Positions 1 through 64,000 of a stretch of 64,000 bases of DNA are shown piece after piece. The translations under genes and the position numbers were made by a program. The stretch is taken from assembly GCA_040219085.1 (NCBI GenBank), contig JAVJTC010000020.1, positions 208,317-272,316 on the forward strand, given 5' to 3'. Origin of the DNA: Acidimicrobiales bacterium. GTDB lineage: Bacteria; Actinomycetota; Acidimicrobiia; Acidimicrobiales; JAVJTC01. Numbering within the stretch: the stretch's first letter is position 1; every line of letters begins with the position of its first letter. The notes below the pieces were generated by a model that had not been told where the DNA came from, did no database searches, and saw only the letters and a program-made list of their open reading frames with translations.

Positions 1-1
1 C

Positions 2-2221
2 CTCTTCTTCCTCTTCGACCGCTTCTACTGGATCTGGGGTGGGAACGTGGCGTCCACCCTCGCAGGGGAGTTCGCGTTCTCGATCTCGCTCAGCCTGGCC
101 CTCGTCACGATCGGCGTGATGTACCGCGGCTGCGCCGAAGGGCGGTACCGGGTCCTCGCCGCCGTGCTCGCCGCTCTGACGGTCCTCACGCACCTCATCC
201 CCGCCATCTTCATGGCCGTGTGCGCGCTGGTGCTCGCGTTGACCGACACCCGGCGACGACGCATCGAGTGGTTCGTCGTCGTCGCGGTCCTGTCGGCGTG
301 TCTGAGCGCGTTCTGGATCCTCCCGTTCTGGTGGCGGCGCGCCTATTTCAACGACATGGGCTGGCGCAAGGTCACCGCCTACTGGCCCAACCTGTTCCGG
401 GACGACCTGTGGTGGGTGTACGCGCTCGCGTCGGTGGGTGTGGTGGTGGCGATCCTCGGCGGGTCCCGCCTGGCGCGGCTGCTGGCCGTCGTGGCCGCCG
501 TGTACGGACTCGCATTCCGGTTCGCTCCGCAGGGCCGACTCTGGAACGCCCGGCTGTTGCCCTTCTACTACCTGTGTCTGGTCCTGTTGGCCGCGATCGC
601 GATCGGTCTGGTCGTGCGGGCGCTCACAGGTGGACCGTCGCTGCTGGCCGGCCGGGACGGGACCGGGCCGTCGCGTCGGCGGCTCGCCGCGGCCCTGTCC
701 GTTCCGGCGGCTGCGGTCGCGGTGCTGATCGACGACGTCGCCTTCAACGGCGTGATCGCCAGGGTGGTCCTCGAGGTTCTGATGGGTGCCGACGGCGTCG
801 AGGCCCGGCGCCTACAGGGTCAGATGACGGACCCCGCGTCATGGGTGGCCCAGGGTGCCGTCGCCGGTGCGGTGGTGGAGCTCGTCCGGGTGATTCCGGT
901 GTCGGGTCGACTCGTTCGGCGGTCACGGTCGGCGGCGCTCGGCGCCCTCGCCGTGACGGCGCTGGTCGTGGTCGGCGCCGTCGCGATCCCGCTGCACAGC
1001 CTCGGCGGGTTCGGGGATACCGACGCCGACGGCCGGTACGGGGTCGCACTCCCCGGAACCGACGCCGTGGCCTTCGGAACGGCGTCGTCGAGTTTCGTGC
1101 CCTCGTGGGCCCGCTGGAACTTCTCGGGCTACGAGGGCAAGGCCGCCAACGCCGCGGGCGGGGGGTACCTCGAGTACCACGCGGTGGTGACGACGATGGA
1201 ACGTATCGGTGAGACCCGGGGGTGCGGCCGGGCGATGTGGGAGTACGACAAGGACGTGCTCGACAGTTACGGGACGCCGATGTCGTTGATGTTGCTGCCG
1301 CACTGGACCGACGGCTGCATCGGTTCGATGGAGGGCCTGTACTTCGAGTCATCCGCCACGGTGCCCTACCACTTCCTGGTCCAGTCGGAGCTTTCCGCCT
1401 CGCCGAGCCGGGCGATGCGTGACATCCCCTACGGACCCTTCGACATCGACCGCGGTGTGGCCCACCTGCGTGAGCTCGGCGTGCGTTACCACCTCGCAGT
1501 GAGCGACCGCGCTATCAGCGAGGCCCGCGCCGACAGCGACCTCGTCGAGATCGACAGAGCGGGGGCATGGGTCGTCTTCGAGGTCAGCGGCTCGGAGCTG
1601 GTGTCCGCTCTCGACGCCGATCCGGTGGTGGTCGAGGGCATCGACGGCTCGGCCGACTCGTGGCTCGACGTGGGGGTGGAGGCTTTCGTTGCCTCCACGG
1701 ACGTCGTGATCGCGGCCGACGGTCCCGACGAGTGGCGCCGCGTCGAGGTCTCGCAGCTCGGAGCTGTGCTCGACGCAGCTCCGCCGCCGCCCGCCTACCG
1801 CGACGTCTCGGTGAGCGACATCGAGACCGACACCGACCGGGTGTCCTTCGTGGTCGACGAGGTCGGCGTGCCGGTCGTCGTCAGGGTCTCCTATTTCCCG
1901 AACTGGGAGGTCGACGGGGCCGAGGGGCCTTGGCGGATCGCCCCCAACCTGATGGTGGTCGTCCCCACCGACACGAACGTCACGCTGCGCTACGGCTGGA
2001 CGGGCATCGACGCGGCCGCCTATCTGGTGACAGGACTGGGCATCGTGACGGCCCTGGGTCTCGCTCGGCGTCCCGACGTTCTCGCATGGGGCCTTCGGGA
2101 CACTCCGGACGCAGATCCGGTCCCGGATCCCGATCCGGACCCAGACGCGGATCCGAACCCGGATCCCGATCCGGACCCAGACGCGGATCCGAACCCAGAT
2201 CCCGATCCGGTGCTGCCGTGA
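2..2221 (+). CDS. Polytopic membrane protein with large non-membrane C-terminal domain; putative GT-C-type glycosyltransferase (5' end outside window)
   Basis: The frame stays open to the window edge upstream of the listed ATG at 47. The N-terminal ~330 aa are successive hydrophobic helices. They are followed by a ~350-aa soluble domain, one more TM helix and a (DPDPDPDADPNP)n tail. The stop overlaps the GTG of the next gene (GTGA). Function is inferred only from architecture and sugar-metabolism neighbours. Confidence 0.6.
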   Translation, partial: LFFLFDRFYWIWGGNVASTLAGEFAFSISLSLALVTIGVMYRGCAEGRYRVLAAVLAALTVLTHLIPAIFMAVCALVLALTDTRRRRIEWFVVVAVLSACLSAFWILPFWWRRAYFNDMGWRKVTAYWPNLFRDDLWWVYALASVGVVVAILGGSRLARLLAVVAAVYGLAFRFAPQGRLWNARLLPFYYLCLVLLAAIAIGLVVRALTGGPSLLAGRDGTGPSRRRLAAALSVPAAAVAVLIDDVAFNGVIARVVLEVLMGADGVEARRLQGQMTDPASWVAQGAVAGAVVELVRVIPVSGRLVRRSRSAALGALAVTALVVVGAVAIPLHSLGGFGDTDADGRYGVALPGTDAVAFGTASSSFVPSWARWNFSGYEGKAANAAGGGYLEYHAVVTTMERIGETRGCGRAMWEYDKDVLDSYGTPMSLMLLPHWTDGCIGSMEGLYFESSATVPYHFLVQSELSASPSRAMRDIPYGPFDIDRGVAHLRELGVRYHLAVSDRAISEARADSDLVEIDRAGAWVVFEVSGSELVSALDADPVVVEGIDGSADSWLDVGVEAFVASTDVVIAADGPDEWRRVEVSQLGAVLDAAPPPPAYRDVSVSDIETDTDRVSFVVDEVGVPVVVRVSYFPNWEVDGAEGPWRIAPNLMVVVPTDTNVTLRYGWTGIDAAAYLVTGLGIVTALGLARRPDVLAWGLRDTPDADPVPDPDPDPDADPNPDPDPDPDADPNPDPDPVLP
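2108..2209 (+). repeat. 36-bp in-frame tandem repeat, about 2.8 copies, encoding (DADP[V/N]PDPDPDP)n
   Basis: Units at 2108-2143, 2144-2179 and 2180-2209 are nearly identical at the DNA level. Confidence 0.9.
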
Positions 2222-2973
2222 GGACCGTCTCGGTCGTCGTCCCCGCCTACGAGGAGGCCGATGTGATCGCCACGAGCCTTCAGCGTCTGCGCGCCGAACT
2301 GCCCGGCGCACTCGGCTCGTCCGGCGTCGAGCTGGTCGTCGTCGACGACGGCTCACGTGACGAGACGGCGGCCGTCGCTCGAAAGTGGGCCGATGTCGTC
2401 GTCGAGTCGCCGCGCAACCGGGGGAAGGGTCATGCGGTGCGCACCGGCATGGCCGTCGCCACCGGCGACGTGGTCGCCTTCTGCGACGCAGACCTCGCCT
2501 ACCCGCCCTCCGTCATCGCCGCCGTGCTCGCGCCGGTCCTCGACGGCGCCGATGCCGCGTTGGGGGACCGCCGACTCGCTCCGGGCGCCGCGGCCCCGAG
2601 TCGCCTGCGGCGCATCGGCGGGTGGGCGATCTCGGTGGTCGCCGGACGCTTTCTCGTCGGGCGGCGCCTCGACACGCAGTGCGGTCTCAAGGCGTTCACC
2701 GCGACCACGGCCCGCGACGTCTTCGGGCGGTGCCGGGTGGACGGCTTCGCGTTCGACGTCGAGGTGATCCATCTCCTCGACAGGCGCGGTCACTCCTTCG
2801 TGCAGGTGCCGGTGTCCGTCGACAACCGCGTGTCGTCGTCGGTCCGCCCGTTACGTGACGGTGTCTCCCTGCTGCGCGACATCGCCCGCATCCGCACCCG
2901 TTCCCGGCGGGGCGACTACGGGCCGCGCGTCGTTCCGGGGAGTTCCCCGGCACGCGGTAGTGTCGCCTCGTGA
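2218..2973 (+). CDS. Family 2 glycosyltransferase (polyprenol-phosphate sugar synthase-like)
   Basis: VSVVVPAYEEADVI..VVDDGSRDETA..RNRGKGHAVRTG..VAFCDADLAYPP is the GT-A fold N-terminus with a DxD-type motif. In-frame GTG at 2218 overlaps the upstream stop. Confidence 0.85.
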   Translation: MRTVSVVVPAYEEADVIATSLQRLRAELPGALGSSGVELVVVDDGSRDETAAVARKWADVVVESPRNRGKGHAVRTGMAVATGDVVAFCDADLAYPPSVIAAVLAPVLDGADAALGDRRLAPGAAAPSRLRRIGGWAISVVAGRFLVGRRLDTQCGLKAFTATTARDVFGRCRVDGFAFDVEVIHLLDRRGHSFVQVPVSVDNRVSSSVRPLRDGVSLLRDIARIRTRSRRGDYGPRVVPGSSPARGSVAS

Positions 2974-4322
2974 CGGACCTCGATGCCATCGTCAAGGCCT
3001 ACGACATCCGTGGTGTGGTGCCCGACCAACTCGACGCCGATCTGGCGGGACGCCTGGGTGCCGCGTTCGGGCGTTTCATCCGCGACGACGACCCCGGGGT
3101 GACCGAGGTCCTGCTCGGACGCGACATGAGGGAGTCGGGGGTCGCTCTGAGTGAGGCGTTCGCCGAGGGCGTGATGTCCCAGGGCCTCGACATCGTGGAT
3201 CTCGGGCTCATCTCCACGGACCTCCTCTACTACGCATCCGGCTCACGCGGCGCCCCGGGCGTGGTGTTCACCGCCTCGCACAACCCCGCCGAGTACAACG
3301 GCATCAAGTCGTGCCGGGCCGGGGCGGCCCCGATCGGGGCGGAGTCGGGTCTCGCGGAAATCCGCCGACTCGCCGCTGAGGGCGTGGAGCCGGCCGACAC
3401 CCGCGGCGAGAGGCGGTCCGAGGACCTCCTCGAGGACTTCGTCGCCCATGTCCACGCGCTGGTCGGCGTCGCAGGGATCGGCGCCGTGAAGGTGGTGGCG
3501 GACGTCGCCAACGGGATGGGGGGCCTCGTGGTTCCGGCGATGTTCGCCGGGCTGCCGGTGGACCTGGAGGTCATGTACCCGGAGCTCGACGGGACGTTCC
3601 CCAACCACCCGGCCGACCCGATCCAGGTCGAGAACCAGCGTGACCTGCGGGACCGCGTCCTCGAGGTCGGCGCCTCGATCGGCCTGGCATTCGACGGCGA
3701 CGCGGACCGTGTCTTCATCGTCGACGAGCACGCCGAGCCGCTGTCGGGCTCCACGACCACGGCGATGGTCGGGGCGGCGCTGCTGGGCCGTGAGCCCGGT
3801 GGCACGGTCCTCTACAACCTGATCTGTTCCAAGTCCGTCCCCGAGATCGTCACCGAACGCGGCGGAACCGCTGTTCGGACGCGGGTGGGGCACTCCTACA
3901 TCAAGTCGACGATGGCCGAGACGGGAGCGATCTTCGCCGGTGAGCACTCGGGCCACTACTACTTCCGCGACAACTACCGGGCCGATTCAGGGGTCATCGC
4001 CGCGCTCACGATCCTGCGCCTGATGGCCGAGTCGGGCCAGCCGCTCTCAGAGCTCCGCAAGCCCTTCGAGCGCTACGCCGCATCGGGGGAGATCAACCTC
4101 CGCGTCGGCGATCAGGGTGCCGTGATCGACCGGGTCCGCGCCGCATACTCCGATGCCGATCTCGACGAGTTGGACGGGCTGACGGTGGACCTCGGAGACT
4201 GGTGGTTCAACCTTCGAGCCTCCAACACCGAACCGCTGTTGCGACTGAACCTCGAGGCGCCCGACGCGGACTCGGTCGACGCGCACGTCGCCGAGGTGCG
4301 GGCGATCATCGACGGCGGCTGA
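2970..4322 (+). CDS. manB: Phosphomannomutase/phosphoglucomutase
   Basis: Active-site loop FTASHNPAEYNGIK and Mg-binding FDGDADRVFIVDE. 450 aa. GTGA overlap with the GT2 gene. Confidence 0.92.
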   Translation: MTDLDAIVKAYDIRGVVPDQLDADLAGRLGAAFGRFIRDDDPGVTEVLLGRDMRESGVALSEAFAEGVMSQGLDIVDLGLISTDLLYYASGSRGAPGVVFTASHNPAEYNGIKSCRAGAAPIGAESGLAEIRRLAAEGVEPADTRGERRSEDLLEDFVAHVHALVGVAGIGAVKVVADVANGMGGLVVPAMFAGLPVDLEVMYPELDGTFPNHPADPIQVENQRDLRDRVLEVGASIGLAFDGDADRVFIVDEHAEPLSGSTTTAMVGAALLGREPGGTVLYNLICSKSVPEIVTERGGTAVRTRVGHSYIKSTMAETGAIFAGEHSGHYYFRDNYRADSGVIAALTILRLMAESGQPLSELRKPFERYAASGEINLRVGDQGAVIDRVRAAYSDADLDELDGLTVDLGDWWFNLRASNTEPLLRLNLEAPDADSVDAHVAEVRAIIDGG

Positions 4323-4347
4323 CGAAAACGACGAACCGAGGACGACA

Positions 4348-4584
4348 ATGACACTGGACCGCCGCCTGCTCGACATCCTCGCCTGCCCCGAGGACAAGGG
4401 TCCGCTGCTCTATTTCGAGGCCGACGATTTCCTGTACAACCCGCGCCTGCACCGCAGGTACCGGATCGATGACGGCATCCCTGTCATGCTCATCGACGAG
4501 GCCGACAACGTCGACGAGGCCGAGCACGACTCGATCATGGCGCGTGCGGCCGAACTGGCGATCGAACCGACGTTCACACCGTGA
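4348..4584 (+). CDS. Trm112-family small protein
   Basis: 78 aa. LLDILACPEDKGPL ... YRIDDGIPVMLIDEA is the typical Trm112/UPF0434 pattern, and the gene sits in the usual actinobacterial position between manB and the PMI gene. Confidence 0.8.
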   Translation: MTLDRRLLDILACPEDKGPLLYFEADDFLYNPRLHRRYRIDDGIPVMLIDEADNVDEAEHDSIMARAAELAIEPTFTP

Positions 4585-5621
4585 GCGCGCAACGGATCGA
4601 CACGCTCGGAATGTGGGACGCCTTCGCCGGGCTCCCCGACCAGGTGGAGGCCGCCGTCGCGGCGGCACAGGCCGTCGACGGGCTACCGGACCCCAAGGGC
4701 ATCACGAACGTACTCGTCCTCGGAATGGGCGGTAGCGGGATCGCGGGGGACTTCCTGACCGTCACCGCGGGACCGTTCATGTCGCTACCCGTCGTCGTGG
4801 TGAAGAACTACACGACGCCGTCCTACGTCTCGGAATCGACCCTGGTCATGGCCGTGTCGGCGTCGGGGAACACGGCCGAGACGGTCGAGGCGACGATCAC
4901 CGCGGCCTCACTCGGGGGCCAGGTCGTCGCCGTCACCGGCGGCGGACGGCTCGGTGAACTCGCCCGGGGCTGGGGGGCGCCCGTCGTTCCCGTCGACGCC
5001 TCGATCCCGATGCCACGTGCGGGTCTGGGGGCCGTTGCGATCCCGCCGCTGGTCGTGTTGGAGCGAATGGGGTTCTTCCCCGGGGCGGGGGAGTGGATCG
5101 GCCTGGCGGTCGAGCAGCTCAGGCGACGTGGCGCGGAGCTGACCGGGCCCGCGAGTCCCGCTCTCGATCTCGCCCGGCGGATCGGCCGGACGCTGCCGAT
5201 CATCTACGGCGGCGGTGGCACCGGTGACGTCGCCGCGCGGCGCTGGAAGACCCAGATCAACGAGAACGCCAAAGTCCCGGCCTTCTCCAACACCGTGCCC
5301 GAGCTGTGTCACAACGAGGTCGTCGGTTGGGGCCAGCACGGTGACGTGACGCGGCAGGTCTTCTCGCTCGTGTTCCTGCGTCACGACGACGAGCACCCCG
5401 CCGTCGGTGAGACGTTCGCCGTCCTGTCCGAGATGATCGGCGAGGTCGTCTCCGACATCCACGAGGTGGAGGCCGGCGGTGACGGCGTCATCGCCCAGGT
5501 TCTCGACATGATGATGTTCGGAGACGCCGTCTCCCTCGAGATGGCCGGCCTCGAGGGAATCGACCCGGGTCCGATTCCGGCCATCGCCGAGCTCAAGTCC
5601 CGCCTGGAGGGGCTGGTCTAG
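4581..5621 (+). CDS. Bifunctional phosphoglucose/phosphomannose isomerase (SIS domain)
   Basis: SIS motifs LGMGGSGIAGD and VSASGNTAETV. 346 aa. GTG start overlaps the Trm112 stop. Confidence 0.85.
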   Translation: MSAQRIDTLGMWDAFAGLPDQVEAAVAAAQAVDGLPDPKGITNVLVLGMGGSGIAGDFLTVTAGPFMSLPVVVVKNYTTPSYVSESTLVMAVSASGNTAETVEATITAASLGGQVVAVTGGGRLGELARGWGAPVVPVDASIPMPRAGLGAVAIPPLVVLERMGFFPGAGEWIGLAVEQLRRRGAELTGPASPALDLARRIGRTLPIIYGGGGTGDVAARRWKTQINENAKVPAFSNTVPELCHNEVVGWGQHGDVTRQVFSLVFLRHDDEHPAVGETFAVLSEMIGEVVSDIHEVEAGGDGVIAQVLDMMMFGDAVSLEMAGLEGIDPGPIPAIAELKSRLEGLV

Positions 5622-5666
5622 GCCCGCTTCCGCTCGCCGGCGGGGCGCGACCGGCGCGTCGGTAGG

Positions 5667-7121
<1,455 letters not shown>

Positions 7122-7172
7122 GGCACTCCACGGCGACGAGCTGCCGCGGCGCGTGGGTGCCCGCGGTGTCCG

Positions 7173-8153
7173 TCAGCCCGGCTGGCGCCATCGGGCCGTG
7201 TCGGTGCCTGACAGGGGCGCCGGTCGGGTTGGTTCGGGCCCGGCAGGTGGCTCCGTCACGGGGCCGAGGGGTGGTGGCGGCAGGTGGGCGAGTCCCTTCG
7301 TCTCGCGGACGAACTCGGCGATGTCGGCTGCGCTCGGTTCGTGGTGTCGGGTCGTCAGCATGCGGTCGACGCCGGTTGCCGCTCTCGTGCGCCAGTCCCG
7401 GTCTTCTGTCAACGACCGACACGAGGCGTCCGCGGCGTGCTCGTGGGCCTCAGTCGACGTGAAGGTCGCGAAGCCGACGCCCGCTGAACGAAGGCGCTGC
7501 AGCAGTCGTTCGTGGGCTGTCACGAGTTCGGTCAACGAGGCGTCGCGGGCCCACTGTGCGAGGCAGCGGTCGTGGTCGACGAGGTGGATCCCCACGTTGC
7601 CCGACGCGACCAGACCTCGTCCGTCGGTCGTGACGGACGTGGTGATCGCCACCGGAGCCTTCAGGAAGAAGGTGAACGCACTTCGCGGTACCCGGGCGAT
7701 CGAGAGTTGGCAGGCGCTGCCTTCGCGCGTCAGCTCGACGGCCCGGCCCACGCGCGGGGTCTCGGTGATCTCAATGACCCGCCATCCACCGGATACGGCC
7801 TCGGCCACGAGGGTCTCCGCCCAGGACGGGATGGTCGCTGCTGGTACCGGAGTGGACGCGGGTGGTGCTTCTGTCACGCGCATGCAATAGCGGTACATCG
7901 AGAGTCGCAGGACGGGGACAATGGCCAATGCGGCCATGATCCCTAGACGCGTTCCCGAGCCCCAGGGGTTCGAATCGAAGTCCGGAACGAGCGTTGCGGA
8001 GATCGAGCCCACGAGCAGCCAGGTGGCGAGACAGAGCCACTCGACACCGGGTCGACCGGCGCCCAGTCCGATGTGATGCAACATCGTGTTGATCAGTCGG
8101 CCGACTGCCAACCCGACGACGATCGTGACCACGAGCAGGGTTGCGAAGTCCAC
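7173..8153 (-). CDS. Hypothetical membrane protein (3 N-terminal TM helices plus ~230-aa domain of unknown function)
   Basis: 326-aa ORF with balanced composition, whereas the antisense ORF 7153..7890 is Arg/Ser-rich. It uses noticeably more A/T-ending codons than its neighbours. I recognise no motif. Confidence 0.65.
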   Translation of the reverse strand: MDFATLLVVTIVVGLAVGRLINTMLHHIGLGAGRPGVEWLCLATWLLVGSISATLVPDFDSNPWGSGTRLGIMAALAIVPVLRLSMYRYCMRVTEAPPASTPVPAATIPSWAETLVAEAVSGGWRVIEITETPRVGRAVELTREGSACQLSIARVPRSAFTFFLKAPVAITTSVTTDGRGLVASGNVGIHLVDHDRCLAQWARDASLTELVTAHERLLQRLRSAGVGFATFTSTEAHEHAADASCRSLTEDRDWRTRAATGVDRMLTTRHHEPSAADIAEFVRETKGLAHLPPPPLGPVTEPPAGPEPTRPAPLSGTDTARWRQPG

Positions 8154-8245
8154 AGCCCGTCATCGGCACACAAAGAGTGGTTCTTGAGTTCCTGCCTGAG
8201 GAATCGATCCGTGTGCCGCCACTTCGATTCCGTTTCCGCCGGCCG

Positions 8246-8267
8246 ATGTACGCGATCGCGTACATCT
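8246..8267. promoter_or_regulatory. Perfect 22-bp palindrome GATGTACGCGATCGCGTACATC (candidate operator)
   Basis: Read directly. It lies 93 bp upstream of the 8153 start codon, in a 296-bp intergenic region that is visibly less GC-rich. Confidence 0.45.
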
Positions 8268-8339
8268 CGGCCAGTTTCGCAGACGGGGCCCTTGAGCGGC
8301 GGCGCGACGTCGGAGTTTCGATCTCCGGTTCAGACCCCG

Positions 8340-8361
8340 GATATCCGCAATTGCGGATATC
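8340..8361. promoter_or_regulatory. Perfect 22-bp palindrome GATATCCGCAATTGCGGATATC (candidate operator)
   Basis: Read directly. Its centre lies 94 bp from the centre of the first palindrome, and its sequence is different. Confidence 0.45.
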
Positions 8362-8449
8362 GGCGTGTGTCCCACCGATTTGCAGTCTGCAGGAACACCC
8401 GCACGAGGAGCCTGAAGACCGCGCCGGCCGTCGCGTCGAGCACCGCCGG

Positions 8450-9577
8450 TCAGGGGGCGAAGTGGTCCAGCGCCTCGGTTGCGCAGCGCAGAGCGTCGGT
8501 GATCGCCTCGTCCTGGTTGATGTAGCGGTACGTCGCGAGTCGGCCGGCGAACAGGACGGGGATGTCGAACGCGTCCGCGATCTCGGCCATCAACTCCCCG
8601 TTGCGGGTCGTGTTGCGCCCGTCGACGCGGGGAACCGGGTAGTGGCGAGCCGGTGAGCCGGGGATCTCCTCGCTGACGACGGTCCCGAGGATCGACTGCC
8701 CGGTCGCGTGCTTGGTCTCGACCGTGCGTGTGTACGGGACCCGCAGCGACGGTCGGTTGACGACGTAGGCAGGGGTGACCGTCCCGTCGGGAGTGTCCGT
8801 CGGCACGTAGCGGGACCGCATCTCGATCCCGCGCCACTCGAGTTCACCGGGACATCCGGCGAAGTCGTCGAGCGGCGCCGTGATGACCGCCATGTCGAAC
8901 TCCGCGGCCAGGTCGTCGGCGTGGTCCATCGAGATCGTCGCACCGGCGGTCACCGAGACCGGAGCCAGGATCGCCTCGATGATCGAGTTGACCCCTTCCG
9001 CCTCGAAGAACTCCCAGGTATCGCGGAACAGGCGTCGGTACCCGTCGTCGCGCAGTTCGACCCGCTTGGGCGCGAAGCGGGCGGACAGCTCACGGGGGTC
9101 GCGGTCCCACTGCTTGACCGTGTAGTCGCGGATGAACAGGCCGTACAGGGTGGGCCCCATGAGCGAGATGACGTGTTCCTCGAAGCTCTCGCCGATGGGT
9201 TCGGGCGGAAGCTCGGCCAGTTCGCGTTCCACGACCGGCCAGATCGGCAGCTCACGCAGTTCGGCCACCTGGGGCGGCCACGACAACAAGCGGGGCTCGT
9301 CATCGTCGGGGGAGAGGTACACCTCGGTGACCACGACGTGTTCGTAGGGCCGACCCATCCCGAAGCGACTCACGTAGTCCTTCACGGTCGGATCCGACGT
9401 GTGGAAGATGTGGGCGCCGTTGGGCTCGTAGACCACGCCGTTGAGCGTCTCGACGCGGCTGTGGCCGCCCACGACGGCCGCGCGTTCGAGGACCTCGACG
9501 CGGTGGCCGGCGTCGGTCAGCTCGCGGGCCACGACCGCTCCGGTCCACCCGGCGCCGATCACTGCGATTCTCGCCAT
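8450..9577 (-). CDS. glf: UDP-galactopyranose mutase
   Basis: N-terminal FAD Rossmann motif IAVIGAGWTGAVVARELTDAGHRVEVLERAAVVGGH. YTVKQWDRDP and C-terminal FAGRLATYRYINQDEAI match the Glf pattern. 375 aa. Confidence 0.88.
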   Translation of the reverse strand: MARIAVIGAGWTGAVVARELTDAGHRVEVLERAAVVGGHSRVETLNGVVYEPNGAHIFHTSDPTVKDYVSRFGMGRPYEHVVVTEVYLSPDDDEPRLLSWPPQVAELRELPIWPVVERELAELPPEPIGESFEEHVISLMGPTLYGLFIRDYTVKQWDRDPRELSARFAPKRVELRDDGYRRLFRDTWEFFEAEGVNSIIEAILAPVSVTAGATISMDHADDLAAEFDMAVITAPLDDFAGCPGELEWRGIEMRSRYVPTDTPDGTVTPAYVVNRPSLRVPYTRTVETKHATGQSILGTVVSEEIPGSPARHYPVPRVDGRNTTRNGELMAEIADAFDIPVLFAGRLATYRYINQDEAITDALRCATEALDHFAP

Positions 9578-9649
9578 GGGCGCAGTCTGGCATCTGTTCG
9601 ACGGAGCGTCGGGATCGTCGAGAGCGGTGCGCCCGGGAGGCTGTCACCG

Positions 9650-10291
9650 TTGACCCGTAACGTCGCCGCGGTGCTCATCACCTCCACCTGCCCGCTGTGT
9701 GCCACGCCGGGACCGGCCCCCTGCGACGCCTGCCTCGCGGGGTTGCCGTCGGCGCACGATCCGCCCCGGGTTCCGGGCCTGGACTCGCTCGGGGTCCGCT
9801 TCGCCTACGAGGGGGCCACGCGCCGCCTGGTCGCCGCACTGAAGTACCGCAACGCCCGCCGGGTGGTGCCGCGGCTGGCGGCCGAACTCGCCGGCGTCGT
9901 CACCCGCCGTCCCGATGTCGTCACCTGGGTTCCCGCTGCACCGGTGAACCGTCGACGGCGTGGCTACGACCAGAGTGAGGTCCTCGCCCGTCGCCTCGCT
10001 CGTCGTCTGGGGGTACCCGCCAGGCGTCTGCTCGCGCGGCGCGGTGGTGCTCAGACGACGGCCACGCGCGAGGAGCGTCTCACGGGGCCGATCCTGGCCG
10101 TCCGGCGAGCGGTGCACGGCTCGGTGCTCGTCGTCGACGACGTGGCCACCACCGGCACCTCGCTCGCTGCAGCCGCAGCAGGTCTCCGGACCGCAGGTGC
10201 CCGGCGTGTCGACGCGGTTGTCGTGGCCGCGCGACCAGAGCGGACCTTCGGCATTTCAAAAGAGGGTGCCTGTGGCCGTAACATCTCATGA
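9650..10291 (+). CDS. ComF-family phosphoribosyltransferase-domain protein
   Basis: N-terminal Cys cluster CPLC..CDAC and PRTase motif VLVVDDVATTGTSL. Start is TTG 9650 or GTG 9671 (uncertain). ATGA overlap with hpf. Confidence 0.8.
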   Translation: MTRNVAAVLITSTCPLCATPGPAPCDACLAGLPSAHDPPRVPGLDSLGVRFAYEGATRRLVAALKYRNARRVVPRLAAELAGVVTRRPDVVTWVPAAPVNRRRRGYDQSEVLARRLARRLGVPARRLLARRGGAQTTATREERLTGPILAVRRAVHGSVLVVDDVATTGTSLAAAAAGLRTAGARRVDAVVVAARPERTFGISKEGACGRNIS

Positions 10292-10923
10292 CCGCAGTCC
10301 TTACGGAGGATGACGTGGACGTTTCCATCAGCAGCCGCCACACCCATGTGAGCAGTCGTCTCGACGAGTACACCCGCGACAAGATCGGTCGCCTCGACCG
10401 GTTCGTCGACGGTCTGGACCTCGCGGAGGTGCATTTCTCCGAGGAGCGCAACCCGCGCATCTCCGACAAGGAGGTGTGCGAGGTCACCTTGTCGGGCCAC
10501 GGTCACCATGTGCGGTGCAAGGTCGCCGCTCCGGATGCCTTCAGCGCCGTGGACATCGCCGTCGAGAAGCTCGAGCGCCAGCTCCGCAAGCTCAAGACGA
10601 AGCTCGTCAACCGCTGGCACCGAGGTGCCCCGGTTCAGCCGACCCAGCCGCCCATCGAGGTCGAGATGGAGCCGCTGGAGACCGCCGAGCCCCAGATCGT
10701 GCGTACCAAGTCGTTCACTCTGGACCCGATGACGCCCATCGAGGCCGTCCAGATGCTGGAGCTCGTCTCGCACGACTTCTACTTCTTCACCAATGCCCAG
10801 ACCGGCCGTGGGGCTGTCGTCTATCGGCGCCACGACGGCGACTACGGCCTCATCGACCACGCCGAGGACGAAGCGGACGAGAGCCTCGACGGCGATCGGG
10901 TGGGTAGCGGCGTCTCCGGCTGA
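10288..10923 (+). CDS. hpf: Ribosome hibernation promoting factor, long form
   Basis: RaiA/HPF N-domain (HVSSRLDEYTRDKIGRLDRF..EVTL..VRCKVAAPDAFSAVDIAVEKLERQLRKLK). C-terminal dimerisation domain (IVRTKSFTLDPMTPIEAVQMLELVSHDFYFFTN). Confidence 0.93.
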   Translation: MTAVLTEDDVDVSISSRHTHVSSRLDEYTRDKIGRLDRFVDGLDLAEVHFSEERNPRISDKEVCEVTLSGHGHHVRCKVAAPDAFSAVDIAVEKLERQLRKLKTKLVNRWHRGAPVQPTQPPIEVEMEPLETAEPQIVRTKSFTLDPMTPIEAVQMLELVSHDFYFFTNAQTGRGAVVYRRHDGDYGLIDHAEDEADESLDGDRVGSGVSG

Positions 10924-10935
10924 GACCGGGCGGTG

Positions 10936-10966
10936 GTGTCCGGGCGGACCCCTGCCCGGACACTTT
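10936..10966 (+). terminator. Stem-loop after hpf (GTGTCCGGGC-8 nt-GCCCGGACAC then TTTC)
   Basis: Perfect 10-bp GC-rich stem 13 nt after the hpf stop, followed by a short T run. Confidence 0.55.
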
Positions 10967-10994
10967 CGAGCGCGCCGGTAGACTGCGCGTCCAG

Positions 10995-13754
10995 ATGTCA
11001 GTCTTCAAGAAGATTCTCCGCACGGGCGAAGGTAAGAAGCTCAGGGCCCTCGAGGGCCTCGTGCCGCTCATCAACGACCTCGAGCCCGAAGTCACACCCC
11101 TCACCGACGCCGAACTGCGCGCCAAGACCGACGAGTTCCGCAACAGGCTCGCCGACGGCGAGGAGCTCGACGACATTCTCGTCGAGGCCTTCGCCGTCGT
11201 GCGCGAGGCCGCGACGCGTGTCCTCGGTCAGCGCCACTACGACGTCCAGCTGATGGGCGGTGCGGCCCTGCACTTCGGGTGGGTCGCCGAGATGAAGACG
11301 GGTGAGGGCAAGACCCTCGTGTCCACGCTGCCCGTGTATCTCAACGGTCTGTCCGGCAAGGGCGTCCACGTCGTCACGGTCAACGACTACCTGGCCGCGC
11401 GTGACGCCCAGTGGATGGGCGAGGTCCACCAGTTCCTCGGGCTGAGCGTCGGGATCATCGTGCCCGGCAACCGTGACCCCCAGTTCAAGCGGGAGCAGTA
11501 CACCTCCGACATCACCTACGGCACCAACAACGAACTCGGCTTCGACTATCTGCGCGACAACATGGCGCTCGCCCGTTCCCGACAGGTGCAGCGAGGCCAC
11601 AACTTCTGCATCGTCGACGAGATCGACTCGATCCTCATCGACGAGGCCCGGACCCCCCTGATCATCTCGGGGCGCCTGGCTGACGCCGCGCAGACCTACT
11701 ACACGTTCGCCTCCATCGTGCGTAGCCTCCAGCGTGACGTCCACTACGACGTCGACGAGGAGAAGCGCATCGTCGCGCCGGTGGAGGAGGGCATCCACGC
11801 CGTCGAGCGGGCGCTCGGCATCGAGAACCTCTACGACTCGGTCCAGTCCAACTACGTGCACCAACTCGGGGTCGCCCTCAAGGCCAAGGAGTTGTACAAG
11901 CGCGACAAGGACTACATCGTCACCAACGGCGAGGTGAAGATCGTCGACGAGTTCACGGGTCGCGTGCTCGAGGGTCGACGCTGGTCCGACGGGCTGCACC
12001 AGGCGGTGGAGGCCAAAGAGGGCGTCAAGATCAAAGACGAGAACCAGACGCTCGCCACGATCACCCTGCAGAACTACTTCCGTCTCTACGACAAGCTCGC
12101 CGGCATGACCGGTACGGCCGAGACCGAAGCGGCCGAGTTCCACGGCACCTACGGCCTGCACGTCGTGCCCATCCCGACCAACAGGCCGCTGGCGCGAGAT
12201 GACCGCGACGACGTCATCTACCGCAGCGAGGACTCCAAGTTCGACGCGGTCGCCGACGACCTCGCCGAGCGCTACGAGGTCGGCCAGCCCGTGCTGGTCG
12301 GAACGATCTCGGTGGAGAAGAGCGAGAAGCTCGGCCGCCTGCTCGACCAGCGCGGCATCCCCCATGAGGTCCTCAACGCGAAACAGCACGCCCGTGAGGC
12401 CGACATCGTCGCGCAGGCAGGTCGGCTCCACTCGGTGACGGTCGCCACGAACATGGCCGGACGCGGCGTCGACATCATCCTCGGCGGCAACCCCGAGGCG
12501 CTCGCCGGTCGCGATCTCACCGCCGAGGGCCTGGCCCCGGACAGCGAGGAGGGCCAGGCCCGACTCGCGGACCTGCTCGCGAAGTACGAGCCCGAATGCG
12601 AAGAGGAGGGCAAGGTCGTCCGCGAGCTCGGCGGCCTCTACGTGCTCGCCACCGAGCGGCACGACAGCCGCCGGATCGACAACCAGCTGCGTGGCCGGTC
12701 CGGCCGCCAGGGCGATCCGGGAGCGAGCCGCTTCTACATCTCGCTCGAGGACGAGCTGATGCGGATCTTCGCGACCGGTGCCATGAACTGGGTGATGGGT
12801 AAGTCCCTGCCCGACGACACGCCGATCGAGTCGAAGATGGTCACCAAGGCCGTGGAGCGGGCCCAGAACACCGTCGAGCAGAAGAACGCGGAGAGTCGCA
12901 AGCGCGTCCTCGAGTACGACGAGGTGATGAACGAGCAGCGCAAGGTCATCTACAAGCGCCGCGACCAGATCCTCGACGGCGCCAACCTGCGCGACGAGGC
13001 GCTCGAGTACCTCGCCGACGCCATCGATTCCACCATCCGGGCCTCGTGCATCTCCGAGAACGCCGAGGACTGGGATCTGGACACGCTCCTCGCTGAGGTC
13101 GCCAACCTCTGGCCGAGCGAACTCGACGTGGACGATCTCGTCGCAGCCGACTCCACGGACGAGATCTACGACGTCCTGATGGGTGAGGCGACGGCTGTCT
13201 ACGAAGCACGCGAGGGCGACATCGGCGAAGAGGCCATGCGGGCCATCGAGCGTCAGGTGATGTTGCGCATCATCGACCAGCGTTGGCGCGAGCACCTCTA
13301 CGAGATGGATTACCTCAAGGACGGCATCCATCTGCGGGCGATGGGCCAGAAGGATCCACTCACGGAGTGGCAGCGCGAAGGCTTCGAGATGTTCGGAGCG
13401 ATGATGGACAACATCGCGCGGGACTTCGTCACCTACGTGATGCGCGTCCAGGTCAAGATCGAAGAGAAGGCCACCGCCGAGTCCGACAGCGGCGACGCCG
13501 ACGGCACAGGCGACGCCACGGGCGTCACCGAGTCGGGTCCGGTGGAGCCCAGCCGGGCCCCCAGCACGGCCGCCAGGGCGACCGAACAGGCGGCCGCCCA
13601 GGTGGCCGAGGAGACCGGTCCCAAGCTCATCGAGGAGAACCAGCAGGCGTCGCACACGCCGGTGGTCAAGTCCGACTGGGACAAGACGCCGCGCAACGCG
13701 CCGTGTCCGTGCGGCTCGGGCAAGAAGTTCAAGCACTGCCACGGTGGCGGCTGA
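10995..13754 (+). CDS. secA: Preprotein translocase ATPase SecA
   Basis: Walker A MKTGEGKTLV, DEAD-like IVDEIDSILIDEARTPLIISG, C-terminal zinc motif CPCGSGKKFKHCHG. 919 aa. Confidence 0.98.
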   Translation: MSVFKKILRTGEGKKLRALEGLVPLINDLEPEVTPLTDAELRAKTDEFRNRLADGEELDDILVEAFAVVREAATRVLGQRHYDVQLMGGAALHFGWVAEMKTGEGKTLVSTLPVYLNGLSGKGVHVVTVNDYLAARDAQWMGEVHQFLGLSVGIIVPGNRDPQFKREQYTSDITYGTNNELGFDYLRDNMALARSRQVQRGHNFCIVDEIDSILIDEARTPLIISGRLADAAQTYYTFASIVRSLQRDVHYDVDEEKRIVAPVEEGIHAVERALGIENLYDSVQSNYVHQLGVALKAKELYKRDKDYIVTNGEVKIVDEFTGRVLEGRRWSDGLHQAVEAKEGVKIKDENQTLATITLQNYFRLYDKLAGMTGTAETEAAEFHGTYGLHVVPIPTNRPLARDDRDDVIYRSEDSKFDAVADDLAERYEVGQPVLVGTISVEKSEKLGRLLDQRGIPHEVLNAKQHAREADIVAQAGRLHSVTVATNMAGRGVDIILGGNPEALAGRDLTAEGLAPDSEEGQARLADLLAKYEPECEEEGKVVRELGGLYVLATERHDSRRIDNQLRGRSGRQGDPGASRFYISLEDELMRIFATGAMNWVMGKSLPDDTPIESKMVTKAVERAQNTVEQKNAESRKRVLEYDEVMNEQRKVIYKRRDQILDGANLRDEALEYLADAIDSTIRASCISENAEDWDLDTLLAEVANLWPSELDVDDLVAADSTDEIYDVLMGEATAVYEAREGDIGEEAMRAIERQVMLRIIDQRWREHLYEMDYLKDGIHLRAMGQKDPLTEWQREGFEMFGAMMDNIARDFVTYVMRVQVKIEEKATAESDSGDADGTGDATGVTESGPVEPSRAPSTAARATEQAAAQVAEETGPKLIEENQQASHTPVVKSDWDKTPRNAPCPCGSGKKFKHCHGGG

Positions 13755-13756
13755 GG

Positions 13757-14857
13757 GTGACGCTCGCTGAGCACAGCGCCACCGTCACCGACCTGCGGCG
13801 ACGCCTCAGCGACGCCAACCGGTACCTGCGGATCGACGAGTTGCGCGAACGCCAGCCCGAGTTGGCCGAGGAGGCCGCCCGCCCCGATCTCTGGGACGAC
13901 GCGGACGAGGCCCGACGGGTCACCACCGAGCTGTCGGTGATCACCGAGGACGTCGAACTCCACGACGACCTGGAAGCACGCATCGACGACGTCGCCATGC
14001 TGCTCGAGCTCGGGCTCGAGGAGGGCGACGAATCGGTCGAGGCTGAGATCTCCCAGGCGGTCCGCGCGCTGTCGGAGGTCCTCGACGCCCTCGAGCTGCG
14101 GGCGCTGTTCTCCGGCGAGCACGACGAGCACGACGCCGTGTGCCACATCCAGTCCGGTGAGGGCGGCACCGACGCCCAGGACTGGGCCGAGATGCTGTTG
14201 CGCATGTACCTGCGTTGGGCCGAACGCCGGGGCTTCACCGTGGAACTCGACGCCGTTCAGGCCGGTACCGAGGCGGGTATCTCCTCCGCGGAGTTCATCG
14301 TCAGGGGCCGCCACGCCTACGGCCTCCTGCAGTCCGAGCACGGGGTCCACCGGCTCGTGCGCATGTCGCCGTTCAACAAGGACGCCAAACGCCAGACAGC
14401 GTTCGCGTCGATGCAGGTCGTGCCGTTCTTCGAGGACCTTTCCAACGAGATCGACATCGACGAGACCGAGCTTCGGATCGACACCTACAGGTCATCGGGC
14501 GCCGGGGGCCAGCACGTCAACGTGACGGACTCGGCGGTGCGCATCACCCATCTCCCGACGGGGATCGTCGTGTCGTGCCAGAACGAGCGCAGCCAGCATC
14601 AGAACAAGGACCGGGCGATGCAGATGCTGGCATCCAAGCTCCTCGACCTGGAGCGCAAGAAGCGTGACGACGAGATCGCCGAGATCGCCGGCGAGTCCAA
14701 GCGCGTCGGATTCGGAAGCCAGATCCGGTCCTATGTCCTGCAGCCGTACCAGATGGTCAAGGACCTGCGGACCGAGTACGAGACCGGCAACGTCGACGCC
14801 GTTCTCGACGGTGACATCGAGGACTTCCTGGAAGCCTGGTTGCGCTGGCGGGGCTGA
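13757..14857 (+). CDS. prfB: Peptide chain release factor 2 (single uninterrupted frame)
   Basis: SPF tripeptide (RMSPFNKD) and GGQ (SSGAGGQHVNVTDSAVRITHLPTG). GTG at 13757 lies 2 nt after the secA stop. 366 aa. Confidence 0.95.
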   Translation: MTLAEHSATVTDLRRRLSDANRYLRIDELRERQPELAEEAARPDLWDDADEARRVTTELSVITEDVELHDDLEARIDDVAMLLELGLEEGDESVEAEISQAVRALSEVLDALELRALFSGEHDEHDAVCHIQSGEGGTDAQDWAEMLLRMYLRWAERRGFTVELDAVQAGTEAGISSAEFIVRGRHAYGLLQSEHGVHRLVRMSPFNKDAKRQTAFASMQVVPFFEDLSNEIDIDETELRIDTYRSSGAGGQHVNVTDSAVRITHLPTGIVVSCQNERSQHQNKDRAMQMLASKLLDLERKKRDDEIAEIAGESKRVGFGSQIRSYVLQPYQMVKDLRTEYETGNVDAVLDGDIEDFLEAWLRWRG

Positions 14858-14984
14858 GCGCGGTGGGCCGTGGGGATGACACAGAACGCCGGGATGCCCC
14901 TGATACTGTGAGCCCGCTCCCACCGTCGGCCACCTGGTTCCGCCGGAGGGAAACCGCATCTCTCAGAGGCCTCATCGACGCGCC

Positions 14985-15662
14985 ATGATCAAGCTCGACA
15001 ACGTCACGAAGGTGTACAAGGGCGAGGTCCTCGCCCTCCACCAGATCAGTTGTGAGATCGGCAAGGGCGAGTTCGTGTTCCTCGTCGGTCCCTCGGGTTC
15101 GGGGAAGTCGACGTTCATCCGCCTCCTGAACAAGGAGGAGACGCCCGACGCGGGTGCGATCTTCGTCGCCGGCAAGGACATCGGTGCGCTGTCGCGGATG
15201 AAGGTGCCCTATCTGCGCCGCAACATCGGGTGCATCTTCCAGGACTTCAAGTTGCTCCCCAACAAGACGGTCGCGCAGAACGTCGCCTTCGCGCTCGAGG
15301 TCATCGGTCGGCCCAAGCACGTGATCCGCAGTCAGGTGCCGGCGATCCTCGAGCTGGTCGGCCTGACGAAGAAGACGAACAACTACCCCGACGAGCTCTC
15401 CGGCGGTGAACAGCAGCGGGTCTCGATCGCCCGTGCCTTCGTGAACCGGCCCCTGATCCTGCTCGCGGACGAGCCGACGGGGAACCTCGACCCGGCGACG
15501 TCGGTGGGGATCATGCGCCTGCTGGACCGCATCAACAAGACGGGGACCACCGTCGTGATGGCGACCCACGACCGTGGCATCGTCGACACCATGCGGCGCA
15601 GGGTCATCGAGTTGGACCGCGGTGCGCTCGTGCGCGATCAGGCACGCGGGGTCTACGAGTAG
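14985..15662 (+). CDS. ftsE: Cell-division ABC ATPase FtsE
   Basis: Walker [10 protein letters not shown], signature [14 protein letters not shown], Walker [14 protein letters not shown]. Directly upstream of ftsX. Confidence 0.95.
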
Positions 15663-15664
15663 CC

Positions 15665-16552
15665 ATGCGACTCACCTACGTCTTCCGTGAGACCGGCGGG
15701 AACCTCCGCCGGAACTTCACCCTCTTCCTCGCCACCGTCGTCGCGGTGTGGATCTCCCTCGCCTTGTTCGGTTCGTCGCTGCTGGTGCGCGACGGGGTGG
15801 ACCAGGCGACGGGTCGTTGGCGTGACGGCGTCGAGTTCATCGTCTTCATGAACGTCGAGGCCGATCCCACCCAGCACGAGGCGATGGTCCAGTCCCTCGA
15901 CGAGAACCCCGAGGTGCAGAGCTGGTTCTTCGTCGATCAGGACGCGACGTTCATCGAGTTCCAGGACGAGTTCGCCGACAGTCCCGAACTGCTCGAATCG
16001 ATACAGCCGGGTGACCTGCCGCCCTCGTACCGCGTGCGGCCGACGTCGACCGACGCCGACGTGGTCGAATCGCTCGTCTCCCAGTTCGACCTCAAGCCGG
16101 GCGTGCGGGAAGTGGTGGCGTCCACGGAGATCATCAGGTCCCTCGAGGACACGTCACGGGACTTCTCCCTGTTGATGCTCGTGGCGTCGATCATCGTGCT
16201 CGTCGCGTCGGTGCTGTTGATCTTCAACACGATCCGGACGGCCATCTTCGCCCGCCGCCGTGACATCGAGGTCATGAAGCTCGTCGGCGCGTCCAACTGG
16301 TACATCCGCGTCCCGTTCATGGTGGAGGGGACCGTCCAGGGGCTCGTGGGCGCGGCCGCGGCCATCCCGGTCCTGTTCGTCGTCAACAATCTCTTCGAGG
16401 GTTTCGTCCGCAACGACGAACTGGCGCTGCTGCGGGACTTCGCGCTCGAGAGTTCCGTCGTCTGGGAGAAGGCGTACATCGTCTTGTTGCTCGGAGGTCT
16501 GATCGGCGCGGTCGGGTCTGCGTTCGCCGTCGGCCGCTTCCTGGACGTCTGA
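15665..16552 (+). CDS. ftsX: Cell-division permease-like protein FtsX
   Basis: 295 aa. One N-terminal TM helix, a ~110-aa extracytoplasmic domain, then three C-terminal TM helices. Begins 2 nt after ftsE. Confidence 0.9.
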   Translation: MRLTYVFRETGGNLRRNFTLFLATVVAVWISLALFGSSLLVRDGVDQATGRWRDGVEFIVFMNVEADPTQHEAMVQSLDENPEVQSWFFVDQDATFIEFQDEFADSPELLESIQPGDLPPSYRVRPTSTDADVVESLVSQFDLKPGVREVVASTEIIRSLEDTSRDFSLLMLVASIIVLVASVLLIFNTIRTAIFARRRDIEVMKLVGASNWYIRVPFMVEGTVQGLVGAAAAIPVLFVVNNLFEGFVRNDELALLRDFALESSVVWEKAYIVLLLGGLIGAVGSAFAVGRFLDV

Positions 16553-16555
16553 GTC

Positions 16556-16951
16556 GTGCGGACGTTCAGCGCCGCCCTTCTCCTCGCTCTCCTCGCTCTT
16601 GTGGCCACGGGCTGTTTCGGCGGTGGTGGCGACGACGACCTGTTCCCCGACGTCGTGTCGGCGACCCTCGTGCCCGGGGGCGGTGACTCGTTCACGGCGA
16701 CCGTGACGATCTCCTCGCCCTACGACTCGGACTCGCGCTATGCGGACGGATGGCGGATCCTCGGACCCGACGACGAGGTCATCATCGAGACGGAGTTGGC
16801 CCACGACCACGCGGACGAACAGCCCTTCACCCGCTCATCGGGCGGATTCGTGATCCCCGACGACATCACCGAGGTCACGTTCCAGGGCCGCGACATCGAA
16901 AGTGGCTGGGGCGGCGGGACCCTCACGGTGCCGGTTCCGGGACGCAACTGA
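16556..16951 (+). CDS. Small lipoprotein of unknown function
   Basis: Signal peptide with lipobox LVATGC. 131 aa. GTG start lies 3 nt after the ftsX stop. Confidence 0.7.
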
Positions 16952-17013
16952 GCGTTCGAGAGGCGCGCGCTAGCCTCGCACCAGAGACGGACACGACGGC
17001 GAAGGGACGGACG

Positions 17014-18099
17014 ATGCCACACGAGGTACGCGGGGTGATCGCGAGGGCCAAGGGCGCCCCGGTCGGGATCGAGACGATCGTCGTGCCCGACCCCGGCCCG
17101 GGCGAAGTGGTCGTCGATATCCAGGCATGCGGTGTCTGCCACACGGACCTCCACTACCGCGAGGGCGGCATCAACGACGAGTTCCCGTTCCTGTTGGGGC
17201 ACGAGGCCGCCGGGCTCGTCGCCGAGGTCGGTGAGGGCGTGAGCGAGGTCGCCGTCGGGGACTTCGTGATCCTCAACTGGCGGGCGGTGTGCGGTGAGTG
17301 CCGGTCGTGTCGCCGTGGCCGCCCGTGGCTGTGCTTCGCCACTCACAACGCCGCTCAGGCGATGACCCTGACCGACGGCACGCCGTTGTCCCCGGCGCTG
17401 GGGATCGGGGCCTTCGCAGAGAAGACCCTCGTCGCCGCGGGCCAGGCCACCAAGGTGGACCCCGCAGCGAAGCCCGAGGCCGCCGGACTGCTGGGCTGTG
17501 GAGTGATGGCCGGGCTCGGCGCGGCGATGAACACCGGCGAAGTCGGCCGGGGTGATTCCGTCGCCGTCTTCGGCTGCGGAGGAGTGGGCGACGCAGCGAT
17601 CGAAGGTGCGCGCCTCGCGGGTGCGTCGACCATCATCGCCGTCGACATCGACGACGGAAAGCTCGAGTGGGCGAGGAACTTCGGCGCGACCCACACCGTC
17701 AACTCCTCGGCGACCGACCCGGTCGAGGCGATCCGGGCTCTCACCGGGGGCAACGGTGTGGACGTCGCGATCGAGGCCATCGGACTCCCGGAGACCTACA
17801 AGCAGGCCTTCGAGGCCCGTGATCTGGCCGGCACCGTCGTGCTGGTGGGTGTACCCCGACCGGACATGACGCTCGAGTTGCCGTTCCTCGACGTGTTCGG
17901 CCGGGGAGGCGCACTCAAGTCGTCGTGGTACGGCGACTGTCTGCCGGCCCGTGACTTCCCCATGCTCATCGACCTCTACCTGCAGGGGCGGTTGAACCTC
18001 GACGGGTTCGTGTCCGAGACCATCTCCCTCGAGGACGTCGAGGAGGCCTTCCACAAGATGGAACGGGGCGAGGTCCTGCGGTCGGTCGTGGTCCTGTGA
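17014..18099 (+). CDS. Zn-dependent class III alcohol dehydrogenase, S-(hydroxymethyl)mycothiol dehydrogenase-like
   Basis: [19 protein letters not shown], structural-zinc [18 protein letters not shown] motif VFGCGGVGD. The listed ORF start at 16750 is an upstream extension; I chose the ATG at 17014. Confidence 0.88.
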
Positions 18100-18713
18100 T
18101 CGGCCACGTCGTCACATCCGGGGTCTTCTCACTGGACGGGCAGGACTTCGACGTCACCAACAACATCTGGGTCGTCGGCGACGACCGCGATGTCATCGTC
18201 GTCGATGCCGCCCACGACCACCGTCCGATTCTCGAAGCGATCGGGGGGCGCAACCTCGTCGCGATCGTCTGCACCCATGCCCACAACGACCACATCAACG
18301 CGGCCGCAGAGCTCGCCGAGGCCGCGGACGCGCCCATCTGGTTGCATCCGGACGACACGATGCTGTGGGAGGCCGTGTATCCCGACCGCAGGGTGGACGC
18401 GTCGCTCGCCGACGGGCAGACACTCACTGTGGGCACTGCGAACCTGCGGGTGATCCACACGCCCGGCCACTCACCGGGCGGTGTGTGTCTCCACATGCCC
18501 TCCGAGAGCGTCGTCTTCTCCGGGGACACGCTCTTCAACGGGGGTCCGGGAGCCACCGGGCGCTCGTTCTCCGACCGTGGTCAGATCATCGAGTCGATCG
18601 AGGCGAGACTGCTGACGCTTCCCCCGGACACCCTCGTGCACACCGGGCACGGCGACTCGACGAGGATCGGCGACGAGGCCGCCCACCTCGACGAATGGAA
18701 AGCCGAGGGCTGA
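18096..18713 (+). CDS. MBL-fold metallo-hydrolase (candidate S-formylmycothiol hydrolase partner)
   Basis: HAHNDH metal motif and downstream [12 protein letters not shown] overlap with the dehydrogenase. Confidence 0.85.
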
Positions 18714-18721
18714 GGGTCGAC

Positions 18722-19090
18722 TCAGGCCCCACCCGACAGCGGGAGGTCGACGACGATCTCGCCGTCGACTTCTCTGCATGGGAACACGTCGACGTCGCCC
18801 TTGCGGTCCCGCCTTCCGTTCATCGCGACCTTCCACCCGTCCCCGTCGGGTCCGAAGCGCCACAGGTGGGTGAGACAGACCAGTTCCTCGCCGTCGACGA
18901 CACCTTCGCCACCGAGGTGACTCCACTGGTGCGGGCAGCGGGCCTCCATCACGCAGGGTCGCCCCGACGCGCTTCTCCACACGACGAGGTCGAGGCCGTC
19001 CGCGGAGGCTTCGACTATCTGACCCGGCTCGAGGCGGGTGGCGTCGGCGACGGCGAGCTCGCGTGTGGGAGGGGTGTCGGGGGTGTCCAC
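18722..19090 (-). CDS. Small Rieske [2Fe-2S] domain protein
   Basis: CPH-x17-CLTH (ARCPHQWSHL..ELVCLTHLWRF). GTG at 19090 chosen; the listed ORF extends to 19315 with an implausible N-terminus. Confidence 0.75.
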   Translation of the reverse strand: MDTPDTPPTRELAVADATRLEPGQIVEASADGLDLVVWRSASGRPCVMEARCPHQWSHLGGEGVVDGEELVCLTHLWRFGPDGDGWKVAMNGRRDRKGDVDVFPCREVDGEIVVDLPLSGGA

Positions 19091-19109
19091 GACGTGGGAG
19101 TCTAGGGAC

Positions 19110-20843
19110 GTGGCCGCATCCCACGACCTGGTGATCCGCAACGCGACGATCGTCGACGGGTCGGGCGCGCCGGCCTTCCAGGGGCACATCGCCGTCGACG
19201 GCGAGATGATCACGACCGTCGCCGCCCATGGCGGAGGCGACGATCCCGGCCGCGGGCACCGCGAGATCGACGCGGACGGACGCCTGGTCACACCGGGGTT
19301 CGTGGACATCCACACCCACTACGACGCACAGGCCACCTGGGATCCCGAGCTCACCCCGTCAGGCTGGCACGGTGTGACGACCGTCGTGATGGGCAACTGC
19401 GGCGTCGGTTTCGCACCGGTCGAGCCGCACCGTCGGGACTGGCTGATCGGGCTCATGGAGGGCGTCGAGGACATCCCCGGCGCGGCGATGCACGATGGGA
19501 TCCGCTGGGAGTGGGAGACGTTCGAGGAGTACCTCGACGCTCTCGACGCGCGTCGCTGGGTCGCCGACGTCGGCACTCAGGTCCCCCATGGCGCGCTGCG
19601 CGCCTACGTGATGGGGGAGCGGGGGGCGGCGAACGAGGCGGCCACGCCGGGGGACATCGCGACGATGGCCGAGCTGACGCAGCGGGCTCTGCGGGCCGGC
19701 GCCCTCGGGTTCTCGACCTCACGGACTCCGTTGCACAAGGCCGCTGACGGCGAGTTCGTGCCCGGGACGTTCGCCGCGCCTGAGGAGCTGCTGGCGATCG
19801 GCGGCGCGATCAGTGCGGCGGGCCACGGCGTGTTCCAGGCCGCACTGCACCACCCCGACGCGCCCGGCGCCTTCGAGTGGATGACCGAGCTGGCGCGCCG
19901 GTCGGGGGCACGCGTCACGTTCAACCTGAACCAGCCCGATGACGCCCCGGACCTGTGGCGAACCGACCTCGATCTCATCGAGCGGGCGGTCGCCTCGGGT
20001 GCCGACGTGCGCGCGCAGGTCGCCGGTCGGCCCGTCGGGATCCTGATGGCATGGGACGCGACGGCCAATCCGTTCGCCCTGCGACCTTCGTGGGGGGAGG
20101 TCGCCTCGCTCGCCCCCGTCGACCGGCGGGCAAAGCTCGCCGACCCGACCTACCGTCGGCGGCTGATCGACGAGACCCCGGTGGACCTCGGCGAGTTCCT
20201 GGCCTTCATCACGTCGAGCTGGTCGAAGATGTGGATCGTCACCGATGGCTTCGACTACGAGCCCGACCCGTCGGGCACCGTGGCGGCGATCGCCGAAGAG
20301 CAGCGACGGCCACCGGCGGAGGTGGCCTACGACGCGCTGTGTGCCGACGACGGCCGGGGCCAGCTGTGGTTCCCGTTGTTCAACTACAGCCAGGAGAATC
20401 TCGACGTCCTCCACGATCTGCACCGCCACGACCTCACGATCATGGGACTCGCCGACGCCGGGGCTCACTGCGCGACGATCTGCGACGGTTCCATGCCGAC
20501 CTTCATGATGTCCTTCTGGGCACGCGACCGACGGCGAGGTCCCACGCTCCCATTGGAGAGGGTCGTGCACCGCCAGACGCGTGCCACGGCGCTGCACTAC
20601 GGCCTTGCCGACCGGGGCCTCCTCGCCGCCGGCATGAGAGCCGATCTCAACGTGATCGACGCCGACCGGATCGCGATCGGACCGGCCGAGTTGGTCTACG
20701 ACCTGCCGACCGGCGCGCCGCGCTACCTCCAGGGCGCTCAGGGATACGGGGCCACGGTGTGTCGGGGCGAGGTCGTCGCCGAAGCGGATCAGGCGACCGG
20801 TGCCACTCCCGGTCGGCTCGTGCGGGGACCGCAGTCGCCCTGA
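19110..20843 (+). CDS. N-acyl-D-amino-acid deacylase (D-aminoacylase) family amidohydrolase
   Basis: DLVIRNATIVDGSG..IAVDGEMI..DADGRLVTPGFVDIHTHYD N-terminal signature. Start uncertain (GTG 19110 chosen). Confidence 0.82.
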   Translation: MAASHDLVIRNATIVDGSGAPAFQGHIAVDGEMITTVAAHGGGDDPGRGHREIDADGRLVTPGFVDIHTHYDAQATWDPELTPSGWHGVTTVVMGNCGVGFAPVEPHRRDWLIGLMEGVEDIPGAAMHDGIRWEWETFEEYLDALDARRWVADVGTQVPHGALRAYVMGERGAANEAATPGDIATMAELTQRALRAGALGFSTSRTPLHKAADGEFVPGTFAAPEELLAIGGAISAAGHGVFQAALHHPDAPGAFEWMTELARRSGARVTFNLNQPDDAPDLWRTDLDLIERAVASGADVRAQVAGRPVGILMAWDATANPFALRPSWGEVASLAPVDRRAKLADPTYRRRLIDETPVDLGEFLAFITSSWSKMWIVTDGFDYEPDPSGTVAAIAEEQRRPPAEVAYDALCADDGRGQLWFPLFNYSQENLDVLHDLHRHDLTIMGLADAGAHCATICDGSMPTFMMSFWARDRRRGPTLPLERVVHRQTRATALHYGLADRGLLAAGMRADLNVIDADRIAIGPAELVYDLPTGAPRYLQGAQGYGATVCRGEVVAEADQATGATPGRLVRGPQSP

Positions 20844-20844
20844 G

Positions 20845-22932
20845 TCAGATGTCGTCTGTGAGCCAACGAACGGTCAGGTGTGGCATCTCGACCGTCGGTC
20901 GTCCGAGCGACCAGCGGTGGCCGGAGAGGATGTCCACGATCCGCTCGGCGTGGTCGGCGCCGGGGTCACGGGAGACGGCCTCGTGGAGGACCGCTCCGTC
21001 CAACCGGAGGTCGAACTCCGAGAGGTTCGCCAGCCCGACGAGGCAACCGTGGCGGGGGTGGTCTCGCACCCATGCGAGAACCCGGGTCTCCACGTCGCCG
21101 CCGGGGGCATGGACGAGGCGCGCGGTCGTCGTCCCTCCGCCGGAGAGGCCGGGTGTCTCACGTCGTGCGGCGGCGAGCGCCCGTAGCGAGCCCAGGACCC
21201 GTCCCGGGATGCTCTCGGGATCCGACTCGGCGGCGGCCGCCGCGGTCCAGTCGAGGCGCGGTCGGTGCATCCAGCGGTTGTCGTCACTGCGTCCGGGGGA
21301 CTTCTCCCAGTCGTGCATGTTGAGCGACGCGATCTCATCGCCCGACCACAGCAGCGGGACGCCGCCCCAGCCATAGGTGACGGCGTGGAGCAGGATGAGG
21401 CGGCGGACGCCGTGGTCGAGGAACCGCTGTGCCGTCGTCGTCTCGCGTGTCGTCGTGGCCGATGCCAACAGGTCCAGGGCCTGTTCGATGCCGCACAGCG
21501 CCGCCGCGCTTCCCGAGGTGCGGGAGTCGCCGGTGACCGGGTTGTGCTGGAAGCGCGCACCGAGCCCGAAGCTGCCCCGGAACTCGCCGGCGTAGAACTC
21601 GTTGAGGAAGTCACGGTGGGCGGCAGCGTCGACGCCGACCGATGCTGCGTCGGCATCGCTCACGGCCCAGCCGATGTCGTCGTGGCACCGCACGTAGGTG
21701 GCCCAGGTCGTGGTGGGGGGCGGAGGCGACATCCGGGAGAGCGCCGCGTGTGCCAGGCGCGCATCACGGGTCGCGACCGAGGACCACAACATCACCATCA
21801 GCTGGTTGTTGTAGGCCATGTCGCATTCGGGTCGCCGATGTCCCTCGTGGGCCCCGAGGTACCGGACGAGTTCGTCGGGGGGCACGATGGCCTCCGCCTT
21901 GGTGATGACGGCCGGCGCGGCGATGGCGAGCACCGCGCGGTATGCCTGGAGGAGGTCGTGGACCGGGGGGAGGTTCTGACAGCCGGTGCCGATCTCCTTC
22001 CACATGAAGGGGACCGCATCGAGGCGGAGCACCTCGACACCGCGGTTGGCGAGCATCGTCATGACCGTGGCGAGTTCGACGAACACGTCGGGGTTCGAGT
22101 GGTCGAGGTCCCACTGGAAGTCGTGGAAAGTGGTCCAGACCCAGGCGCCGGCCTCGTCGGACCATGTGAAGTTCCCCGGAGCGTTGTCAGGGAAGACGTC
22201 GACCAGGGTCTCGGAGTAGAGGTCGGGAAGGGTGCGGTCCTCGAAGAAGAGGTAGAAGTCCCGGTAGTGGGGATCGCCTGCGGCGGCCGCCCGTGCCCAC
22301 GGATGTTCCCGGGCCGTGTGGTTGACGACGAGGTCGATACACAGGCTCATGTGGCGGTCACGCATCGCCCCGGCGAGCTTCTCGAGGTCCTCCATCGTTC
22401 CGAGCCTCGGGTCGATCCGCTCGTAGTCCGCAACCGCGTATCCGCCGTCGTCGTCGCCGGGCCTGGGTTCGAGCACGGGGAGCAGGTGCAGGTAGGTGAC
22501 GCCGAGTGACTCCAGGTGGTCGAGTTGGCCCGCGACCTCCTCGAGGGTTCCAGCGAAGCGGTCGGCGTACGCGGCGTAACCGACCATCGTGTTGTCGGCG
22601 AACCACCCGGGAGCGATTTCGCGGCGCCGGTCCAGTCGTCGCAGAGCGACCGGACGTTCCGACGCTGCCTCGACGATCACCCCGGCGATGCTCGTAACCA
22701 CCTCGGTGAGGTCGGCACGCGTCGCGAAGAGACGTTCGAGAGGCTCGAAGAGGTCAGGCCAGTGGGTCTCGAATCTGGCGATGAGAGCGTCGATCTCGTC
22801 GCTCTCCATCGTGGTCATGGCGTCACGGCGGATGCCCGGAACGAGCGCCGACAGGGCCTCGGCGGCTCGTCGACGCCGTTCTGTGGCCATCGTGGGTGCG
22901 GGAGAGACGTTCTGCGACATGACGTCGGGCAT
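20845..22932 (-). CDS. GH13 alpha-amylase-family enzyme, amylosucrase-like
   Basis: GH13 conserved regions: GGYAVADYERIDPRLGT, DLVVNHTA, EVLRLDAVPFMWK, KAEAIVPP, YVRCHDDIGW. The amylosucrase-type N-domain (IARFETHWPDLFEPLERLF) is present. ATG 22932 or 22920; the ORF extension to 23724 is rejected. Confidence 0.85.
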   Translation of the reverse strand: MPDVMSQNVSPAPTMATERRRRAAEALSALVPGIRRDAMTTMESDEIDALIARFETHWPDLFEPLERLFATRADLTEVVTSIAGVIVEAASERPVALRRLDRRREIAPGWFADNTMVGYAAYADRFAGTLEEVAGQLDHLESLGVTYLHLLPVLEPRPGDDDGGYAVADYERIDPRLGTMEDLEKLAGAMRDRHMSLCIDLVVNHTAREHPWARAAAAGDPHYRDFYLFFEDRTLPDLYSETLVDVFPDNAPGNFTWSDEAGAWVWTTFHDFQWDLDHSNPDVFVELATVMTMLANRGVEVLRLDAVPFMWKEIGTGCQNLPPVHDLLQAYRAVLAIAAPAVITKAEAIVPPDELVRYLGAHEGHRRPECDMAYNNQLMVMLWSSVATRDARLAHAALSRMSPPPPTTTWATYVRCHDDIGWAVSDADAASVGVDAAAHRDFLNEFYAGEFRGSFGLGARFQHNPVTGDSRTSGSAAALCGIEQALDLLASATTTRETTTAQRFLDHGVRRLILLHAVTYGWGGVPLLWSGDEIASLNMHDWEKSPGRSDDNRWMHRPRLDWTAAAAAESDPESIPGRVLGSLRALAAARRETPGLSGGGTTTARLVHAPGGDVETRVLAWVRDHPRHGCLVGLANLSEFDLRLDGAVLHEAVSRDPGADHAERIVDILSGHRWSLGRPTVEMPHLTVRWLTDDI

Positions 22933-23034
22933 GGTACCGGGCGGCCCCCGACAGCCCGGATCCGGCCTGTACCGGCAGGCTATGCGGAGCAATGAACTAC
23001 CATTGTCACCATCGAGAGGCGCGACGATGATGAC

Positions 23035-24981
23035 GTGCGCCGGGTCCGGACGGGGATCAGACGACTCGCAGGACGTACGGCGGCGATCTATCTGGTAGTC
23101 GGCTGCGCCTGGATCCTCGGATCGGATCTGTTCGTCCTCCTGACGACGGACGCCGACCGCGGCGACTTCGTCGTCAACTCCCTCAAGGGGCTCGGCTTCG
23201 TCTTCTTCACAGCGGCTGTCCTGCTCCTGGTCCTGCGTGGCTGGTCCCACAGGGTCTCGGAGGCATGGGATGCCGCCCTGGGTGAGCGTCGGCGGTTCCG
23301 TGCGCTCGTGAGCGGTTCGAGCGACGTGGTGCTGGTCCTCGCCGACGACGGTGTGATCAGCTACGCCAGTCCTGCCGTCACCTCGGTCCTCGGATGGGCG
23401 AGCGATGAGATAGTCGGCCAGCCGATAGCGGAACTCCTCCATCCTGACGACGTGCACTCCGCGTTCGGGTTCTGGGAGTCGGTCAGGTCCGGGAGCGCCT
23501 CGTCGGACCGCTTCCGCTCCCGCTTCTGCACCTCGACGGGTCGCTTCCGCCACATGGAAATGGCGGCGGCCGACATGCGCGCCGAGGCGTCGGTGGGTGG
23601 CATCGTCCTCAATGCCCGGGACGTCTCGCCCCGGGTCGAGGCCGAGCAGCGTCTCGAAGACGCCCTCCACTACGACTTCGTGACCGGGCTGGCGAACCGG
23701 GGCCGTTTCCTGGAGGAACTCCACGGAGCGTCCCGGGTGGTCCGGGAAAGCGATTCCCTCGCGCTCCTCGTCGTAGACCTCGATCGTTTCGTCGAGATCA
23801 ACGAGGAGGTGGGGCGCACCAACGGTGACGCGGTGCTCATGGAGGTCGGCCGACGTCTGGGTGAGGCGACTGACCCCGTGGCACTCGGACGAATCGGCGG
23901 CGACGAGTTCGGGTTGGCCGTCCCGCTCGACGCCTCCGCTGGTGGCGATCTCCGAGCCGAGGCCATGCGGTGCGCATCCCGGGTGGCCGAGGCGATCGCC
24001 GAGCCACTCGAGATCGGCGGCGTCCGTCTCCGACTCTCAACGTCGATCGGCGTCGCGCTGATCGGCGCTCACGGCGACCCGGACGCCGCTCTCGCTGCGG
24101 CAGAGGCGAGCTTGCATTCGGCCCGGACCCACCCCGAGCGCATCGCAGTGGCAGCTGAGGGAAAGCACCGCGTTGGTAAGGCCAGGGCGTCGACCATCGT
24201 CTCGGAGCTCCGGGACGCCATCGAGCGTGGAGAACTCGAGGTCCACTACCAGCCCCAGTGCGCGTTGGACTCGGGCGCAGTCGTGGGTGCGGAGGCACTG
24301 GTGCGGTGGCCCCACCCCACGCGGGGGATGCTCACGCCGGGAGCGTTCCTGCCCTTCGCCGAGGCGCACGGCCTTCAGGGCGCAATCACCCGAGTGTGCC
24401 TCGACGACGCGGCGCGCCGATGCGTCGAATGGAACGGGGACGGCCACCCGATGAAGGTGTCGGTGAACCTGTCGCTGTCGGACTTCCGCCGAGATTCGAT
24501 CGTCGACGAGGTCCTCGCCGCGCTGGAGCGCCACGGCGCCTCTGCGGAACTGTTCGGCCTCGAGCTCACCGAGCACACGCTTCTGGCCGAGCCCGATGTC
24601 TCGCTGGGCGCCATGAGGCGGTTGCGGGATGCCGGTCTGCATCTCAGCATCGACGACTTCGGGACGGGGTATTCGTCGATCGCCCACCTGCGGATGCTGC
24701 CCGTCGACGAGATGAAGATCGACCGATCGTTCGTCGCCGCGGTCACCAAGAACGAGGTGGATCAGGCGATCGTCTCGGCACTGATCGGCCTGGGTCATCG
24801 TCTGGGGTTGTCGATCGTCGCCGAGGGAATCGAGGATCCAGTCGTTGTCCAGCGGTTGCGAAAAGAGGGATGCGACGTCGGTCAGGGTTTCCTGTTCGGT
24901 CGTCCGACGCTCCCGGGCGACTTCACTCGTGAAGCGTTCGGCCGATGGGTTCCCGAATCGGCGGCTTCCAGTCTCAACTGA
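23035..24981 (+). CDS. Membrane-anchored PAS-GGDEF-EAL c-di-GMP turnover protein
   Basis: Two N-terminal TM helices and a PAS-like segment. Motifs RIGGDEFGLAV, GAEALVRWPHP, DDFGTGYSS. Confidence 0.9.
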   Translation: MRRVRTGIRRLAGRTAAIYLVVGCAWILGSDLFVLLTTDADRGDFVVNSLKGLGFVFFTAAVLLLVLRGWSHRVSEAWDAALGERRRFRALVSGSSDVVLVLADDGVISYASPAVTSVLGWASDEIVGQPIAELLHPDDVHSAFGFWESVRSGSASSDRFRSRFCTSTGRFRHMEMAAADMRAEASVGGIVLNARDVSPRVEAEQRLEDALHYDFVTGLANRGRFLEELHGASRVVRESDSLALLVVDLDRFVEINEEVGRTNGDAVLMEVGRRLGEATDPVALGRIGGDEFGLAVPLDASAGGDLRAEAMRCASRVAEAIAEPLEIGGVRLRLSTSIGVALIGAHGDPDAALAAAEASLHSARTHPERIAVAAEGKHRVGKARASTIVSELRDAIERGELEVHYQPQCALDSGAVVGAEALVRWPHPTRGMLTPGAFLPFAEAHGLQGAITRVCLDDAARRCVEWNGDGHPMKVSVNLSLSDFRRDSIVDEVLAALERHGASAELFGLELTEHTLLAEPDVSLGAMRRLRDAGLHLSIDDFGTGYSSIAHLRMLPVDEMKIDRSFVAAVTKNEVDQAIVSALIGLGHRLGLSIVAEGIEDPVVVQRLRKEGCDVGQGFLFGRPTLPGDFTREAFGRWVPESAASSLN

Positions 24982-25009
24982 TCCGCCTCGTCAACGGAGG
25001 TCAGCGCAC

Positions 25010-25504
25010 ATGTCGTCTCTTTCCCGTCGCATCCCGGTCTGGGTTCTCGCAGTTCTTGCAGTCACGCTGATCGCGACCGGCTGTTCCGACGACGACACGT
25101 CTGACGACACGGCTGCTGCGCCGGTCCTGGCGGATGTCGATGCGACGGGGCGGGAGCTCGCTACGGAATTCCTGACGATCCTGCAGGGTGGCGACACCGA
25201 CGTCCTCGGCGACTTCCTCGCCGACGGGTTCCAGATCCAACGGGCCGACGGTTCGGGGGCGACGAAGGCGGAGTACCTCGAGAATCCGGCCGAGGTGGGC
25301 GACTTCACGCTCGGTGACTCGGTCACGGCAGTGCAACAGGGCGACGTCCTCACGGTGCGGTGGACGCTCGAGGTGTCCGAGGCGATCGACGGAACCGACT
25401 TCTCGGGGAATGAGGCCCCCCGCCTCTCGACCTTCGTCTACGTGGACGGACGCTGGCGGCTGCTCTCGCACGCGAACTTCAACCTGCCCGCTGCCGACAG
25501 CTGA
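25010..25504 (+). CDS. Lipoprotein with NTF2-like (DUF4440/SnoaL-like) domain
   Basis: GGAGG RBS 10 nt upstream of the ATG. Lipobox LIATGC. C-terminal ..FVYVDGRWRLLSHANF typical of the NTF2-like fold. Confidence 0.7.
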   Translation: MSSLSRRIPVWVLAVLAVTLIATGCSDDDTSDDTAAAPVLADVDATGRELATEFLTILQGGDTDVLGDFLADGFQIQRADGSGATKAEYLENPAEVGDFTLGDSVTAVQQGDVLTVRWTLEVSEAIDGTDFSGNEAPRLSTFVYVDGRWRLLSHANFNLPAADS

Positions 25505-25542
25505 CCGGGCCTGACGCGCCTGGCGGGCATGCGCCTGTCGAC

Positions 25543-25574
25543 GTCGTCTGTGTGCGCGGTCGTCTGTGTGCGCG
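25543..25574. repeat. Perfect 16-bp tandem duplication (GTCGTCTGTGTGCGCG x2)
   Basis: Read directly in the non-coding flank between the lipoprotein gene and the ssrA 3' end. Confidence 0.9.
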
Positions 25575-25607
25575 GCGTGGGTTGCGGCCAAGTCGGATCG
25601 CGACAAT

Positions 25608-25663
25608 GTCATAGCGAATTGCGGCGCCACGCTGCGCGCGATGGGCGTCCGATTCGCTACTAC
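25608..25663. repeat. Copy 1 of a ~56-bp inverted-repeat element (GTCATAGCGAATT ... GATTCGCTACTAC)
   Basis: The 13-mer GTCATAGCGAATT is identical to the one at 47365-47377. The partner arm has 2 mismatches and the spacer is 30 nt. Confidence 0.7.
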
Positions 25664-25757
25664 ACCGCTCGTTGTGACCCGCCCGGGACCGGCCCAAGCG
25701 AACGACGCGATCTCCGGGCGATGTAGGGCCTGATGTCGAGCGGGTGACCTCATCGAA

Positions 25758-25794
25758 AACGCAGTCTGACCTGGGCAGACGCGCCCAGGTCAGA
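25758..25794 (-). terminator. Intrinsic terminator of ssrA
   Basis: Perfect 12-bp stem TCTGACCTGGGC/GCCCAGGTCAGA with a 6-nt loop, starting 4 nt after the tmRNA 3' end. On the transcribed strand it is followed by ..GCGTTTTCG. Confidence 0.65.
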
Positions 25795-25797
25795 AAG

Positions 25798-26184
25798 TGG
25801 AGCTGGGGGGAATCGAACCCCCGTCCGTCGTGCGTTCACCACCTGCGATACGACCATTCCCGGACTACGGCGTTTCGGCTGCCGTGTCGCCGGGTCGATT
25901 CCCCCGAAGGGGTCCGCCGGCTCTTTCTCCGGTCGTCAGCGGTCTTTCTCGCCGTCAGCGGTCTTTCCCTGCCGTCCTCCTCCGCTTCTGTTGCCAGGCT
26001 GCGGTGGAATGGCCCCGCGTGCCCCCTAGGGGGTCGCGATGTGCTCTCTTACCTGATCAGTCGATCAAGCTGCGAGAGCGACACGATCATCGCTGCCGTG
26101 TCTTCGTGTGCCCCGTTTAAGGAGTCTGAGCAACTCCGGTCGCACAGTGAGGATCCGGTCCCGACGTCGAAACCGATCAGCCCC
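25798..26184 (-). ncRNA. ssrA: tmRNA (transfer-messenger RNA)
   Basis: The minus strand starts GGGGCTGATCGGTTTCGACG and ends GGACGGGGGTTCGATTCCCCCCAGCTCCA (tRNA-Ala-like T-arm and acceptor). Internal tag frame: ..CAC GGC AGC GAT GAT CGT GTC GCT CTC GCA GCT TGA = ..HGSDDRVALAA*, with the stop at 26065-26067. smpB is 1.3 kb away. Confidence 0.95.
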
Positions 26185-26334
26185 GTGTTGTGCGCGTGAT
26201 GCGCTTGTCAATGTTCGTGGCTTACCGAACGGATCGGAGGCCGCTTCTGTTCCCACTGTACGGCCCCGGCGTGACATGTCCGGCCGACCCGTCGATCAGG
26301 GGCGTCACGGCGGGCGGCTCCGTAGACTGACCGG

Positions 26335-27507
26335 ATGGAGATGCAGACAGCAGTCATCATCGACGCCGTGCGGACGCCGGGGGGCAAGCGCAACGGCTCC
26401 CTCAGGGACTGGCACCCCGTCGACCTCGCCGCCCACGTCCTCAAGGCCCTCGCCGAGCGCAGCGACCTCGACCCCGTCACCGTGGACGACGTGATCACGG
26501 GCTGTGTCATGCAGGTGGCCGAGCACTCCCTCAACATCGGCCGCAACGCCGTTCTCGCGGCCGGCTGGCCCGAGTCGGTCCCGGCGACCACCGTGGACCG
26601 CCAGTGCGGTAGCTCCCAGCAGTCGATGCACTTCGGCGCCCAGGGTGTGATGGCGGGTGCCTACGACATCGTCGTCGCCGCAGGTGTCGAGTCCATGACC
26701 CGCGTGCCGATGGGATCGTCGATCGTGTCGGGGATGGGGTTCCCGTTCCCGCCGTCGATGCTCGAGGACCGCTACGCAGAGTCCGGACTGCCGCCCCAGG
26801 GCATCGGGGCGGAGATGATCGCCGAGAAGTGGGGATTCTCACGGACCGATCTCGACGAGTTCGCCGCGCGCTCCCAGCGCCTCGCCCTCCAGGCCACCGA
26901 AGAGGGGCGGTTCGAGAACGAGATCATCGCGGTGCCGGTGGAGCTCGACGGTGAGAAGTCGATGCTCACGCGCGACGAGGGCATCCGGCCGGGCACCACC
27001 GTCGAGACGCTCGCCAACCTCAAGCCCGCGTTCAAGGAGGATGGCGTGATGACGGCGGGCAACTCGTCGCAGATCACCGATGGCGCGGCAGCGGTCCTGA
27101 TCATGTCCGAGGCCAAGGCCGCGGCGCTGGGCCTGAAGCCCCGTGCCCGTTTCCACTCGTTCGCCGTCGTCGGCGCGGATCCGGTCACCATGCTCACCGG
27201 CCCCATCCCCGCCACCGCCAAGGTTCTCGAGCGTGCCGGGATGACCATCGACGACATCGATCTGTTCGAGGTGAACGAGGCGTTCGCCTCGGTCGTGCTC
27301 GCATGGCACGCCGAGACCGGCGCCGACATGGACAAGGTCAACGTCAATGGCGGGGCCATCGCGCTGGGTCACCCGCTGGGCGCCTCCGGTGCCCGCCTGG
27401 CCACGACGCTGCTCAACGAACTCGAGCGCACGGACGCCACCCTCGGCCTGCAGGTCATGTGTGAAGGCGGCGGGCTGGCGAACGCGACGATCATCGAACG
27501 GATCTGA
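26335..27507 (+). CDS. Acetyl-CoA C-acyltransferase (thiolase)
   Basis: VIIDAVRTPGGK, active-site VDRQCGSSQQ, NVNGGAIALGHPLGASGARL, CEGGGLANA. 390 aa. Confidence 0.92.
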   Translation: MEMQTAVIIDAVRTPGGKRNGSLRDWHPVDLAAHVLKALAERSDLDPVTVDDVITGCVMQVAEHSLNIGRNAVLAAGWPESVPATTVDRQCGSSQQSMHFGAQGVMAGAYDIVVAAGVESMTRVPMGSSIVSGMGFPFPPSMLEDRYAESGLPPQGIGAEMIAEKWGFSRTDLDEFAARSQRLALQATEEGRFENEIIAVPVELDGEKSMLTRDEGIRPGTTVETLANLKPAFKEDGVMTAGNSSQITDGAAAVLIMSEAKAAALGLKPRARFHSFAVVGADPVTMLTGPIPATAKVLERAGMTIDDIDLFEVNEAFASVVLAWHAETGADMDKVNVNGGAIALGHPLGASGARLATTLLNELERTDATLGLQVMCEGGGLANATIIERI

Positions 27508-27509
27508 CT

Positions 27510-28010
27510 CTAGCGACCCTTCAGCGAATCGGAGAGGGCGCGGCGGGCCTCACGGTCCGCGTCACGCTTGGCGATGTCGGCGCGCTTGTCGGCCTTGTGC
27601 TTGCGCCGGGCCAGTCCCATCTCGATCTTCGCCCGTCCGTTGACGAAGTACAGCGCCAGGGGAACGAGAGTGAGTGGTTCACGGTCGAGACGATCCGCGA
27701 TCTCGTCGATCTCGCGGCGGTGCAACAACAGCTTGCGGGGGCGGTCGGGATCGTGGGCGAAAGCGTCCGACGCGTGCGAGTACGGCGTGATGTACAGCGA
27801 GTGCAGCCACGCCTCGTGGTTCTGCACCCGGGCGTAGGCCTCGGCGATCTGCACCGTGGATTCCCGCAGCGCCTTGACCTCCGAGCCGCGCAGGACCAGT
27901 CCGCATTCCCACGTGTCGAGGATCTCGAAGTCGTGGCGCGCCCGGCGGTTGGTCGCGATGATCTTCTGGTTCGGGTCCCTGGAGGAGCCCTTCTTCGCCG
28001 ATCGGGCCAT
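27510..28010 (-). CDS. smpB: SsrA-binding protein SmpB
   Basis: NRRARHDFEILDTWECGLVLRGSEVKALR ... LVPLALYFVNGRAKIEMGLARRKH. 166 aa. Confidence 0.96.
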   Translation of the reverse strand: MARSAKKGSSRDPNQKIIATNRRARHDFEILDTWECGLVLRGSEVKALRESTVQIAEAYARVQNHEAWLHSLYITPYSHASDAFAHDPDRPRKLLLHRREIDEIADRLDREPLTLVPLALYFVNGRAKIEMGLARRKHKADKRADIAKRDADREARRALSDSLKGR

Positions 28011-28033
28011 CGGGTCACGGTAGCCTTCGGGCC

Positions 28034-28447
28034 GTGCTGCGCCTCGCCCCCGACGTCCACACGGCCATGGTCGCCCATGCGATCTCCGGCCTGCCCAACG
28101 AGGCGTGCGGCCTGTTCTGCGGACCCCCGGGCGCAGACCTCGTCAGCGAGTTCCACCCGATGACCAACACGGCTGCGTCGAGCCAGATCTACCGGCTGGA
28201 CGGGGCCGAGATGATGGCCGTCGAGCGGGCGGCCGACGACGCCGGGCTGCAGATCCTCGGCGTCATGCACTCCCACACCCATACGAGTGCCTACCCTTCG
28301 CCGACCGATGTTGCCGATGCCGGGCGTTTCGACCCGTTCGGCGGATTCCACTACGTGATCGTGTCGTTGCGGCATCCGGAACCGGTTCTGCGGTCGTATC
28401 GGATAGTGGACGGCGAGATTACCGAGGAACCGGTCGAGTTGTCCTGA
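28034..28447 (+). CDS. mec: JAMM/MPN+ metalloprotease (Mec-like)
   Basis: NEACGLFCG (conserved Glu) and exact JAMM motif HSH-x7-S-x2-D (HSHTHTSAYPSPTD). 137 aa. Directly upstream of cysM. Confidence 0.88.
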   Translation: MLRLAPDVHTAMVAHAISGLPNEACGLFCGPPGADLVSEFHPMTNTAASSQIYRLDGAEMMAVERAADDAGLQILGVMHSHTHTSAYPSPTDVADAGRFDPFGGFHYVIVSLRHPEPVLRSYRIVDGEITEEPVELS

Positions 28448-28529
28448 GGTCCAGCACCGATCTGCCGCAGCCCTGCCGGGCACGGTTAGAATTCCTACCG
28501 ATCCGGTCGACTATTCGAATGGGTTTCTG

Positions 28530-29480
28530 ATGGCCGTATACGACTCAGTGCTCGATCTCATCGGCGAGACGCCGATGGTCGACGTTTCCGAGTTGAGCCC
28601 GAACCCCAAGGTCCGCATCATCGCCAAGCTGGAGGGGCAGAACCCCGCCGGGTCGGTGAAGGACCGCATCGCCTACGCCATGATCCGCGAGGCCGAGGCC
28701 GACGGCACCCTCACCCCGGGCCGCACGATCATCGAGCCGTCCTCGGGGAACACGGGGATCGCTCTCGCACTCATCGCGAAGATCCGTGGCTATCCCATCA
28801 AGATCGTCCTGCCCGAGAACGTCTCGATCGAACGGCGTCAGCTTCTCGAGGTCTACGGCGCCGAGATCATCCTGTCGCCGGGCTCGGAGGGCTCCAACGG
28901 CGCCGTCCGTCGGGCGCAGGCCCTCGCGGAGGAGCATCCCGAGTGGGCGTTCCTCTACCAGTACGGCAACGAGGCCAACCCCCGGGCGCACTACGAGACG
29001 ACTGGCCCCGAGATCCTGCGGGACGTCCCCGACATCACGCACTTCGTCGCCGGCCTCGGTACGTCGGGCACGCTCATGGGCGTCGGGTCGTTCCTCAAGG
29101 AGCGTCGCCCCGACGTCCAGATCCTCGCCGTGGAACCGCCGGCAGGGGAGCAGGTCGAAGGTCTGCGGAGCCTCGACGACGGCTACATCCCCCCGGTCTT
29201 CGAGAAGTGGGGCGGCTACGAACTGCTCGACGGCAAACGGATCGTGCGTCCCCGTGAGTCCCTCGAGTGGACGCGGCGCCTCGCGGACGAGTGCGGCCTG
29301 TTCGTCGGGATCTCCAGCGGCGCCGGCATGGCCGGGGCCGCGAGGGTTGCCGAGCGGATCGACGCGGGCGTCGTGGTGTTCATCGCCTGCGACGGCGGAT
29401 GGAAATACCTCTCCACCGGCGCCTGGACCGACCCTCTCGACGAGGTCGTGTCGCGTGCCGAGAAGATAATTTACTTCTAG
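28530..29480 (+). CDS. cysM: PLP-dependent cysteine synthase (CysM/CysK family)
   Basis: PLP lysine loop NPAGSVKDRIA and SSGNTGIALA. 316 aa. Confidence 0.9.
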   Translation: MAVYDSVLDLIGETPMVDVSELSPNPKVRIIAKLEGQNPAGSVKDRIAYAMIREAEADGTLTPGRTIIEPSSGNTGIALALIAKIRGYPIKIVLPENVSIERRQLLEVYGAEIILSPGSEGSNGAVRRAQALAEEHPEWAFLYQYGNEANPRAHYETTGPEILRDVPDITHFVAGLGTSGTLMGVGSFLKERRPDVQILAVEPPAGEQVEGLRSLDDGYIPPVFEKWGGYELLDGKRIVRPRESLEWTRRLADECGLFVGISSGAGMAGAARVAERIDAGVVVFIACDGGWKYLSTGAWTDPLDEVVSRAEKIIYF

Positions 29481-29543
29481 CTCCGCCCACGGCTCCCTCT
29501 TCGAGCGCGGCGTCCCACTGCGAGCCATCGTTCCCCGGACGCG

Positions 29544-29579
29544 GCGGTGGCCGCCTCCCCGCAGGAAGACGGCCACCGC
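29544..29579. terminator. GC-rich hairpin between convergent genes (GCGGTGGCCG-16 nt-CGGCCACCGC)
   Basis: Perfect 10-bp stem between the cysM stop (29480) and the stop of the convergent 5'-nucleotidase gene (29620). TCAATTCTG follows on the + strand. Confidence 0.5.
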
Positions 29580-29619
29580 TCAATTCTGATGCCAGCGGCC
29601 GGAGCCGCCACGAGGCCGA

Positions 29620-31470
29620 TCAGCCGGCGAAGGCCGGGCCGCCACCACCGCCGCCATTGTCGCCACCACTGTCGCCGTCGTCGCCTCCGTCGTCGATCAC
29701 ACCGGTGAACTCCTCGGTGTTGATGCGATCGGTGGCGCCGAGCGGGTAGTCGGCGGCCGAGATGACGCCACCGAGACCCTCGGAGACGTAGTTGGCCAGC
29801 GCGGCCTGGTAGCTGACACCCAGCGCAGTCGACTCGTAGTCGCCGAAGGGGTAGCAGTCGCCGCCGCGGGCGAGGAAGTCGATGGTCGCGATGGTCACGT
29901 CGGGACCGGGCACGACCTGGCCGTCGGTGACGATGGCCTCGCCGCCGATGACGAGATCCCGCACACGCGAGCCCTCGTTGCCGACGAGTTCGCAGGCGCC
30001 GTCACGGTTGATCTCACGGGCCGGCTGGTTCGGGTCGACGAACAGCGACACCGTGTCGGAGACCTGGGCGAACTGGCCGTCGATCTCCGGCAGGTTGTCG
30101 TAGGCCTGCTCGAACGCGAGCTTCACGACCTCGCGGGGGACCGTCACGACTGTCACGAAGTTGGCGAACGGAGCCACGCTGAACGAGTCCAACTCGCTGA
30201 ACGGGCCGGCGGGGAGGATCGAGTCGTTGCGGATACCGCCACCGTTCTGGACGGCGAGATCGGGGACAGGCACGCCGAAGTCGGCTGCGACCTGGGTGGC
30301 CTGCCACAGCAGGGCGTCGGCGAGGAGGCTGCCCTCGTTGGCCTGCATGCCCCGCACGCTGGAGCGGCGCCCGTCGAGGTCCACCTGGCTGACGGCGAGA
30401 GTGTTGGCGCTGAGATCGGCCAGTGCGTCGGTCAGCGGAAGGATCACGTCGTTGACGATGGCCGCGTTACCCGGGAAGTCCACGGGAACGAGAATCGACT
30501 CGCCCGACCAGCCGGTCAGCACGCCGTCGCCGTCGAAGTGGAGCTCGAGCTCGCCGATGCAGCGGTATCCACCGGGGCCGGTGACGATCGGAACCGTCGC
30601 GCCGGTGGAGTCGGAGGCGAGCAGCGGGTAGGGCCCGGCCGGCTCCTCATCGATGACACAGGTGTCGCCCTCGTTGCGGAGGTTGTCATCGCCGCCGCCG
30701 GCGATGGCGACGTCGATCCCCTCGAGCATCGGCACGAGCGCGATGTCCTCGGCGACCGACTGGAGGTGGGCGATGAGGATGATCTTGTTGACGCCGGCTG
30801 CTTCGAGCTTGGCGACCTCGGCCTGGATGGCGGGGACCACGGCGTCGACCATGACGTTGCGGGGGCTCGAGATGTTCGGCAGCTCCGGTGTGGTCGCACC
30901 GATGATCCCGACGTACTCGCCGCCGGTCATCACCATCGTGGACTTGGCGATGCGCCCGGATGCGGCGAGAGCGGCCAGAGACGGCTCACCCGACACGTCG
31001 AGGTTGGCCGACAGGAACGGGAAGGAGGTGTCCGAGAACCCGCCGATGAACGCTGCGAGGTCGTCGGGTCCGAAGTCGAACTCGTGGTTGCCGATGGCCA
31101 TCGCGTCGTAGTTGCCGTAGGAAAGTGCGATCGAGTCGAAGTACGGCGGGCCGGCCTGCTGGCTCACCGACAGCGACGGCGACGCGAGGAGGTTGTCACC
31201 GGACGTGACCGTCACCAGGCCGTCGGTCGTCGCGCTCGACTGCAGGTAGTTGAGGTAGGCGATGAACGACGCCACGCCGGGGAATCCGCCCTCGACGTCC
31301 TTGACGAGCTTTGACTCGCCGTCGTTGTGATGCAGGACGGTCACCGAGAAGTCGCCGTCCGCGGCGTCAGCCGACTGGGTGTTGGCGATCGCGAACACGG
31401 CTGCGATCAACGCGGCGGCCGTGACAGCGGCGAGCGCGCGCTTCCATAGGTCTGGGAATGTCTGGGTCAT
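29620..31470 (-). CDS. Secreted bifunctional metallophosphatase/5'-nucleotidase
   Basis: Signal peptide ..AIANTQSADA. Calcineurin-like motifs LHHNDGES and GNHEFDFG. 5'-nucleotidase C-domain. Ends in a Gly/Asp tail DDGGDDGDSGGDNGGGGGGPAFAG. ATG 31470 chosen. Confidence 0.85.
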   Translation of the reverse strand: MTQTFPDLWKRALAAVTAAALIAAVFAIANTQSADAADGDFSVTVLHHNDGESKLVKDVEGGFPGVASFIAYLNYLQSSATTDGLVTVTSGDNLLASPSLSVSQQAGPPYFDSIALSYGNYDAMAIGNHEFDFGPDDLAAFIGGFSDTSFPFLSANLDVSGEPSLAALAASGRIAKSTMVMTGGEYVGIIGATTPELPNISSPRNVMVDAVVPAIQAEVAKLEAAGVNKIILIAHLQSVAEDIALVPMLEGIDVAIAGGGDDNLRNEGDTCVIDEEPAGPYPLLASDSTGATVPIVTGPGGYRCIGELELHFDGDGVLTGWSGESILVPVDFPGNAAIVNDVILPLTDALADLSANTLAVSQVDLDGRRSSVRGMQANEGSLLADALLWQATQVAADFGVPVPDLAVQNGGGIRNDSILPAGPFSELDSFSVAPFANFVTVVTVPREVVKLAFEQAYDNLPEIDGQFAQVSDTVSLFVDPNQPAREINRDGACELVGNEGSRVRDLVIGGEAIVTDGQVVPGPDVTIATIDFLARGGDCYPFGDYESTALGVSYQAALANYVSEGLGGVISAADYPLGATDRINTEEFTGVIDDGGDDGDSGGDNGGGGGGPAFAG

Positions 31471-31569
31471 GTTTGCGAAACCTAATACATCTTCGGCGTC
31501 GGGGCGAGGGTTCCGCGGTTGCCGGCGCGCACGGGTACCGTCTGCGCCCGGACAGAGGGAAGGAACCAC

Positions 31570-32307
31570 GTGAGATCAGACGGCAGGAACCCTGACGAAC
31601 TGCGACCGATCAGGTTCGTGCGCGACTACACCGAGATGGCGATGGGCTCGGTGCTCGTCGAGTTCGGACGGACCCGGGTGCTGTGTACCGCCTCGGTGGA
31701 AGAGGACGTGCCGCGCTGGATGCGGGGGACCCAGAAGGGCTGGGTGACCGCGGAGTACTCGATGTTGCCCGGCGCCACACCCGACCGCACGAACCGGGAG
31801 GTCCGCTCGGGTCGTCCGTCGGGACGGACCCAGGAGATCCAGCGACTCATCGGCCGCTCGCTGCGCGCGGTGTGTGACATGGAGAAGCTGGGGGAGCGTC
31901 AGGTCGTGTTGGACTGCGACGTGCTCCAGGCCGACGGCGGCACCCGCACGGCGTCCATCACGGGTGCATGGGTCGCGCTGCACGACGCCCTGACCCGTCT
32001 CGTCCAGGACGGTCGTATCCCACGTCACCCGCTCACCGACCACTGCGCGGCCGTCTCGGTGGGCATCGTGGGGGGCCAGCCGATGCTGGACCTGCCCTAC
32101 GTCGAGGACGCCGGGGCCGACGTGGACATGAACGTCGTCATGACCGGGTCGGGTTCGTTCATCGAGGTCCAGGGCACCGCCGAGGCCGACCCCTTCGACC
32201 GGGCGAAGCTCGATCAGATGCTGGACCTCGCCGGTACCGGCATCGCGCGGATCGTCGAGATGCAGTCCGCGGTCGTCGACGTCGCGCCACCGCCGCGCGT
32301 CACCTGA
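31570..32307 (+). CDS. rph: Ribonuclease PH
   Basis: [50 protein letters not shown] 31570 follows GGGAAGGAA. Confidence 0.95.
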
Positions 32308-32314
32308 TCGGGCC

Positions 32315-32941
32315 GTGACCGGCACCGGCCAGCCGGCGATCGTCGCAGCGACGGCGAATCCGGCCAAGCTCGAGGAACTGCGACTCGCGCTCGCCCGTAC
32401 CGGCCTGGAGTTGACGCTGACCGCCCGCCCTGCGGACCTCGGTGACGTCGTGGAGGACGCGGACAGCCTCGCCGGCAACGCCCGGCTGAAGGCCGAGGCA
32501 GTGCGCGCCCACACCGGGGAGACTGCCATGGCCGACGACACCGGACTGTTCGTCGACGTCCTCGGTGGTCGCCCGGGCGTGCACTCCGCGCGCTTCGCAG
32601 GGCCGGACGCGACCGATGCGGACAACGTCGCCCTCCTCCTCGCGGAGATGGATCGTGCCGGGCGTCCGAACCGAGCGGCGCGGTTCCGCACCGTCCTGGT
32701 CGTCGCGACCGCCGATGGCCGCGAACTGGTCGTCGAAGGTGTGACCGAGGGCACCATCGCGCACACCGCCCGCGGGACCAACGGGTTCGGGTACGACCCC
32801 GTCTTCGTGCCGGCCGGTGGCGGCGGAGCCACCTACGCAGAGCTACCGGCGGCCGAAAAGGACCGGATCGGACACCGGGGGAGAGCGGTGCGGGCCCTCG
32901 CCGGACAACTCGGTGCGTTCCTCGACGGTGGCGGGAACTGA
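32315..32941 (+). CDS. rdgB: Non-canonical purine NTP pyrophosphatase RdgB/HAM1
   Basis: [40 protein letters not shown]. Follows rph as usual. Confidence 0.92.
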
Positions 32942-32973
32942 CGACACGCATGCCTCGGGCCCTGCCATTCCGG

Positions 32974-33058
32974 TGCGCCAGGTGGGAATCGAACCCACAC
33001 GGGCGTTAGCCCACAGGGTCCTAAACCCTGCGCGTCTGCCTGATTCCGCCACTGGCGC
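32974..33058 (-). tRNA. tRNA-Leu (anticodon TAG)
   Basis: Cloverleaf read by hand: acceptor GCGCCAG/CTGGCGC, anticodon arm CAGGG-TTTAGGA-CCCTG, long variable arm, T-arm GTGGG-TTCGATT-CCCAC. 85 nt. Confidence 0.93.
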
Positions 33059-33098
33059 CGGTCGGGCGATGGTACTCGCGCCGTTAGCATCGAAGGCG

Positions 33099-33704
33099 AT
33101 GACCACACCACCTGTGACCCCACCCCTCGTCGCCCAGGGCGGCAACCTCCAGAGCCCCGGCTTCGACATCTACCGCGAGCTCCTCGGCGTCCGGATCGTC
33201 TTCCTCGGGACGGACGTGAACGACGAGGTCGCGAACCTCATCACCGCCCAGCTCCTGCACCTCGAGGGTCAGGATCCCGACAAGGACATCTGGCTCTACA
33301 TCAACTCGCCGGGCGGCTCGGTGACCGCCGGCATGGCCATCTACGACACGATGCAGTTCGTCAAGCCCGACGTCGGCACCATCTGCATGGGGCTGGGCGC
33401 ATCGATGGGCCAGTTCCTCTTGTCGGCCGGCGCCCCCGGCAAGCGCTACGCGCTTCCCCACGCCCGGATCCTCATGCACCAGCCGTTGGGCGGCATCCAG
33501 GGCCAGGCCTCCGATATCGCCATCCAGGCCGAGCAGATGGCCTACGTCAAGAAGCTCCTCGCCGAGCGCATCGCGTTCCACACCGGTCAGGACATCGAAC
33601 AGATCGAGGCGGACTCCGACCGGGACCGCTGGTTCACGGCCGAACAGGCGATGGAGTACGGCATCGTGGACCACGTGATCGTGCGCCGCGGCGAGATGCT
33701 CTGA
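33099..33704 (+). CDS. clpP: ATP-dependent Clp protease proteolytic subunit
   Basis: [19 protein letters not shown], catalytic Ser in [11 protein letters not shown], His in [12 protein letters not shown] 33099 chosen within the longer listed ORF. Confidence 0.95.
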
Positions 33705-33720
33705 GCAGACCCCGGGGCGG

Positions 33721-34146
33721 TCAGGCCGGCTCGAGCGGCCCGGCCTCGTCAGGCGTGGGCGTCGGCGTGGCCACCTGCGGACGCCGCAGGTCGAGCCCGC
33801 ACGTCCTGGCCGTGTACTCGGTCAATTCGGCCGCCAGGTCAGTCACCTCCTGAGCGCGCGTCGAGAGGATCTCGCGCGCCGTCGCGTCGTCCGGCGCATC
33901 GCGGACCTCCTCGAACAGCAGGCGCGTCCTGTCGATGACCTCGTCGATCTCGTCGGGGGCGAGGCGTCCCAGCGCCTTGAGGTCCTCCACCGCTCCCGAG
34001 ATGTCGCCGCTCGTGTCGATGACGTCGGCCCGCCGGTTGACCTCGTCACAGAAGGCGCTCGGGTCGCCGCCGTCGCCCCCGCTGCAGGCTCCGCCGATCA
34101 GGGTGATCGCGACGAGGGGGCCGACCCATCGTGCAGTTCTGCGCAC
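33721..34146 (-). CDS. Lipoprotein of unknown function
   Basis: GTG 34146. Signal peptide with lipobox LIGGAC. 141 aa, acidic helical-looking domain, Pro/Thr C-terminus. Confidence 0.6.
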   Translation of the reverse strand: MRRTARWVGPLVAITLIGGACSGGDGGDPSAFCDEVNRRADVIDTSGDISGAVEDLKALGRLAPDEIDEVIDRTRLLFEEVRDAPDDATAREILSTRAQEVTDLAAELTEYTARTCGLDLRRPQVATPTPTPDEAGPLEPA

Positions 34147-34154
34147 GCTGACGG

Positions 34155-34856
34155 TCAGGCTCGCGCCGCGGCCTCGGCGCGCGTCCGCAGGTCGTCCACC
34201 TTCGCCGTCAGCGCGTCGGGCGAAGAGCCGTCGGTGAACAGGGCGCTGCCCGCCACGAGGACGTTCGCTCCAGCCGAGACCGCGCCGCCGATGGTGGCGG
34301 GACCGATCCCGCCGTCGACCTCGATGTCGACGTCGAGACCACGGTCGACGATCATGGCGCGCAGTTCGGCGATCTTGGGTTCCATCGTCTCGATGTAGGC
34401 CTGCCCCCCGAAGCCGGGATTGACGGTCATCACCAGGACCATCTCCACCAGGTCCAGGACGTGGGCGACATCGCTGATGGGCGTGGACGGGTTGAGCGCG
34501 ACCCCGGCCCCCGCTCCCGCTTCGCGGATCAGCCCGAGGGTCCTGTGCAGGTGCCGGGTGGACTCTGCGTGGATCAACAGCAGATCGCAACCCGCCTCGA
34601 TGTAGCGGTGGGCGAGGTTCTCGGGGTCCACTACCATCAGGTGGGCCTCGAAGCGCACCGAGACGTGGTCACGGGTGGCTGCGATGACATCGGGGCCGAA
34701 GGTCAGGTTCGGAACGAACACGCCGTCCATGACGTCCCACTGGATGCGGTCGACGCCGGCCTTCTCGAGCGCCGCGCACTCCTCGCCGAGGCGGGCGAAG
34801 TCCGCGGGCAGTACCGACGGGACGATCTCGATGGGGCGGCTGGTGGCTGTGTCCAT
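34155..34856 (-). CDS. rpe: Ribulose-phosphate 3-epimerase
   Basis: IVPSVLPADFARLGEE, WDVMDGVFVPNLTFG, HLMVVDP, MTVNPGFGGQAYI. ATG 34856 chosen. Confidence 0.94.
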   Translation of the reverse strand: MDTATSRPIEIVPSVLPADFARLGEECAALEKAGVDRIQWDVMDGVFVPNLTFGPDVIAATRDHVSVRFEAHLMVVDPENLAHRYIEAGCDLLLIHAESTRHLHRTLGLIREAGAGAGVALNPSTPISDVAHVLDLVEMVLVMTVNPGFGGQAYIETMEPKIAELRAMIVDRGLDVDIEVDGGIGPATIGGAVSAGANVLVAGSALFTDGSSPDALTAKVDDLRTRAEAAARA

Positions 34857-34892
34857 GACGGCGATGACACTACCCGCCGTACCCTGCGCCGG

Positions 34893-36110
34893 GTGGAGCA
34901 TGCCGATGAGATCGACGTCGAGACATCGGGCATCGCAGCCGGTGGTGCAGGTGTCGCCCGATTGGTCGACGGAATGGTCGTGTTCGTCGACGGTGCGCTC
35001 CCCGGCGAGCGGGTCAGGGTCCACATCGACGAGCGCAGGCGCCGCCACGGTCGCGGACATGTGCTGGAGGTGCTCGACGCTTCGCCGTTGCGTGTGCCGT
35101 CACCGTGCCTCCACGGGGACCGGGGATGCGGCGGCTGCGACTGGCTCCACGTGGCACCGTCGGGCCAGGAGGGCCTCCGCGCTGCGATCGTACGCGACGC
35201 GCTCGAGCGGATCGGGCGCCTCGAGGTCCCCGAGATCCGCGTGGGGGAGGATTCCGCTCCGGGAGGTGGCCACCGGACAACCGTCCGCGCGGCGGTCGCC
35301 GGCGGCCGTGCGGGTATCCGGCACCGGGGGAGCCACGAACCCGTCCGGCACGACTCGTGCCTGGTCGCCCACCCTCTCGTCGAGGAGGTGCTCGTCGACG
35401 GGCGCTTCGGTGACGCGTCCGGTGTGGTCATCCGGGCGGGTGCGCGCACCGGCGAACGCATGGTGATCGTCTCACCGCGGGCCGAGGAGGTGTCGGTGCC
35501 CTCTGACGTCGTTGTGGTCGGCGACGACGAACTGCGTGCCGGTCGGCGTGTCTGGATCCATGAGGAGGTCGCCGGTCGGAGGTGGCGGATCTCGGGCCGC
35601 TCGTTCTTCCAGTCCAACCCGGCGGCCGCCGACCATCTCGTGGAGATCGTGGCCGCTGCCGTCGCCGGGGCCGGTCCGGGGGCGCTGGTGGATCTCTACG
35701 CGGGTGTCGGACTGTTCGCCGGAACCGTGGGCGACGGTCGTGAGGTCGTCGCAGTCGAGCGGAGTGCGTCCTCGGTCGCCGACCTCCGGGTCAATCTCGC
35801 CGGACGGTCCCCGGCGCCGACGATCGTGCGGGTTCCGGTCGAGGACTGGACCGCGTCGCCCGCAGGTGTCGTCGTGGCCGACCCGGCCCGCGAGGGTCTG
35901 GGGAAGGCGGGGGCGCGGGCGGTGCTCGCAGCCGCGGCCGGTCGCATCGTCCTCGTGTCCTGCGATGCCGGTGCACTGGGCCGCGACGCCCGCCTGTTGG
36001 TCGACGGCGGTTACCGACTGGTCTCGGTCGAGCTCGTGGGAATGTTCGGCTTCACATCCAACGTCGAGGTCGTGACGGTGTTCGATCGCCTCGACCCCGG
36101 TGGCGACTAG
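34893..36110 (+). CDS. TRAM-domain class I SAM-dependent RNA (uracil-5) methyltransferase, RlmCD/TrmA family
   Basis: TRAM-like N-terminus (GGAGVARLVDGMVVFVDGALPGERVRVHI), Cys cluster CLHGDRGCGGCDW, FFQSN, DLYAGVGLF, VADPAREG. Start GTG 34893 is uncertain. Confidence 0.8.
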   Translation: MEHADEIDVETSGIAAGGAGVARLVDGMVVFVDGALPGERVRVHIDERRRRHGRGHVLEVLDASPLRVPSPCLHGDRGCGGCDWLHVAPSGQEGLRAAIVRDALERIGRLEVPEIRVGEDSAPGGGHRTTVRAAVAGGRAGIRHRGSHEPVRHDSCLVAHPLVEEVLVDGRFGDASGVVIRAGARTGERMVIVSPRAEEVSVPSDVVVVGDDELRAGRRVWIHEEVAGRRWRISGRSFFQSNPAAADHLVEIVAAAVAGAGPGALVDLYAGVGLFAGTVGDGREVVAVERSASSVADLRVNLAGRSPAPTIVRVPVEDWTASPAGVVVADPAREGLGKAGARAVLAAAAGRIVLVSCDAGALGRDARLLVDGGYRLVSVELVGMFGFTSNVEVVTVFDRLDPGGD

Positions 36111-36120
36111 CGTTCAGCTG

Positions 36121-37107
36121 ATGGCCCGACTCCTCGTGACCGGTGGCGCCGGCTACATCGGCAGCCACACCGTGCGTGCGCTGCGTGCCGCCGACCACGA
36201 CGTGGTGGTACTGGACGACCTGCGCGACGGACGGGCCGAGTTCGTCCCCGACGACGTCGACCTGGTCGAGGCGGCAACCGGTGACCGGGCGGCGGTCAAG
36301 GCGGTGCTCGGGGGCCGGGGCCCCTTCGACGGGGTACTGCACTTCGCTGCGAGCATCAGCGTCGGTGACTCGGTCACGAGTCCGCTCGCCTACTGGCGCA
36401 ACAACGTCGCGGACTGCCTGACCCTGGTGGAGGAGACCATCGCCGCCGGGGTCGACGCCTTCGTCTTCTCGTCCACCGCGGCGGTCTACGGCCACCCCGA
36501 CGTGCAGCCCATCGCAGAGGACGCGCCCGTTCGCCCCATCAACCCCTACGGGTCGACCAAGGCGGCCGTCGAACGGTTCCTCGCCGAGGCCCGCTCGGCC
36601 GGGCTGTTGCGATCCATCGCACTGAGGTACTTCAACGCCTGCGGAGCGCATCCCGACGGCGGGATCGGCGAGGCGCACGACCCGGAGACCCATCTCATCC
36701 CGCTGGCTCTGGCGGCCGTCGCCGGGGACCGCCCGGCCCTGAAGCTGTTCGGTACGGACTATCCGACGCGTGACGGCACGTGTGTTCGGGATTACATCCA
36801 CGTCGTCGATCTGGCGAGCGCGCACGTGGTCGCGGTCGAGGCACTGATGCAGGGACACGGTGGAGGTGCCTACAACTGCGGGACCGGCGTCGGCACCACG
36901 AACAGGGAGGTCCTCGACGCCGTGGCCGAGGTGGCGGGTCGCCAGGTCCCCGTCGAGGACGCCGAGCGCCGTGCGGGTGACCCAGCCGAGCTCAGGGCGG
37001 ACCCGACGAGGTTCAGTGCGGAGTTCGGGTGGGAGCCCACCATGTCGGATCTCGAGACGGTGGTCTCCACTGCGTGGGACTGGTACCGCGAGCTGCGCAC
37101 GGCCTGA
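36121..37107 (+). CDS. galE: UDP-glucose 4-epimerase
   Basis: LVTGGAGYIGSH Rossmann motif and catalytic YGSTK. 328 aa. Confidence 0.92.
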   Translation: MARLLVTGGAGYIGSHTVRALRAADHDVVVLDDLRDGRAEFVPDDVDLVEAATGDRAAVKAVLGGRGPFDGVLHFAASISVGDSVTSPLAYWRNNVADCLTLVEETIAAGVDAFVFSSTAAVYGHPDVQPIAEDAPVRPINPYGSTKAAVERFLAEARSAGLLRSIALRYFNACGAHPDGGIGEAHDPETHLIPLALAAVAGDRPALKLFGTDYPTRDGTCVRDYIHVVDLASAHVVAVEALMQGHGGGAYNCGTGVGTTNREVLDAVAEVAGRQVPVEDAERRAGDPAELRADPTRFSAEFGWEPTMSDLETVVSTAWDWYRELRTA

Positions 37108-37135
37108 CGGGCGCAGCGGCCGTGCCCCGGGGTCT

Positions 37136-38941
37136 TCAGACGTCGGGAGAAGCCTTCGGGTCGAAACGCAGTGACTCGGGGTAGGGGTAGAACGTCGGCA
37201 CGAGCCCCTCGGCGTGGCGCTGTTGCATCGAGCGCCAGAACGTCGTGGTGAACAGTTCCTCGTGCTCCGCCGCGAAGGCCTTCGCCACCACCGGCGGGTA
37301 CCGCAGGTAGGTGGCGAGCTCCTCGGGGAAGACGTCGAGCGGGTCGACGGCGAACCACGGCTGGCTGGACATCTCGTCGGCGTAGTCCGGCGCGGGAGGG
37401 ATGTCGCGGAAGCGGATGTCCTCGAGCAAGGACAGTTCGTCGTAGTCGTAGAAGACGACCTTGTCGTGGCGCGTCACGCCGAAGTTCTTCGGCAGCAGGT
37501 CACCGGGGAAGATGTTGGCCGACGCGAGCTCGCGCACGGCCCGACCGAAGTCGACGGCGGCCGCCCAGGTCGCCTCGTCGTCCATCTCCGACAGGTACAG
37601 ATCCAACGGGTACACGCGGCGCTCCGTGTACACGTGAGACAGGGCGACGTCGTGTTCGGTGATCTCGACGGTGCGGCCACACTCGGCGCGGAGCTCCTCG
37701 AGTAACTCCGGCGTGAAGCGTTCACGGGGCAGCGTGATGTTCTCGAACTCCTGGGCGTCGACGAGACGCCCGACCCGGTCGTGGGTGAACACCAGCCTGT
37801 AGCGCCGCTTGACCTCGTCGCGGGTGGTGGTCTTCGTGGGTGAGAACTCGTCCTTGATGATCTTGAACACGACGTCGAAGGAGGGGAGCGTGAAGACCGT
37901 CATCACCATCCCCTTGGTCCCGCGTGCGGGTTCGAACCGTGTGTTCGAGTGTTCGAGGTGGCGGGCCAGCGCACGGAACAGGTTCGTCTTGCCGTGCTGG
38001 GGGAAACCGAGGGCCGAGTAGAGCTCCGCCACCGGCTTGGCCGGCAACATCGACTTCACGAAGGCGACGACACCCGCCGGGCGGCGGCACCGGACGTGGA
38101 AGTAGGAGCGGGTGTACCCGAACAGTCGGCTGGCGGTCGCCTCGTCGAGCAGCGCCGCGTCGACGCGCACCCCCTCCGACGACGACAGCAGCGGCAGGAT
38201 GAACGGGGAGAGCCGGTTGAGCCACCGCACCCTGCCGACCAGGTACGCCCCCTTGTTGCGGTAGAAGACCGGGCGGAGCATGTCGATCGCGTCGATGGCG
38301 TCCCACTGCCCCGCGAAGCGGTCGTGGAGCCGTTCGGCGACGAGACGGGCGTCACGGTCGATGTCGGTGAAGTGGTCGGCGATGGTCGATTCGGCGAGAG
38401 TCGCCCGTACGCAGCTCTCGAGAGATGAGCCGAGCGGATAGCGGCGGAGTTCCGAGCCCAGCGAATCCACCGGAGGCAGCTCGGTCGCGCCGAGCCACAG
38501 GAACTCGAGATCGGGGTCGATGCCGACGATGTCGAAGATCCGCCTGGTCACCGAGTTGTAGGTGGTCTCCGCCAGTTCGAAGTCGGCTCGGGTCGCGACC
38601 ATGCGGATGTAGCGCCGGCGCACCTCGATCCAGATCGACCGGGCGGTCGAGTCGTCGAGCGTGGCGAGCGACCGGCCGGCCGATCCGACGAGATCGCTCA
38701 CCATCTCCTCGTGCAGGACCAGCCGCTCGTCCGCGTCGTGCTGGTGGCCGCGCCAGTCGCAGCCCAGAAACCGCCGCTGCGCCCGATCTGTCACCTCGAA
38801 GAACCGGTCGTGATACCGGGCGAAGCCTTCGAACAGGGAGAGGGCGAGACGCCCCGCGAGGACGTCGGTCGGTTCCTCTGCGGTGGTGGGGGTGCCGATG
38901 TTCACGCCCCCGAGCGTTGCAGCCGTCGGCGTCGCGTGCAT
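37136..38941 (-). CDS. aceK: Isocitrate dehydrogenase kinase/phosphatase homologue
   Basis: Collinear with E. coli AceK along its full length as I recall it. Examples: GTKGMVMTVFTLPSFDVVFKIIKDEF, HDRVGRLVDAQEFEN, ANIFPGDLLPKNFGVTRHDKVVFYDYDE..FRDIPP, DVFPEE. 601 aa. Confidence 0.88.
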   Translation of the reverse strand: MHATPTAATLGGVNIGTPTTAEEPTDVLAGRLALSLFEGFARYHDRFFEVTDRAQRRFLGCDWRGHQHDADERLVLHEEMVSDLVGSAGRSLATLDDSTARSIWIEVRRRYIRMVATRADFELAETTYNSVTRRIFDIVGIDPDLEFLWLGATELPPVDSLGSELRRYPLGSSLESCVRATLAESTIADHFTDIDRDARLVAERLHDRFAGQWDAIDAIDMLRPVFYRNKGAYLVGRVRWLNRLSPFILPLLSSSEGVRVDAALLDEATASRLFGYTRSYFHVRCRRPAGVVAFVKSMLPAKPVAELYSALGFPQHGKTNLFRALARHLEHSNTRFEPARGTKGMVMTVFTLPSFDVVFKIIKDEFSPTKTTTRDEVKRRYRLVFTHDRVGRLVDAQEFENITLPRERFTPELLEELRAECGRTVEITEHDVALSHVYTERRVYPLDLYLSEMDDEATWAAAVDFGRAVRELASANIFPGDLLPKNFGVTRHDKVVFYDYDELSLLEDIRFRDIPPAPDYADEMSSQPWFAVDPLDVFPEELATYLRYPPVVAKAFAAEHEELFTTTFWRSMQQRHAEGLVPTFYPYPESLRFDPKASPDV

Positions 38942-38977
38942 GTCCGCGCGGGACGGTACTGCCGTAGTGTCGTTGTC

Positions 38978-39745
38978 GTGACGAGATCGATCGCCTTCGC
39001 GAACCAGAAGGGCGGCGTCGCGAAGACGACGTCGGTCGCCGCGCTCGCGGCGGCATTCGCGGAGCAGGGGTCATCCGTGCTCGTCGTGGACCTGGACCCC
39101 CAGGCGTCGCTCACGTACTCGCTCGGCGTGGACGGCGACGAGTTGGCGGCGACGGTCCACGACGTTCTCGTCGACGGCCGGCCCGTGGACGATGTGATCG
39201 TCGCGGAGGCCGACCACGGCGTGGATCTCGTTCCCGCCAACATCGACCTCGCAGGCGCCGAGGCGCAGCTCCTCACCCGGCCCGGCCGTGAGTACGGGCT
39301 GCGACGGGCGTTACGGCCGGTCGTGGACAATTACGACTTCGTCCTTGTGGACTGCCCCCCCAGCCTGGGGATCCTGACGATCAACGCGCTGACCGCGGTG
39401 GACGAGGTGATCATCCCCCTGCAGTGCGAGACGCTCGGCCTGCGCGGCGTCGGCCTGTTGTTGGAGACGATCGCCGACGTGCGCGAGTTCACCAACGCGG
39501 ACCTGGCGGTCACCGGCGTGGTGGCGACGATGTTCGACGCCCGTACGAATCTGGCTCACGAGGTGTTGGCACGGGTGCGCGAGGACCACGGGTTGAGTGT
39601 CATCGGGCCCCCCGTGCCGAAGTCGGTGCGCGCCGCAGAGGCGCCCGGAGTGGGGCGGTCGGTCCTGGGCCACGCCTCGTCGTCCAAGCCGGCGGCGGCC
39701 TACCGTGAGGTCGCGGCGGCGCTGTTGGCTAGGGGCGACGCATGA
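38978..39745 (+). CDS. ParA/MinD-family (deviant Walker A) ATPase
   Basis: IAFANQKGGVAKTTSVAALAAA, VVDLDPQASLT, DFVLVDCPPSLG. GTG 38978 chosen. No ParB-like gene is adjacent. Confidence 0.88.
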   Translation: MTRSIAFANQKGGVAKTTSVAALAAAFAEQGSSVLVVDLDPQASLTYSLGVDGDELAATVHDVLVDGRPVDDVIVAEADHGVDLVPANIDLAGAEAQLLTRPGREYGLRRALRPVVDNYDFVLVDCPPSLGILTINALTAVDEVIIPLQCETLGLRGVGLLLETIADVREFTNADLAVTGVVATMFDARTNLAHEVLARVREDHGLSVIGPPVPKSVRAAEAPGVGRSVLGHASSSKPAAAYREVAAALLARGDA

Positions 39746-40158
39746 GTGCGGAGGCGGGATCCGGTCCGGAGTCTGTCAGACGAGGCCGTCGGGCCCTGTT
39801 CACGGACCCTTCGGAACTGGACGAGGCCGTCGCGGGACCCGGTCCACGGGACGCGGACACCCCGCCCGGCGGGCACACGGCTGAGCCGCGACCGGCTTCT
39901 TCGCCGCCCATGGGTGACCGCCCTGTGCGTGACAGCGCCGCTGACGTGCACGACGACGACGGCACCGGGCGCCGCGTCAGGGTCGAGTGTTCGGTGTGTG
40001 GTGCGGTGACGAGACCCCGACTCGTGGAGGTCGTGGGTGAGGCGGTTCGGCCGTTCTCGTGGTGGGTGCCCGTGAAGCGTCACTCGCGATGGTTGCGCTG
40101 CCGGGCGTGCGGTTCCCGGGCGTGGTGCCGCGTCGAGTGGCTCTCCGCTCTCGACTGA
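39742..40158 (+). CDS. Hypothetical protein: disordered acidic/Pro-rich N-half plus C-terminal CxxC..CxxC zinc-ribbon-like domain
   Basis: ATGA overlap with the ParA-like gene. C-terminus RVECSVCGAV..(37 aa)..RCRACGSRAWC. 138 aa. Confidence 0.6.
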   Translation: MSAEAGSGPESVRRGRRALFTDPSELDEAVAGPGPRDADTPPGGHTAEPRPASSPPMGDRPVRDSAADVHDDDGTGRRVRVECSVCGAVTRPRLVEVVGEAVRPFSWWVPVKRHSRWLRCRACGSRAWCRVEWLSALD

Positions 40159-40245
40159 GCGGTGTGGTGTCGCTGGAGGGTCCCTGCCGTATCCGGGCCC
40201 TAAGGTCCTTCGCACGGGTCGAATCCTGTTCTAGGTTCGGTCGGC

Positions 40246-41667
40246 ATGCAGGAAGTTCACCTCGCCCCCATGGATCCACAGCGACTCGAGCCCGTCATCG
40301 GGATCGAGCGCTTCGAGAGCTTCGCTCACGAGCTCGCTCCGCGGATGGCCGAGGCGTTCGACGGTGTCGCGATCGTCAACGTGAATTCCACCCCCGCCGG
40401 GGGTGGGGTGGCCGAGATGTTGCACGTCCTGCTGCCGGTGACCCGCGGGCTCGGGATCGACGCCCGCTGGTTGGCCATCGAGGGCGAGCCGGTGTTCTTC
40501 GCCGTGACGAAGCGGCTCCACAACTTCATACACGGGGCGGCAGGTGACGGTGGCGTTCTCGACGAGGCCGCCCATGAGGCGTATGTCGCGGTGACGCATT
40601 CCAACGACGCCGAGCTGAAGGGGTTCGTGAAGCCGGGGGACCCGATCATCCTCCATGACCCGCAGACGGCCGGCCTCGCCGAGGGATGCCGGCGGCGCGG
40701 CCACCCGGTGGTCTGGCGGTGCCACATCGGCGCGGACGCTGCGAACGAGCGGACCGAGGCGGCCTGGGCCTTCCTGCGTCGCTACCTCGAGGGCAACGTG
40801 GACGCCTACGTCTTCACCCGCCGCGAGTACGCCCCGGACTGGGTGCCTGCCGACCGGCTGTTCGTCATCCCGCCGTCCATCGACCCCTTGTCGCCGAAGA
40901 ACGCCGAGCTCTCCTCATCTGACGCATGCAGGATCCTGCAGAAGATCGGGGTCCTCGACGGCGACCCACAGGGCGACGTGGCGCTCACGCGCCCCGACGG
41001 GTCCCCGATGAGGGTCCGCCACTATGCGGACGTGGTCAGGACGGGGCCGGCCACGCCACCGCAGTCACCGTTGGTGGTGCAGGTGTCGCGCTGGGACCAC
41101 CTCAAGGACATGGTGGGCGTGATGCAGGGGTTCGCCGATCACGTCTTCGACGGCCACGGTGCACATCTCGCCCTCGTCGGACCGGTGGTCACGGCGGTGG
41201 CCGATGATCCCGAGGGTGCCGAGGTGCTCCAGGAGTGCTGGAACCACTGGCGCGGTCTGCCTCACGCGGCCCGGGCGAGGATCCAGCTCGTGTGCCTCCC
41301 GATGGGCGACGGCGTCGAGAACGCATGGCTCGTCAACGCGCTCCAGCGTCATGCGGCGGTGGTGGTCCAGAAGAGCCTCGCGGAAGGGTTCGGTCTCACG
41401 GTCACAGAGGCGATGTTCAAGGGTCGGCCCGTCGTCGCGTCCGCGGTCGGCGGGATCGTCGACCAGATCGTGGACGGCGAGTCCGGGCTGCTGGTGCGGG
41501 ACCCGACCGACCTGGCGTCGTTCGGCGCGGCCGTCCGGTCGATCCTCGATGACCGGGACCTCGGTCAGCGCCTCGGTGAGGGTGCGCGTGTGCGGGCCGG
41601 TGAACTCTTTCTCACGGACACACACCTGGCGGCCTGGGCCGAGGTGGTCTCGTCGCTACGGGGTTGA
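40246..41667 (+). CDS. GT4-family glycosyltransferase, TreT-like (trehalose glycosyltransferring synthase-like)
   Basis: The N-terminal VNSTPAGGGVAEMLHVLLPVTRGLGIDARWLAIEGEPVFFAVTKRLHNFIHG resembles the TreT signature as I recall it. C-terminal GT-B motif EGFGLTVTEAMFKGRPVV. 473 aa. Confidence 0.7.
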   Translation: MQEVHLAPMDPQRLEPVIGIERFESFAHELAPRMAEAFDGVAIVNVNSTPAGGGVAEMLHVLLPVTRGLGIDARWLAIEGEPVFFAVTKRLHNFIHGAAGDGGVLDEAAHEAYVAVTHSNDAELKGFVKPGDPIILHDPQTAGLAEGCRRRGHPVVWRCHIGADAANERTEAAWAFLRRYLEGNVDAYVFTRREYAPDWVPADRLFVIPPSIDPLSPKNAELSSSDACRILQKIGVLDGDPQGDVALTRPDGSPMRVRHYADVVRTGPATPPQSPLVVQVSRWDHLKDMVGVMQGFADHVFDGHGAHLALVGPVVTAVADDPEGAEVLQECWNHWRGLPHAARARIQLVCLPMGDGVENAWLVNALQRHAAVVVQKSLAEGFGLTVTEAMFKGRPVVASAVGGIVDQIVDGESGLLVRDPTDLASFGAAVRSILDDRDLGQRLGEGARVRAGELFLTDTHLAAWAEVVSSLRG

Positions 41668-41696
41668 TCCGGGCGGTTGCGGCGCTGCCGCGTCGC

Positions 41697-42659
41697 TCAG
41701 CGGTCGAGGACCGGCGCGGTCGCGAGTGACGAGTCGAGCCGGGCGAGGAGGTCGGCGTCGCCGTCGCCGGGGTTCGGGGTGGTGAGCAGGCGGTCACCGA
41801 CGAAGATGCTGTTGGCGCCTGCGTGGAGACAGAGGGCCTGCATCTCCGCCGACATCTCGCTGCGTCCGGCGGACAGGCGCACCACCGAGTGCGGCATCGT
41901 GAGGCGTGCCGCGGCGATCGTGCGGACCACTTCGAGGCTGTCGAGAGGCTCGACATCGGCGAGCGGCGTGCCCGGTGCCCTGACGAGGAGGTTGACGGGG
42001 ACGCTCTCGGGGTGGGGGTTCAGCGAGGCCAGCTGCGCCAGCAGCCCGGCGCGGTCCCGGCGGGTCTCTCCCATCCCGACGATGCCGCCGGTGCACAGCG
42101 CCAGCCCGGCCCGTCGGCAGCTCTCGAGGGTCTCGAGGCGGTCCTCGTAGGTGCGGGTCGTGATGATCTGTCCGTAGAAATCCGGCGACGTGTCGAGGTT
42201 GTGGTTGTAGTAGTCGAGTCCCGCCTCGGCGAGGGCCGTCGCCTGCGGGTCGGTGAGCATCCCGAGCGTGACGCAGGTCTCCATACCCAGTTCGGCGACG
42301 GCGCTGATGGCGCCGGCGACCCGGTCGACCTGACGATCCGTCGGGGACCGCCACGCGGCGCCCATGCAGAACCGTGTGGCTCCCTCCGCCCGCGCCTCGC
42401 GTGCGGCGGTGACGATGTCGTCGGTGGACAGCAGTGCCTCCAGTTGGACCGACGCCTCGTGGTGCGCCGACTGGGGGCAGTACGCGCAGTCTTCGGGGCA
42501 ACCGCCCGTCTTGATCGACAGGAGGCGGGCACCCTCGACCACCGCCGGGTCGAAGTTCTCCCGGTGGGCCCCGTGCGCCCGGTGGAGGAGGTCGTGGAAC
42601 GGCGACTCGAGCACCTCGAGCACGTCGTCGGTCGTCCAGTCGTGGCGTAGCTGTGTCAT
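41697..42659 (-). CDS. bioB: Biotin synthase
   Basis: Radical-SAM [11 protein letters not shown], then YNHNLDTS and GGIVGMGE. 320 aa. Confidence 0.95.
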
Positions 42660-42783
42660 CGCCGGGGAGCGTACCTCGCGGTCGTCGGGGGCTGGGCCTG
42701 TACCGTTCGCTGTGATCCCGGTCCGGCGACACCGGCGACCGACGGGTATCGCAGTGTCACAGCCGACCCGGTACTGGCGGAAG

Positions 42784-43317
42784 ATGGCTTTCCCCTCCGA
42801 ACCTGACGAGGCCTTCGCCGAGTTCTTCGAGTCCGCCCGCTCACGGTGTCTGCGAGCGGTCGTCCTGACCGTTCGGGACCGCCACCTCGGTGAGGATCTG
42901 CTCGAGGAGGCCTTCGTGCGTGCCTACGAGCGCTGGGACCGACTGCACACGCATCCGAACCCGTCTGCGTGGGTGGTGACCACGGCGGTGAACCTGAGCC
43001 GTCGCCGCTGGCGTCGTGGCCAGAGGGAGGTCGAGTTGACTCCGCCCGCCCACGATGTTCCGGCGCCGGACGAACCGATGGACGCCGTGCTTCTCGATGC
43101 CGTCCTCGCACTGCCCGACCGTCAACGAGAGGTCGTCGCGCACCGCCTGGTCCTCGAATCGTCGACGAACCAGACCGCCGAGGCTCTCGGGATCTCCCCG
43201 AAGACCGTCACGGTGCATCTTCACCGGGCGCTCAGGACGTTGAACTCAGACGAAGGACTACGGAATCTCTGGAGCGACGATGGCGCCGACCTCGGCGATG
43301 ATCTCGGTGGCGGGTAA
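42784..43317 (+). CDS. ECF-type RNA polymerase sigma factor
   Basis: Region 2 ([35 protein letters not shown]) and region 4 HTH ([40 protein letters not shown]). ATG 42784 chosen. Confidence 0.85.
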
Positions 43318-43393
43318 GTGATGGGACGTGCCCCGGGGCTAAACCCGTGTGGGGCCGCAGTGTCGTGGGCCCGTTACTCGATGAACGGAGGGG

Positions 43394-44365
43394 GTGACTC
43401 GAGTGGATGAGGAGCGGATCGGGCGCGCCGTGCGTCGCAGCGTCGGCCACCTCCACTACGACCGACCGTTCGTGATCCCCTCTCGTCGGCGACCGCGTGG
43501 CCGGGTGCTTGCAGCCGTTGCTGCGGCGGTCGTGCTCGTGGCGGGAATCGTGGCCCTGTCGATGAGCCTGGGTGGTGGGGGACAGGCCTCTGCCGATACA
43601 CCCCCGCCGCTCGAGTTCGACCCGGTCGACCTGTCGCTGACCGAGGTCCTGGACCGTGCCGCTTCGGCTGCGTCCGCGGCCCCTGATCAGCGTCCGCCCG
43701 ACGGCGCGTACCGCTACTCGGTCGGGGAGGCCTGGTACGTCGAGGAGGACCCCTCGGGCACGCGTCAGGTCGTGTCCGCCGTCATGGAGAACTGGATCGG
43801 AGCAGATGGTTTCGGTCGACGCGAAGAGCGGGTCGGCCACGACATCGAGGCGGGTCAGATCGTCCACGACGACGCGCCCGACTTCGACGCCGAGCCCTAT
43901 GCGGTCTACGACGATGTCCCGCTGGTGGACATGGCGTTCGAACTGGTGCCGGACGATCCCGCCGCCCGGGTGGGCGCGGACGACCTGGGGATCAGCGCCT
44001 TCGCCGCCGATCGGGATGCTGCGGCGTTCGAGCGGATAACGACGCTGCTCGCGGCCGCTCCTCTCTCGCCGGTTCAGAGGGGGGTCCTGTGGTCGAGCCT
44101 CGGCGAGTTGAGCCGGGTCGAACTTCTGGGCATCACCACGGATCGACATGGTCGGCAGGCGTTCGGCATCGCCCGTCCCTCCTACCTCGGCGGGCTGGCG
44201 AGCGAGAACATCGTCCTGATCGATCCAGCCACCGGCGAGATTCTGGGGGGCGAGAGCATCTACATCGGCCCGTCGAGCCCCGTCGACGGTGCCCAGCCCG
44301 CGCTGACGAACTTCGTCGTCTACGTCGGTTCGGCCATCGTCGACAACCCGGGCGACCGCCCGTAG
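43394..44365 (+). CDS. Single-pass membrane protein downstream of ECF sigma (candidate anti-sigma/sigma-associated protein)
   Basis: GGAGGGGG precedes the GTG start. ~36-aa cytoplasmic N-terminus, one TM helix (VLAAVAAAVVLVAGIVALSM), ~260-aa external domain. Confidence 0.6.
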   Translation: MTRVDEERIGRAVRRSVGHLHYDRPFVIPSRRRPRGRVLAAVAAAVVLVAGIVALSMSLGGGGQASADTPPPLEFDPVDLSLTEVLDRAASAASAAPDQRPPDGAYRYSVGEAWYVEEDPSGTRQVVSAVMENWIGADGFGRREERVGHDIEAGQIVHDDAPDFDAEPYAVYDDVPLVDMAFELVPDDPAARVGADDLGISAFAADRDAAAFERITTLLAAAPLSPVQRGVLWSSLGELSRVELLGITTDRHGRQAFGIARPSYLGGLASENIVLIDPATGEILGGESIYIGPSSPVDGAQPALTNFVVYVGSAIVDNPGDRP

Positions 44366-44390
44366 CTGCGAGGCACGGCCCGGAACGACG

Positions 44391-44434
44391 AAACCCCAGG
44401 TGCCGCCGAAACAGCGGCTGACCTGGGGTTTTGC
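44391..44434. terminator. Strong bidirectional intrinsic terminator
   Basis: AAACCCCAGGT..(inner GCCGC-CGAAACA-GCGGC)..ACCTGGGGTTTT. Perfect 11-bp outer stem followed by a T run. It lies after the 43394-44365 gene on the + strand and right after the tRNA-Lys 3' end on the - strand. Confidence 0.75.
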
Positions 44435-44438
44435 CGAG

Positions 44439-44511
44439 TACGCCCCCTGGGACTCGAACCCAGAACCTGCGGATTAAGAGTCCGATGCTCTACCAATTGA
44501 GCTAGAGGCGC
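44439..44511 (-). tRNA. tRNA-Lys (anticodon CTT)
   Basis: Acceptor GCGCCTC/GGGGCGT (with G-U pairs), D-arm GCTC-AATTGGTA-GAGC, anticodon loop CTCTTAA, T-arm CTGGG-TTCGAGT-CCCAG. 73 nt. Confidence 0.9.
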
Positions 44512-44576
44512 ATGTGGGGTGCCGATGCTACCGGCGACGGGACGGTGCCCGTGCGATCGCGGAAGTCCGGACCTTG

Positions 44577-44651
44577 GGTGACCGAGGGGTTTCGAACCCC
44601 CGACCTCCGGGACCACAACCCGGCGCTCTAACCAACTGAGCTACGGCCACC
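44577..44651 (-). tRNA. tRNA-His (anticodon GTG) with encoded G-1
   Basis: Acceptor GTGGCCG/CGGTCAC preceded by an extra G opposite discriminator C. Anticodon arm CCGGG-TTGTGGT-CCCGG. T-loop TTCGAAA. Confidence 0.92.
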
Positions 44652-44715
44652 ATGTCTCCACCGCGGTGGAGGACGACTCATGATAGGGCGGCGTCACGTC
44701 ACGGCGACACGGGAT

Positions 44716-45480
44716 TCACTGCGAAGGTCCGGACCGCTCCGTCGAGCTCGTCGCCACCGTCGTCTCCGCCAGTTCGGTGACGGCGACGTAGCCGGCGTCG
44801 ACCAGGGCCGTGTCGGAGTCCTCGGCGCTGTCGAAGTGTCCTCCGGACTGGAACTCGGCCCGGAACCGGCCCGGTTCGGCCTCCGAGAGCGTGGGGGAGT
44901 GAAGCGCGAAGGGGATGCGATCGGCGAGGGTCGCCCGGCGGGTGCCGCGCAGTTCGCCGGGCGGCAGGTTCGGCACGTTGACGTTCAACAGCCGCGGTTC
45001 GGCCACGAGGTCCGCGAGGAATCCGGCGGCGACCTCGGCCGCTGTCTCCCAGTGCTGAGCGTCACCCGCGCCCGCTGCGGGCTGGCTGACGGCCAGAGCG
45101 GGGATCGCGAACACCCGTGCCGTGATGCACGCGCCGACGGTCCCGGAGAAGTGGACGGAGTGCCCGACGTTCCAGCCGAGGTTGATCCCGGAGAACACGA
45201 CGTCGGGCGGGTCCCCGAAGATCCCCTGGCAGGCGAGGAGCGCCGCGAGCGCCGGCGGCCCGTCGAAGTGGTAGGCGGCCGCCACGCCCTCGAGCCCGGG
45301 GCGGTCCACCACGTGAACGTCGGGGATGCCGTGGCCGAGGTGTCCGATCGAGGCCCCGGCGCCGGAGTAGTCCCGTGAGGGCACGAACACCGTCACGTCG
45401 CCGTGGGGCGTCAGCGCCCGTGCGAGGGCGTGGACGCCTTCGGAGTCGATGCCGTCGTCGTTGGTCACCAGGACGCGCAC
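44716..45480 (-). CDS. surE: 5'/3'-nucleotidase SurE
   Basis: VRVLVTNDDGIDSEGVHALARAL, SGAGASIG, SGINLGWNVG..HFSGTVGA. GTG 45480 chosen. Confidence 0.92.
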   Translation of the reverse strand: MRVLVTNDDGIDSEGVHALARALTPHGDVTVFVPSRDYSGAGASIGHLGHGIPDVHVVDRPGLEGVAAAYHFDGPPALAALLACQGIFGDPPDVVFSGINLGWNVGHSVHFSGTVGACITARVFAIPALAVSQPAAGAGDAQHWETAAEVAAGFLADLVAEPRLLNVNVPNLPPGELRGTRRATLADRIPFALHSPTLSEAEPGRFRAEFQSGGHFDSAEDSDTALVDAGYVAVTELAETTVATSSTERSGPSQ

Positions 45481-45524
45481 GTGGGGTTCCTTCGTCGTGG
45501 GCGGGGGAGGGCGGGTCAGCCCCG

Positions 45525-47177
45525 TCAGACGTCGAGCATCTCGCGGAGCTTGAACTTCTGGATCTTGGTGGCGGACATGGGCCACTCGTCCACGAAGCGG
45601 ACCTCGCGGGGGATCTTGAACGAGGCGATCTCGCCTTCGCAGTGCGCGATCAGTTCCTCGGCGGTGACCGTCGCCCCCGAGACGAGCTCGACGAACGCGA
45701 CGGGAACCTCGCCGTAGGTCTCGTCGGGTACGCCGACGACCTGGGCGATCTGCACCGCCGGGTGGGTGGAGAGCTGCGCCTCGATCTCGGTGGGCGCCAC
45801 GTTCTCGCCGCCGACCTTCAACATGTCTTTGAGGCGGCTGCGGTACGAGACACGGCCGTTGTCGTCCATGCATCCCATGTCGCCGGTGCGGATCCAACCC
45901 CCGGGGAGAATCGTCGCCGCGGTCTTCTCGGGATCATTCAAGTAGCACTCGAGGGTCGAGTAGCCCCGCAGGTGGATCTCACCGACCGTGCCGGTGGGTG
46001 TCTCCTCACCGGTCTCGGGATCGACGATGCGTGCCTCGATCCCGTCAAGGGGTCGACCGGAGGTCTCGGTGCGGTCCTCGAGGCTGTCGTCGAGTTCGCC
46101 CAGGCAGGCCGTGCCGCAGTTCTCGGTCTGCCCGAAGGCGCTGATCTGGGTCATGTGGGGCGCCAGCGACTGCATGAGGCGCAGCGTGTCGGGCGGCGCG
46201 ACGTTCATCATCATCCGCACCGACGCGGTGCGCTCGACCGAGTAGTCGGGGTGGCGCAGGATGGCCATCGCGATCGTCGGGAACGCCGTGTAGATGTGGG
46301 TGACCTCCTCGGCCTCGATCAGGTCGATCGCGACGCCGGGGTCGAAGTGGGTCTGGGTCACGAAGGTCCCGCCCTGCCACATCACCGAGATCATCGGGCC
46401 CGTGCCGGCCATGTGGAACATCGGGCAGCCGGTCCAGAACTTGTCGCCCGGTCGCACACCCATCCGGTGGCCGGTGGCGATCCAGTCGCGGACCACGGCC
46501 TCGTGGGTGAGCACGCACCCCTTCGGCAGCGAGGTGGTTCCCGACGTGTAGTGGATCATCGACACGTCCCGGACCCGGACCAGGCGACTCTCCCGCAGGA
46601 TCTCGGCCGGGTCGATGTCGGCACCGAGGGAGTCGAAGGTCGCCTCGTCGATCATTCCGGGCGCGGTCCGCTCGCCGAGCAGGACGACGTTGCGTAGCTG
46701 TGGTGCTCCGGGGAGGTCCAGGTGGAGGAGGTCGTCGGCGTCGGTCAGCCCGGGGACGGCCTCGGTGAGCCGTTCCGCGAAGTCGACGTGGTCGTCGATG
46801 ATGTCGCTCGTGACGATGGTGACGAGGCCGCCGTCGGTGACGGTGTGGGACAGTTCGCGCCGGCGGAAACGGGTGTTGATCGGCACGACCACGGCACCGA
46901 GGAACGACGCGGCGAACTGGGTGGCGATGAAGTCGACCGAGTTCGGTATGAGGATTCCGACGTGGTCGCCGCGTTCGACGCCGAGCGCCCGAAGCGACGC
47001 GGCGCGCCGGAACGACTCGGCTGCGAGTTCGCCGTAGGTGAGTCGCTCGTGGGGCAGGACGACCGCGATGTCGTCGGGCGCCCGTGCGGCGATCCGTAGC
47101 AGCAGGTCCCCGAGGGTCGTGACCTCGCTCCACAACATGTCGGGGTCGAGCAGCCCGGCGGGCAGTGGTTCGGCCAT
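45525..47177 (-). CDS. AMP-dependent acyl-CoA synthetase/ligase
   Basis: AMP-binding motifs YTSGTTSLPKG, GEIHLRGYS, GWIRTGDMG, LKDMLKVGGENV. 550 aa. Confidence 0.9.
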   Translation of the reverse strand: MAEPLPAGLLDPDMLWSEVTTLGDLLLRIAARAPDDIAVVLPHERLTYGELAAESFRRAASLRALGVERGDHVGILIPNSVDFIATQFAASFLGAVVVPINTRFRRRELSHTVTDGGLVTIVTSDIIDDHVDFAERLTEAVPGLTDADDLLHLDLPGAPQLRNVVLLGERTAPGMIDEATFDSLGADIDPAEILRESRLVRVRDVSMIHYTSGTTSLPKGCVLTHEAVVRDWIATGHRMGVRPGDKFWTGCPMFHMAGTGPMISVMWQGGTFVTQTHFDPGVAIDLIEAEEVTHIYTAFPTIAMAILRHPDYSVERTASVRMMMNVAPPDTLRLMQSLAPHMTQISAFGQTENCGTACLGELDDSLEDRTETSGRPLDGIEARIVDPETGEETPTGTVGEIHLRGYSTLECYLNDPEKTAATILPGGWIRTGDMGCMDDNGRVSYRSRLKDMLKVGGENVAPTEIEAQLSTHPAVQIAQVVGVPDETYGEVPVAFVELVSGATVTAEELIAHCEGEIASFKIPREVRFVDEWPMSATKIQKFKLREMLDV

Positions 47178-47217
47178 GCGACGACGCTACCCGCGACGGT
47201 CGTAGCCTGAGGACTCC

Positions 47218-47291
47218 GCCTCCGTAGCTCAGATGGATAGAGCAGTGGACTTCTAATCCTCAGGTCGCAGGTTCGAATCCTGCCGGGGGCG
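47218..47291 (+). tRNA. tRNA-Arg (anticodon TCT)
   Basis: Acceptor GCCTCCG/CGGGGGC, D-arm GCTC-AGATGGATA-GAGC, anticodon arm GTGGA-CTTCTAA-TCCTC (one U-U mismatch), T-arm GCAGG-TTCGAAT-CCTGC. 74 nt. Confidence 0.85.
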
Positions 47292-47364
47292 CCGATGTGA
47301 TGCCGCAGGTGGCGCCGGGGGTGATGGTGCGGACGGTCTCGTGGCGGTAACGCTCCGGAGCGGT

Positions 47365-47419
47365 GTCATAGCGAATTGGTCGCCTTCGGGAGCAGTGTGA
47401 GGCTGGAATTCGCTATGAC
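47365..47419. repeat. Copy 2 of the inverted-repeat element: perfect 13-bp arms GTCATAGCGAATT / AATTCGCTATGAC, 29-nt spacer
   Basis: Read directly. It starts 74 nt after the tRNA-Arg 3' end and lies between convergent genes. Confidence 0.85.
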
Positions 47420-47483
47420 GCTGTCGCCAGCGGATGACCGGGATAATCGCTATGACACTGTCGCCAGCGGATGACCGGGATGT
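47410..47483. repeat. Two tandem copies of a 37-bp unit (TCGCTATGAC[G/A]CTGTCGCCAGCGGATGACCGGGAT..)
   Basis: 35 of 37 positions align with one mismatch. The first unit begins inside the right arm of the inverted repeat, so the 10-mer TCGCTATGAC occurs three times (one inverted, two direct). Confidence 0.9.
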
Positions 47484-47519
47484 GGGCTGGTGGGCACCGC
47501 CGGATCCCCGGTCACGGCA

Positions 47520-48518
47520 CTACGACTCGATCTCAGGAGGCTCGGGCGTCTCCGGAGTCTCGATCTCCTCCGGCTCGTCCTCTTCCTCCGGCTCGTCCTC
47601 TTCCTCGGGCTCCTCGGGATCTTCGGGGTCTTCGGGGTCCTCGCCCCCGTGATCGTCTCCATCGTCGGGGGTACCCGTCGGCGTCGGTGTGGCCGTCGGC
47701 GTGCGTGTCGGCGTCGGCGTGGCGCTCGGGCCGGGACCGGGCGTGGGCGTCGATCCGCCGGGGGTCGCTGTCGGCGTGGTGGTCACGCCGCCGTCGGTCG
47801 AGCCCTCGTCGCCGGTGCCGTCCGTGTCGCCACCGGTTCCGCCGTCATCGCCATTCCCGCCGGAATCCGTCGGCCCGGCGGAGCCACCGTCGGTGGTCCC
47901 GCCCGGGACACCTCCGGCATCGCTGCTCGAAGTGACCGGTGCCGCTCCAGAAGAGGTCGTGACGGTGCCGTTGCGCAGTTGGGCGCGCCAGCGGACGTTC
48001 TCGGTGCCGTCGGTCAACAGGAGCTCGATGACGCTTCCATCTTCGGTGACCACGACGTGGGACCAGCCCGGATCGGTGTCGACGGACATGAGGGTGAGGG
48101 CGTCGGCTTCGATACGCACTGTGACCAGGGCCACGTCGATGTCGAAGCGGGCGATGCCGTCGCTTCCCGGGGTGGCCGAGGGTCCGGCTTCGAGCACGAT
48201 CGCCCCGTCGATGGAGGTTCCGTCGCCGGAAACGCCGTCGCCGCCGTCCGTCGTGGATCCGCCGCCGTCAGGGTCGCCGGCGACGGTGATCTCGTTGCCG
48301 CCGTCGTCGCTGCCGCTTCCCGACAGGGCGAACGCAGCAGCCGCCACGGCGATCACGAGGAGTAGCGAGACGCCGAGTCCGGTGACGGCCACGCGCCGGT
48401 TGCGGGCGCGCCGCATGCGGGGGCGCAGTCCCTCGAGCACGGCCTCGGGATGGTCGATCCGGCTCGGGGCCGCTTCGAGCAGACCCCGGCGAATCTCGTC
48501 GTCGAACATGTCGTTCAT
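47520..48518 (-). CDS. Single-pass membrane protein coupled to ECF sigma (candidate anti-sigma) with Gly/Asp/Thr-rich and acidic Glu/Pro C-terminal tail
   Basis: ATGA overlap with the sigma gene. ~44-aa cytoplasmic N-terminus, a TM helix (VAVTGLGVSLLLVIAVAAAAFAL), an external ~90-aa folded-looking segment, then low complexity ending DDGDDHGGEDPEDPEDPEEPEEEDEPEEEDEPEEIETPETPEPPEIES. Confidence 0.65.
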   Translation of the reverse strand: MNDMFDDEIRRGLLEAAPSRIDHPEAVLEGLRPRMRRARNRRVAVTGLGVSLLLVIAVAAAAFALSGSGSDDGGNEITVAGDPDGGGSTTDGGDGVSGDGTSIDGAIVLEAGPSATPGSDGIARFDIDVALVTVRIEADALTLMSVDTDPGWSHVVVTEDGSVIELLLTDGTENVRWRAQLRNGTVTTSSGAAPVTSSSDAGGVPGGTTDGGSAGPTDSGGNGDDGGTGGDTDGTGDEGSTDGGVTTTPTATPGGSTPTPGPGPSATPTPTRTPTATPTPTGTPDDGDDHGGEDPEDPEDPEEPEEEDEPEEEDEPEEIETPETPEPPEIES

Positions 48519-49018
48519 CGCCAGCTCTCCTCCCGGTCGTCGCCTTCGCTCAGGTGTTCACGCAGGTTCGCCCTGGCCTGCGAAAGGTGTGCCTTGACGG
48601 CGCCCTCGGAGATTCCCATCGAGTCCGCGATCTCGCGGACGGGAAGGTCCTCCAGGTAGTGCAACACGATCGCGGTGCGCTGACGTTCCGGGAGTCGGCC
48701 GACGAGTTCGGCGAAACCGCCGTCTTCGGCGCCGAGGGACACGTGGCTGCGGGGCTCGGCGCCCGCCCGTGCCTCCGCTTTCCTCTGGCGCTCGCGCTTG
48801 CGGGCGAGGTCCCGGAGCCGGTTGATCGCCACACGGCGGACCCACGCCTGGGGGATGTCGTAGCGACGGATCCGGTTCCAGCGCGAATAGGCCTTGACGA
48901 AGGCGTCCTGGACGGCCTCGGCGGCCGCCTCAGCGTCGCCGAACGCCACAGTCAGCGATGCGACGACCGGTCCGTACGTGTCGGTGAAGAACGCGTCGAA
49001 ATCGTGCCTGTCGGTCAT
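48515..49018 (-). CDS. ECF-type RNA polymerase sigma factor
   Basis: Region 2 (AVQDAFVKAYSRWNRIRRYDIPQAWVRRVAINRLRD) and region 4 (LPERQRTAIVLHYLEDLPVREIADSMGISEGAVKAHLSQAR). ATG 49018 chosen; the ORF extension to 49825 is rejected. Confidence 0.85.
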   Translation of the reverse strand: MTDRHDFDAFFTDTYGPVVASLTVAFGDAEAAAEAVQDAFVKAYSRWNRIRRYDIPQAWVRRVAINRLRDLARKRERQRKAEARAGAEPRSHVSLGAEDGGFAELVGRLPERQRTAIVLHYLEDLPVREIADSMGISEGAVKAHLSQARANLREHLSEGDDREESWR

Positions 49019-49167
49019 CTCGAAGACGATCCGCCTCGTCGCTGTCTGGGTGGCGGTAATGACGCGTGCGGCCGGCCTCGCATCGCTCAGCGAGATCAGC
49101 CGAAGCCACTCTTCGCCCAGTGTGGCAGGAAAGGTCACACCTCTCACACGCACCTGAGGGCCCCGCA

Positions 49168-49215
49168 GGTTTAGTCGCATCGCAAACCGAAAAAAGATTC
49201 GTGGTCGGCTAAACC
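49168..49215. promoter_or_regulatory. Imperfect inverted repeat GGTTTAGTCG-28 nt-CGGCTAAACC in the divergent promoter region
   Basis: 10-bp arms with 1 mismatch flanking an A-rich stretch (CCGAAAAAAGATTCG). It lies between the sigma start (49018) and the operon start (49272). Confidence 0.3.
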
Positions 49216-49271
49216 CCCAGCGTGGTGACCGGCGTGTCCCATGTGACGAGTCCCCCGGACCAGGAGCCACC

Positions 49272-49979
49272 ATGCCTCGCCGCACCGCACTCACGATCGC
49301 CGCCTCGGTCATCGCCGTCATCGTGACGGCCACCACGGCCGTCGCCCTGTCACTGTCGGCCCTCGACGCCGGCCAGACCACCGAGGCCCAGTTCGCCGCA
49401 GCGGTCAGTCCGATAGAGGAGGCGCCTGGCGAGCCGGTCGTGGAACCGGTCGCCGATGTCGTCGACCCCACCGCCGAGGCGGTGCCATCCGAAGACCCCA
49501 CCACCGAGCCCGAATCCGGCGAGACGCCGACGTCGGTTCCGGCGGCTACCGGTTCGTCGCCGGCCTGGACCGCTCCGGCCCCTGCGAACTTCGCTCCGAC
49601 GCCTACCGGCACTCCGACCGCTCCCCCTGTGGCCCCCGCCGGCGATGCGACCCAGCAGACGGCACCTTCCTCCTTCGAGGTCGATGACCTGGTCGTGCCC
49701 ACACCGGCGGCCACCCCGTCGGCTGCTGCGACGCCGGCGCCGTCCGGCCCCGTCAGTCGGCCGATCTCGCCGGTGGCGACCACACCGACGCCGACTTCCG
49801 CGCCGGCTGCCACGCCCTCTCCCACCGCTCCGGCGTGGGAAGACGACGACGAGTACGACGAGCACGAAGACGAGCACGAGTACGAGCACGAGTACGAGGA
49901 AGAGGACGAGTACGAAGAGCACGAAGACGAGTACGAGGAAGAGGACGACCACGAGTACGAGTACGAGGACGGTCACTGA
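49272..49979 (+). CDS. Membrane-anchored or secreted Pro/Thr/Ala-rich protein with 46-aa C-terminal E/D/H/Y tail
   Basis: AGGAG lies 6 nt upstream of the ATG. N-terminal hydrophobic segment LTIAASVIAVIVTATTAVALSLSA. Tail: EDDDEYDEHEDEHEYEHEYEEEDEYEEHEDEYEEEDDHEYEYEDGH. Confidence 0.7.
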   Translation: MPRRTALTIAASVIAVIVTATTAVALSLSALDAGQTTEAQFAAAVSPIEEAPGEPVVEPVADVVDPTAEAVPSEDPTTEPESGETPTSVPAATGSSPAWTAPAPANFAPTPTGTPTAPPVAPAGDATQQTAPSSFEVDDLVVPTPAATPSAAATPAPSGPVSRPISPVATTPTPTSAPAATPSPTAPAWEDDDEYDEHEDEHEYEHEYEEEDEYEEHEDEYEEEDDHEYEYEDGH

Positions 49980-50734
49980 TGGCGGCCGACGCCCCGGCGC
50001 CCTCGCGCCGTCGTCAACCGCCGGCTCTGGCGGCCCGCATCATCGCCACGAGCGCAACGGTGTGTCTGTTCATCGGGATCGTGCTCGCCATGGGCGGCTT
50101 CGTCGAGAGCCGTCGCGTCACCACCCTGGCTGCCGCCGTCGGGGATCCCGCTCCTGATCCCGCGTTCGACGCGGCCGGTTCGCCGCCGGGCACGGTCGGC
50201 GCCGAGACCGAGGTGACCGTTCCGGAGACGCCGTCGACGGTCGTCGAACCCACCCCTGGGGCTGACGCCGCGAACGGGCCCCTCGACGCGGAGACCCCCG
50301 TCGAGGAAGCGACCCCCGCGGGTGAGCAGGGTCCGGCGAGCCCGGCCGGTGGGGCCGTGTCGGTCCAGCCGAACGCCGCCGCCACTCCCGGCGCCCCGGC
50401 ACCGACTGCGCCCGCACAGCCGGCTGCCCCGGCACCGGCTCCGTCGAGCGCAGCCCAGCCTGCGGCGACGCCGGCCCCCACGGCGGCTCCGCAGCCTGCG
50501 GCGACTCCCGCTCCCACGCAGCCTCCGGCATCACAGCCGACCACCGCGCCGACGCCGGCCCCGACGGCGGCGCCCACGCCGCGTCCGACGGCGGCGCCCA
50601 CCCCGGCTCCCACCGCGGCCCCTACGCCTCCGCCCACCCCGGCGCCGACGCCGGCTCCAACGGCCGCGCCGACGCCGGCACCGACGCCTCCGCCGACCCC
50701 CGTGCCGACTCCGACCACCCAGCCGAGCGGATGA
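49979..50734 (+). CDS. Single-pass membrane protein with long Pro/Ala/Thr repeat region
   Basis: TGATG overlap with the upstream gene. TM helix IIATSATVCLFIGIVLAMGGF. The C-terminal ~120 aa are (TPAPTAAP)-like repeats. ATGA overlap with apbE. Confidence 0.65.
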   Translation: MAADAPAPSRRRQPPALAARIIATSATVCLFIGIVLAMGGFVESRRVTTLAAAVGDPAPDPAFDAAGSPPGTVGAETEVTVPETPSTVVEPTPGADAANGPLDAETPVEEATPAGEQGPASPAGGAVSVQPNAAATPGAPAPTAPAQPAAPAPAPSSAAQPAATPAPTAAPQPAATPAPTQPPASQPTTAPTPAPTAAPTPRPTAAPTPAPTAAPTPPPTPAPTPAPTAAPTPAPTPPPTPVPTPTTQPSG

Positions 50735-51648
50735 GCGCCACAACCGTGCGGGTGCACGAGTTCCGGGCGATGGGCTCGCGGTGTCAGGTGGTGGTGGACG
50801 GACCTCTCGGGCTGACCGATCGCGCCGAGGCGCGGGTCCGGGCGCTCGAGGAGACCTGGTCCCGGTTCGTCGCTGACAGCGAGATCTCCCGGATCAACGA
50901 GCGGCCCGGTCGGCCGGTGACGGTGGGTTCCGCCACGATCGACCTCTTCCGGCGGGCCGAGTTCGCCCGTGTCTCCACCGGCGGGCTCTTCGACCCGATG
51001 GTGCTCGACCATCTCATCGCGGCGGGCTATGACCGCGACCATCGCGAGCTCGTGCCCGCCCAAGGGACAGCGCAGCCCCGGACCGGCGCCGCCCGTCCGG
51101 TGGGTACGTTCCGGGTGGACGGCGACACCGTCACCGTCGAAGGCGGCCGGTTCGATCCCGGCGGTCTCGGCAAGGGACTGGCCGCCGATCTGGTCGCGGA
51201 AGAACTTCTCGAGGTCGGTGCCGCCGGTTGCTACCTCGACCTCGGCGGCGACATCCGCTTCGCCGGCGAACCGATCGACGGTGAGCGTTGGCGCGTGCAC
51301 GTCGACGATCCCCTGGGTGTCGCTCCCGTGTGCACCCTCGGGCTGCCCCCGGGTGGTGGAGGCGTCGCCACGTCGGGTGTTCTCACCCGACGCTGGCACC
51401 ACGACGGTGCGGACCGGCACCACCTGATCGATCCCCGCACCGGTGAGCCCGCCGACACCGCTCTGGCGTCGGTGACCGTGATCGCCGGGGCCACATGGTG
51501 GGCGGAAGTCATGGCCAAGTCGGCGCTCGTCGCGGGCGCAGACGACGCAGAGTCGCTCCTGCATGAAGGTGGCGTGACGGCGATTCTGGTCGCGAAGAAC
51601 GGAAAGAGAACAGTCGTCGGCGATCTCGAGGAGGTCGGCGGATCGTGA
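50731..51648 (+). CDS. apbE: ApbE-family FAD:protein FMN transferase (no signal peptide or lipobox visible)
   Basis: DPGGLGKGLAAD (compare the GGIAKGYA loop) and HHLIDPRTGEP (compare HIIDPRTG). 305 aa. The N-terminus MSATTVRVHEFRAMGS lacks any hydrophobic leader. Confidence 0.85.
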   Translation: MSATTVRVHEFRAMGSRCQVVVDGPLGLTDRAEARVRALEETWSRFVADSEISRINERPGRPVTVGSATIDLFRRAEFARVSTGGLFDPMVLDHLIAAGYDRDHRELVPAQGTAQPRTGAARPVGTFRVDGDTVTVEGGRFDPGGLGKGLAADLVAEELLEVGAAGCYLDLGGDIRFAGEPIDGERWRVHVDDPLGVAPVCTLGLPPGGGGVATSGVLTRRWHHDGADRHHLIDPRTGEPADTALASVTVIAGATWWAEVMAKSALVAGADDAESLLHEGGVTAILVAKNGKRTVVGDLEEVGGS

Positions 51649-52292
51649 ACGAGCAGCTGTGGTGGTACGTGGCCCGATCCGGTGGCATCGTCGCGTGGGC
51701 TCTGCTCACGGTCTCGGTGGTGCTCGGACTGTCGCTGTCCACGGTGATCGCCGGCCGGAGAGTCCCAAAGCCCTGGCTCCTGTCGATGCATCGGTATCTG
51801 GGGCTCGTCGCCATCGTCATGACCGGGTTCCACCTCGCCGGCCTGGTAGCCGACAGCTATGTGCACTTCGACGTCATCGACCTCCTGGTGCCCTACTCGT
51901 CGGAGTGGCAGCCCGGGGCGGTCGCATGGGGGGTGGTGGCCATGTGGCTCCTGCTCGCCGTGGAGATCACGTCTCTGCTCCGCCGCCGGATCCCGAAGAG
52001 GCTGTGGCGGTGGGTGCACGTGTCCTCGTTGCCGCTGTTCGCCATGGCGACCGCGCACACCTTCACCGCCGGCACCGACGCCGGCCACGGCTGGTTGCGG
52101 TGGGGCGCGATCATCTCCGTGAACGTCGTGGCCTTCCTGACCATCGTTCGCATCGTCGTCGAGAAACGACCGGCCCGGGTCATCCCGGCCCGACCGTCGG
52201 CGAAGAGAACGCCTCCGGTGGAGCCGTCGTCGCAGGGAGTTCCCGAGGTCGAGCCGTCGCAAGAGCGGGTCCCCGTGGTATCTCAGGGCTGA
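51645..52292 (+). CDS. Ferric-reductase-domain (MsrQ/YedZ/NOX-type) bis-heme b membrane protein
   Basis: Six hydrophobic helices. His-x13-His (HRYLGLVAIVMTGFH) and His-x12-His (HVSSLPLFAMATAH) sit in alternate helices. GTGA overlap with apbE. Confidence 0.78.
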   Translation: MNEQLWWYVARSGGIVAWALLTVSVVLGLSLSTVIAGRRVPKPWLLSMHRYLGLVAIVMTGFHLAGLVADSYVHFDVIDLLVPYSSEWQPGAVAWGVVAMWLLLAVEITSLLRRRIPKRLWRWVHVSSLPLFAMATAHTFTAGTDAGHGWLRWGAIISVNVVAFLTIVRIVVEKRPARVIPARPSAKRTPPVEPSSQGVPEVEPSQERVPVVSQG

Positions 52293-52295
52293 GCC

Positions 52296-53720
52296 TCAGG
52301 ACTCCTGGGTCTTCTCCCCGCCAGGTTTGCTGCGCTTGGCCTCGTACATGGCCCGATCCGCCAGCGACAACAACTCCTCGGGTGCGATGCTGCTCGGCGC
52401 GAGTGCCACGCCGACACTGGCCGTCACCGTGACGGCCCCGGTGCCCACCTCGATGGGCCCGGCCACGACTTCACGCACGCGCTCGGCGATGGTCTCGAGC
52501 CATGCGCGGTCGGTGGCTCCGGGAAGGACGAGAGCGAACTCGTCGCCGCCGAGACGGGCGACGGTGTCACCGGGACGGAGGATGGCGCGCAGGCGCGTCG
52601 CGACAACCCGGAGCACGGTGTCACCCGCCTCGTGGCCGTGCGTATCGTTCACGGGCTTGAAGTCGTCCAGGTCGAGATACAACAGCCCGACCCACTCGCC
52701 GACGCCGACCGTGGTCGTGTAGCGGCGCTCGAATCCTCGCCTGTTCGGCAGGTCCGTGAGGCTGTCGTGGGTGGCCTCGTACTCCCGGCGCTGATCGTGA
52801 CGGTCACGGTCGAGGGTGATCCGGACCAGTTCACGGGCGCGCTCGAGGCGTTGAGCGAGTGCGTTCGAGGGAGCGTGGCGTACCCGGGCGAACGCGAGCA
52901 GATGATGCGACTCTCCCCTTTCGTCCGTCTCGACGTCGACGCCCCAACACACCGAGTAGTCCGCTTCGAGGAGGCGCCGGCCGATGGTGTCGCCGATGTT
53001 GGAGACCGACACGGCTCGTGGCCGCGTTCCGACGGTCGCCCACCGCAGGGGGCCTGCGTCGGCGGCGAAGACACGGAACAGGGCGTCGTCGCTGGCCGCC
53101 ATGACGTGATGTGAGTTGGGCGTGGTCTCGAGGAGGACCGCCCCGACATCGAGGGGTGGCAGCGCGACCATCTCGATGATCATCGCGAGGACACCGCTCC
53201 TGCCCGCTCCGCCTGCGAGTGACGCGAGGATGCGCCTGAGGAGTTCGTCGCCCCTGGTGGGACGCAGGGTGTAGACGATCCCCGCGACGTCCGGGTCGGC
53301 GAGACCCCCTGTGCCGATCACCTCCACGGAGACGACACGCCCAGAGGCGCCGACCATCCGGAACTCGATCTCGGCCCATTCGCTGTCGAAGTCGGTGCCC
53401 CGGTCGGTGGTCGCGACGTTGGTGAAGACCTCGAGGATCCTTGCCTGGTCGCCGGGGTGCACGCGGTCGAGGGTCTGCATGCCGATGCCCTCGGCGATCG
53501 TCCAACCGCCGAGCCTCGCCGCTGCGACGTTGCCGTAGATCACGTGACCGGTGTCGTCCAAGACGAGCACCGGTGTCGGCAGGTGATGGAGGACTTTCGC
53601 GTAGAACGCGCCGCTGGTCGGCAGTCCCCGGTGAGGCGCGATCCCGCCGCCCTGGCGGGTGCCGCCGGGGCCGGAGGGGCTCGTGTCCCCGGTCCGCTCG
53701 CCTTGTGGGGCCTCGTCCAC
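52296..53720 (-). CDS. Sensor diguanylate cyclase (PAS plus additional sensory region plus GGDEF)
   Basis: PAS-like TPVLVLDDTGHVIYGNVAAARLGGW. GGDEF domain with DSLTDLPNRRGF, DLDDFKPVNDTHGHEAGD, LGGDEFALVL. GTG start at 53720. Confidence 0.88.
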   Translation of the reverse strand: MDEAPQGERTGDTSPSGPGGTRQGGGIAPHRGLPTSGAFYAKVLHHLPTPVLVLDDTGHVIYGNVAAARLGGWTIAEGIGMQTLDRVHPGDQARILEVFTNVATTDRGTDFDSEWAEIEFRMVGASGRVVSVEVIGTGGLADPDVAGIVYTLRPTRGDELLRRILASLAGGAGRSGVLAMIIEMVALPPLDVGAVLLETTPNSHHVMAASDDALFRVFAADAGPLRWATVGTRPRAVSVSNIGDTIGRRLLEADYSVCWGVDVETDERGESHHLLAFARVRHAPSNALAQRLERARELVRITLDRDRHDQRREYEATHDSLTDLPNRRGFERRYTTTVGVGEWVGLLYLDLDDFKPVNDTHGHEAGDTVLRVVATRLRAILRPGDTVARLGGDEFALVLPGATDRAWLETIAERVREVVAGPIEVGTGAVTVTASVGVALAPSSIAPEELLSLADRAMYEAKRSKPGGEKTQES

Positions 53721-53831
53721 CGAGGTTCCCTTCGCCGTCGCTGTTTCGACAGTACCGGCTTGACGGGCCCTCGTCGTCGTGGTCGGGACCCTGGAACTAT
53801 TCCGGTATCTGAATAAGGCGCTGGTGTAGCG

Positions 53832-54425
53832 TCAGCCGGCGACGGTCACCCCCGCCTCCACGAGTCCCATCCGTGCCCGATCGCCGTCGCCCGGTTCGAT
53901 CTCCACCGCCCGGGTCATGGACCACAGGACCGTGGTGACGAAGCCGGCATCGTGGGCGTCGGTGGCGGTGGCCTTCACGCACACGTCCGCAGCGAGACCG
54001 CCGATCACGACGGATGTGACCCCGCGCGCGTCGAGATACGCAGCGAGGCCGGTGGCCGAACGGGCCGCTGTGCGGGGATCGATCACCGTGAAAGCGGAGT
54101 AGCCGTCTTCGCCGCCGGTGCCTTTGCGCAGGAGGAGGTCCGCATCGGCGTTCAGGTCGTGGTGAAGTTCTGCACCCCAGGTCCCACGCACGCAGTGGCG
54201 GGGCCACGTTCCGCCCCCGTCGGTGAAGTGTGGCGACTCCATCGGGTGCCAGTCCTGGGTCAGCACCACCGTGGCGCCGGCGCTGCGGGCGGCGTCGATC
54301 TCGTCGTTCAGGGGGGCGACGACGGCTTCGCCGTCATGCACATACAGGGACCCACCGGGGTCCGCGAAGTCGTTCTGGACGTCGACGACCACGAGTGCCG
54401 TCGCCGCGTCGTAGTGATGGCTCAT
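53832..54425 (-). CDS. pncA: Nicotinamidase/pyrazinamidase (isochorismatase family)
   Basis: ALVVVDVQNDFADPGGSLYV, TQDWHP, catalytic Cys in GGLAADVCVKATA. 197 aa. Confidence 0.85.
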   Translation of the reverse strand: MSHHYDAATALVVVDVQNDFADPGGSLYVHDGEAVVAPLNDEIDAARSAGATVVLTQDWHPMESPHFTDGGGTWPRHCVRGTWGAELHHDLNADADLLLRKGTGGEDGYSAFTVIDPRTAARSATGLAAYLDARGVTSVVIGGLAADVCVKATATDAHDAGFVTTVLWSMTRAVEIEPGDGDRARMGLVEAGVTVAG

Positions 54426-54465
54426 GACCCAACAGTAGGTAGGTCACGGGCCGCGCGGGCAGCGG

Positions 54466-54702
54466 TCAGCGGACCTGGCCGAGGTCGGGGGGGAACCTCA
54501 TCGGCTCCCACGTCGTCGGTGCGACGTCGGCGCCCGGGACACAGACGACCGCGTCGGGGGCCGCCGCGGGTCCCTCGATGTGGACGCGTCGGGGGCATCC
54601 CTCACACCACTCGGCGCTGACCTCTCCGCGGCGGGGACACTCGACGAGGCCCTGGGAGTCGGTGGCTAGTCGGACAGGTTCGTCACGGCGGTTGGTGTCC
54701 AT
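54466..54702 (-). CDS. Small Cys-containing hypothetical protein
   Basis: 78 aa from ATG 54702 (an alternative start is at 54774). C..CEGC..C pattern and moderately high GC3. It is the last gene of the sigma/ABC operon. Confidence 0.4.
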   Translation of the reverse strand: MDTNRRDEPVRLATDSQGLVECPRRGEVSAEWCEGCPRRVHIEGPAAAPDAVVCVPGADVAPTTWEPMRFPPDLGQVR

Positions 54703-54783
54703 CTCCGCGATGGTCCACCACCCACAGTGCGCCCCTGTAGGGGCGGAGGTCCCGCGACCGCCCGGAGTGCCCACGGCAAGTGG

Positions 54784-55629
54784 TCAGCCGGCTCGGCCGA
54801 GCGTCGCGACGTAGCCGTCGGCCACGCTCGGTGTCACCGCTGGCGCACCGCGAGGTGGCTCGCCGATGCAGCGGAACCGCCCCGGGGCGACGGCGCGCGT
54901 CGGGATGCCCGGCGGTGGCCGGTCCGTCTCCCAGACGAGCCCGGCGGCGGTCGAGGCGAGTCGTTGCGGCGTGCCCGTGAAGATGGCCCGGCCCCGGTCC
55001 ATCACGACCACGTTGCCGCAGACGGTGGCGAGTTCGTCGGCTTCGTGGGTCGCTATCAGAAGCGTTGCGGCGCCGGCCCTGTCGGCGACCAGCGTCACCA
55101 CGTCACCGCGGCGGTGTGCGTCGAGCGAGCTCAGGGGCTCGTCGAGGACGAGCAGGTCGGGATCGCCGAGGAGGGCCTGTGCCAGGGCGAGTCGGCGGCG
55201 CATTCCGCCGCTCAGGGTCGAGATCCGGTCGCCGGCCACATCGTCGAGTCCGACCGTCGTGAGCGCCCAGTGACACCAGCGCCGGCGGAGGCGCTGAGGC
55301 CGGATCTCCTTGAGCGCCCCGACGTACTCGCAGAACTCCCCGACCCGCATCCGGGGCGGAAGGCCGTCGTCCTGGCCGAGGTAGCCGAGTCGGCGCCGCA
55401 GCGCCACGCGCGTGGCCGGGTCGTCGGGGTCGAGGCCGTCGACGCGCACCGAGCCGGACTGGCGTGTCGCCACGGTGGCGACGAGGCGCAGCAGCGGGCT
55501 CTTCCCCGAGCCGTTCGGGCCGAGGATCGCGGTCGCGCCCGGCCCGATCACCAGGTGCCCGATGTCGAGTGCGGTGGTCGTGCCGTAGCGGTGCGACACG
55601 CCGTCGACGGTGATCACGGGCGCGCTCAC
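54784..55629 (-). CDS. ABC transporter ATP-binding protein
   Basis: Walker A GPNGSGKS, signature LSGGMRRRLALA, Walker B LLVLDEP. GTGA overlap with the upstream membrane gene. Confidence 0.88.
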   Translation of the reverse strand: MSAPVITVDGVSHRYGTTTALDIGHLVIGPGATAILGPNGSGKSPLLRLVATVATRQSGSVRVDGLDPDDPATRVALRRRLGYLGQDDGLPPRMRVGEFCEYVGALKEIRPQRLRRRWCHWALTTVGLDDVAGDRISTLSGGMRRRLALAQALLGDPDLLVLDEPLSSLDAHRRGDVVTLVADRAGAATLLIATHEADELATVCGNVVVMDRGRAIFTGTPQRLASTAAGLVWETDRPPPGIPTRAVAPGRFRCIGEPPRGAPAVTPSVADGYVATLGRAG

Positions 55630-56420
55630 TGCGCCCGCTCGATGTCGCCGAGGCGGCCGCGGCCGGCGAAGAACAGGACCGTCGCGGCGATGGCGACGAG
55701 GCCCGAGGCGACCTGTGTGGCCGGGCCGAACGCGGTCGACGCGTCGGCGGTCCGGTCCACGGTGACGATGACCGCCAACCACAGACCGCCGACCGTGAGA
55801 GCCGCCCGCCGGACCGTGATCCGGGTGGCCAGCGCCATCGTGGCGGCCGTCACCGCGAGAGCCGGGAGAAGCCAGGCGATGCGCGCCGGTCCTCGTTCGG
55901 GGGTCAGCACCGCCGCCACGAGGAGAAGCGCGGTGCTCGACGTCAGCACCGTCAGGGTCCGCACGAGGAAGACCCGGTGGCCCTCCATCGGTGCGGCCAC
56001 GACGATGTCATGGGTCGGATCGACGCCCCGCCCGAACGCCAGAGCGACACCGAGCAGCGGCACGAGCGGTGCCATCGTGAGGAACACGACGAGACGATCG
56101 ACCCCCTCGCCGCCGCTTCCGGACGCCGCCTGCAGAGCGAAGACCAGCGCGATCGTGACTGCGACCAACCATGATCGGCGCAGACCCGGGGTCGCGGTCA
56201 CCAGCGAAACCGTCACGTCGTCGACGCCGAGGCGCGTCATGATCCGGGCGACCAAGCGGGGCTTCGAAGCAGCAACCTCGGCCTGCACGGCGGCGAGGTT
56301 CGCAGCGAGCCGGGCCGGGTCGGGGGCAGCCTGGTCCCGGGGGCCCGCGAGCCGCACCGGGTCTGTCGCCGCCGCCTGCAGCGCTGTCTCGAGCGCGGTC
56401 GATCGGGATGTGGGACTCAT
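55626..56420 (-). CDS. Polytopic membrane protein (about 6 TM) coupled to ECF sigma and ABC ATPase; candidate anti-sigma and/or permease
   Basis: ATGA overlap with the sigma gene. ~85-aa soluble N-terminus followed by six hydrophobic segments. No zf-HC2 motif seen. Confidence 0.6.
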   Translation of the reverse strand: MSPTSRSTALETALQAAATDPVRLAGPRDQAAPDPARLAANLAAVQAEVAASKPRLVARIMTRLGVDDVTVSLVTATPGLRRSWLVAVTIALVFALQAASGSGGEGVDRLVVFLTMAPLVPLLGVALAFGRGVDPTHDIVVAAPMEGHRVFLVRTLTVLTSSTALLLVAAVLTPERGPARIAWLLPALAVTAATMALATRITVRRAALTVGGLWLAVIVTVDRTADASTAFGPATQVASGLVAIAATVLFFAGRGRLGDIERAQ

Positions 56421-56965
56421 CGGAGTTCCTCCTCGAGGATGCGACGGGCACGCGCCAGGCGGGACTTGACCGTGCCGGTGGGGATGTCGAGCAGTACGGC
56501 CGCCTCGCGGTTCGTCAGCCCGTCCAGTGCGGTTGCGGCCAGCACGGCCTGCAGGTCCGGTTCGAGCCGGGCGAAGGCCTGACCCAGGTCGGTGTCGGCG
56601 AGGGCGATGGGCACCTCCTCGGTCACCACCCGTGCGAGTCGTGAGATCTCCTCCACCGGTTCAGGTGGGCGGAGTCGACGCATCTGGTCGATGAGACGGC
56701 GCAGCGCGATCGTCCAGATCCAGGCGGCGACATCGCCGGTCGGTTCGTAATCGCCGGCCTGGCGCCACACCGCGAGGAAGGCGTCCTGGATCGCGCTGTC
56801 GATGTAGTCCGCATCTCCGCAGCGGCGCGCGAGCCGGGCCATGAGCCAACCCGCGTGGCGCTCGTAGAGCGCTGCGAGGGCCGCCCGGTCCCCGTCACCG
56901 ATGCGCGCGATCAGCGCACGGTCCGAGGTGTCCGCGTGCTCCCCGGCGTCGGTCACCACCGCCAT
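56417..56965 (-). CDS. ECF-type RNA polymerase sigma factor
   Basis: Region 2 (IQDAFLAVWRQAGDYEPTGDVAAWIWTIALRRLIDQMR) and region 4 (LTNREAAVLLDIPTGTVKSRLARARRIL). ATG 56965 lies 1 nt after the upstream gene's stop. Confidence 0.85.
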   Translation of the reverse strand: MAVVTDAGEHADTSDRALIARIGDGDRAALAALYERHAGWLMARLARRCGDADYIDSAIQDAFLAVWRQAGDYEPTGDVAAWIWTIALRRLIDQMRRLRPPEPVEEISRLARVVTEEVPIALADTDLGQAFARLEPDLQAVLAATALDGLTNREAAVLLDIPTGTVKSRLARARRILEEELR

Positions 56966-56966
56966 G

Positions 56967-57971
56967 CTAGGAATCGGCCCGGACCGCACACGGTGATGCG
57001 CCCGGATCGGGTGCGGGAGTCGAGGGCCGCGCCGTCCCGGTGGACCGTCGGCGCAACGGGTACAGCATCTGGCTCACGACGCCCGCCGGCACCGCCTCGT
57101 CCACCCCGTAGCGCTGCGGGCGGCGGTCCGCCGGCATGAAGTAGGTGCCGAAGATGATGTCCCACACGGGCAGGAAGACCGAGTAGTTGGTGTGGATCGA
57201 CTCCGGGTGGTTGCCGTGGTGCCAGTGGTGGAACTCCGGCGTCATGACGATTCTGTGGAGCGGCCGAAGGCGCCACCGCACGTTCGCATGGGCGAACAGG
57301 CCGATCAGGAACTGCACCACCGCGAATCCGCCGACGACCTCGAGTTGGAACCCCGCCACGAGAGCGAAGACGACGGGTACGGCGATGAGCACACCGTCGA
57401 AGGGGTGGACCCGGATACCCGAGATCCAGTCCATCCGGGCGCTCGAATGGTGGATCGAGTGGAAGCGCCAGAACAGAGGGACCTCGTGGGACAGGCGGTG
57501 GGTCCAGTAGATCAGGACGTCGAGGAGCAGAACGCCTTCGATCGCGATCAACCAGCCGGGTTGGGCCATGACGAGTGGTCGCAGGGTGAACGCAGGCAGC
57601 CAGAGCGGGAAGCACAGCACCGCGATGACGACACCGGCGACGAGACCGATGAGGTTGTTGAGCGGCGACACGAGGGCATAGGTGAGATCCGTGCGCAGCC
57701 CGGGCCGGCGGATGCGCTGACGGTGCCGTCGGAAGAGCTTTTCGAAGGGCACGACGAGGACGAAGAGAGCCGCGATGATCCCGGCCCCCTCGTAGCCGAG
57801 AGCGACCCCGGTCGCGATGGCGGCGATGAGCGCAGCCACGTGGATCCAGCCGAGGATGCGCCTCGACAGTGAGCGGGACCGTTCCGCCGGCGCAGCGGGC
57901 GGCGGGGGCTGCGCTGCAGGTCCGGGCGGCGGTGGTCGGGGCGGCGGCGAGGTCGGCCAGGCGAGGGTCAT
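56967..57971 (-). CDS. Fatty acid hydroxylase / sterol desaturase family membrane protein
   Basis: His boxes HRLSH, HSIHH, HHWHH. GGAGG RBS before ATG 57971. Pro-rich N-terminus. Confidence 0.85.
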   Translation of the reverse strand: MTLAWPTSPPPRPPPPGPAAQPPPPAAPAERSRSLSRRILGWIHVAALIAAIATGVALGYEGAGIIAALFVLVVPFEKLFRRHRQRIRRPGLRTDLTYALVSPLNNLIGLVAGVVIAVLCFPLWLPAFTLRPLVMAQPGWLIAIEGVLLLDVLIYWTHRLSHEVPLFWRFHSIHHSSARMDWISGIRVHPFDGVLIAVPVVFALVAGFQLEVVGGFAVVQFLIGLFAHANVRWRLRPLHRIVMTPEFHHWHHGNHPESIHTNYSVFLPVWDIIFGTYFMPADRRPQRYGVDEAVPAGVVSQMLYPLRRRSTGTARPSTPAPDPGASPCAVRADS

Positions 57972-58084
57972 GGTTGCCTCCTTCACCTGACCTATCGGGC
58001 CGAGCGGCTCCGTCGGTTCACGGATTCTGGTCACGGGTGCGCGCCGGACCAATCCGGCCCGGCGACGGTGTCGAACCTCCGGTG

Positions 58085-58756
58085 ATGGACAACGGAACGC
58101 CCATGACGTCCGAATCGGCCCCCGACGGGGTGGGACCTGCCACCGCCGCGGCCACCATGGACGGTGTGAACCCCTTCCGTCGCCTGCGCGCCGTGCCCGA
58201 CACGGCGCAAGAGGCATCGTCGGCGGACGAACTCATGGTCAGGGCGGCGCGCGGCGATGAGGCCGCGTTCGCCCTGCTGTACGACGAACTCGCTCCGCTC
58301 GTCCACGGCGTCGTCCTCAAGGTTCTGCGTGACCCCTCCCGGGCCGAGGAGGTCACCCAGGAAGTCTTCGTCGAACTCTGGCGCATCGCCGCGCGCTACG
58401 ACGCCGGGCGTGGTTCGGTGAGAGCCTGGACGGCGACGCTCGCGCACCGCCGCGCGGTCGACAGGGTCCGCTCCGAGCAGGCCCACCGCGACCGCAACGA
58501 CCGCGTGAGCCGCCTCGAACCGACTGTCGAGGACACCGTGGCCACCGACGTCGAGGATCGTTTCGAACGAGAGCGGGTCAGGCGCAGTCTCGACGAACTG
58601 ACCGACCTGCAACGCGAGGCCGTCGAACTCGCCTACTTCGGGGGTCACACCTACCGCGAGGTGGCTGTGCTTCTCGGCGTCGCCGAGGGGACCGTGAAGA
58701 CACGGATACGCGACGGTCTGATACGTCTACGCGACACCATGGGAGTGGAATCATGA
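58085..58756 (+). CDS. sigK: ECF sigma factor, SigK-like
   Basis: Region 2 (EVTQEVFVELWRIAARYDAGRGSVRAWTATLAHRRAVDRVR) and region 4 (LTDLQREAVELAYFGGHTYREVAVLLGVAEGTVKTRIRDGL). Followed by an RskA-type gene. Start is 58085 or 58103. Confidence 0.82.
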   Translation: MDNGTPMTSESAPDGVGPATAAATMDGVNPFRRLRAVPDTAQEASSADELMVRAARGDEAAFALLYDELAPLVHGVVLKVLRDPSRAEEVTQEVFVELWRIAARYDAGRGSVRAWTATLAHRRAVDRVRSEQAHRDRNDRVSRLEPTVEDTVATDVEDRFERERVRRSLDELTDLQREAVELAYFGGHTYREVAVLLGVAEGTVKTRIRDGLIRLRDTMGVES

Positions 58757-59469
58757 CCGACGACATCCACCTCCTCGCCGGGGCCTACGCGCTCGATGCC
58801 CTCGATCCCGACGAGAGGCGCCGTTACGAGGCGCACTACACCGACTGTGAGCTGTGCGTCGATGAGGTGGCCGGGTTCCGTGCCACCGCGGCGGCGCTCG
58901 CCGGCGCCGTGGCCGACGCCCCGCCGCCGGACCTCAAGGCCCGGGTCATGGCCGAGGTCGCCCGGACCCGCCAGGACGCCCCCGTGGTCGTGCCGCTCGC
59001 CCGGGTCAGGCGCGGGCGCACACTGCTGGCCGTCGCGGCCTCGGTGATCGCGGTCGTCGTGGTCGTCGGAGCCGTCCTGTTCGGCCTCGACGCCGGGGGC
59101 GAGCGCGACGACGCCGTCGAGTTGGCCTCGGTGCTGACCGCGCCCGATGCGGTCACCACGGTTCTCGACGGTGCCGTCGGCGACGGCACCGTGCGTGTCG
59201 TCTGGTCGCCCGAGCGTGACGCAGCGGTGGTCGTCGGCGCCGGTCTCGCCGCTCCGGGGTCCGGCGAGACCTACGAACTGTGGTCGCTGCGCGGCGACGA
59301 GGCCCGTCCCGCCGGGCTCTTCGTGCCGGACGAGGGCGGTTCGGTCACGGCCCTGCTGGAGGTGGCCTTCGACGACTCCGAGGCGTGGGGGATCACGATC
59401 GAGCCTGCGGGCGGATCGCCCAGCCCCACCGGTGAGATCCTCTACCTCGCAGAGGTCTCCCGGGCCTGA
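58753..59469 (+). CDS. rskA: Anti-sigma-K factor RskA-like
   Basis: LLAGAYALDALDPDERRRYEAHYTDCELCVDEV N-terminus, a central TM helix, and a C-terminal domain with YELWSL..GITIEPAGGSPSPTG. ATGA overlap with the sigma gene. Confidence 0.85.
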   Translation: MTDDIHLLAGAYALDALDPDERRRYEAHYTDCELCVDEVAGFRATAAALAGAVADAPPPDLKARVMAEVARTRQDAPVVVPLARVRRGRTLLAVAASVIAVVVVVGAVLFGLDAGGERDDAVELASVLTAPDAVTTVLDGAVGDGTVRVVWSPERDAAVVVGAGLAAPGSGETYELWSLRGDEARPAGLFVPDEGGSVTALLEVAFDDSEAWGITIEPAGGSPSPTGEILYLAEVSRA

Positions 59470-59481
59470 GCCAGCGCCGCC

Positions 59482-59979
59482 TCAGCGGCCGGTGACGCCG
59501 TCGACCGACTGGCGGATCAGGTCGGCGTGGCCGTTGTGACGGGCCGTCTCGGTGACCATGTGGATCAGGATCCAGCGCATGTCGATCTGGTGGCCGCGGG
59601 GGTGGTGGACGACTCGGCCATCGAGCGAGGCGGTCGCGACGATCTCGTCGGCCCGCTCGATCTCCTCGAGGTAGGCCGCCGTCGCCTCCGAGAGGGTGTC
59701 GGTTCCGCTCGGGTGGAAGGCCGCGTCACGGCCTGCGTCGTTCACCCACCGGGCGCCGATGTCCTCGCCGACGAAGCAGATCCGGAACCAGAACCGCTCG
59801 ACCTCGGCCATGTGCCGGACGAGTCCGAGCAGCGACATGTCCGAACCGGCCACGGTCCGTCGGACCTGGCTCTCGTCGAGGCCGTCGGTCTTCATCAGCA
59901 GCGTCGCACGGTGGTAGTCGAGGAACTGGGTGAGCAGCGTCCGTTCGTCGCCGGTGAAGTCGGGATGGATCCGTTCCAT
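59482..59979 (-). CDS. DinB/DUF664-family protein
   Basis: ERTLLTQFLDYHRATLLMKTDGL..LLGLVRHMAEVERFWF..HNGHADLIR. 165 aa. Start abuts the upstream gene's stop. Confidence 0.8.
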   Translation of the reverse strand: MERIHPDFTGDERTLLTQFLDYHRATLLMKTDGLDESQVRRTVAGSDMSLLGLVRHMAEVERFWFRICFVGEDIGARWVNDAGRDAAFHPSGTDTLSEATAAYLEEIERADEIVATASLDGRVVHHPRGHQIDMRWILIHMVTETARHNGHADLIRQSVDGVTGR

Positions 59980-61956
59980 TCAGCGCTGCCCCCGTGCCCG
60001 TGTGAACGCGTCCACCAGGTCGCGTGCCTCGGTGATCGCGTCGCCGATCGTGCGCGGATCCTTCGCGTCGCCGACCGTCTCGACGGTGGCGATTCCGGGA
60101 AGGCCCACGGACACCCCTCGGCGCGGCTCGGCCACGACGACCGCGACGGCGGGAGCGGTCTTCTCGGTGCCTTCGTGGTCGCGCCACGTGACGCCGCCTG
60201 CCGACAGCGCCAGGGGTTCGCCCACGGCAACGTCGGCTCCCGCGAGTCGGCTCAGGTAGGCGCGCCGGGCGACCCCGGACAGGTCCCGGCCCGGCTTCAC
60301 CGAAGAGATCGCGGTGACCGCCCGCCCCTGACGGTGCAACATCTCGGCCACCGCGAGTCCGTACTGGTCGGTGCCGAGGACGACGACGGGCCCGTCCGGG
60401 AGTTCCGTGTCGAGCGACGATCTCTCCCCGGCGAGGAGGCCCTCCGCCGTCCATGCGGGGAGTTCCTCGTACCCGTCGAGAACGGGTGGGACCGTCACGG
60501 CGCCCGTGGCCACCACCGCGAGGTCCCACGCTCCGGCCACGGGGCTCCCTTCTGTGCCGGCGCCGGTGGGGGCCTCGACGCCGGTCATGACCTCCACCCC
60601 GAGTCGCTCCAGTTCGGCGGTGAACCACGCTGTGAGTCGCGCGAAGTGGGCGAGCGCCGGAGTGCGGGCGGCGAGACGCATCGCGCCGCCCATGGTGTTG
60701 TCGCGTTCGAGGAGTCGCACCGTGTGGCCGTGTTCAGCGGCCCGCCGCGCGGCTTCCATCCCGGCGGGACCACCGCCGATGACCAGGATCCGCGCCGGCG
60801 ACGCGTCGGCCCCGGCCCCGGCTGGCGGCGCCGCAGCCGCGAGCGTCTCGCGACCCACGTCGGGGTTCACCGAGCACGAGATCTGCCCGCCGTGTTGGAG
60901 TTGCCCTGCGCATCCCTGCACCGTGGCGAGACAGGGCCGGATCCGCTCGGCCCGGTCGGCGAGTGCCTTGGGGGCCCAGTCGGGGTCGGCGAGGAGGGCG
61001 CGTCCGAGCGCCACAGCGTCGCAGCGCCCGGAGGAGATCGCGTCCTCCGCCTCGGCCGGGGTGGCGATCCGGCCGACGCCGATCACGGGTACGTCGACGG
61101 TGGACCGCACGGCCGCTGCCAGGTCGAGAAAGCAACCGTCGGCGTCGTCGAGGAGGGGGATCGTCCACGGCACGGATCCGTACACACCCGCCGAGACCAG
61201 CAGCGCATCGGCGCCCGCATCCACCAGGACGGGAGCGATGGCCGTCGCGTCGTCGACGGTCATCCCACCCGGTGCGATGTCCGATCCGTTCATGCGGACC
61301 ACGAGGGCCGCGGCGCCGGCCGCCGCGCGAATGGCGCGGATCACCTCGACAGCGAACGTCGCCCGTTCGATCGTGGTCTCGCCCCCGAAGCGGTCCTCGC
61401 GGCGGTTCGCGTCCGCCGACAGGAACTGCTGGACCAGGTACCCGTGGGCGCCGTGCAACTCGATCACGTCGAAACCGGCGTCCACGGCGCGCCGCGCGGC
61501 GGTGGCGAAGGACCCGATCACGTCCTCGACCTCCGTCGTGGACAACTCGTGGGGCCGGATCGTCACGTGGACCTCGGGTAGGACCGCCGAGGGCGCGACC
61601 GGGTCCGTGCCGGTGACCTTCGGTGAGACCTGGCGGCCGCCGTGGCCGAGTTGGATCCCCGCGGCGGCTCCCGCCCGGTGGATGGCGTCCGCGAGCGGTT
61701 CGAGCGAGGACGCGGCGTCTTCGGGCCACATCCAGGCGATCTGGTTCTCGACCCGACCCTCGGGTCGCACAGCCGAGAAGCCCACGGTGGCGAGCCCCAG
61801 ACCGGTCGCCCGCCGGTTGTAGTAGGCCAGCGTGTCGTCGGTGGGCGCACCGTCGACGAACCCGAACCCGGTGGTCATCGCCGACAGGGTCACGCGGTTG
61901 CGCAGTTCCACGGATCCCAGCGTGATCGGCGTGAACAGATGCGGGTAGGCGGTCAT
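59980..61956 (-). CDS. NADH:flavin oxidoreductase / 2,4-dienoyl-CoA reductase-like (OYE domain plus FAD/NAD domain)
   Basis: N-terminal OYE-like LFTPITLGSVELRNRVTLSAMTTGF, HGAHGYLVQQFLS, Cys cluster CLATVQGCAG, dinucleotide motif ILVIGGGPAGMEAA. ATG 61956 chosen. Confidence 0.85.
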   Translation of the reverse strand: MTAYPHLFTPITLGSVELRNRVTLSAMTTGFGFVDGAPTDDTLAYYNRRATGLGLATVGFSAVRPEGRVENQIAWMWPEDAASSLEPLADAIHRAGAAAGIQLGHGGRQVSPKVTGTDPVAPSAVLPEVHVTIRPHELSTTEVEDVIGSFATAARRAVDAGFDVIELHGAHGYLVQQFLSADANRREDRFGGETTIERATFAVEVIRAIRAAAGAAALVVRMNGSDIAPGGMTVDDATAIAPVLVDAGADALLVSAGVYGSVPWTIPLLDDADGCFLDLAAAVRSTVDVPVIGVGRIATPAEAEDAISSGRCDAVALGRALLADPDWAPKALADRAERIRPCLATVQGCAGQLQHGGQISCSVNPDVGRETLAAAAPPAGAGADASPARILVIGGGPAGMEAARRAAEHGHTVRLLERDNTMGGAMRLAARTPALAHFARLTAWFTAELERLGVEVMTGVEAPTGAGTEGSPVAGAWDLAVVATGAVTVPPVLDGYEELPAWTAEGLLAGERSSLDTELPDGPVVVLGTDQYGLAVAEMLHRQGRAVTAISSVKPGRDLSGVARRAYLSRLAGADVAVGEPLALSAGGVTWRDHEGTEKTAPAVAVVVAEPRRGVSVGLPGIATVETVGDAKDPRTIGDAITEARDLVDAFTRARGQR

Positions 61957-61998
61957 GGAGCAGGAGCGTAGGGGAACCACGGACTACGGTCCCGCAAC

Positions 61999-63330
61999 GT
62001 GAGGACGCCTCCCGACATCTCGCCGTCCGCTGTCGCCGCGGCGCTGGATGGCGCAGGGGTGGCGTCGGCCGGAGCCGTCGAGGTCGAACGCCTCAGCGGC
62101 GGCTACTCCTGGGTCACCTTGCGCGTCGACACGGTCGAACGGTCCGTGATCGTGCGCGTCGCCCCGGAGGGTGGGACCGTCGAGCCTTACGACCCGGCCT
62201 CTGAGGCCCGCATCCTCCGCGCTGTCGAAGGGGTGGTGCCGGCACCGGCGGTGCTCGCCGTCGAGGGGTCAGCGGACAACCCCATCGGTCGACCATTCGG
62301 GGTCTACTCGCTGTGCCCGGGGTCGGTCGTGCGGCGCCCCGAGAACCCCGAGAGCTACCGCCACGCGTTCGCGGACGCGCTCGCGGCGATCCACCGTGAC
62401 GGCGACCCTACGGCCCTGACTGCCCGGCCCGGCGCCGCCGGAGTCGTCCCGACGGTGGGGGAGACCTACCGGCGGGAGCTGGCCCGGGTCACCGACGCCT
62501 TCGCCGACACGTGGGCCCACCCCGGCTGGATCATCGCCCTGCGCTGGCTGTGGGCCCGACTGCCGGATTCAGCGGAGCCCGGAGTCGTCTGCCACGGGGA
62601 CTACCGCCCGGCCAACATCTTGTGGACCGCGCCCGGCGAGATCGGCGGCGTCCTGGACTGGGAACGCGCCCGCGCCGGTGACCCGTTGGCGGACGTCGCG
62701 TTCACCTGGCACCTCGCGGGGTGGGCGGCACTCGAAGGCGACCTTCTCGACCGGTACCTGGCCGCGTCGGGCACGCACCTCGACGAGGAGCGACTCGCCT
62801 ACGCACTGCGCTTCGAACGGGTGCGGTCGCACCTGTCGGGTTCCCAGGGTCTGCGTGCGTTCGTGGACGGCCGGGCCGACGACGACCGCCTGGTTGCAGT
62901 GGGTGAGTCCGGTGAGGTGGGGATGTGGGACCTGGTCGAGTGGATCGCCGGTGACCCCACCGGGCCGGAAGCCCCGGACCTGCCGCCGCTGGACCCGGCG
63001 ATCGTCGAACGTTCACTGGCCCGCGGCGGCTACCCCGTGGACGATGCCGTCGCGGGTCGTGTCAGCGACGAGCGTCTCAAAGCGCACCTGGCTGACTGGT
63101 TCGGGCACGATCACGACGACCTCGGCCGCTCGCTGAACGCACTGGGTGAATTCGTACACATAGATTCGTCAGCGGTACTGTCGGACCCTGAAAACGTGTG
63201 GGGGACGGTGTTCGCCGACCTGTGTCGGGCGGCGGCCACCGCCGGGCCCGAACTGGTCGGGCCAGTGCGGGCGCTGGGTGCCCGTTTCGCCTCCCGCCCG
63301 ACCCGATTCCCGAAAATGGAGTGGCGATGA
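61999..63330 (+). CDS. Phosphotransferase (APH/choline-kinase-like) family protein
   Basis: Kinase catalytic loop VCHGDYRPANILW and VLDWERARAGDP. 443 aa. Confidence 0.8.
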   Translation: MRTPPDISPSAVAAALDGAGVASAGAVEVERLSGGYSWVTLRVDTVERSVIVRVAPEGGTVEPYDPASEARILRAVEGVVPAPAVLAVEGSADNPIGRPFGVYSLCPGSVVRRPENPESYRHAFADALAAIHRDGDPTALTARPGAAGVVPTVGETYRRELARVTDAFADTWAHPGWIIALRWLWARLPDSAEPGVVCHGDYRPANILWTAPGEIGGVLDWERARAGDPLADVAFTWHLAGWAALEGDLLDRYLAASGTHLDEERLAYALRFERVRSHLSGSQGLRAFVDGRADDDRLVAVGESGEVGMWDLVEWIAGDPTGPEAPDLPPLDPAIVERSLARGGYPVDDAVAGRVSDERLKAHLADWFGHDHDDLGRSLNALGEFVHIDSSAVLSDPENVWGTVFADLCRAAATAGPELVGPVRALGARFASRPTRFPKMEWR

Positions 63331-64000
63331 GCCTGACGACCGACGACGAGTTCCTGCACGATCCGCCCGCCGGAGCGGAGGGACTGTGGTCCGACAACTT
63401 CTGGTTCTCGGTGGTCGATCGTGAGGCCGGCGTCTTCGGTATCAACCACATCCACGCGAGCCGTTCCGAGGGTTACCTGCGGGCCAGCGCCTTCTACGTG
63501 ATCGACGGCGTCCACCAGCAGTGGGCGAGCCGCCAGCCCCTCACCGGTGACCGCCAGTTCGAGACCCTCGGCGACGGTCGCCTCGGGTTCTCGGTGGTCG
63601 AACCGTTCGAGCGGTACCGCTGGACGCTCGACGGGCCGAAGTTCTCCTTCGACCTCGACTACTCGGTGCGGTTCGGCACCTTCGACTACGAGGACTGTCA
63701 CGGCGGGAACCCGCTGGCCACCTACGAGACCTACGGCGGGCACTACGAGCAGGCGCTCGACTGCTCGGGGACCTTCGTGACCCACGGCGGCCCCCGCGAG
63801 GGTGAGGAGCGGTCCATCTCGTGCTGGGCGCACCGTGACCACTCCTGGACGCACCGCTTCACCCACCCGAGCCCGTGGGAGCCCCGTTACCGCAAGACCG
63901 AGGAGCAGTCCTGGGGGCACTTCTGGCCTTCCGTGCAGCTCCCGGACCGTCACCTGAACTCGTTCGGTTGGATGTCACCGTCGCAGCCGATTCCCGAGGG
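63327..64000 (+). CDS. Hypothetical protein (3' end outside window)
   Basis: This ORF is not in the supplied track because no stop lies inside the window. I translated it by hand: ATGA overlap with the kinase gene, MSLTTDDEFLHDPPAGAEGLWSDNFWFSVVDREAG.., no stop to the window end, high GC3. The antisense ORF 63111..63953 is a shadow. Confidence 0.65.
   Translation, partial: MSLTTDDEFLHDPPAGAEGLWSDNFWFSVVDREAGVFGINHIHASRSEGYLRASAFYVIDGVHQQWASRQPLTGDRQFETLGDGRLGFSVVEPFERYRWTLDGPKFSFDLDYSVRFGTFDYEDCHGGNPLATYETYGGHYEQALDCSGTFVTHGGPREGEERSISCWAHRDHSWTHRFTHPSPWEPRYRKTEEQSWGHFWPSVQLPDRHLNSFGWMSPSQPIPE

Follow-up and report, generated by a model that had tools for sequence, protein, structure and literature searches.

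A conserved four-gene cassette with a leaderless ApbE, a minimal ferric-reductase-domain cytochrome and a candidate non-canonical flavin acceptor

The operon and its relatives

Four plus-strand ORFs at 49272-52292 of the window (the whole 64,000-nucleotide stretch analysed) can be read directly from the sequence as one overlapping, translationally coupled unit. The junctions are TGATG (genes 1 and 2), ATGA (genes 2 and 3) and GTGA (genes 3 and 4); coordinates, overlaps and ribosome-binding site are as the original prediction gave them, and the identical four genes are predicted by an independent gene caller on a Logan contig. The features used below are:

47520..48518, minus strand: anti-sigma factor, directly after the ECF sigma gene (ORF and gene call)
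48515..49180, minus strand: ECF-type sigma factor, 221 aa, divergent from the operon; Sigma70_r2, Sigma70_r4_2 and Sigma70_ECF matches
49262-49266, plus strand: AGGAG ribosome-binding site of gene 1, 5 nt 5' of the first ATG, read from the sequence
49272-49979, plus strand: gene 1, low-complexity protein with His/Glu/Tyr tail, 235 aa
49272-49364, plus strand: gene 1 N-terminal signal peptide or anchor, MPRRTALTIAAS...
49836-49976, plus strand: gene 1 Asp/Glu/His/Tyr tail, 47 residues, after a disordered Pro/Ala/Thr spacer
49979-50734, plus strand: gene 2, single-pass Pro/Ala/Thr-rich protein, 251 aa
49991-50098, plus strand: gene 2 basic cluster and TM helix, residues 5-40
50546-50713, plus strand: 12-nt repeats in the gene 2 PAT-repeat spacer, which is predicted to be outward and disordered
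50714-50731, plus strand: gene 2 C-terminus T-T-Q-P-S-G, candidate non-canonical flavin acceptor
50731-51648, plus strand: gene 3, leaderless ApbE-family FAD:protein FMN transferase, 305 aa; PF02424, E 1e-50
51154-51177, plus strand: gene 3 DPGGLGKG motif
51418-51423, plus strand: gene 3 H230/H231
51505-51507, plus strand: gene 3 E259 (E in 116/120 homologues)
51517-51519, plus strand: gene 3 K263 (K in 120/120 homologues)
51645-52292, plus strand: gene 4, minimal five-helix ferric-reductase-domain (FRD) di-heme cytochrome, 215 aa; PF01794 Ferric_reduct
52068-52079, plus strand: gene 4 conserved outer loop A142-G-T-D145

Dozens of related loci carry the cassette. The FRD gene lies directly 3' of the ApbE gene in 64 of 73 loci, and another 4 have it at a different place in the locus; these counts overstate the number of independent observations because many of the loci, and of the 35 small proteins described below, are related phylogenetically. 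A gene 2-like gene stands beside the ApbE-FRD pair, regardless of order, across Acidimicrobiia, Actinomycetes, Bacillota and one Psychrobacter plasmid. The whole quartet is found in loci L010, L011, L013 and L014; the trio of gene 2, ApbE and FRD is retained despite a changed gene order in L016, L021, L046, L056 and L063, and is also present on Rhodococcus, Mycobacterium, Cnuibacter, Arthrobacter, Streptomyces, Alicyclobacillus, Paenibacillus and Psychrobacter plasmids. The four-gene cassette is a widely conserved operon, and its arrangement far exceeds chance. The original prediction had asked if genes 1 and 2 co-occur with ApbE and the FRD protein, and in related loci both are conserved partners.

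The cytochrome and the leaderless ApbE

Gene 4 matches PF01794 above the curated cut-off (E 3e-10), and its predicted heme ligands, H49-x13-H63 and H125-x12-H138, have the bis-heme spacing noted earlier; we infer that it binds heme. Its homologues (n=1965) are ~190-215 aa long, with the four His, R50, D70, P83, E107, S110 and W121 invariant in the family and H74 present in most members. The outer-loop motif A142-G143-[T/S]144-D145 shows complete or near-complete conservation among 121 homologues, and distant plasmid relatives keep G-T-[D/E/G/S]. The AlphaFold model (pLDDT 90.4) has five TM helices and only ~175 structured residues, and the structures closest to it are STEAP2, STEAP1, the NOX5 TM domain and SpNOX. 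Like STEAP, NOX and MsrQ proteins, gene 4 carries its His-x13-His and His-x12-His pairs on two helices, which would give the same transmembrane one-electron relay through two hemes. Unlike them, it has five helices, no fused FAD/NADPH domain, the family-specific A-G-[T/S]-D loop, and invariant D70, E107 and S110. A cytoplasmic location is predicted for the basic C-tail; this topology, and that of gene 2, is based on the positive-inside rule and the AlphaFold model.

Gene 3 is, as first proposed, an ApbE without a signal peptide. The PF02424 alignment opens at model position 1, which is gene 3 residue 14, and there is no in-frame start upstream of 50731, which leaves no space for a signal peptide. 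A leader is absent from all ~260 closest ApbEs, made up of 120 homologues and 144 further ApbE cluster representatives, not one of the latter with a hydrophobic N-terminus; by contrast, most of the ApbEs that have been studied are lipoproteins of the periplasm. The domain is full-length, as in V. cholerae ApbE (6nxi), E. coli Ftp, T. pallidum Ftp and L. monocytogenes FmnB. Gene 3 aligns with solved ApbEs at E 1e-20 and shares with ApbE/Ftp enzymes D-x-G-G-[IL]-G-K-G, A-T-S and H-H-L-I-D-P-x-T-G, including the catalytic His (H231, Vc H257); homologues of gene 3 all retain this His and the FAD-binding motifs. The metal-site motif A-D-x-L-[AS]-T of the solved enzymes is replaced by A-E-V-M-A-K; the Asp corresponds to E. 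coli D283, which ligates metal at site 1 (PMC4767422). Glu and Lys replace the Asp and Thr in most of the ~260 closest ApbEs, and Lys263 is invariant in the clade. With the metal site altered in this way, transferase activity is not to be assumed; that gene 3 acts as a flavin transferase is what we infer from its sequence.

Candidate flavin acceptors

No FMN_bind domain or other known acceptor was found in any cassette by Pfam and NCBIfam searches, and [ST]GA[ST] does not occur in the four operon proteins or the anti-sigma factor; on both points the original prediction holds. It had described genes 1 and 2 as single-pass, low-complexity anchors. Each does have one N-terminal hydrophobic segment, but gene 2 is more than a PAT-repeat anchor: its C-terminus, which the original prediction did not mention, is the best candidate for the acceptor.

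Gene 2 has no Pfam or NCBIfam match. Its residues 5-40 match a leave-one-out profile of 31 gene 2-family N-termini at 28.9 bits, and the only conserved parts of the family are this basic 'RRRHPA..R' membrane anchor, with its TM helix in gapless register, and the extreme C-terminus, [ST]-x-[GA]-S. The PAT repeats are dispensable, with relatives as short as 65-85 aa. The terminal motif (with 0-2 further residues) ends the gene 2-like ORFs in 40 of 46 loci (background 1.7%, shuffled tails 6.6%), although part of this signal is non-independent evidence, since in ~20 loci the last codons overlap the ApbE start (..CAT GGC AGC TGA / ATG GCA GCT GA..) and the overlap alone would yield [HNSDRG]-[GA]-S-stop. 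The motif is also kept where there is no such overlap (L016, L046, L021, L056, L098, L102 and L107). Among small proteins retrieved by the N-terminal profile alone, 33 of 35 end in the same motif, and three of the ones checked for position lie directly upstream of ApbE. One family member (L023) terminates in canonical S-G-A-S. The gene 2 of the window ends in T-Q-P-S-G, with Pro at position -1, and so falls outside the strict pattern.

A short, unstructured terminal peptide as ApbE substrate, which we propose for gene 2, is known from two sources: ApbE modifies an engineered 7-residue 'flavin-tag', best at a protein terminus (PMC12052999), and flavinylation has been demonstrated on the unstructured C-terminal extension of FMN_red proteins (PMC11334425). 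Both use canonical D-x-x-[ST]-G-A-[ST], and the departure of the gene 2 motif from it counts against gene 2 as acceptor; also, the FMN_red tail folds back onto a flavin-binding domain, whereas gene 2 has no folded domain. From these comparisons across loci, we regard gene 2 as a plausible acceptor, with a chance just short of even. With a leaderless ApbE and a target serine whose predicted position is on the outer side, FMN attachment would have to precede export of the tail, for which we know of no precedent.

The FRD protein could itself be the acceptor, with FMN on Thr/Ser144 of the outer-loop [T/A]-A-G-[T/S]-D that follows the outer-heme ligand. In that case, gene 2 would serve as a subunit for structure or assembly, for instance by providing the sixth helix missing from the five-helix FRD, and the gapless register of its TM helix fits such packing. 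Flavinylated integral membrane subunits are known (PMC11334425), and NqrB and RnfD are such subunits; the loop is invariant or nearly so, T-A-G-T is a near-permutation of T-G-A-T, and the predicted position of the loop, beside the outer heme, is the one expected for the FMN of canonical FMN_bind partners. However, the motif is not [ST]GA[ST], and the loop, combined with invariant D70 and D145 and the usual H74, could equally be a metal-substrate site or helix cap. As the loop faces outward, a leaderless ApbE would have as much difficulty reaching it as the gene 2 serine, and the conservation of the gene 2 extreme C-terminus is left unexplained; we consider flavinylation of the FRD quite improbable. 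Somewhat less improbable, but still unlikely, is that ApbE acts in the cytoplasm on neither gene 2 nor the FRD, or that in this setting it does not transfer flavin to proteins. Its acceptor might be encoded elsewhere, or it might be an FAD-binding or FAD-hydrolysing accessory that provides the cytochrome with flavin on its inner face, leaving genes 1 and 2 as metal-binding or scaffolding subunits only. The absence of a signal peptide in all relatives and the Glu/Lys substitutions would suit such a role; cytoplasmic ApbEs with cytoplasmic targets are known in K. pneumoniae (PMC12052999); and inner-face flavin would be useful here, as the version in the window has no cytoplasmic NAD(P)H module. 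A D-G-S-G-A-T also occurs in a lipoprotein 25 kb away, but ~3 chance [ST]GA[ST] matches are expected in the real ORFs of the window, so it carries little weight. The near-universal, tight linkage of ApbE, FRD and gene 2 argues for a target within the cassette; ApbE is retained even in cassettes that already have NuoF-like and ferredoxin donors, and its catalytic His and FAD-binding motifs do not vary.

ApbE-family NosX proteins carry Tat signals, and gene 2 might correspondingly export or anchor ApbE as part of a split membrane-anchored enzyme, ApbE hitch-hiking outward on gene 2, possibly via Tat, to act on the FRD or gene 1. The gene 2 stop overlaps the ApbE start in most loci, and the Arg cluster and weakly hydrophobic Ala/Gly/Ser/Thr-rich helix of the anchor recall Tat signals; but RRRHPA..R differs from the Tat consensus and lies 7-8 residues ahead of the helix, and many members have long N-terminal extensions before it. 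No gene 2-ApbE fusion turned up in nature (in a set of 150 representatives, the long ApbE 'fusions' look like frameshifted or run-through calls), and where the operon is split (L016, L056, L063, L046 and L021) gene 2 stays with the FRD rather than with ApbE, so that we hold export of ApbE by gene 2 to be very unlikely. As for genes 1 and 2 being non-functional low-complexity ORFs or chance neighbours, spurious ORFs are many in high-G+C sequence, and both products are mostly of low complexity and belong to no database family. Against this stand the conservation of position, N-terminal motifs and C-terminal features across classes and phyla, the leave-one-out profile match, the independent gene calls for both and the start-stop overlaps that tie them to the downstream genes; the comparative data rule this out for practical purposes.

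Regulation, neighbours and a proposed electron-transfer module

The sigma factor scores 133 bits against the TIGR02983 SigE family, just below its cut-off. The anti-sigma factor has no Pfam match; its cytoplasmic N-terminus is followed by a single TM helix, a small beta-type sensor domain (residues ~120-185), a Pro/Thr linker and an acidic tail. A sigma homologue is found near the cassette in L001-L006 and L013, and every cassette seen adjoins either sigma/anti-sigma or histidine kinase/response regulator genes.

Residues 141-181 of the anti-sigma factor match the gene 1-family protein of L089 (E 2e-5); judged by this similarity, gene 1 and the sensor portion of its neighbour are related. Gene 1 has no Pfam or NCBIfam family. 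Members of its own family (L010, L011, L014, L016, L056, L062, L063, L077, L082 and L089) have in common the N-terminus M-x-[RK][RKH]-T-A-[LI]-T..AxA, which in gene 1 is more likely a Sec-type signal peptide or anchor, and acidic/His tails ending in [ED]HE[HY]EG..DD. Across relatives, the tails at this position are rich in His, Asp, Glu and Tyr, or in Met in Streptomyces.

Relatives' cassettes adjoin VIT, CDF, P-type ATPase, ArsR and MerR-type genes, and have cytoplasmic-side donors, either NuoF-like plus ferredoxin or an FNR-like/2Fe-2S fusion. These neighbours and donors, together with the His/acid- or Met-rich tails, point to metal reduction outside the cell. In the window, no metal-related gene adjoins the operon. 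The metal handling suggested originally is favoured by the relatives' contexts and by their tails at the gene 1 position. The His of the gene 1 tail is not conserved even in an 87% relative. For a metal ion as the physiological electron acceptor, we consider the case evenly balanced.

The variant electron-transfer module that had been proposed matches the MsrQ-like type of Meheust et al. 2021 (eLife; PMC8238504), and the locus is very probably a transmembrane electron-transfer module of this flavinylation type. MsrQ-like clusters, mostly from Actinobacteria, combine PF01794 and apbE, sometimes with NuoF-like or VIT1 genes (PMC8238504). In both, a two-heme PF01794 membrane protein adjoins apbE, NuoF-like/NAD-binding donors and a VIT1 transporter occur (here in the cassette's relatives), electrons are proposed to flow outward from the cytosol, and a connection with iron or metal reduction is suspected. 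Unlike MsrQ-like clusters, the cassette has no FMN-binding-domain gene, its ApbE has neither signal peptide nor lipobox (apbE genes of this kind were filtered out of that survey; PMC8238504), its FRD has five helices rather than six, the version in the window has no cytosolic donor domain, and there are two added small-protein families, genes 1 and 2, absent from Pfam and NCBIfam. The Listeria extracellular electron-transfer locus (FmnB, PplA, EetA/B, Ndh2) offers a Gram-positive likeness: its extracellular flavoprotein, tethered to the membrane and produced by an ApbE-type enzyme, passes electrons on to ferric iron and other external acceptors. There, however, two FMN_bind domains are present in PplA, FmnB is a lipoprotein that is exported, and a quinone/EetAB conduit takes the place of a heme FRD in the membrane.

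Taken as a whole, the best explanation, which we offer tentatively and as somewhat less than evenly probable, is a stripped-down, envelope-stress-regulated, outward-directed MsrQ-like module. Gene 4 would carry electrons through two hemes from the cytoplasmic to the outer membrane face. Gene 3, which remains cytoplasmic for want of an export signal, would have as its substrate gene 2, a small protein anchored N-in/C-out whose C-terminus would act as a naturally occurring 'flavin tag' at the end of a flexible Pro/Ala/Thr leash; with FMN on its terminal serine, gene 2 would shuttle electrons from the outer heme to the external acceptor. Gene 1, secreted or anchored, may capture the metal ion being reduced with its acidic His/Tyr-rich tail. 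From the conserved linkage, the divergent ECF sigma/anti-sigma pair would switch the operon on, a role that a histidine kinase and response regulator would take in other lineages.

The operon, its ApbE and its putative heme protein

The operon comprises four reading frames, referred to here as genes 1 to 4.

Features of the operon
49262-49266, AGGAG ribosome-binding site, five bases before the first ATG of gene 1
49272-49979, + strand, ORF call, gene 1 (His/Glu/Tyr-tailed protein)
49979-50734, + strand, ORF call, gene 2 (Pro/Ala/Thr-rich, or PAT, single-pass anchored protein)
50731-51648, + strand, ORF call, gene 3 (ApbE)
51645-52292, + strand, ORF call, gene 4 (ferric-reductase-domain, or FRD, cytochrome)

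As originally predicted, the four frames are coupled by TGATG, ATGA and, between genes 3 and 4, GTGA junctions, with AGGAG before the first; all of this was re-read in the sequence, and an independent gene caller returns the same four genes on Logan contig L009, which carries identical sequence. The original prediction's observations were upheld in all particulars: coordinates, junctions, domains, leaderless ApbE, histidine spacing and absence of the acceptor motif.

The predicted ApbE identity of gene 3 is borne out by a match to PF02424 over the whole model (E 1e-50, positions 1-265 of 266). The match begins at residue 14 and there is no in-frame start upstream of 50731, so the protein cannot have a signal peptide and is leaderless, as had been claimed. 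Solved ApbEs align to gene 3 at E 1e-20. Its FAD-binding motifs are kept, as is the catalytic histidine (V. cholerae His257 corresponds to H231, with ‘yshiidp’ of 6nxi aligned to H230/H231), and both histidines are invariant in 120/120 of the closest homologues. Gene 3 thus resembles the studied ApbE/Ftp proteins in its full-length domain and in a catalytic His within H-[IL]-I-D-P, but differs from them at the metal site, where it has A-E-V-M-A-K in place of A-D-x-L-[AS]-T. The Thr of this motif is a metal ligand in the T. pallidum structure. Its Asp, D283 of E. coli Ftp, is a ligand of metal site 1 (PMC4767422). In the window, positions 51505-51519 encode the replacements, E259 and K263; the former is found in 116/120 and the latter in 120/120 of the closest homologues. 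Lys263 might stand in for the Mg2+ ion. Since the metal-site residues are changed, the transferase activity of gene 3 is not to be assumed.

In all 120 of these homologues the domain is preceded by 3-29 residues that contain no hydrophobic stretch. An exhaustive search returned 815 ApbE cluster representatives at E 1e-30 or better; among the best 150 of these, 144 sequences are new, and a hydrophobic N-terminus occurs in 0 of the 144. A rough pattern match gives most of them Glu and Lys at the two metal-site positions and others Glu and Thr. Judged by these sequences, the ApbE of this cassette represents a large, uniformly leaderless subfamily with an altered metal site. Asn and Thr occupy the two positions in the plasmid ApbEs of Rhodococcus, Mycobacterium, Cnuibacter, Arthrobacter and Gordonia. 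The nearest non-actinobacterial ApbE in the genome scan (34% identity; L008, a Burkholderiales MAG, 5700-6998) is apparently leaderless too, and adjoins a large protein with T-V-D-S-V-S-G-A-S that resembles the DUF3570 outer-membrane ApbE substrate.

Two other readings of gene 3 were discarded. Genes 2 and 3 are not a single frameshifted anchored ApbE, since numerous independent assemblies show the stop/start and a slippery site is lacking; and the long ‘ApbE’ proteins that might have been natural fusions with gene 2 or other domains look like run-through or frameshifted calls.

The sole Pfam match of gene 4 is to PF01794 (Ferric_reduct), at 40.5 bits against a curated cut-off of 28. Its histidine pairs, H49-x13-H63 and H125-x12-H138, lie inside predicted helices 43-69 and 118-141 and are invariant in 121 sequences; with the Pfam match, this substantiates the bis-heme spacing of ferric-reductase-domain type that had been noticed in the protein. 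Homologues number 1965 at E 1e-5 or better, nearly all of them 187-250 aa and consisting of the FRD domain alone; long FRDs, considered as possible fusions with gene 2 or other domains, have low-complexity tails only. Besides the four histidines, the family keeps R50, D70, P83, E107, S110, W121 and G143 without exception, and A142, [T/S]144 (120/121) and D145 nearly so.

The AlphaFold model of gene 4 (69 sequences, pLDDT 90.4) contains five long helices (5-36, 43-69, 90-111, 118-141 and 149-173) and two short outer ones. The best Foldseek matches are 7tai (STEAP2), 8ucd (STEAP1) and 5o0t (NOX5 TM), with SpNOX also found; the top matches have probability 1.00, a TM-score of about 0.5 and E 6e-3 to 8e-2. 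Gene 4 has no counterpart to the first MsrQ/NOX helix (five are predicted instead of six), and it has no cytosolic donor domain. Loops 1 and 3 and the C-terminal tail are strongly basic, an arrangement that under the positive-inside rule would place both the N-terminus and the A-G-T-D loop outside. H49 and H125 would hold the inner heme and H63 and H138 the outer one; from the invariant ligands we infer that gene 4 binds two b-type hemes and moves electrons across the membrane.

Distribution of the cassette and its relation to known systems

The genes of the quartet are not chance neighbours. Long-contig look-ups recovered the full order (two proteins of no recognised family, ApbE, FRD) in an 87% relative (L010) and in three further related loci (L011, L013 and L014), and the FRD gene directly follows ApbE in 64 of the 73 related loci that extend 500 nt or more beyond ApbE, lying elsewhere in the locus in 4 more. 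L015 has a trio. Another locus, L016, is split: one strand carries genes 1 and 2 and FRD, and the opposite strand ApbE together with a response regulator and a histidine kinase. In a scan of one genome per species, seven Ilumatobacteraceae loci have an ApbE-FRD pair and a nearby sigma factor; a metagenome scan with an ApbE alignment confirmed 556 of 600 pattern-matching stretches as relatives, of which 80 were retained. Thousands of ApbE and FRD homologues occur in soil and water Acidimicrobiia.

Some Ilumatobacteraceae have two ApbE-FRD pairs, and others an extra FRD paralogue with an A-G-S-D loop beside a second sigma factor; this paralogue has a long Pro/Ala-rich C-terminal tail, presumably cytoplasmic (duplicate pairs or extra FRD genes: L003 3377-4872 and 7385-8879, L005 10037-11014, L006 10080-11015). 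Two Microflora Danica MAGs (L001 and L007) show apparent frameshifts within (CCGGCT)n Pro-Ala repeats of the gene 1/gene 2 region; these interrupt or fuse reading frames, and misassembly of the repeats is their probable cause.

A protein search also found plasmid copies of the core in Rhodococcus, Mycobacterium, Cnuibacter, Arthrobacter, Gordonia, Streptomyces, Alicyclobacillus, Paenibacillus and Psychrobacter. The usual plasmid order is kinase/regulator, a small gene 2-like protein, leaderless ApbE and an FRD of ~185 aa, and in many cases a NuoF-like protein and a ferredoxin come next; on the Streptomyces plasmid, FRD is fused to an FNR-like/2Fe-2S module. Because plasmid cassettes carry such cytoplasmic NADH-type donors, electron flow would be outward. 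Frequent neighbours are VIT-family, DUF2231, CDF, P-type ATPase, ArsR and MerR-type genes, and an FMN-binding-domain gene is found in none of the plasmid cassettes.

The closest described arrangement is the MsrQ-like class of flavinylation-associated clusters in the survey of Meheust 2021 (PMC8238504). The locus likewise has a PF01794 protein and apbE in one cluster, but it has no FMN-binding-domain gene and its ApbE has neither signal peptide nor lipobox; it works like the MsrQ-like class, yet is not a standard member. Before its analysis the survey screened out every ApbE or FMN_bind gene for which neither a signal peptide nor a lipobox was predicted (PMC8238504), so the leaderless subfamily would not have been examined, and its supplement holds no searchable Acidimicrobiia entries.

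Gene 2 as a candidate flavin acceptor, and its alternatives

The original prediction recognised no flavinylation acceptor in the quartet or in the adjoining anti-sigma factor, and the searches agree. The scan for [ST]GA[ST] in genes 1-4 and the anti-sigma factor was empty, and Pfam and NCBIfam searches detect no FMN_bind domain in gene 1, gene 2 or the anti-sigma factor. FMN_bind (PF04205) and other validated flavinylated domains are likewise absent from genes 1-4, the anti-sigma factor and ten homologues of genes 1 and 2, and no recognised ApbE substrate domain (FMN_bind, NqrB/RnfD, DUF2271, DUF3570, Flavodoxin_4 or FMN_red) is found in genes 1, 2 and 4. The quartet lacks the D-x-x-[S/T]-G-A-[S/T] motif of known ApbE substrates in its strict form; the gene 2 family has a terminal [ST]-x-[GA]-S.

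A scan of the window's ORFs found no [ST]GA[ST] in neighbouring genes. Three in-gene matches elsewhere are by Pfam an amidohydrolase, a 5'-nucleotidase and a DUF4440/SnoaL protein, none of them a known acceptor, and a fourth lies in an ORF with AMP-binding counterparts on L009 and the related contig L013. The DUF4440/SnoaL-like ORF (24845-25504, + strand), with a likely start MSSLSRRIPVWVLAVLAVTLIATGC that gives a lipoprotein signal, carries the near-canonical R-A-D-G-S-G-A-T, the window's only [ST]GA[ST] in a protein that seems to be exported; chance alone should supply about three such matches, which counts against this motif.

Neither gene 1 nor gene 2 matches Pfam or NCBIfam; their families have no model there, and no describing paper was found. 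The 32 aligned proteins at the gene 2 position share a gapless core, consisting of an Arg/Lys run, H-P-A-x3-R-[IV]-x3-G-x-S and an Ala/Gly/Ser/Thr-rich helix. A profile built without the window's row matches residues 5-40 of the window protein at 28.9 bits, a match seen solely with the HMMER filters off and missed with them on. By charge distribution, the N-terminus is predicted to lie inside and the remainder outside. The outward part varies in composition and in length (about 30 to >200 residues), so the PAT repeats of the window are a spacer and not the functional core. The original description of gene 2 as a PAT-repeat anchor therefore stands as regards the anchor, and gives way as regards the repeats: what is conserved is the C-terminus.

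In 43 of 50 hand-collected gene 2 sequences the protein ends in [ST]-x-[GA]-S plus 0-2 residues, and the same end occurs in 40 of 46 loci whose gene 2-like reading frames were found by the N-terminal profile alone, whereas among other reading frames the figure is 1.7%, and among gene 2 tails after shuffling 6.6%; many of the sequences are related, so these counts are not independent events. They span Acidimicrobiia, several Actinomycetes orders, Bacillota and a gammaproteobacterium. When the N-terminal profile was run against 5.8 billion proteins, it returned 35 proteins of 65-85 aa, 33 of which end in ..V-T-x-S-x-[GA]-S. Of those looked up, three sit immediately upstream of ApbE with a kinase/regulator pair alongside; FRD follows ApbE in the two of the three loci with enough sequence (L106 and L107). 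One relative ends in S-G-A-S. The window protein ends in T-T-Q-P-S-G, in the same register with Pro replacing Gly/Ala at -1.

The motif might be a mere by-product of the ApbE start. In about 20 loci the last four gene 2 codons overlap the first ApbE codons (CAT GGC AGC TGA / ATG GCA GCT GA.), and this by itself would yield [H/N/D/S/R/G]-[G/A]-S-stop. The overlap is insufficient as an explanation, however, since the motif is kept when the junction or the gene order is different: where the ApbE start forms a GTGA overlap (..S-H-G-S, Mycobacterium plasmid) or comes after the gene 2 stop (..T-K-G-S in Cnuibacter, ..S-Q-G-S in L107), where FRD is the next gene (..T-R-G-S in L016, ..T-G-G-S in related loci L056 and L063), and where gene 2 lies downstream of FRD (..T-K-G-S in L046, ..T-R-G-S in L021). 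Ahead of F-R-A-M-G, the ApbE proteins differ both in how many residues they have and in which, so this stretch is unlikely to be what imposes the constraint. Persistence across overlap types and gene orders argues that the C-terminus is under selection as protein.

The small gene 2-like ORF is unannotated in three plasmid records, where it ends in ..H-A-T-T-K-G-S, ..M-T-R-S-G-G-S and ..H-T-T-T-R-A-S. These ORFs, with the gene 2 anchor and ..[ST]-x-[GA]-S, lie between the kinase (or gene 1-like genes) and ApbE and are absent from the PLSDB gene tables (L098 3750-4110, L097 4750-5095 and L101 3770-4050; records Cnuibacter NZ_CP020716, Streptomyces NZ_CP109047 and Arthrobacter NZ_CP014572).

Compact gene 1 relatives (loci L011, L014, L016, L056, L062, L063, L077, L082 and L089) begin with M-x-[RK][RKH]-T-A-[LI]-T, after which come a helix rich in Ala and Thr and an A-x-A site, and carry an Asp/Glu/His-rich, sometimes Tyr-rich C-terminal tail that often ends [ED]-H-E-[HY]-E-G-..-D-D. 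The N-terminal charge pair varies (RR, KR, RK, KK, HR, QR), so a Sec-type signal peptide or anchor fits better than a Tat signal; a strict Tat signal is unlikely, RR not being kept. Some members (L062, L089) also have a small beta domain, and the Ilumatobacteraceae protein at this position has the beta domain without the acidic tail; SGVS/SGAS in that domain was rejected as a flavinylation site because it is not conserved (SGVS, SGAS, SGAA, RGAG). The Psychrobacter cassette has a PepSY-domain protein with a His/acid tail here, and the Streptomyces plasmid two gene 1-like proteins with Met/Gly/Asp-rich tails, flanked by a heavy-metal P-type ATPase on one side and by a MerR-type regulator plus HMA-domain protein on the other. 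The Fe(III)-ligand-like tail read into gene 1 is supported in part: the feature common to the tails is a strongly acidic, metal-ligand-rich end, but the His content is not kept in the 87% relative, whose tail is Glu/Tyr/Pro-rich.

Covalent flavinylation by ApbE links the cytoplasm to external redox chemistry in many bacteria. The original interpretation, a variant electron-transfer module with no canonical acceptor, finds partial support and is sharpened by gene 2 as a candidate acceptor. We are highly confident of the type of module, whose basis was established computationally: gene structure, families, leaderlessness, a five-helix STEAP/NOX-like fold, conserved linkage and the gene 2 ends. 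In our best explanation, electrons would enter the inner heme of gene 4, supplied in the window perhaps by menaquinol or by a reductase that is soluble, and be relayed through the outer heme to FMN that ApbE has set on the terminal serine of gene 2; on its flexible spacer this flavin would reduce an external acceptor, probably a metal ion held by the gene 1 tail. We advance this explanation as a whole tentatively, regarding it as slightly more doubtful than not. A bolder form of it, which we consider possible but rather unlikely, makes gene 2 a domain-less ApbE substrate, a ‘flavin on a leash’ of 30 to >200 residues: FMN would be attached to the C-terminal serine in the cytoplasm and the tail then exported, carrying electrons from the outer heme of a minimal five-helix cytochrome through the cell wall to metal ions on the His/acid-rich (or Met-rich) gene 1 tail.

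The difficulty is that a leaderless ApbE is hard to reconcile with an outward-facing gene 2 target, and we know of no precedent for export of a flavinylated tail. The most economical way out would be that the very small gene 2 proteins are finished before membrane insertion and modified in the cytoplasm. The overlap of the gene 2 stop with the ApbE start would favour this, and translational coupling would help a leaderless, metal-site-variant ApbE to modify gene 2 there. A 7-residue tag is enough for ApbE, best at a terminus (PMC12052999), and in FMN_red proteins the flavin is attached to a C-terminal extension that has no fixed structure (PMC11334425). Flavinylation of NqrC requires a Lys close to the site (PMC4767422); speculatively, the frequent Arg/Lys/His at position -2 of gene 2 might play its role. 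Alternatively, the flavin site could be the invariant Thr/Ser144 of the FRD protein itself, in the loop predicted to face outward, which would leave the selection on the gene 2 end to some other cause. The ApbE could instead have a cytoplasmic role or a distant target; cytoplasmic ApbEs with cytoplasmic substrates exist (PMC12052999), but the linkage to FRD and gene 2 speaks for a target within the cassette. Or gene 2 could carry ApbE outward.

The cassette is abundant, and joins a leaderless ApbE to a minimal heme conduit and a small protein that has gone unannotated. If gene 2 is indeed the acceptor, it would found a new class of ApbE substrate; a folded FMN-binding domain would no longer be a general requirement for ApbE targets, and cytoplasmic flavinylation of an exported tail would need explaining. 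Study and engineering would then have at their disposal a unit for metal reduction or extracellular electron transfer that is both very compact and portable. About 4% of genomes in the 2021 survey have apbE but no known substrate (PMC8238504), and gene 2 would be a partial answer to these ‘orphan apbE’ genomes.

Regulatory setting and surroundings

An envelope-signal regulator adjoins every cassette: an ECF sigma/anti-sigma pair in some, a histidine kinase with its response regulator in others. In the window it is the former, and the features around the operon are as follows.

Features around the operon
47218-47293, tRNA-Arg(tct)
47520-48518, - strand, anti-sigma factor, divergent from the operon
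48515-49180, - strand, ECF sigma factor, divergent from the operon
54784-55782, - strand, ABC ATPase in the second sigma module
55626-56420, - strand, multi-pass membrane protein after the second ECF sigma factor
56417-56989, - strand, second ECF sigma factor, a few kb downstream of the operon

Residues 141-181 of the anti-sigma factor match the gene 1 protein of L089 (E 2e-5), the same small beta domain, and an acidic tail stands at its end; sharing the sensor domain and acidic tail of gene 1, it would sense the same signal. A search of 48900-52600 for promoters and terminators found nothing, and intergenic alignment with the 87% relative, at 94% similarity too high for the purpose, revealed no ECF promoter. 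Downstream of gene 4, a PAS-GGDEF gene on the opposite strand terminates the unit. The nearest genomes are Ilumatobacteraceae/Acidimicrobiales MAGs.

Between tRNA-Arg(tct) and the end of the anti-sigma gene, positions 47410-47481 hold a 37-nt unit repeated 1.9 times at 97% identity. ARAGORN places a tmRNA at 25797-26184 (- strand) with the atypical tag peptide GAHEDTAAMIVSLSQLDRLIR*, whose boundaries may be mispredicted. The second ECF sigma factor, the multi-pass membrane protein and the ABC ATPase (54784-56989, - strand) form a separate sigma-linked module.

Follow-up and report, generated by a model that had tools for sequence, protein, structure and literature searches.

What is the use of a protein tail that is built almost entirely of glutamate, aspartate, histidine, and tyrosine? 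The question is raised by a 64,000-nucleotide stretch of DNA from an Acidimicrobiales bacterium (the window), in which the product of one small gene (gene 1) ends in 46 residues of this kind, EDDDEYDEHEDEHEYEHEYEEEDEYEEHEDEYEEEDDHEYEYEDGH (22 E, 10 D, 7 Y, 6 H, and 1 G; translation of positions 49839-49976, + strand). The tail has a net charge of about -32 and contains six overlapping ExxE motifs, and its His and Tyr residues are spaced 2-6 residues apart. This is exactly the composition that a first-pass annotation of the window had given, and that annotation took the tail for a metal-capturing or mineral-binding appendage. From the comparisons described below, we consider that the tail most likely binds metal ions. 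As for its role, we tentatively favor the view that it is the disordered extracytoplasmic cation- or metal-binding arm of a conserved family and that it serves an electron-transfer module of ApbE and Ferric_reduct proteins or the sensor of that module.

An anchored protein with an acidic tail

The features of gene 1 and its neighbors are listed in Table 1. The gene 1 protein has one hydrophobic segment, which is N-terminal and is preceded by MPRR (charge +2) and followed by acidic residues (charge -2). Because there is a single such segment and because of the charges on either side of it, we predict that the N terminus is inside and the C terminus is outside, which would place the tail beyond the membrane, as the first-pass annotation had it. 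The linker between the anchor and the tail is 22% proline, 21% alanine, and 15% threonine, with 1 K+R and 18 D+E residues, and is presumably disordered. The tail is followed by a TGA stop codon (49977-49979). Across all six frames of the window, D/E/H/Y accounts for at least 17 of 25 residues in just two stretches, which are the gene 1 tail and, about 2.3 kb away, the C terminus of an anti-sigma-like ORF. The D/E/H/Y density of the tail is far above chance.

Table 1. Features of gene 1, its cassette, and the adjoining regulators (positions in the window).
Feature	Position	Strand	Evidence
Anti-sigma-like membrane protein; outer part is the family beta domain, then a linker	47520..48518	-	Family HMM
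Second acidic tail, C-terminal 48 aa of the anti-sigma-like protein, DDGDDHGGEDPEDPEDPEEPEEEDEPEEEDEPEEIETPETPEPPEIES	47523..47666	-	ORF list, six-frame scan
ECF sigma factor, SigE-family-like	48515..49180	-	Pfam Sigma70_r2/r4, gene call
Shine-Dalgarno-like AGGAG, 5 nt before the gene 1 ATG	49262..49266	+	Direct reading
Gene 1, 235-aa tail protein (anchor, linker, and acidic tail)	49272..49979	+	ORF list
N-terminal hydrophobic segment TALTIAASVIAVIVTATTAVALSLSAL, residues ~5-31, putative signal anchor	49284..49364	+	KD19 maximum 2.24
Pro/Ala/Thr-rich linker of gene 1, 158 aa	49365..49838	+	Composition
E/D/H/Y(+G) tail, 46 aa, C terminus of gene 1	49839..49976	+	Translation, codon usage, TRF
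Gene 2, 251 aa; Arg-rich N terminus, one TM segment, long Pro/Ala/Thr region, end TTQPSG	49979..50734	+	ORF list, composition
ApbE-family FAD:protein FMN transferase, 305 aa	50731..51648	+	PF02424, E 1.1e-50
MsrQ-like / ferric-reductase-domain transmembrane heme protein (Ferric_reduct), 215 aa	51645..52292	+	PF01794, E 3.3e-10

Gene 1 leads a conserved cassette

Each gene of the cassette overlaps the next: the gene 1 stop and the gene 2 start share 1 nt, apbE overlaps gene 2 by 4 nt, and the Ferric_reduct gene overlaps apbE by 4 nt. The first-pass annotation had noted that the tail lies next to a ferric-reductase-domain protein; the two genes in fact belong to one operon of overlapping genes. 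The order gene 1, gene 2, ApbE, and Ferric_reduct is shared by the window and five other loci (L013, L014, L015, L017, and L019), and stops and starts usually overlap in these. Four loci (L010, L016, L018, and L020) are incomplete and are consistent with this order. L012 is rearranged, with gene 1, gene 2, and Ferric_reduct in succession and apbE beyond a two-component system.

Gene 2 has no match in Pfam (E <= 0.01), and its N terminus is 64% identical to that of its positional homolog in L010. The ApbE of the window has no N-terminal hydrophobic segment or signal peptide (the KD19 maximum is 0.47 over the first 60 amino acids). The Ferric_reduct protein has the histidine pairs His49-x13-His63 and His125-x12-His138, a putative instance of the FRD (ferric-reductase-domain) pattern of two His pairs 12-14 residues apart on two TM helices. 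Among Pfam matches and the called genes of L013-L019, we found no FMN_bind, DUF2271, DUF3570, or other ApbE substrate in the cassette, and no metal transporter was present consistently across the neighborhoods that we examined. By eye, the canonical [S/T]GA[S/T] flavinylation motif is not evident in gene 1 or gene 2; the closest sequence is ATGSS, in gene 1.

In the passages of PMC8238504 and PMC11334425 considered here, MsrQ-like clusters associated with flavinylation are described as broadly conserved in Actinobacteria, with some linked to iron uptake, and the acidic-tail family is not mentioned. The clusters of Meheust et al. (2021, eLife; PMC8238504, same passages) are defined by a PF01794 heme membrane protein clustered with apbE, and the window has such a pair, with the two genes adjacent and overlapping. 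The bis-heme His spacing of the Ferric_reduct protein is also like that of MsrQ-like proteins. There are differences as well. In those passages, MsrQ-like clusters "typically include" a gene with an FMN-binding domain, and the MsrQ-like protein often has an NAD-binding domain (PMC8238504), whereas the window cassette has neither; two anchored low-complexity proteins replace these parts. We also count the lack of a signal peptide in the window's ApbE as a difference from the MsrQ-like flavinylation clusters.

An undescribed family of small proteins

Gene 1 does not match any family in Pfam (E <= 0.01) or NCBIfam (these scans covered the window protein plus nine and six family members, respectively). 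Matches to PPP4R2, the VirD4 tail, ribosomal L10/P2, ZnuA, and ZrgA were sub-threshold and driven by composition, and we rejected them. A word-indexed search with the full-length gene 1 protein gave no homologs at E <= 0.001 because its low-complexity sequence swamped the candidate list, so an exhaustive search was needed. Using phmmer against 1.84 billion representative proteins, we found nine true relatives, all of which have D/E/H/Y tails at the end; gene 1 matches P0121-P0129 over the full length with E values of 1e-6 to 6e-4. A profile from which the tail had been removed (A1) retrieved 37 proteins, and these were again acidic-ended, so the tail is not an artifact of retrieval. Overall, HMMER and the tail-trimmed profile yield about 44 unannotated relatives, without a family in Pfam or NCBIfam. 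Judged by these searches, gene 1 belongs to a family of small proteins that has not been described before and that comes from Actinobacteria of the Acidimicrobiia type.

The best-conserved part of the family is the anchor with its juxtamembrane motif AvGANLGIL (anchor consensus M.hRTALItAaSia.VvfAgavAvGANLGIL). The gene 1 segment aligns to this consensus, and positions 1-36 of the family HMM match the gene 1 N terminus (E = 0.0019; the match is to the N terminus only). The GANLGIL core has diverged in the window protein to ALSLSAL. The family also has a beta domain of eight strands and about 95-100 residues (residues 48-145 in the model of P0144), with the core ...AGtVsV...LrLvdV...GW.W...L.VtF....Y.F.A....G.I.ArVd.P. 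(A strict regular expression for this domain matched L013 only, and an HMM search was used instead.) When the AF2 model of one family member was compared with the PDB by Foldseek, nothing matched at E <= 0.001, and TM scores were under 0.4. In the AF2 model of one family member, the linker and the tail have pLDDT below 50, which is consistent with disorder. At the C terminus, the motif EHEG[RG]DDDD / GG.ADD is conserved; 40 of the 44 members end in DD, 38 of 44 have a His within the last 25 residues, and K/R is almost absent.

By these comparisons, the window protein is atypical. It lacks the beta domain (as do P0123, P0124, and P0126-P0128), and linker sequence stands in its place, although SSFEVDDLVV may be a remnant of the domain's first strand (a visual comparison, unscored). 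Its tail resembles the family's C termini in being acidic, containing His, and lacking K/R, yet it ends in EDGH instead of DD.

Regulators adjoin gene 1

A regulator directly adjoins gene 1 in eight of the nine loci with a visible flank. In the window, it is an ECF sigma factor with its anti-sigma factor; the sigma factor gene and gene 1 diverge from a 91-bp spacer, and the sigma factor scores 132.8 bits against TIGR02983, which is below the cut-off of 141.55. At L012, L013, L014, L017, L018, and L019, it is a response regulator with or without a histidine kinase. On the contig of P0165, which represents a divergent branch, gene 1 is followed by a response regulator and histidine kinase, and neither an ApbE nor a Ferric_reduct gene lies within 7 kb. 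The family HMM also matches the outer domain of the window's anti-sigma-like protein (i-E 1.7e-4, HMM positions 75-188) and the equivalent ORFs of L002-L007 (E 1e-6 to 1e-2 for the window and these loci, in a small database). This relationship rests on the larger family HMM, as aligning the anti-sigma-like protein to an 8-sequence profile with hhalign gave a weak match (probability 11.5%). The anti-sigma-like protein has an acidic tail of its own, and the DDHGGED within it aligns weakly with the family's C-terminal motif.

Together, the conserved family, the adjoining regulator, and the acidic-tailed paralog make sensing a serious rival to simple capture. The gene 1 protein might be an accessory co-sensor of the adjoining envelope regulator, with the binding of cations or polycations to its acidic/His end signaling how much of the ion is available and so controlling the expression of the ApbE/heme cassette. 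The peak of conservation at AvGANLGIL is what would be expected for helix-helix contact with a membrane partner. Also, the best matches of the kinases of L014 and L018 and of the regulator of L014 are to heavy-metal (czt/sil/cop) subfamilies, but other regulators are nearest to MtrA, CseB, or BaeS, and all of these matches are below the cut-offs. There are precedents for metal sensing by ExxE motifs: the ExxE / RExxE motifs of PmrB, ColS, VgrS, and BqsS bind Fe or Zn outside the membrane, and the histidine kinases that bear them control an OmpR-type regulator (PMC4074579, PMC5231390, PMC12424716). The family is likewise found beside OmpR-type two-component systems, and the tail is rich in ExxE. 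In those kinases, however, the sensor loop of the kinase itself holds the motif, once or twice, whereas here the motif is on a separate protein and in a long tract, and the partner in the window is an ECF anti-sigma factor.

Several observations make us see a sensor as possible but unlikely. In nearly all loci, translational coupling joins gene 1 to the ApbE/FRD genes and not to the regulator genes, and the type of regulator varies (two-component system or ECF) while the cassette is constant. A tail of 46-69 residues far exceeds what a sensing site needs. In CnrX-CnrY-CnrH and in PhoQ, divalent cations are sensed by a separate anchored protein or by an acidic cluster, from which a signal passes to a regulator in the membrane. 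CnrX is an anchored sensor that acts on the anti-sigma factor CnrY, with a folded helical His/Met/Glu site, and the acidic patch of PhoQ consists of 7 residues within a PAS-like domain. We take these two cases as tentative analogies.

Sequence and composition of the tails

Nineteen family members have D/E/H/Y tails of 19-69 residues. Pooled, these long tails (845 residues) are 47% D and 29% E (76% together), 7.8% H, 6.9% Y, and 3.4% G, with any other residue at 1.2% or less. Among the single-base neighbors of the Asp codons, Tyr (58) and His (66) are common and Asn (3) is rare, as are Lys (4) and Gln (2), which argues for selection for His and Tyr and against the drift of a GAC/GAG repeat. In P0133, P0135, and P0136, the bodies of the proteins are 98.4-99.5% identical and free of gaps. 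For the tails, identity falls to 65-75% and there are 9-19 gaps; the tails are made of D/E/H/Y(F) only, and all finish in DDDEHEGRDDDD. The sequence of the tail thus changes fast while its composition holds.

The first-pass annotation had made the presence of an E/D/H/Y tail in orthologs a check on its proposal, and the outcome is largely positive. Besides the 19 members with long tails, the nearest relative (whose ApbE is 58% identical) ends in ...DDDDRFDDDGGKDDHDDDGGEDDE. About half of the family has a short Gly/Asp/His end only. Using ApbE, we identified orthologous loci in GTDB genomes (seven from Ilumatobacteraceae and one from Burkholderiales, with ApbE 34-47% identical) and inspected their reading frames by hand (GC3-based gene calling was too noisy). 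A six-frame scan of these loci did not find a D/E/H/Y tail, so the tail is absent from that branch at that distance. The Ilumatobacteraceae orthologs (L002-L008) keep the anchor, the linker, and the beta domain but are missing the acidic tail. These tailless orthologs and the short-ended half of the family mean that the long tail is not essential to the cassette.

The tail might instead be a non-specific polyanion, that is, an electrostatic or entropic element without a dedicated role for transition metals. Repulsion within it might keep the tether extended, or it might contact the cell wall, act as a buffer for protons or Ca2+/Mg2+, or associate with a basic partner. The predominance of D and E would fit this idea, as would the few or absent His/Tyr in some members (there is no His in P0128, P0140, or P0141), the wide range of tail lengths (12 to 69 residues), and the lack of conservation of the tail's sequence. 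We think it improbable because His and Tyr are selectively kept and Asn, Lys, and Gln are excluded; these preferences, the His near the end of most members, and the conserved terminal motif suggest a specific ligand.

It is very unlikely that the tail is tolerated junk, the product of a GAC/GAG repeat that grew by replication slippage at the gene's 3' end and is without function. The DNA is certainly repetitive: TRF finds a degenerate repeat at 49857-49971 (73-76% matches) with periods of 6 (GACGAG, 18.7 copies) and 24 (4.6 copies), so that "quasi-periodic," the label of the first-pass annotation, is a fair one. Tail residues are also gained and lost quickly, and the Ilumatobacteraceae orthologs do without them. 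But long tails of D/E/H/Y are a recurring feature: at least 19 members have one, and these members share only about 30-47% identity. The composition of the tails is tightly held, synonymous codons are used as in a translated gene, and the tails have not been shortened by stop codons even though TAG is one step from GAG.

The reading frame of the tail

Every Asp, Tyr, and His codon of the tail ends in C, and Glu is encoded by 16 GAG versus 6 GAA. The mean log P(codon given aa) is -0.42 in the tail frame, as compared to -0.52 expected for real genes of the window. For the +1 frame (Thr/Ser/Lys/Arg) it is -1.70 versus an expected -1.01, and for the +2 frame (Arg-rich, running into gene 2) it is -2.85 versus an expected -1.30. 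Thus, codon usage prefers the tail frame over the Arg-rich and Thr/Ser-rich frames. The identical gene sequence is present in an assembly from run SRR26147846, and the locus also lies within a 290 kb NCBI MAG contig from Acidimicrobiales. An artifact of annotation or assembly (in which the true frame is Arg-rich with gene 2 or encodes a Thr/Ser-rich linker, or a low-complexity frameshift error) is almost certainly not the explanation: from a GTG at 49835, the +2 frame stays open and runs on into gene 2, and in L011, frameshift errors in an error-prone assembly turn out-of-frame poly-Thr into a false His run (DLDHHHDHDD, which we rejected), but codon usage strongly favors the tail frame, two assemblies agree, and independent relatives from many samples have a tail of this kind at the corresponding place.

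Comparison with known metal-binding proteins

Low-complexity segments that combine His with acidic residues serve as flexible metal antennae or stores in the ZnuA loop, ZrgA, SlyD, HypB, and UreE. Those segments have a higher His content and extend from folded domains with a metal-binding or chaperone role, and Tyr is not a feature of them. Against the NCBIfam models of ZnuA and ZrgA, the family's tails score far below the cut-offs (E 0.1-0.3, driven by composition).

The first-pass annotation had likened the tail to ferric-binding proteins such as FbpA and transferrin. The chemistry of the ligands stands, as Tyr, His, and Asp/Glu are common to both. In FbpA and transferrin, two Tyr, one His, one Glu/Asp, and a synergistic anion bind iron within a folded two-lobe binding protein. 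The comparison does not extend to fold or homology: the gene 1 protein has no match to a solute-binding family in Pfam or NCBIfam. Also, Phe takes the place of Tyr in P0146 and, in part, in P0135, and this exchange weakens the case for a phenolate-Fe(III) role.

Another parallel may be SilE, an extracytoplasmic disordered protein that binds metal ions (PMC5008109). SilE/PcoE proteins are small and extracytoplasmic, are disordered when free of metal, bind multiple ions via repeated motifs, and are encoded beside a metal-responsive two-component system (PMC5008109). They differ from the tail in that they are soluble, lack a polyanionic character, and bind soft Ag+/Cu+ with His/Met motifs, whereas the gene 1 tail is predicted to be tethered to the membrane and would offer hard or borderline ligands (carboxylate, imidazole, and phenolate). 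Neither the Pfam nor the NCBIfam scan matched a SilE/PcoE family. We did not find an equivalent acidic His/Tyr tail from Actinobacteria in the literature.

A putative metal-binding arm

Disordered segments rich in His, Asp, and Glu are recurrent metal binders outside the cytoplasm, with SilE and the ExxE motifs of ColS, VgrS, and BqsS among the examples. We propose that the tail is a lineage-specific expansion of the family's conserved acidic, His-containing C terminus. The N-terminal anchor would hold the gene 1 protein in the membrane, and the long Pro/Ala/Thr linker would carry the polyanionic tail out into the cell wall or through it. In that position, the tail may serve as a multivalent, disordered arm whose carboxylates, imidazoles, and phenolates bind cations, of which transition-metal ions are the most plausible. 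The protein would be made in fixed proportion with gene 2, ApbE, and the two-heme MsrQ-like protein, and on the outer face of this electron-transfer module, the arm might present metal ions or raise their local concentration. The sequence evidence does not indicate any preference for iron over other cations. Several observations also weigh against the proposal: no metal transporter recurs in the neighborhoods, many relatives have no long tail, Phe stands in for Tyr in P0146 and partly in P0135, ApbE is without a signal peptide and the cassette without a recognized FMN-binding substrate, the P0165 branch has neither ApbE nor Ferric_reduct nearby, and the window protein is atypical.

A bolder version of this proposal, which we think improbable, is that Actinobacteria have a new type of "sense-and-reduce" system for metals outside the cell and that the anchored arm is its missing outer component. 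The arm would gather Fe(III) or another oxidized metal, possibly from mineral surfaces. The two-heme MsrQ-like protein would reduce it with a flavin that ApbE installs on a non-canonical substrate (e.g., gene 2), and a paralogous arm on the anti-sigma or kinase partner would read the same metal pool and switch the operon on. Electron hopping could even involve the dense array of Tyr and His, or these residues could be oxidized in a metal-dependent manner.

ApbE/MsrQ-like clusters are widespread in Actinobacteria, and gene 1 is the previously unannotated but conserved first gene of one such cassette, whose hosts are abundant, uncultured Acidimicrobiia of soil and freshwater. Pairs of bodies that are about 99% identical with tails that are 65-75% identical also make the family a clean natural example of a disordered region that is kept by composition. 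The defining feature of gene 1 would be a selectable acidic His/Tyr arm, predicted to be at the cell surface, and since the tail is a short peptide, it is easy to synthesize and test. If it does not bind metal, then it is merely another low-complexity tail; if it does, then it would hint at what substrate or what signal the module as a whole works with.

The acidic tail is translated in the gene 1 frame

The first-pass annotation described the 46-residue tail as composed of Glu, Asp, His, and Tyr plus one Gly, and translating positions 49839-49976 of the window reproduced this exactly: the tail (EDDDEYDEHEDEHEYEHEYEEEDEYEEHEDEYEEEDDHEYEYEDGH) contains 22 Glu, 10 Asp, 7 Tyr, 6 His, and 1 Gly and is followed by TGA. 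Its DNA is a degenerate repeat with periods of 6 (GACGAG, 18.7 copies) and 24 (4.6 copies) and 73-76% matches. Because GAN-rich DNA leaves several frames open, we scored each frame by its mean log P(codon given amino acid), using a codon table compiled from six of the window's supported genes. The tail frame scored -0.42 (real-gene expectation, -0.52), the +1 frame (Thr/Ser/Lys/Arg) scored -1.70 (expectation, -1.01), and the Arg-rich +2 frame, which opens with a GTG (49835) and continues into gene 2, scored -2.85 (expectation, -1.30). We conclude that translation uses the tail frame. The 299-residue ORF in the +2 frame (MGRRRRVRRARRRARV...), which overlaps the tail and is in frame with gene 2, is not a gene: its codon usage, with A at nearly all third codon positions, identifies it as a by-product of the GAN repeat. 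Across all six frames of the 64-kb window, just two stretches have at least 17 D/E/H/Y residues out of 25, namely the gene 1 tail and the C terminus of the anti-sigma-like ORF, about 2.3 kb apart. The chance that the tail is an artifact is close to negligible.

Features of the window and of related loci (positions are in the window unless a locus is named)
Feature	Position	Strand	Remarks
Gene 1 (tail protein, 235 aa)	49272-49979	+	AGGAG ahead of start
Tail of gene 1	49839-49976	+	
Gene 2 (second anchored Pro/Ala/Thr-rich protein)	49979-50734	+	
C-terminal ending of gene 2	50714-50731		
ApbE	50731-51648	+	PF02424, E 1e-50
Ferric_reduct/MsrQ-like membrane protein	51645-52292	+	PF01794, E 3e-10
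ECF sigma factor	48515-49180	-	Divergent from gene 1, 91 bp away
Anti-sigma-like protein	47520-48518	-	With ECF sigma factor, divergent from gene 1
Its 48-aa acidic tail	47523-47666	-	DDGDDHGGEDPEDPEDPEEPEEEDEPEEEDEPEEIETPETPEPPEIES
Arg-rich ORF (rejected)	49835-50734	+	
Two further ECF sigma genes and one RskA_C-type anti-sigma gene	56417-56965, 58103-58756, 58753-59469	-, +, +	L001 gene calls shifted by +47394
tmRNA	25797-26184	-	ARAGORN; unusual predicted tag GAHEDTAAMIVSLSQLDRLIR
tRNA-Lys-CTT	44438-44511	-	ARAGORN
tRNA-His-GTG	44576-44650	-	ARAGORN
tRNA-Arg-TCT	47218-47293	+	ARAGORN; just past 3' end of anti-sigma gene
tRNA-Leu-TAG	32972-33058	-	ARAGORN
Second Ferric_reduct paralogue	L004 8286-8879, L006 9124-9657, L007 9110-9655		
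Two-component systems	L014 8399-10455, L018 4829-6196		
Frameshift errors (split ApbE, false His-rich stretch)	L011 1164-2071, 4202-5083		Rejected

Gene 1 belongs to an unannotated family

Gene 1 begins with MPRR and a single hydrophobic segment (KD19 maximum, 2.24), followed by a 158-residue linker (22% Pro, 21% Ala, 15% Thr, one basic residue). The charges flanking the anchor are +2 before and -2 after, and the predicted orientation is therefore N-in/C-out. A signal-peptidase site (SLSA/LD) is possible, and the tail is predicted to lie outside with or without cleavage.

A word-indexed search found no relatives of gene 1. When 1.84 billion representative proteins were searched exhaustively with phmmer, ten matched at E <= 0.001, and nine of these are small proteins (143-243 aa) with a gene 1-type anchor and the same kind of tail (such as ...DDDYEDDDHEDDDYEDDDHEDDDHEDDDHEDDDEHEGRDDDD and ...EEYETEEYETEEYEEYEAEYEEDQGYEEDEHEEEHEEEDDHEGEYDGD). 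To avoid circularity, we removed the tails before aligning these relatives and searching anew (profile A1); all 37 proteins that were found have an acidic end. DD stands at the very end of 40 of 44 family members and His occurs within the last 25 residues of 38, with Lys and Arg nearly absent. Acidic tails of 19-69 residues are present in 19 members; the remainder have short ends (e.g., GDDGHDGGEQDD), and the endings EHEG[RG]DDDD and GG.ADD recur. No scanned member (Pfam, nine members; NCBIfam, six) reached a family cut-off, all 37 profile matches are without a precomputed Pfam entry, and the source annotation is "hypothetical protein" or unnamed.

A beta domain some 95-100 residues long is present in most family members. 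The AF2 model of the relative P0144 has eight strands (residues 48-145), with block pLDDT of 80-94 over most of the domain and below 50 in the linker and tail; Foldseek found no significant PDB fold match to this domain (best E 3e-3, TM <0.4). The window's gene 1 has lost the domain, with at most SSFEVDDLVV as a remnant (judged by eye), and ends in DGH instead of DD, which makes it a derived member reduced to anchor, linker, and tail.

Gene 1 leads an ApbE/Ferric_reduct cassette

In the window, the order is gene 1, gene 2, ApbE, and the Ferric_reduct (FRD) gene, and each stop overlaps the next start. The full cassette is also found in L013, L014, L015, L017, and L019 (gene 1 members P0125, P0132, P0131, P0144, and P0129, respectively), and most full-cassette loci have such overlaps. 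In L010, the closest relative (ApbE 58% and FRD 76% identical), the contig starts within gene 1, whose end (HSDDDDRFDDDGGKDDHDDDGGEDDE) is directly ahead of gene 2, ApbE, and FRD. The contigs of L016, L018, and L020 end after gene 1 and gene 2. In L012, gene 1 (ending ...SGEHEHEG...GEGGHTDD) is followed by gene 2 and FRD, and ApbE and a two-component system lie beside these genes.

The window comes from an Acidimicrobiales MAG, and an ApbE-anchored genome scan led mostly to Ilumatobacteraceae. The Ilumatobacteraceae loci (L002-L008) retain the cassette together with an ECF sigma/anti-sigma pair, and gene 1 there encodes an anchor, a linker, and a beta domain but no acidic tail. L004, L006, and L007 each have a second Ferric_reduct paralogue about 2-4 kb downstream of the first, past the sigma/anti-sigma pair; it shares 51-55% identity with the window protein. 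In L011, a long-read-type assembly, frameshift errors split ApbE into two ORFs, and an apparent His-rich stretch (DLDHHHDHDD), which could mislead scans, is poly-Thr in the wrong frame.

The window's Ferric_reduct/MsrQ-like protein has the His pairs His49-x13-His63 and His125-x12-His138. Two reports (PMC8238504, PMC11334425) describe "MsrQ-like" flavinylation-associated clusters as broadly conserved in Actinobacteria, with a proposed role in transmembrane electron movement, in some cases for iron assimilation. The window cassette matches this description but differs from it in two respects. An FMN-binding-domain gene is missing (the cassette encodes none of the substrates FMN_bind, DUF2271, and DUF3570), and its ApbE has no N-terminal hydrophobic segment, signal peptide, or lipobox (within its first 60 aa the KD19 maximum is 0.47, and the Pfam domain begins at residue 14). 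This ApbE may be cytoplasmic and act on some other target.

Gene 2 and its positional homologues are poorly conserved except for a T-T-x-x-S-G(G)-type ending, which recurs in the window and in L003, L004, L005, L012, L014, L015, and L017 (endings TTQPSG, TTSASG, TTAASGG, TRPSGG, TTSGSG, TTTRGS, and TSHGS) and persists even where the apbE start does not overlap the gene 2 end. This ending may serve as a non-canonical ApbE target or as a binding site for a partner.

Gene 1 resembles the sensor portion of the adjacent anti-sigma protein

We ran the family HMM against every ORF in the six reading frames of the window and loci. It matched gene 1 of the Ilumatobacteraceae loci and, in addition, the anti-sigma ORFs, both in the window (i-E 1.7e-4) and in L002-L007. 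In its outer part, the window's anti-sigma protein thus has the family architecture (beta domain, linker, acidic end); DDHGGED within its acidic end aligns weakly to the family's terminal motif. Judging from these matches, gene 1 and the sensor portion of the neighboring regulator are paralogous, which makes a signaling role a real alternative to substrate capture. A regulator adjoins in eight of nine loci with a visible flank, and the divergent P0165 branch has gene 1, a response regulator, and a histidine kinase, and neither ApbE nor FRD is encoded within 7 kb. That gene 1 is a co-sensor for the adjacent regulator is possible, if rather unlikely.

Two further ECF sigma genes lie within 10 kb downstream, and an RskA_C-type anti-sigma gene follows one of them, so the region is dense in envelope-signaling pairs. 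The two-component systems next to the cassette in L014 and L018 best match heavy-metal (czt/sil/cop) sensor kinase and regulator subfamilies, below curated cut-offs. For the regulators in L012, L013, and L018 the best match is MtrA or CseB, and for the L012 kinase it is BaeS.

Tails are maintained for composition

The 19 long tails (845 residues) are 47% D, 29% E, 7.8% H, 6.9% Y, and 3.4% G, with any other residue at 1.2% or less. A single first-base change converts GAC (Asp) to Tyr, His, or Asn, and Lys and Gln are neighbors of Glu. The long tails contain 58 Tyr and 66 His, with 3 Asn, 4 Lys, and 2 Gln (binomial P ~2e-18, inflated by the kinship of the sequences). The direction is clear: His and Tyr are kept and other easy substitutions purged. 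We consider it improbable that the tail is a non-specific polyanion.

Three near-identical relatives (P0133, P0135, P0136) have bodies that are 98.4-99.5% identical with zero gaps and tails that are 65-75% identical with 9-19 gaps. These tails are pure D/E/H/Y(F) and share the end DDDEHEGRDDDD. Such a pattern is typical of a disordered segment whose composition is preserved and which retains a short conserved motif at its end. A functionless expansion is quite improbable. Phe replaces Tyr in the same slots in P0146 (DDDDFDDSDFDDDDFDDDH...) and once in P0135; going by these swaps, Tyr is dispensable.

A putative metal-binding arm

In the simplest reading, a tethered outward polyanion rich in imidazole and phenol groups would be a multivalent cation- or metal-binding arm, and we tentatively favor a putative metal arm that serves the redox module. 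The first-pass annotation had likened the tail to FbpA/transferrin-type proteins; the comparison extends no further than ligand chemistry. The nearest functional precedents are disordered extracytoplasmic metal binders of the SilE type (PMC5008109) and the acidic ExxE sensing motifs of ColS, VgrS, and BqsS (PMC4074579, PMC5231390, PMC12424716).

By itself, the tail is a variation on a well-known kind of sequence, the low-complexity acidic/His segment of metal type. The novelty lies in the family, a conserved and unannotated one that supplies the leading gene of an ApbE/MsrQ-like cassette in uncultured Acidimicrobiia; the literature searched contained no description of it. Also new, as far as sequence comparison indicates, are its paralogy to the cognate anti-sigma sensor domain and its composition-selected Asp/Glu/His/Tyr arm. 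Although not astonishing to a specialist, the finding is a concrete and cheap experimental handle on the substrate or signal of ApbE/MsrQ-like clusters.
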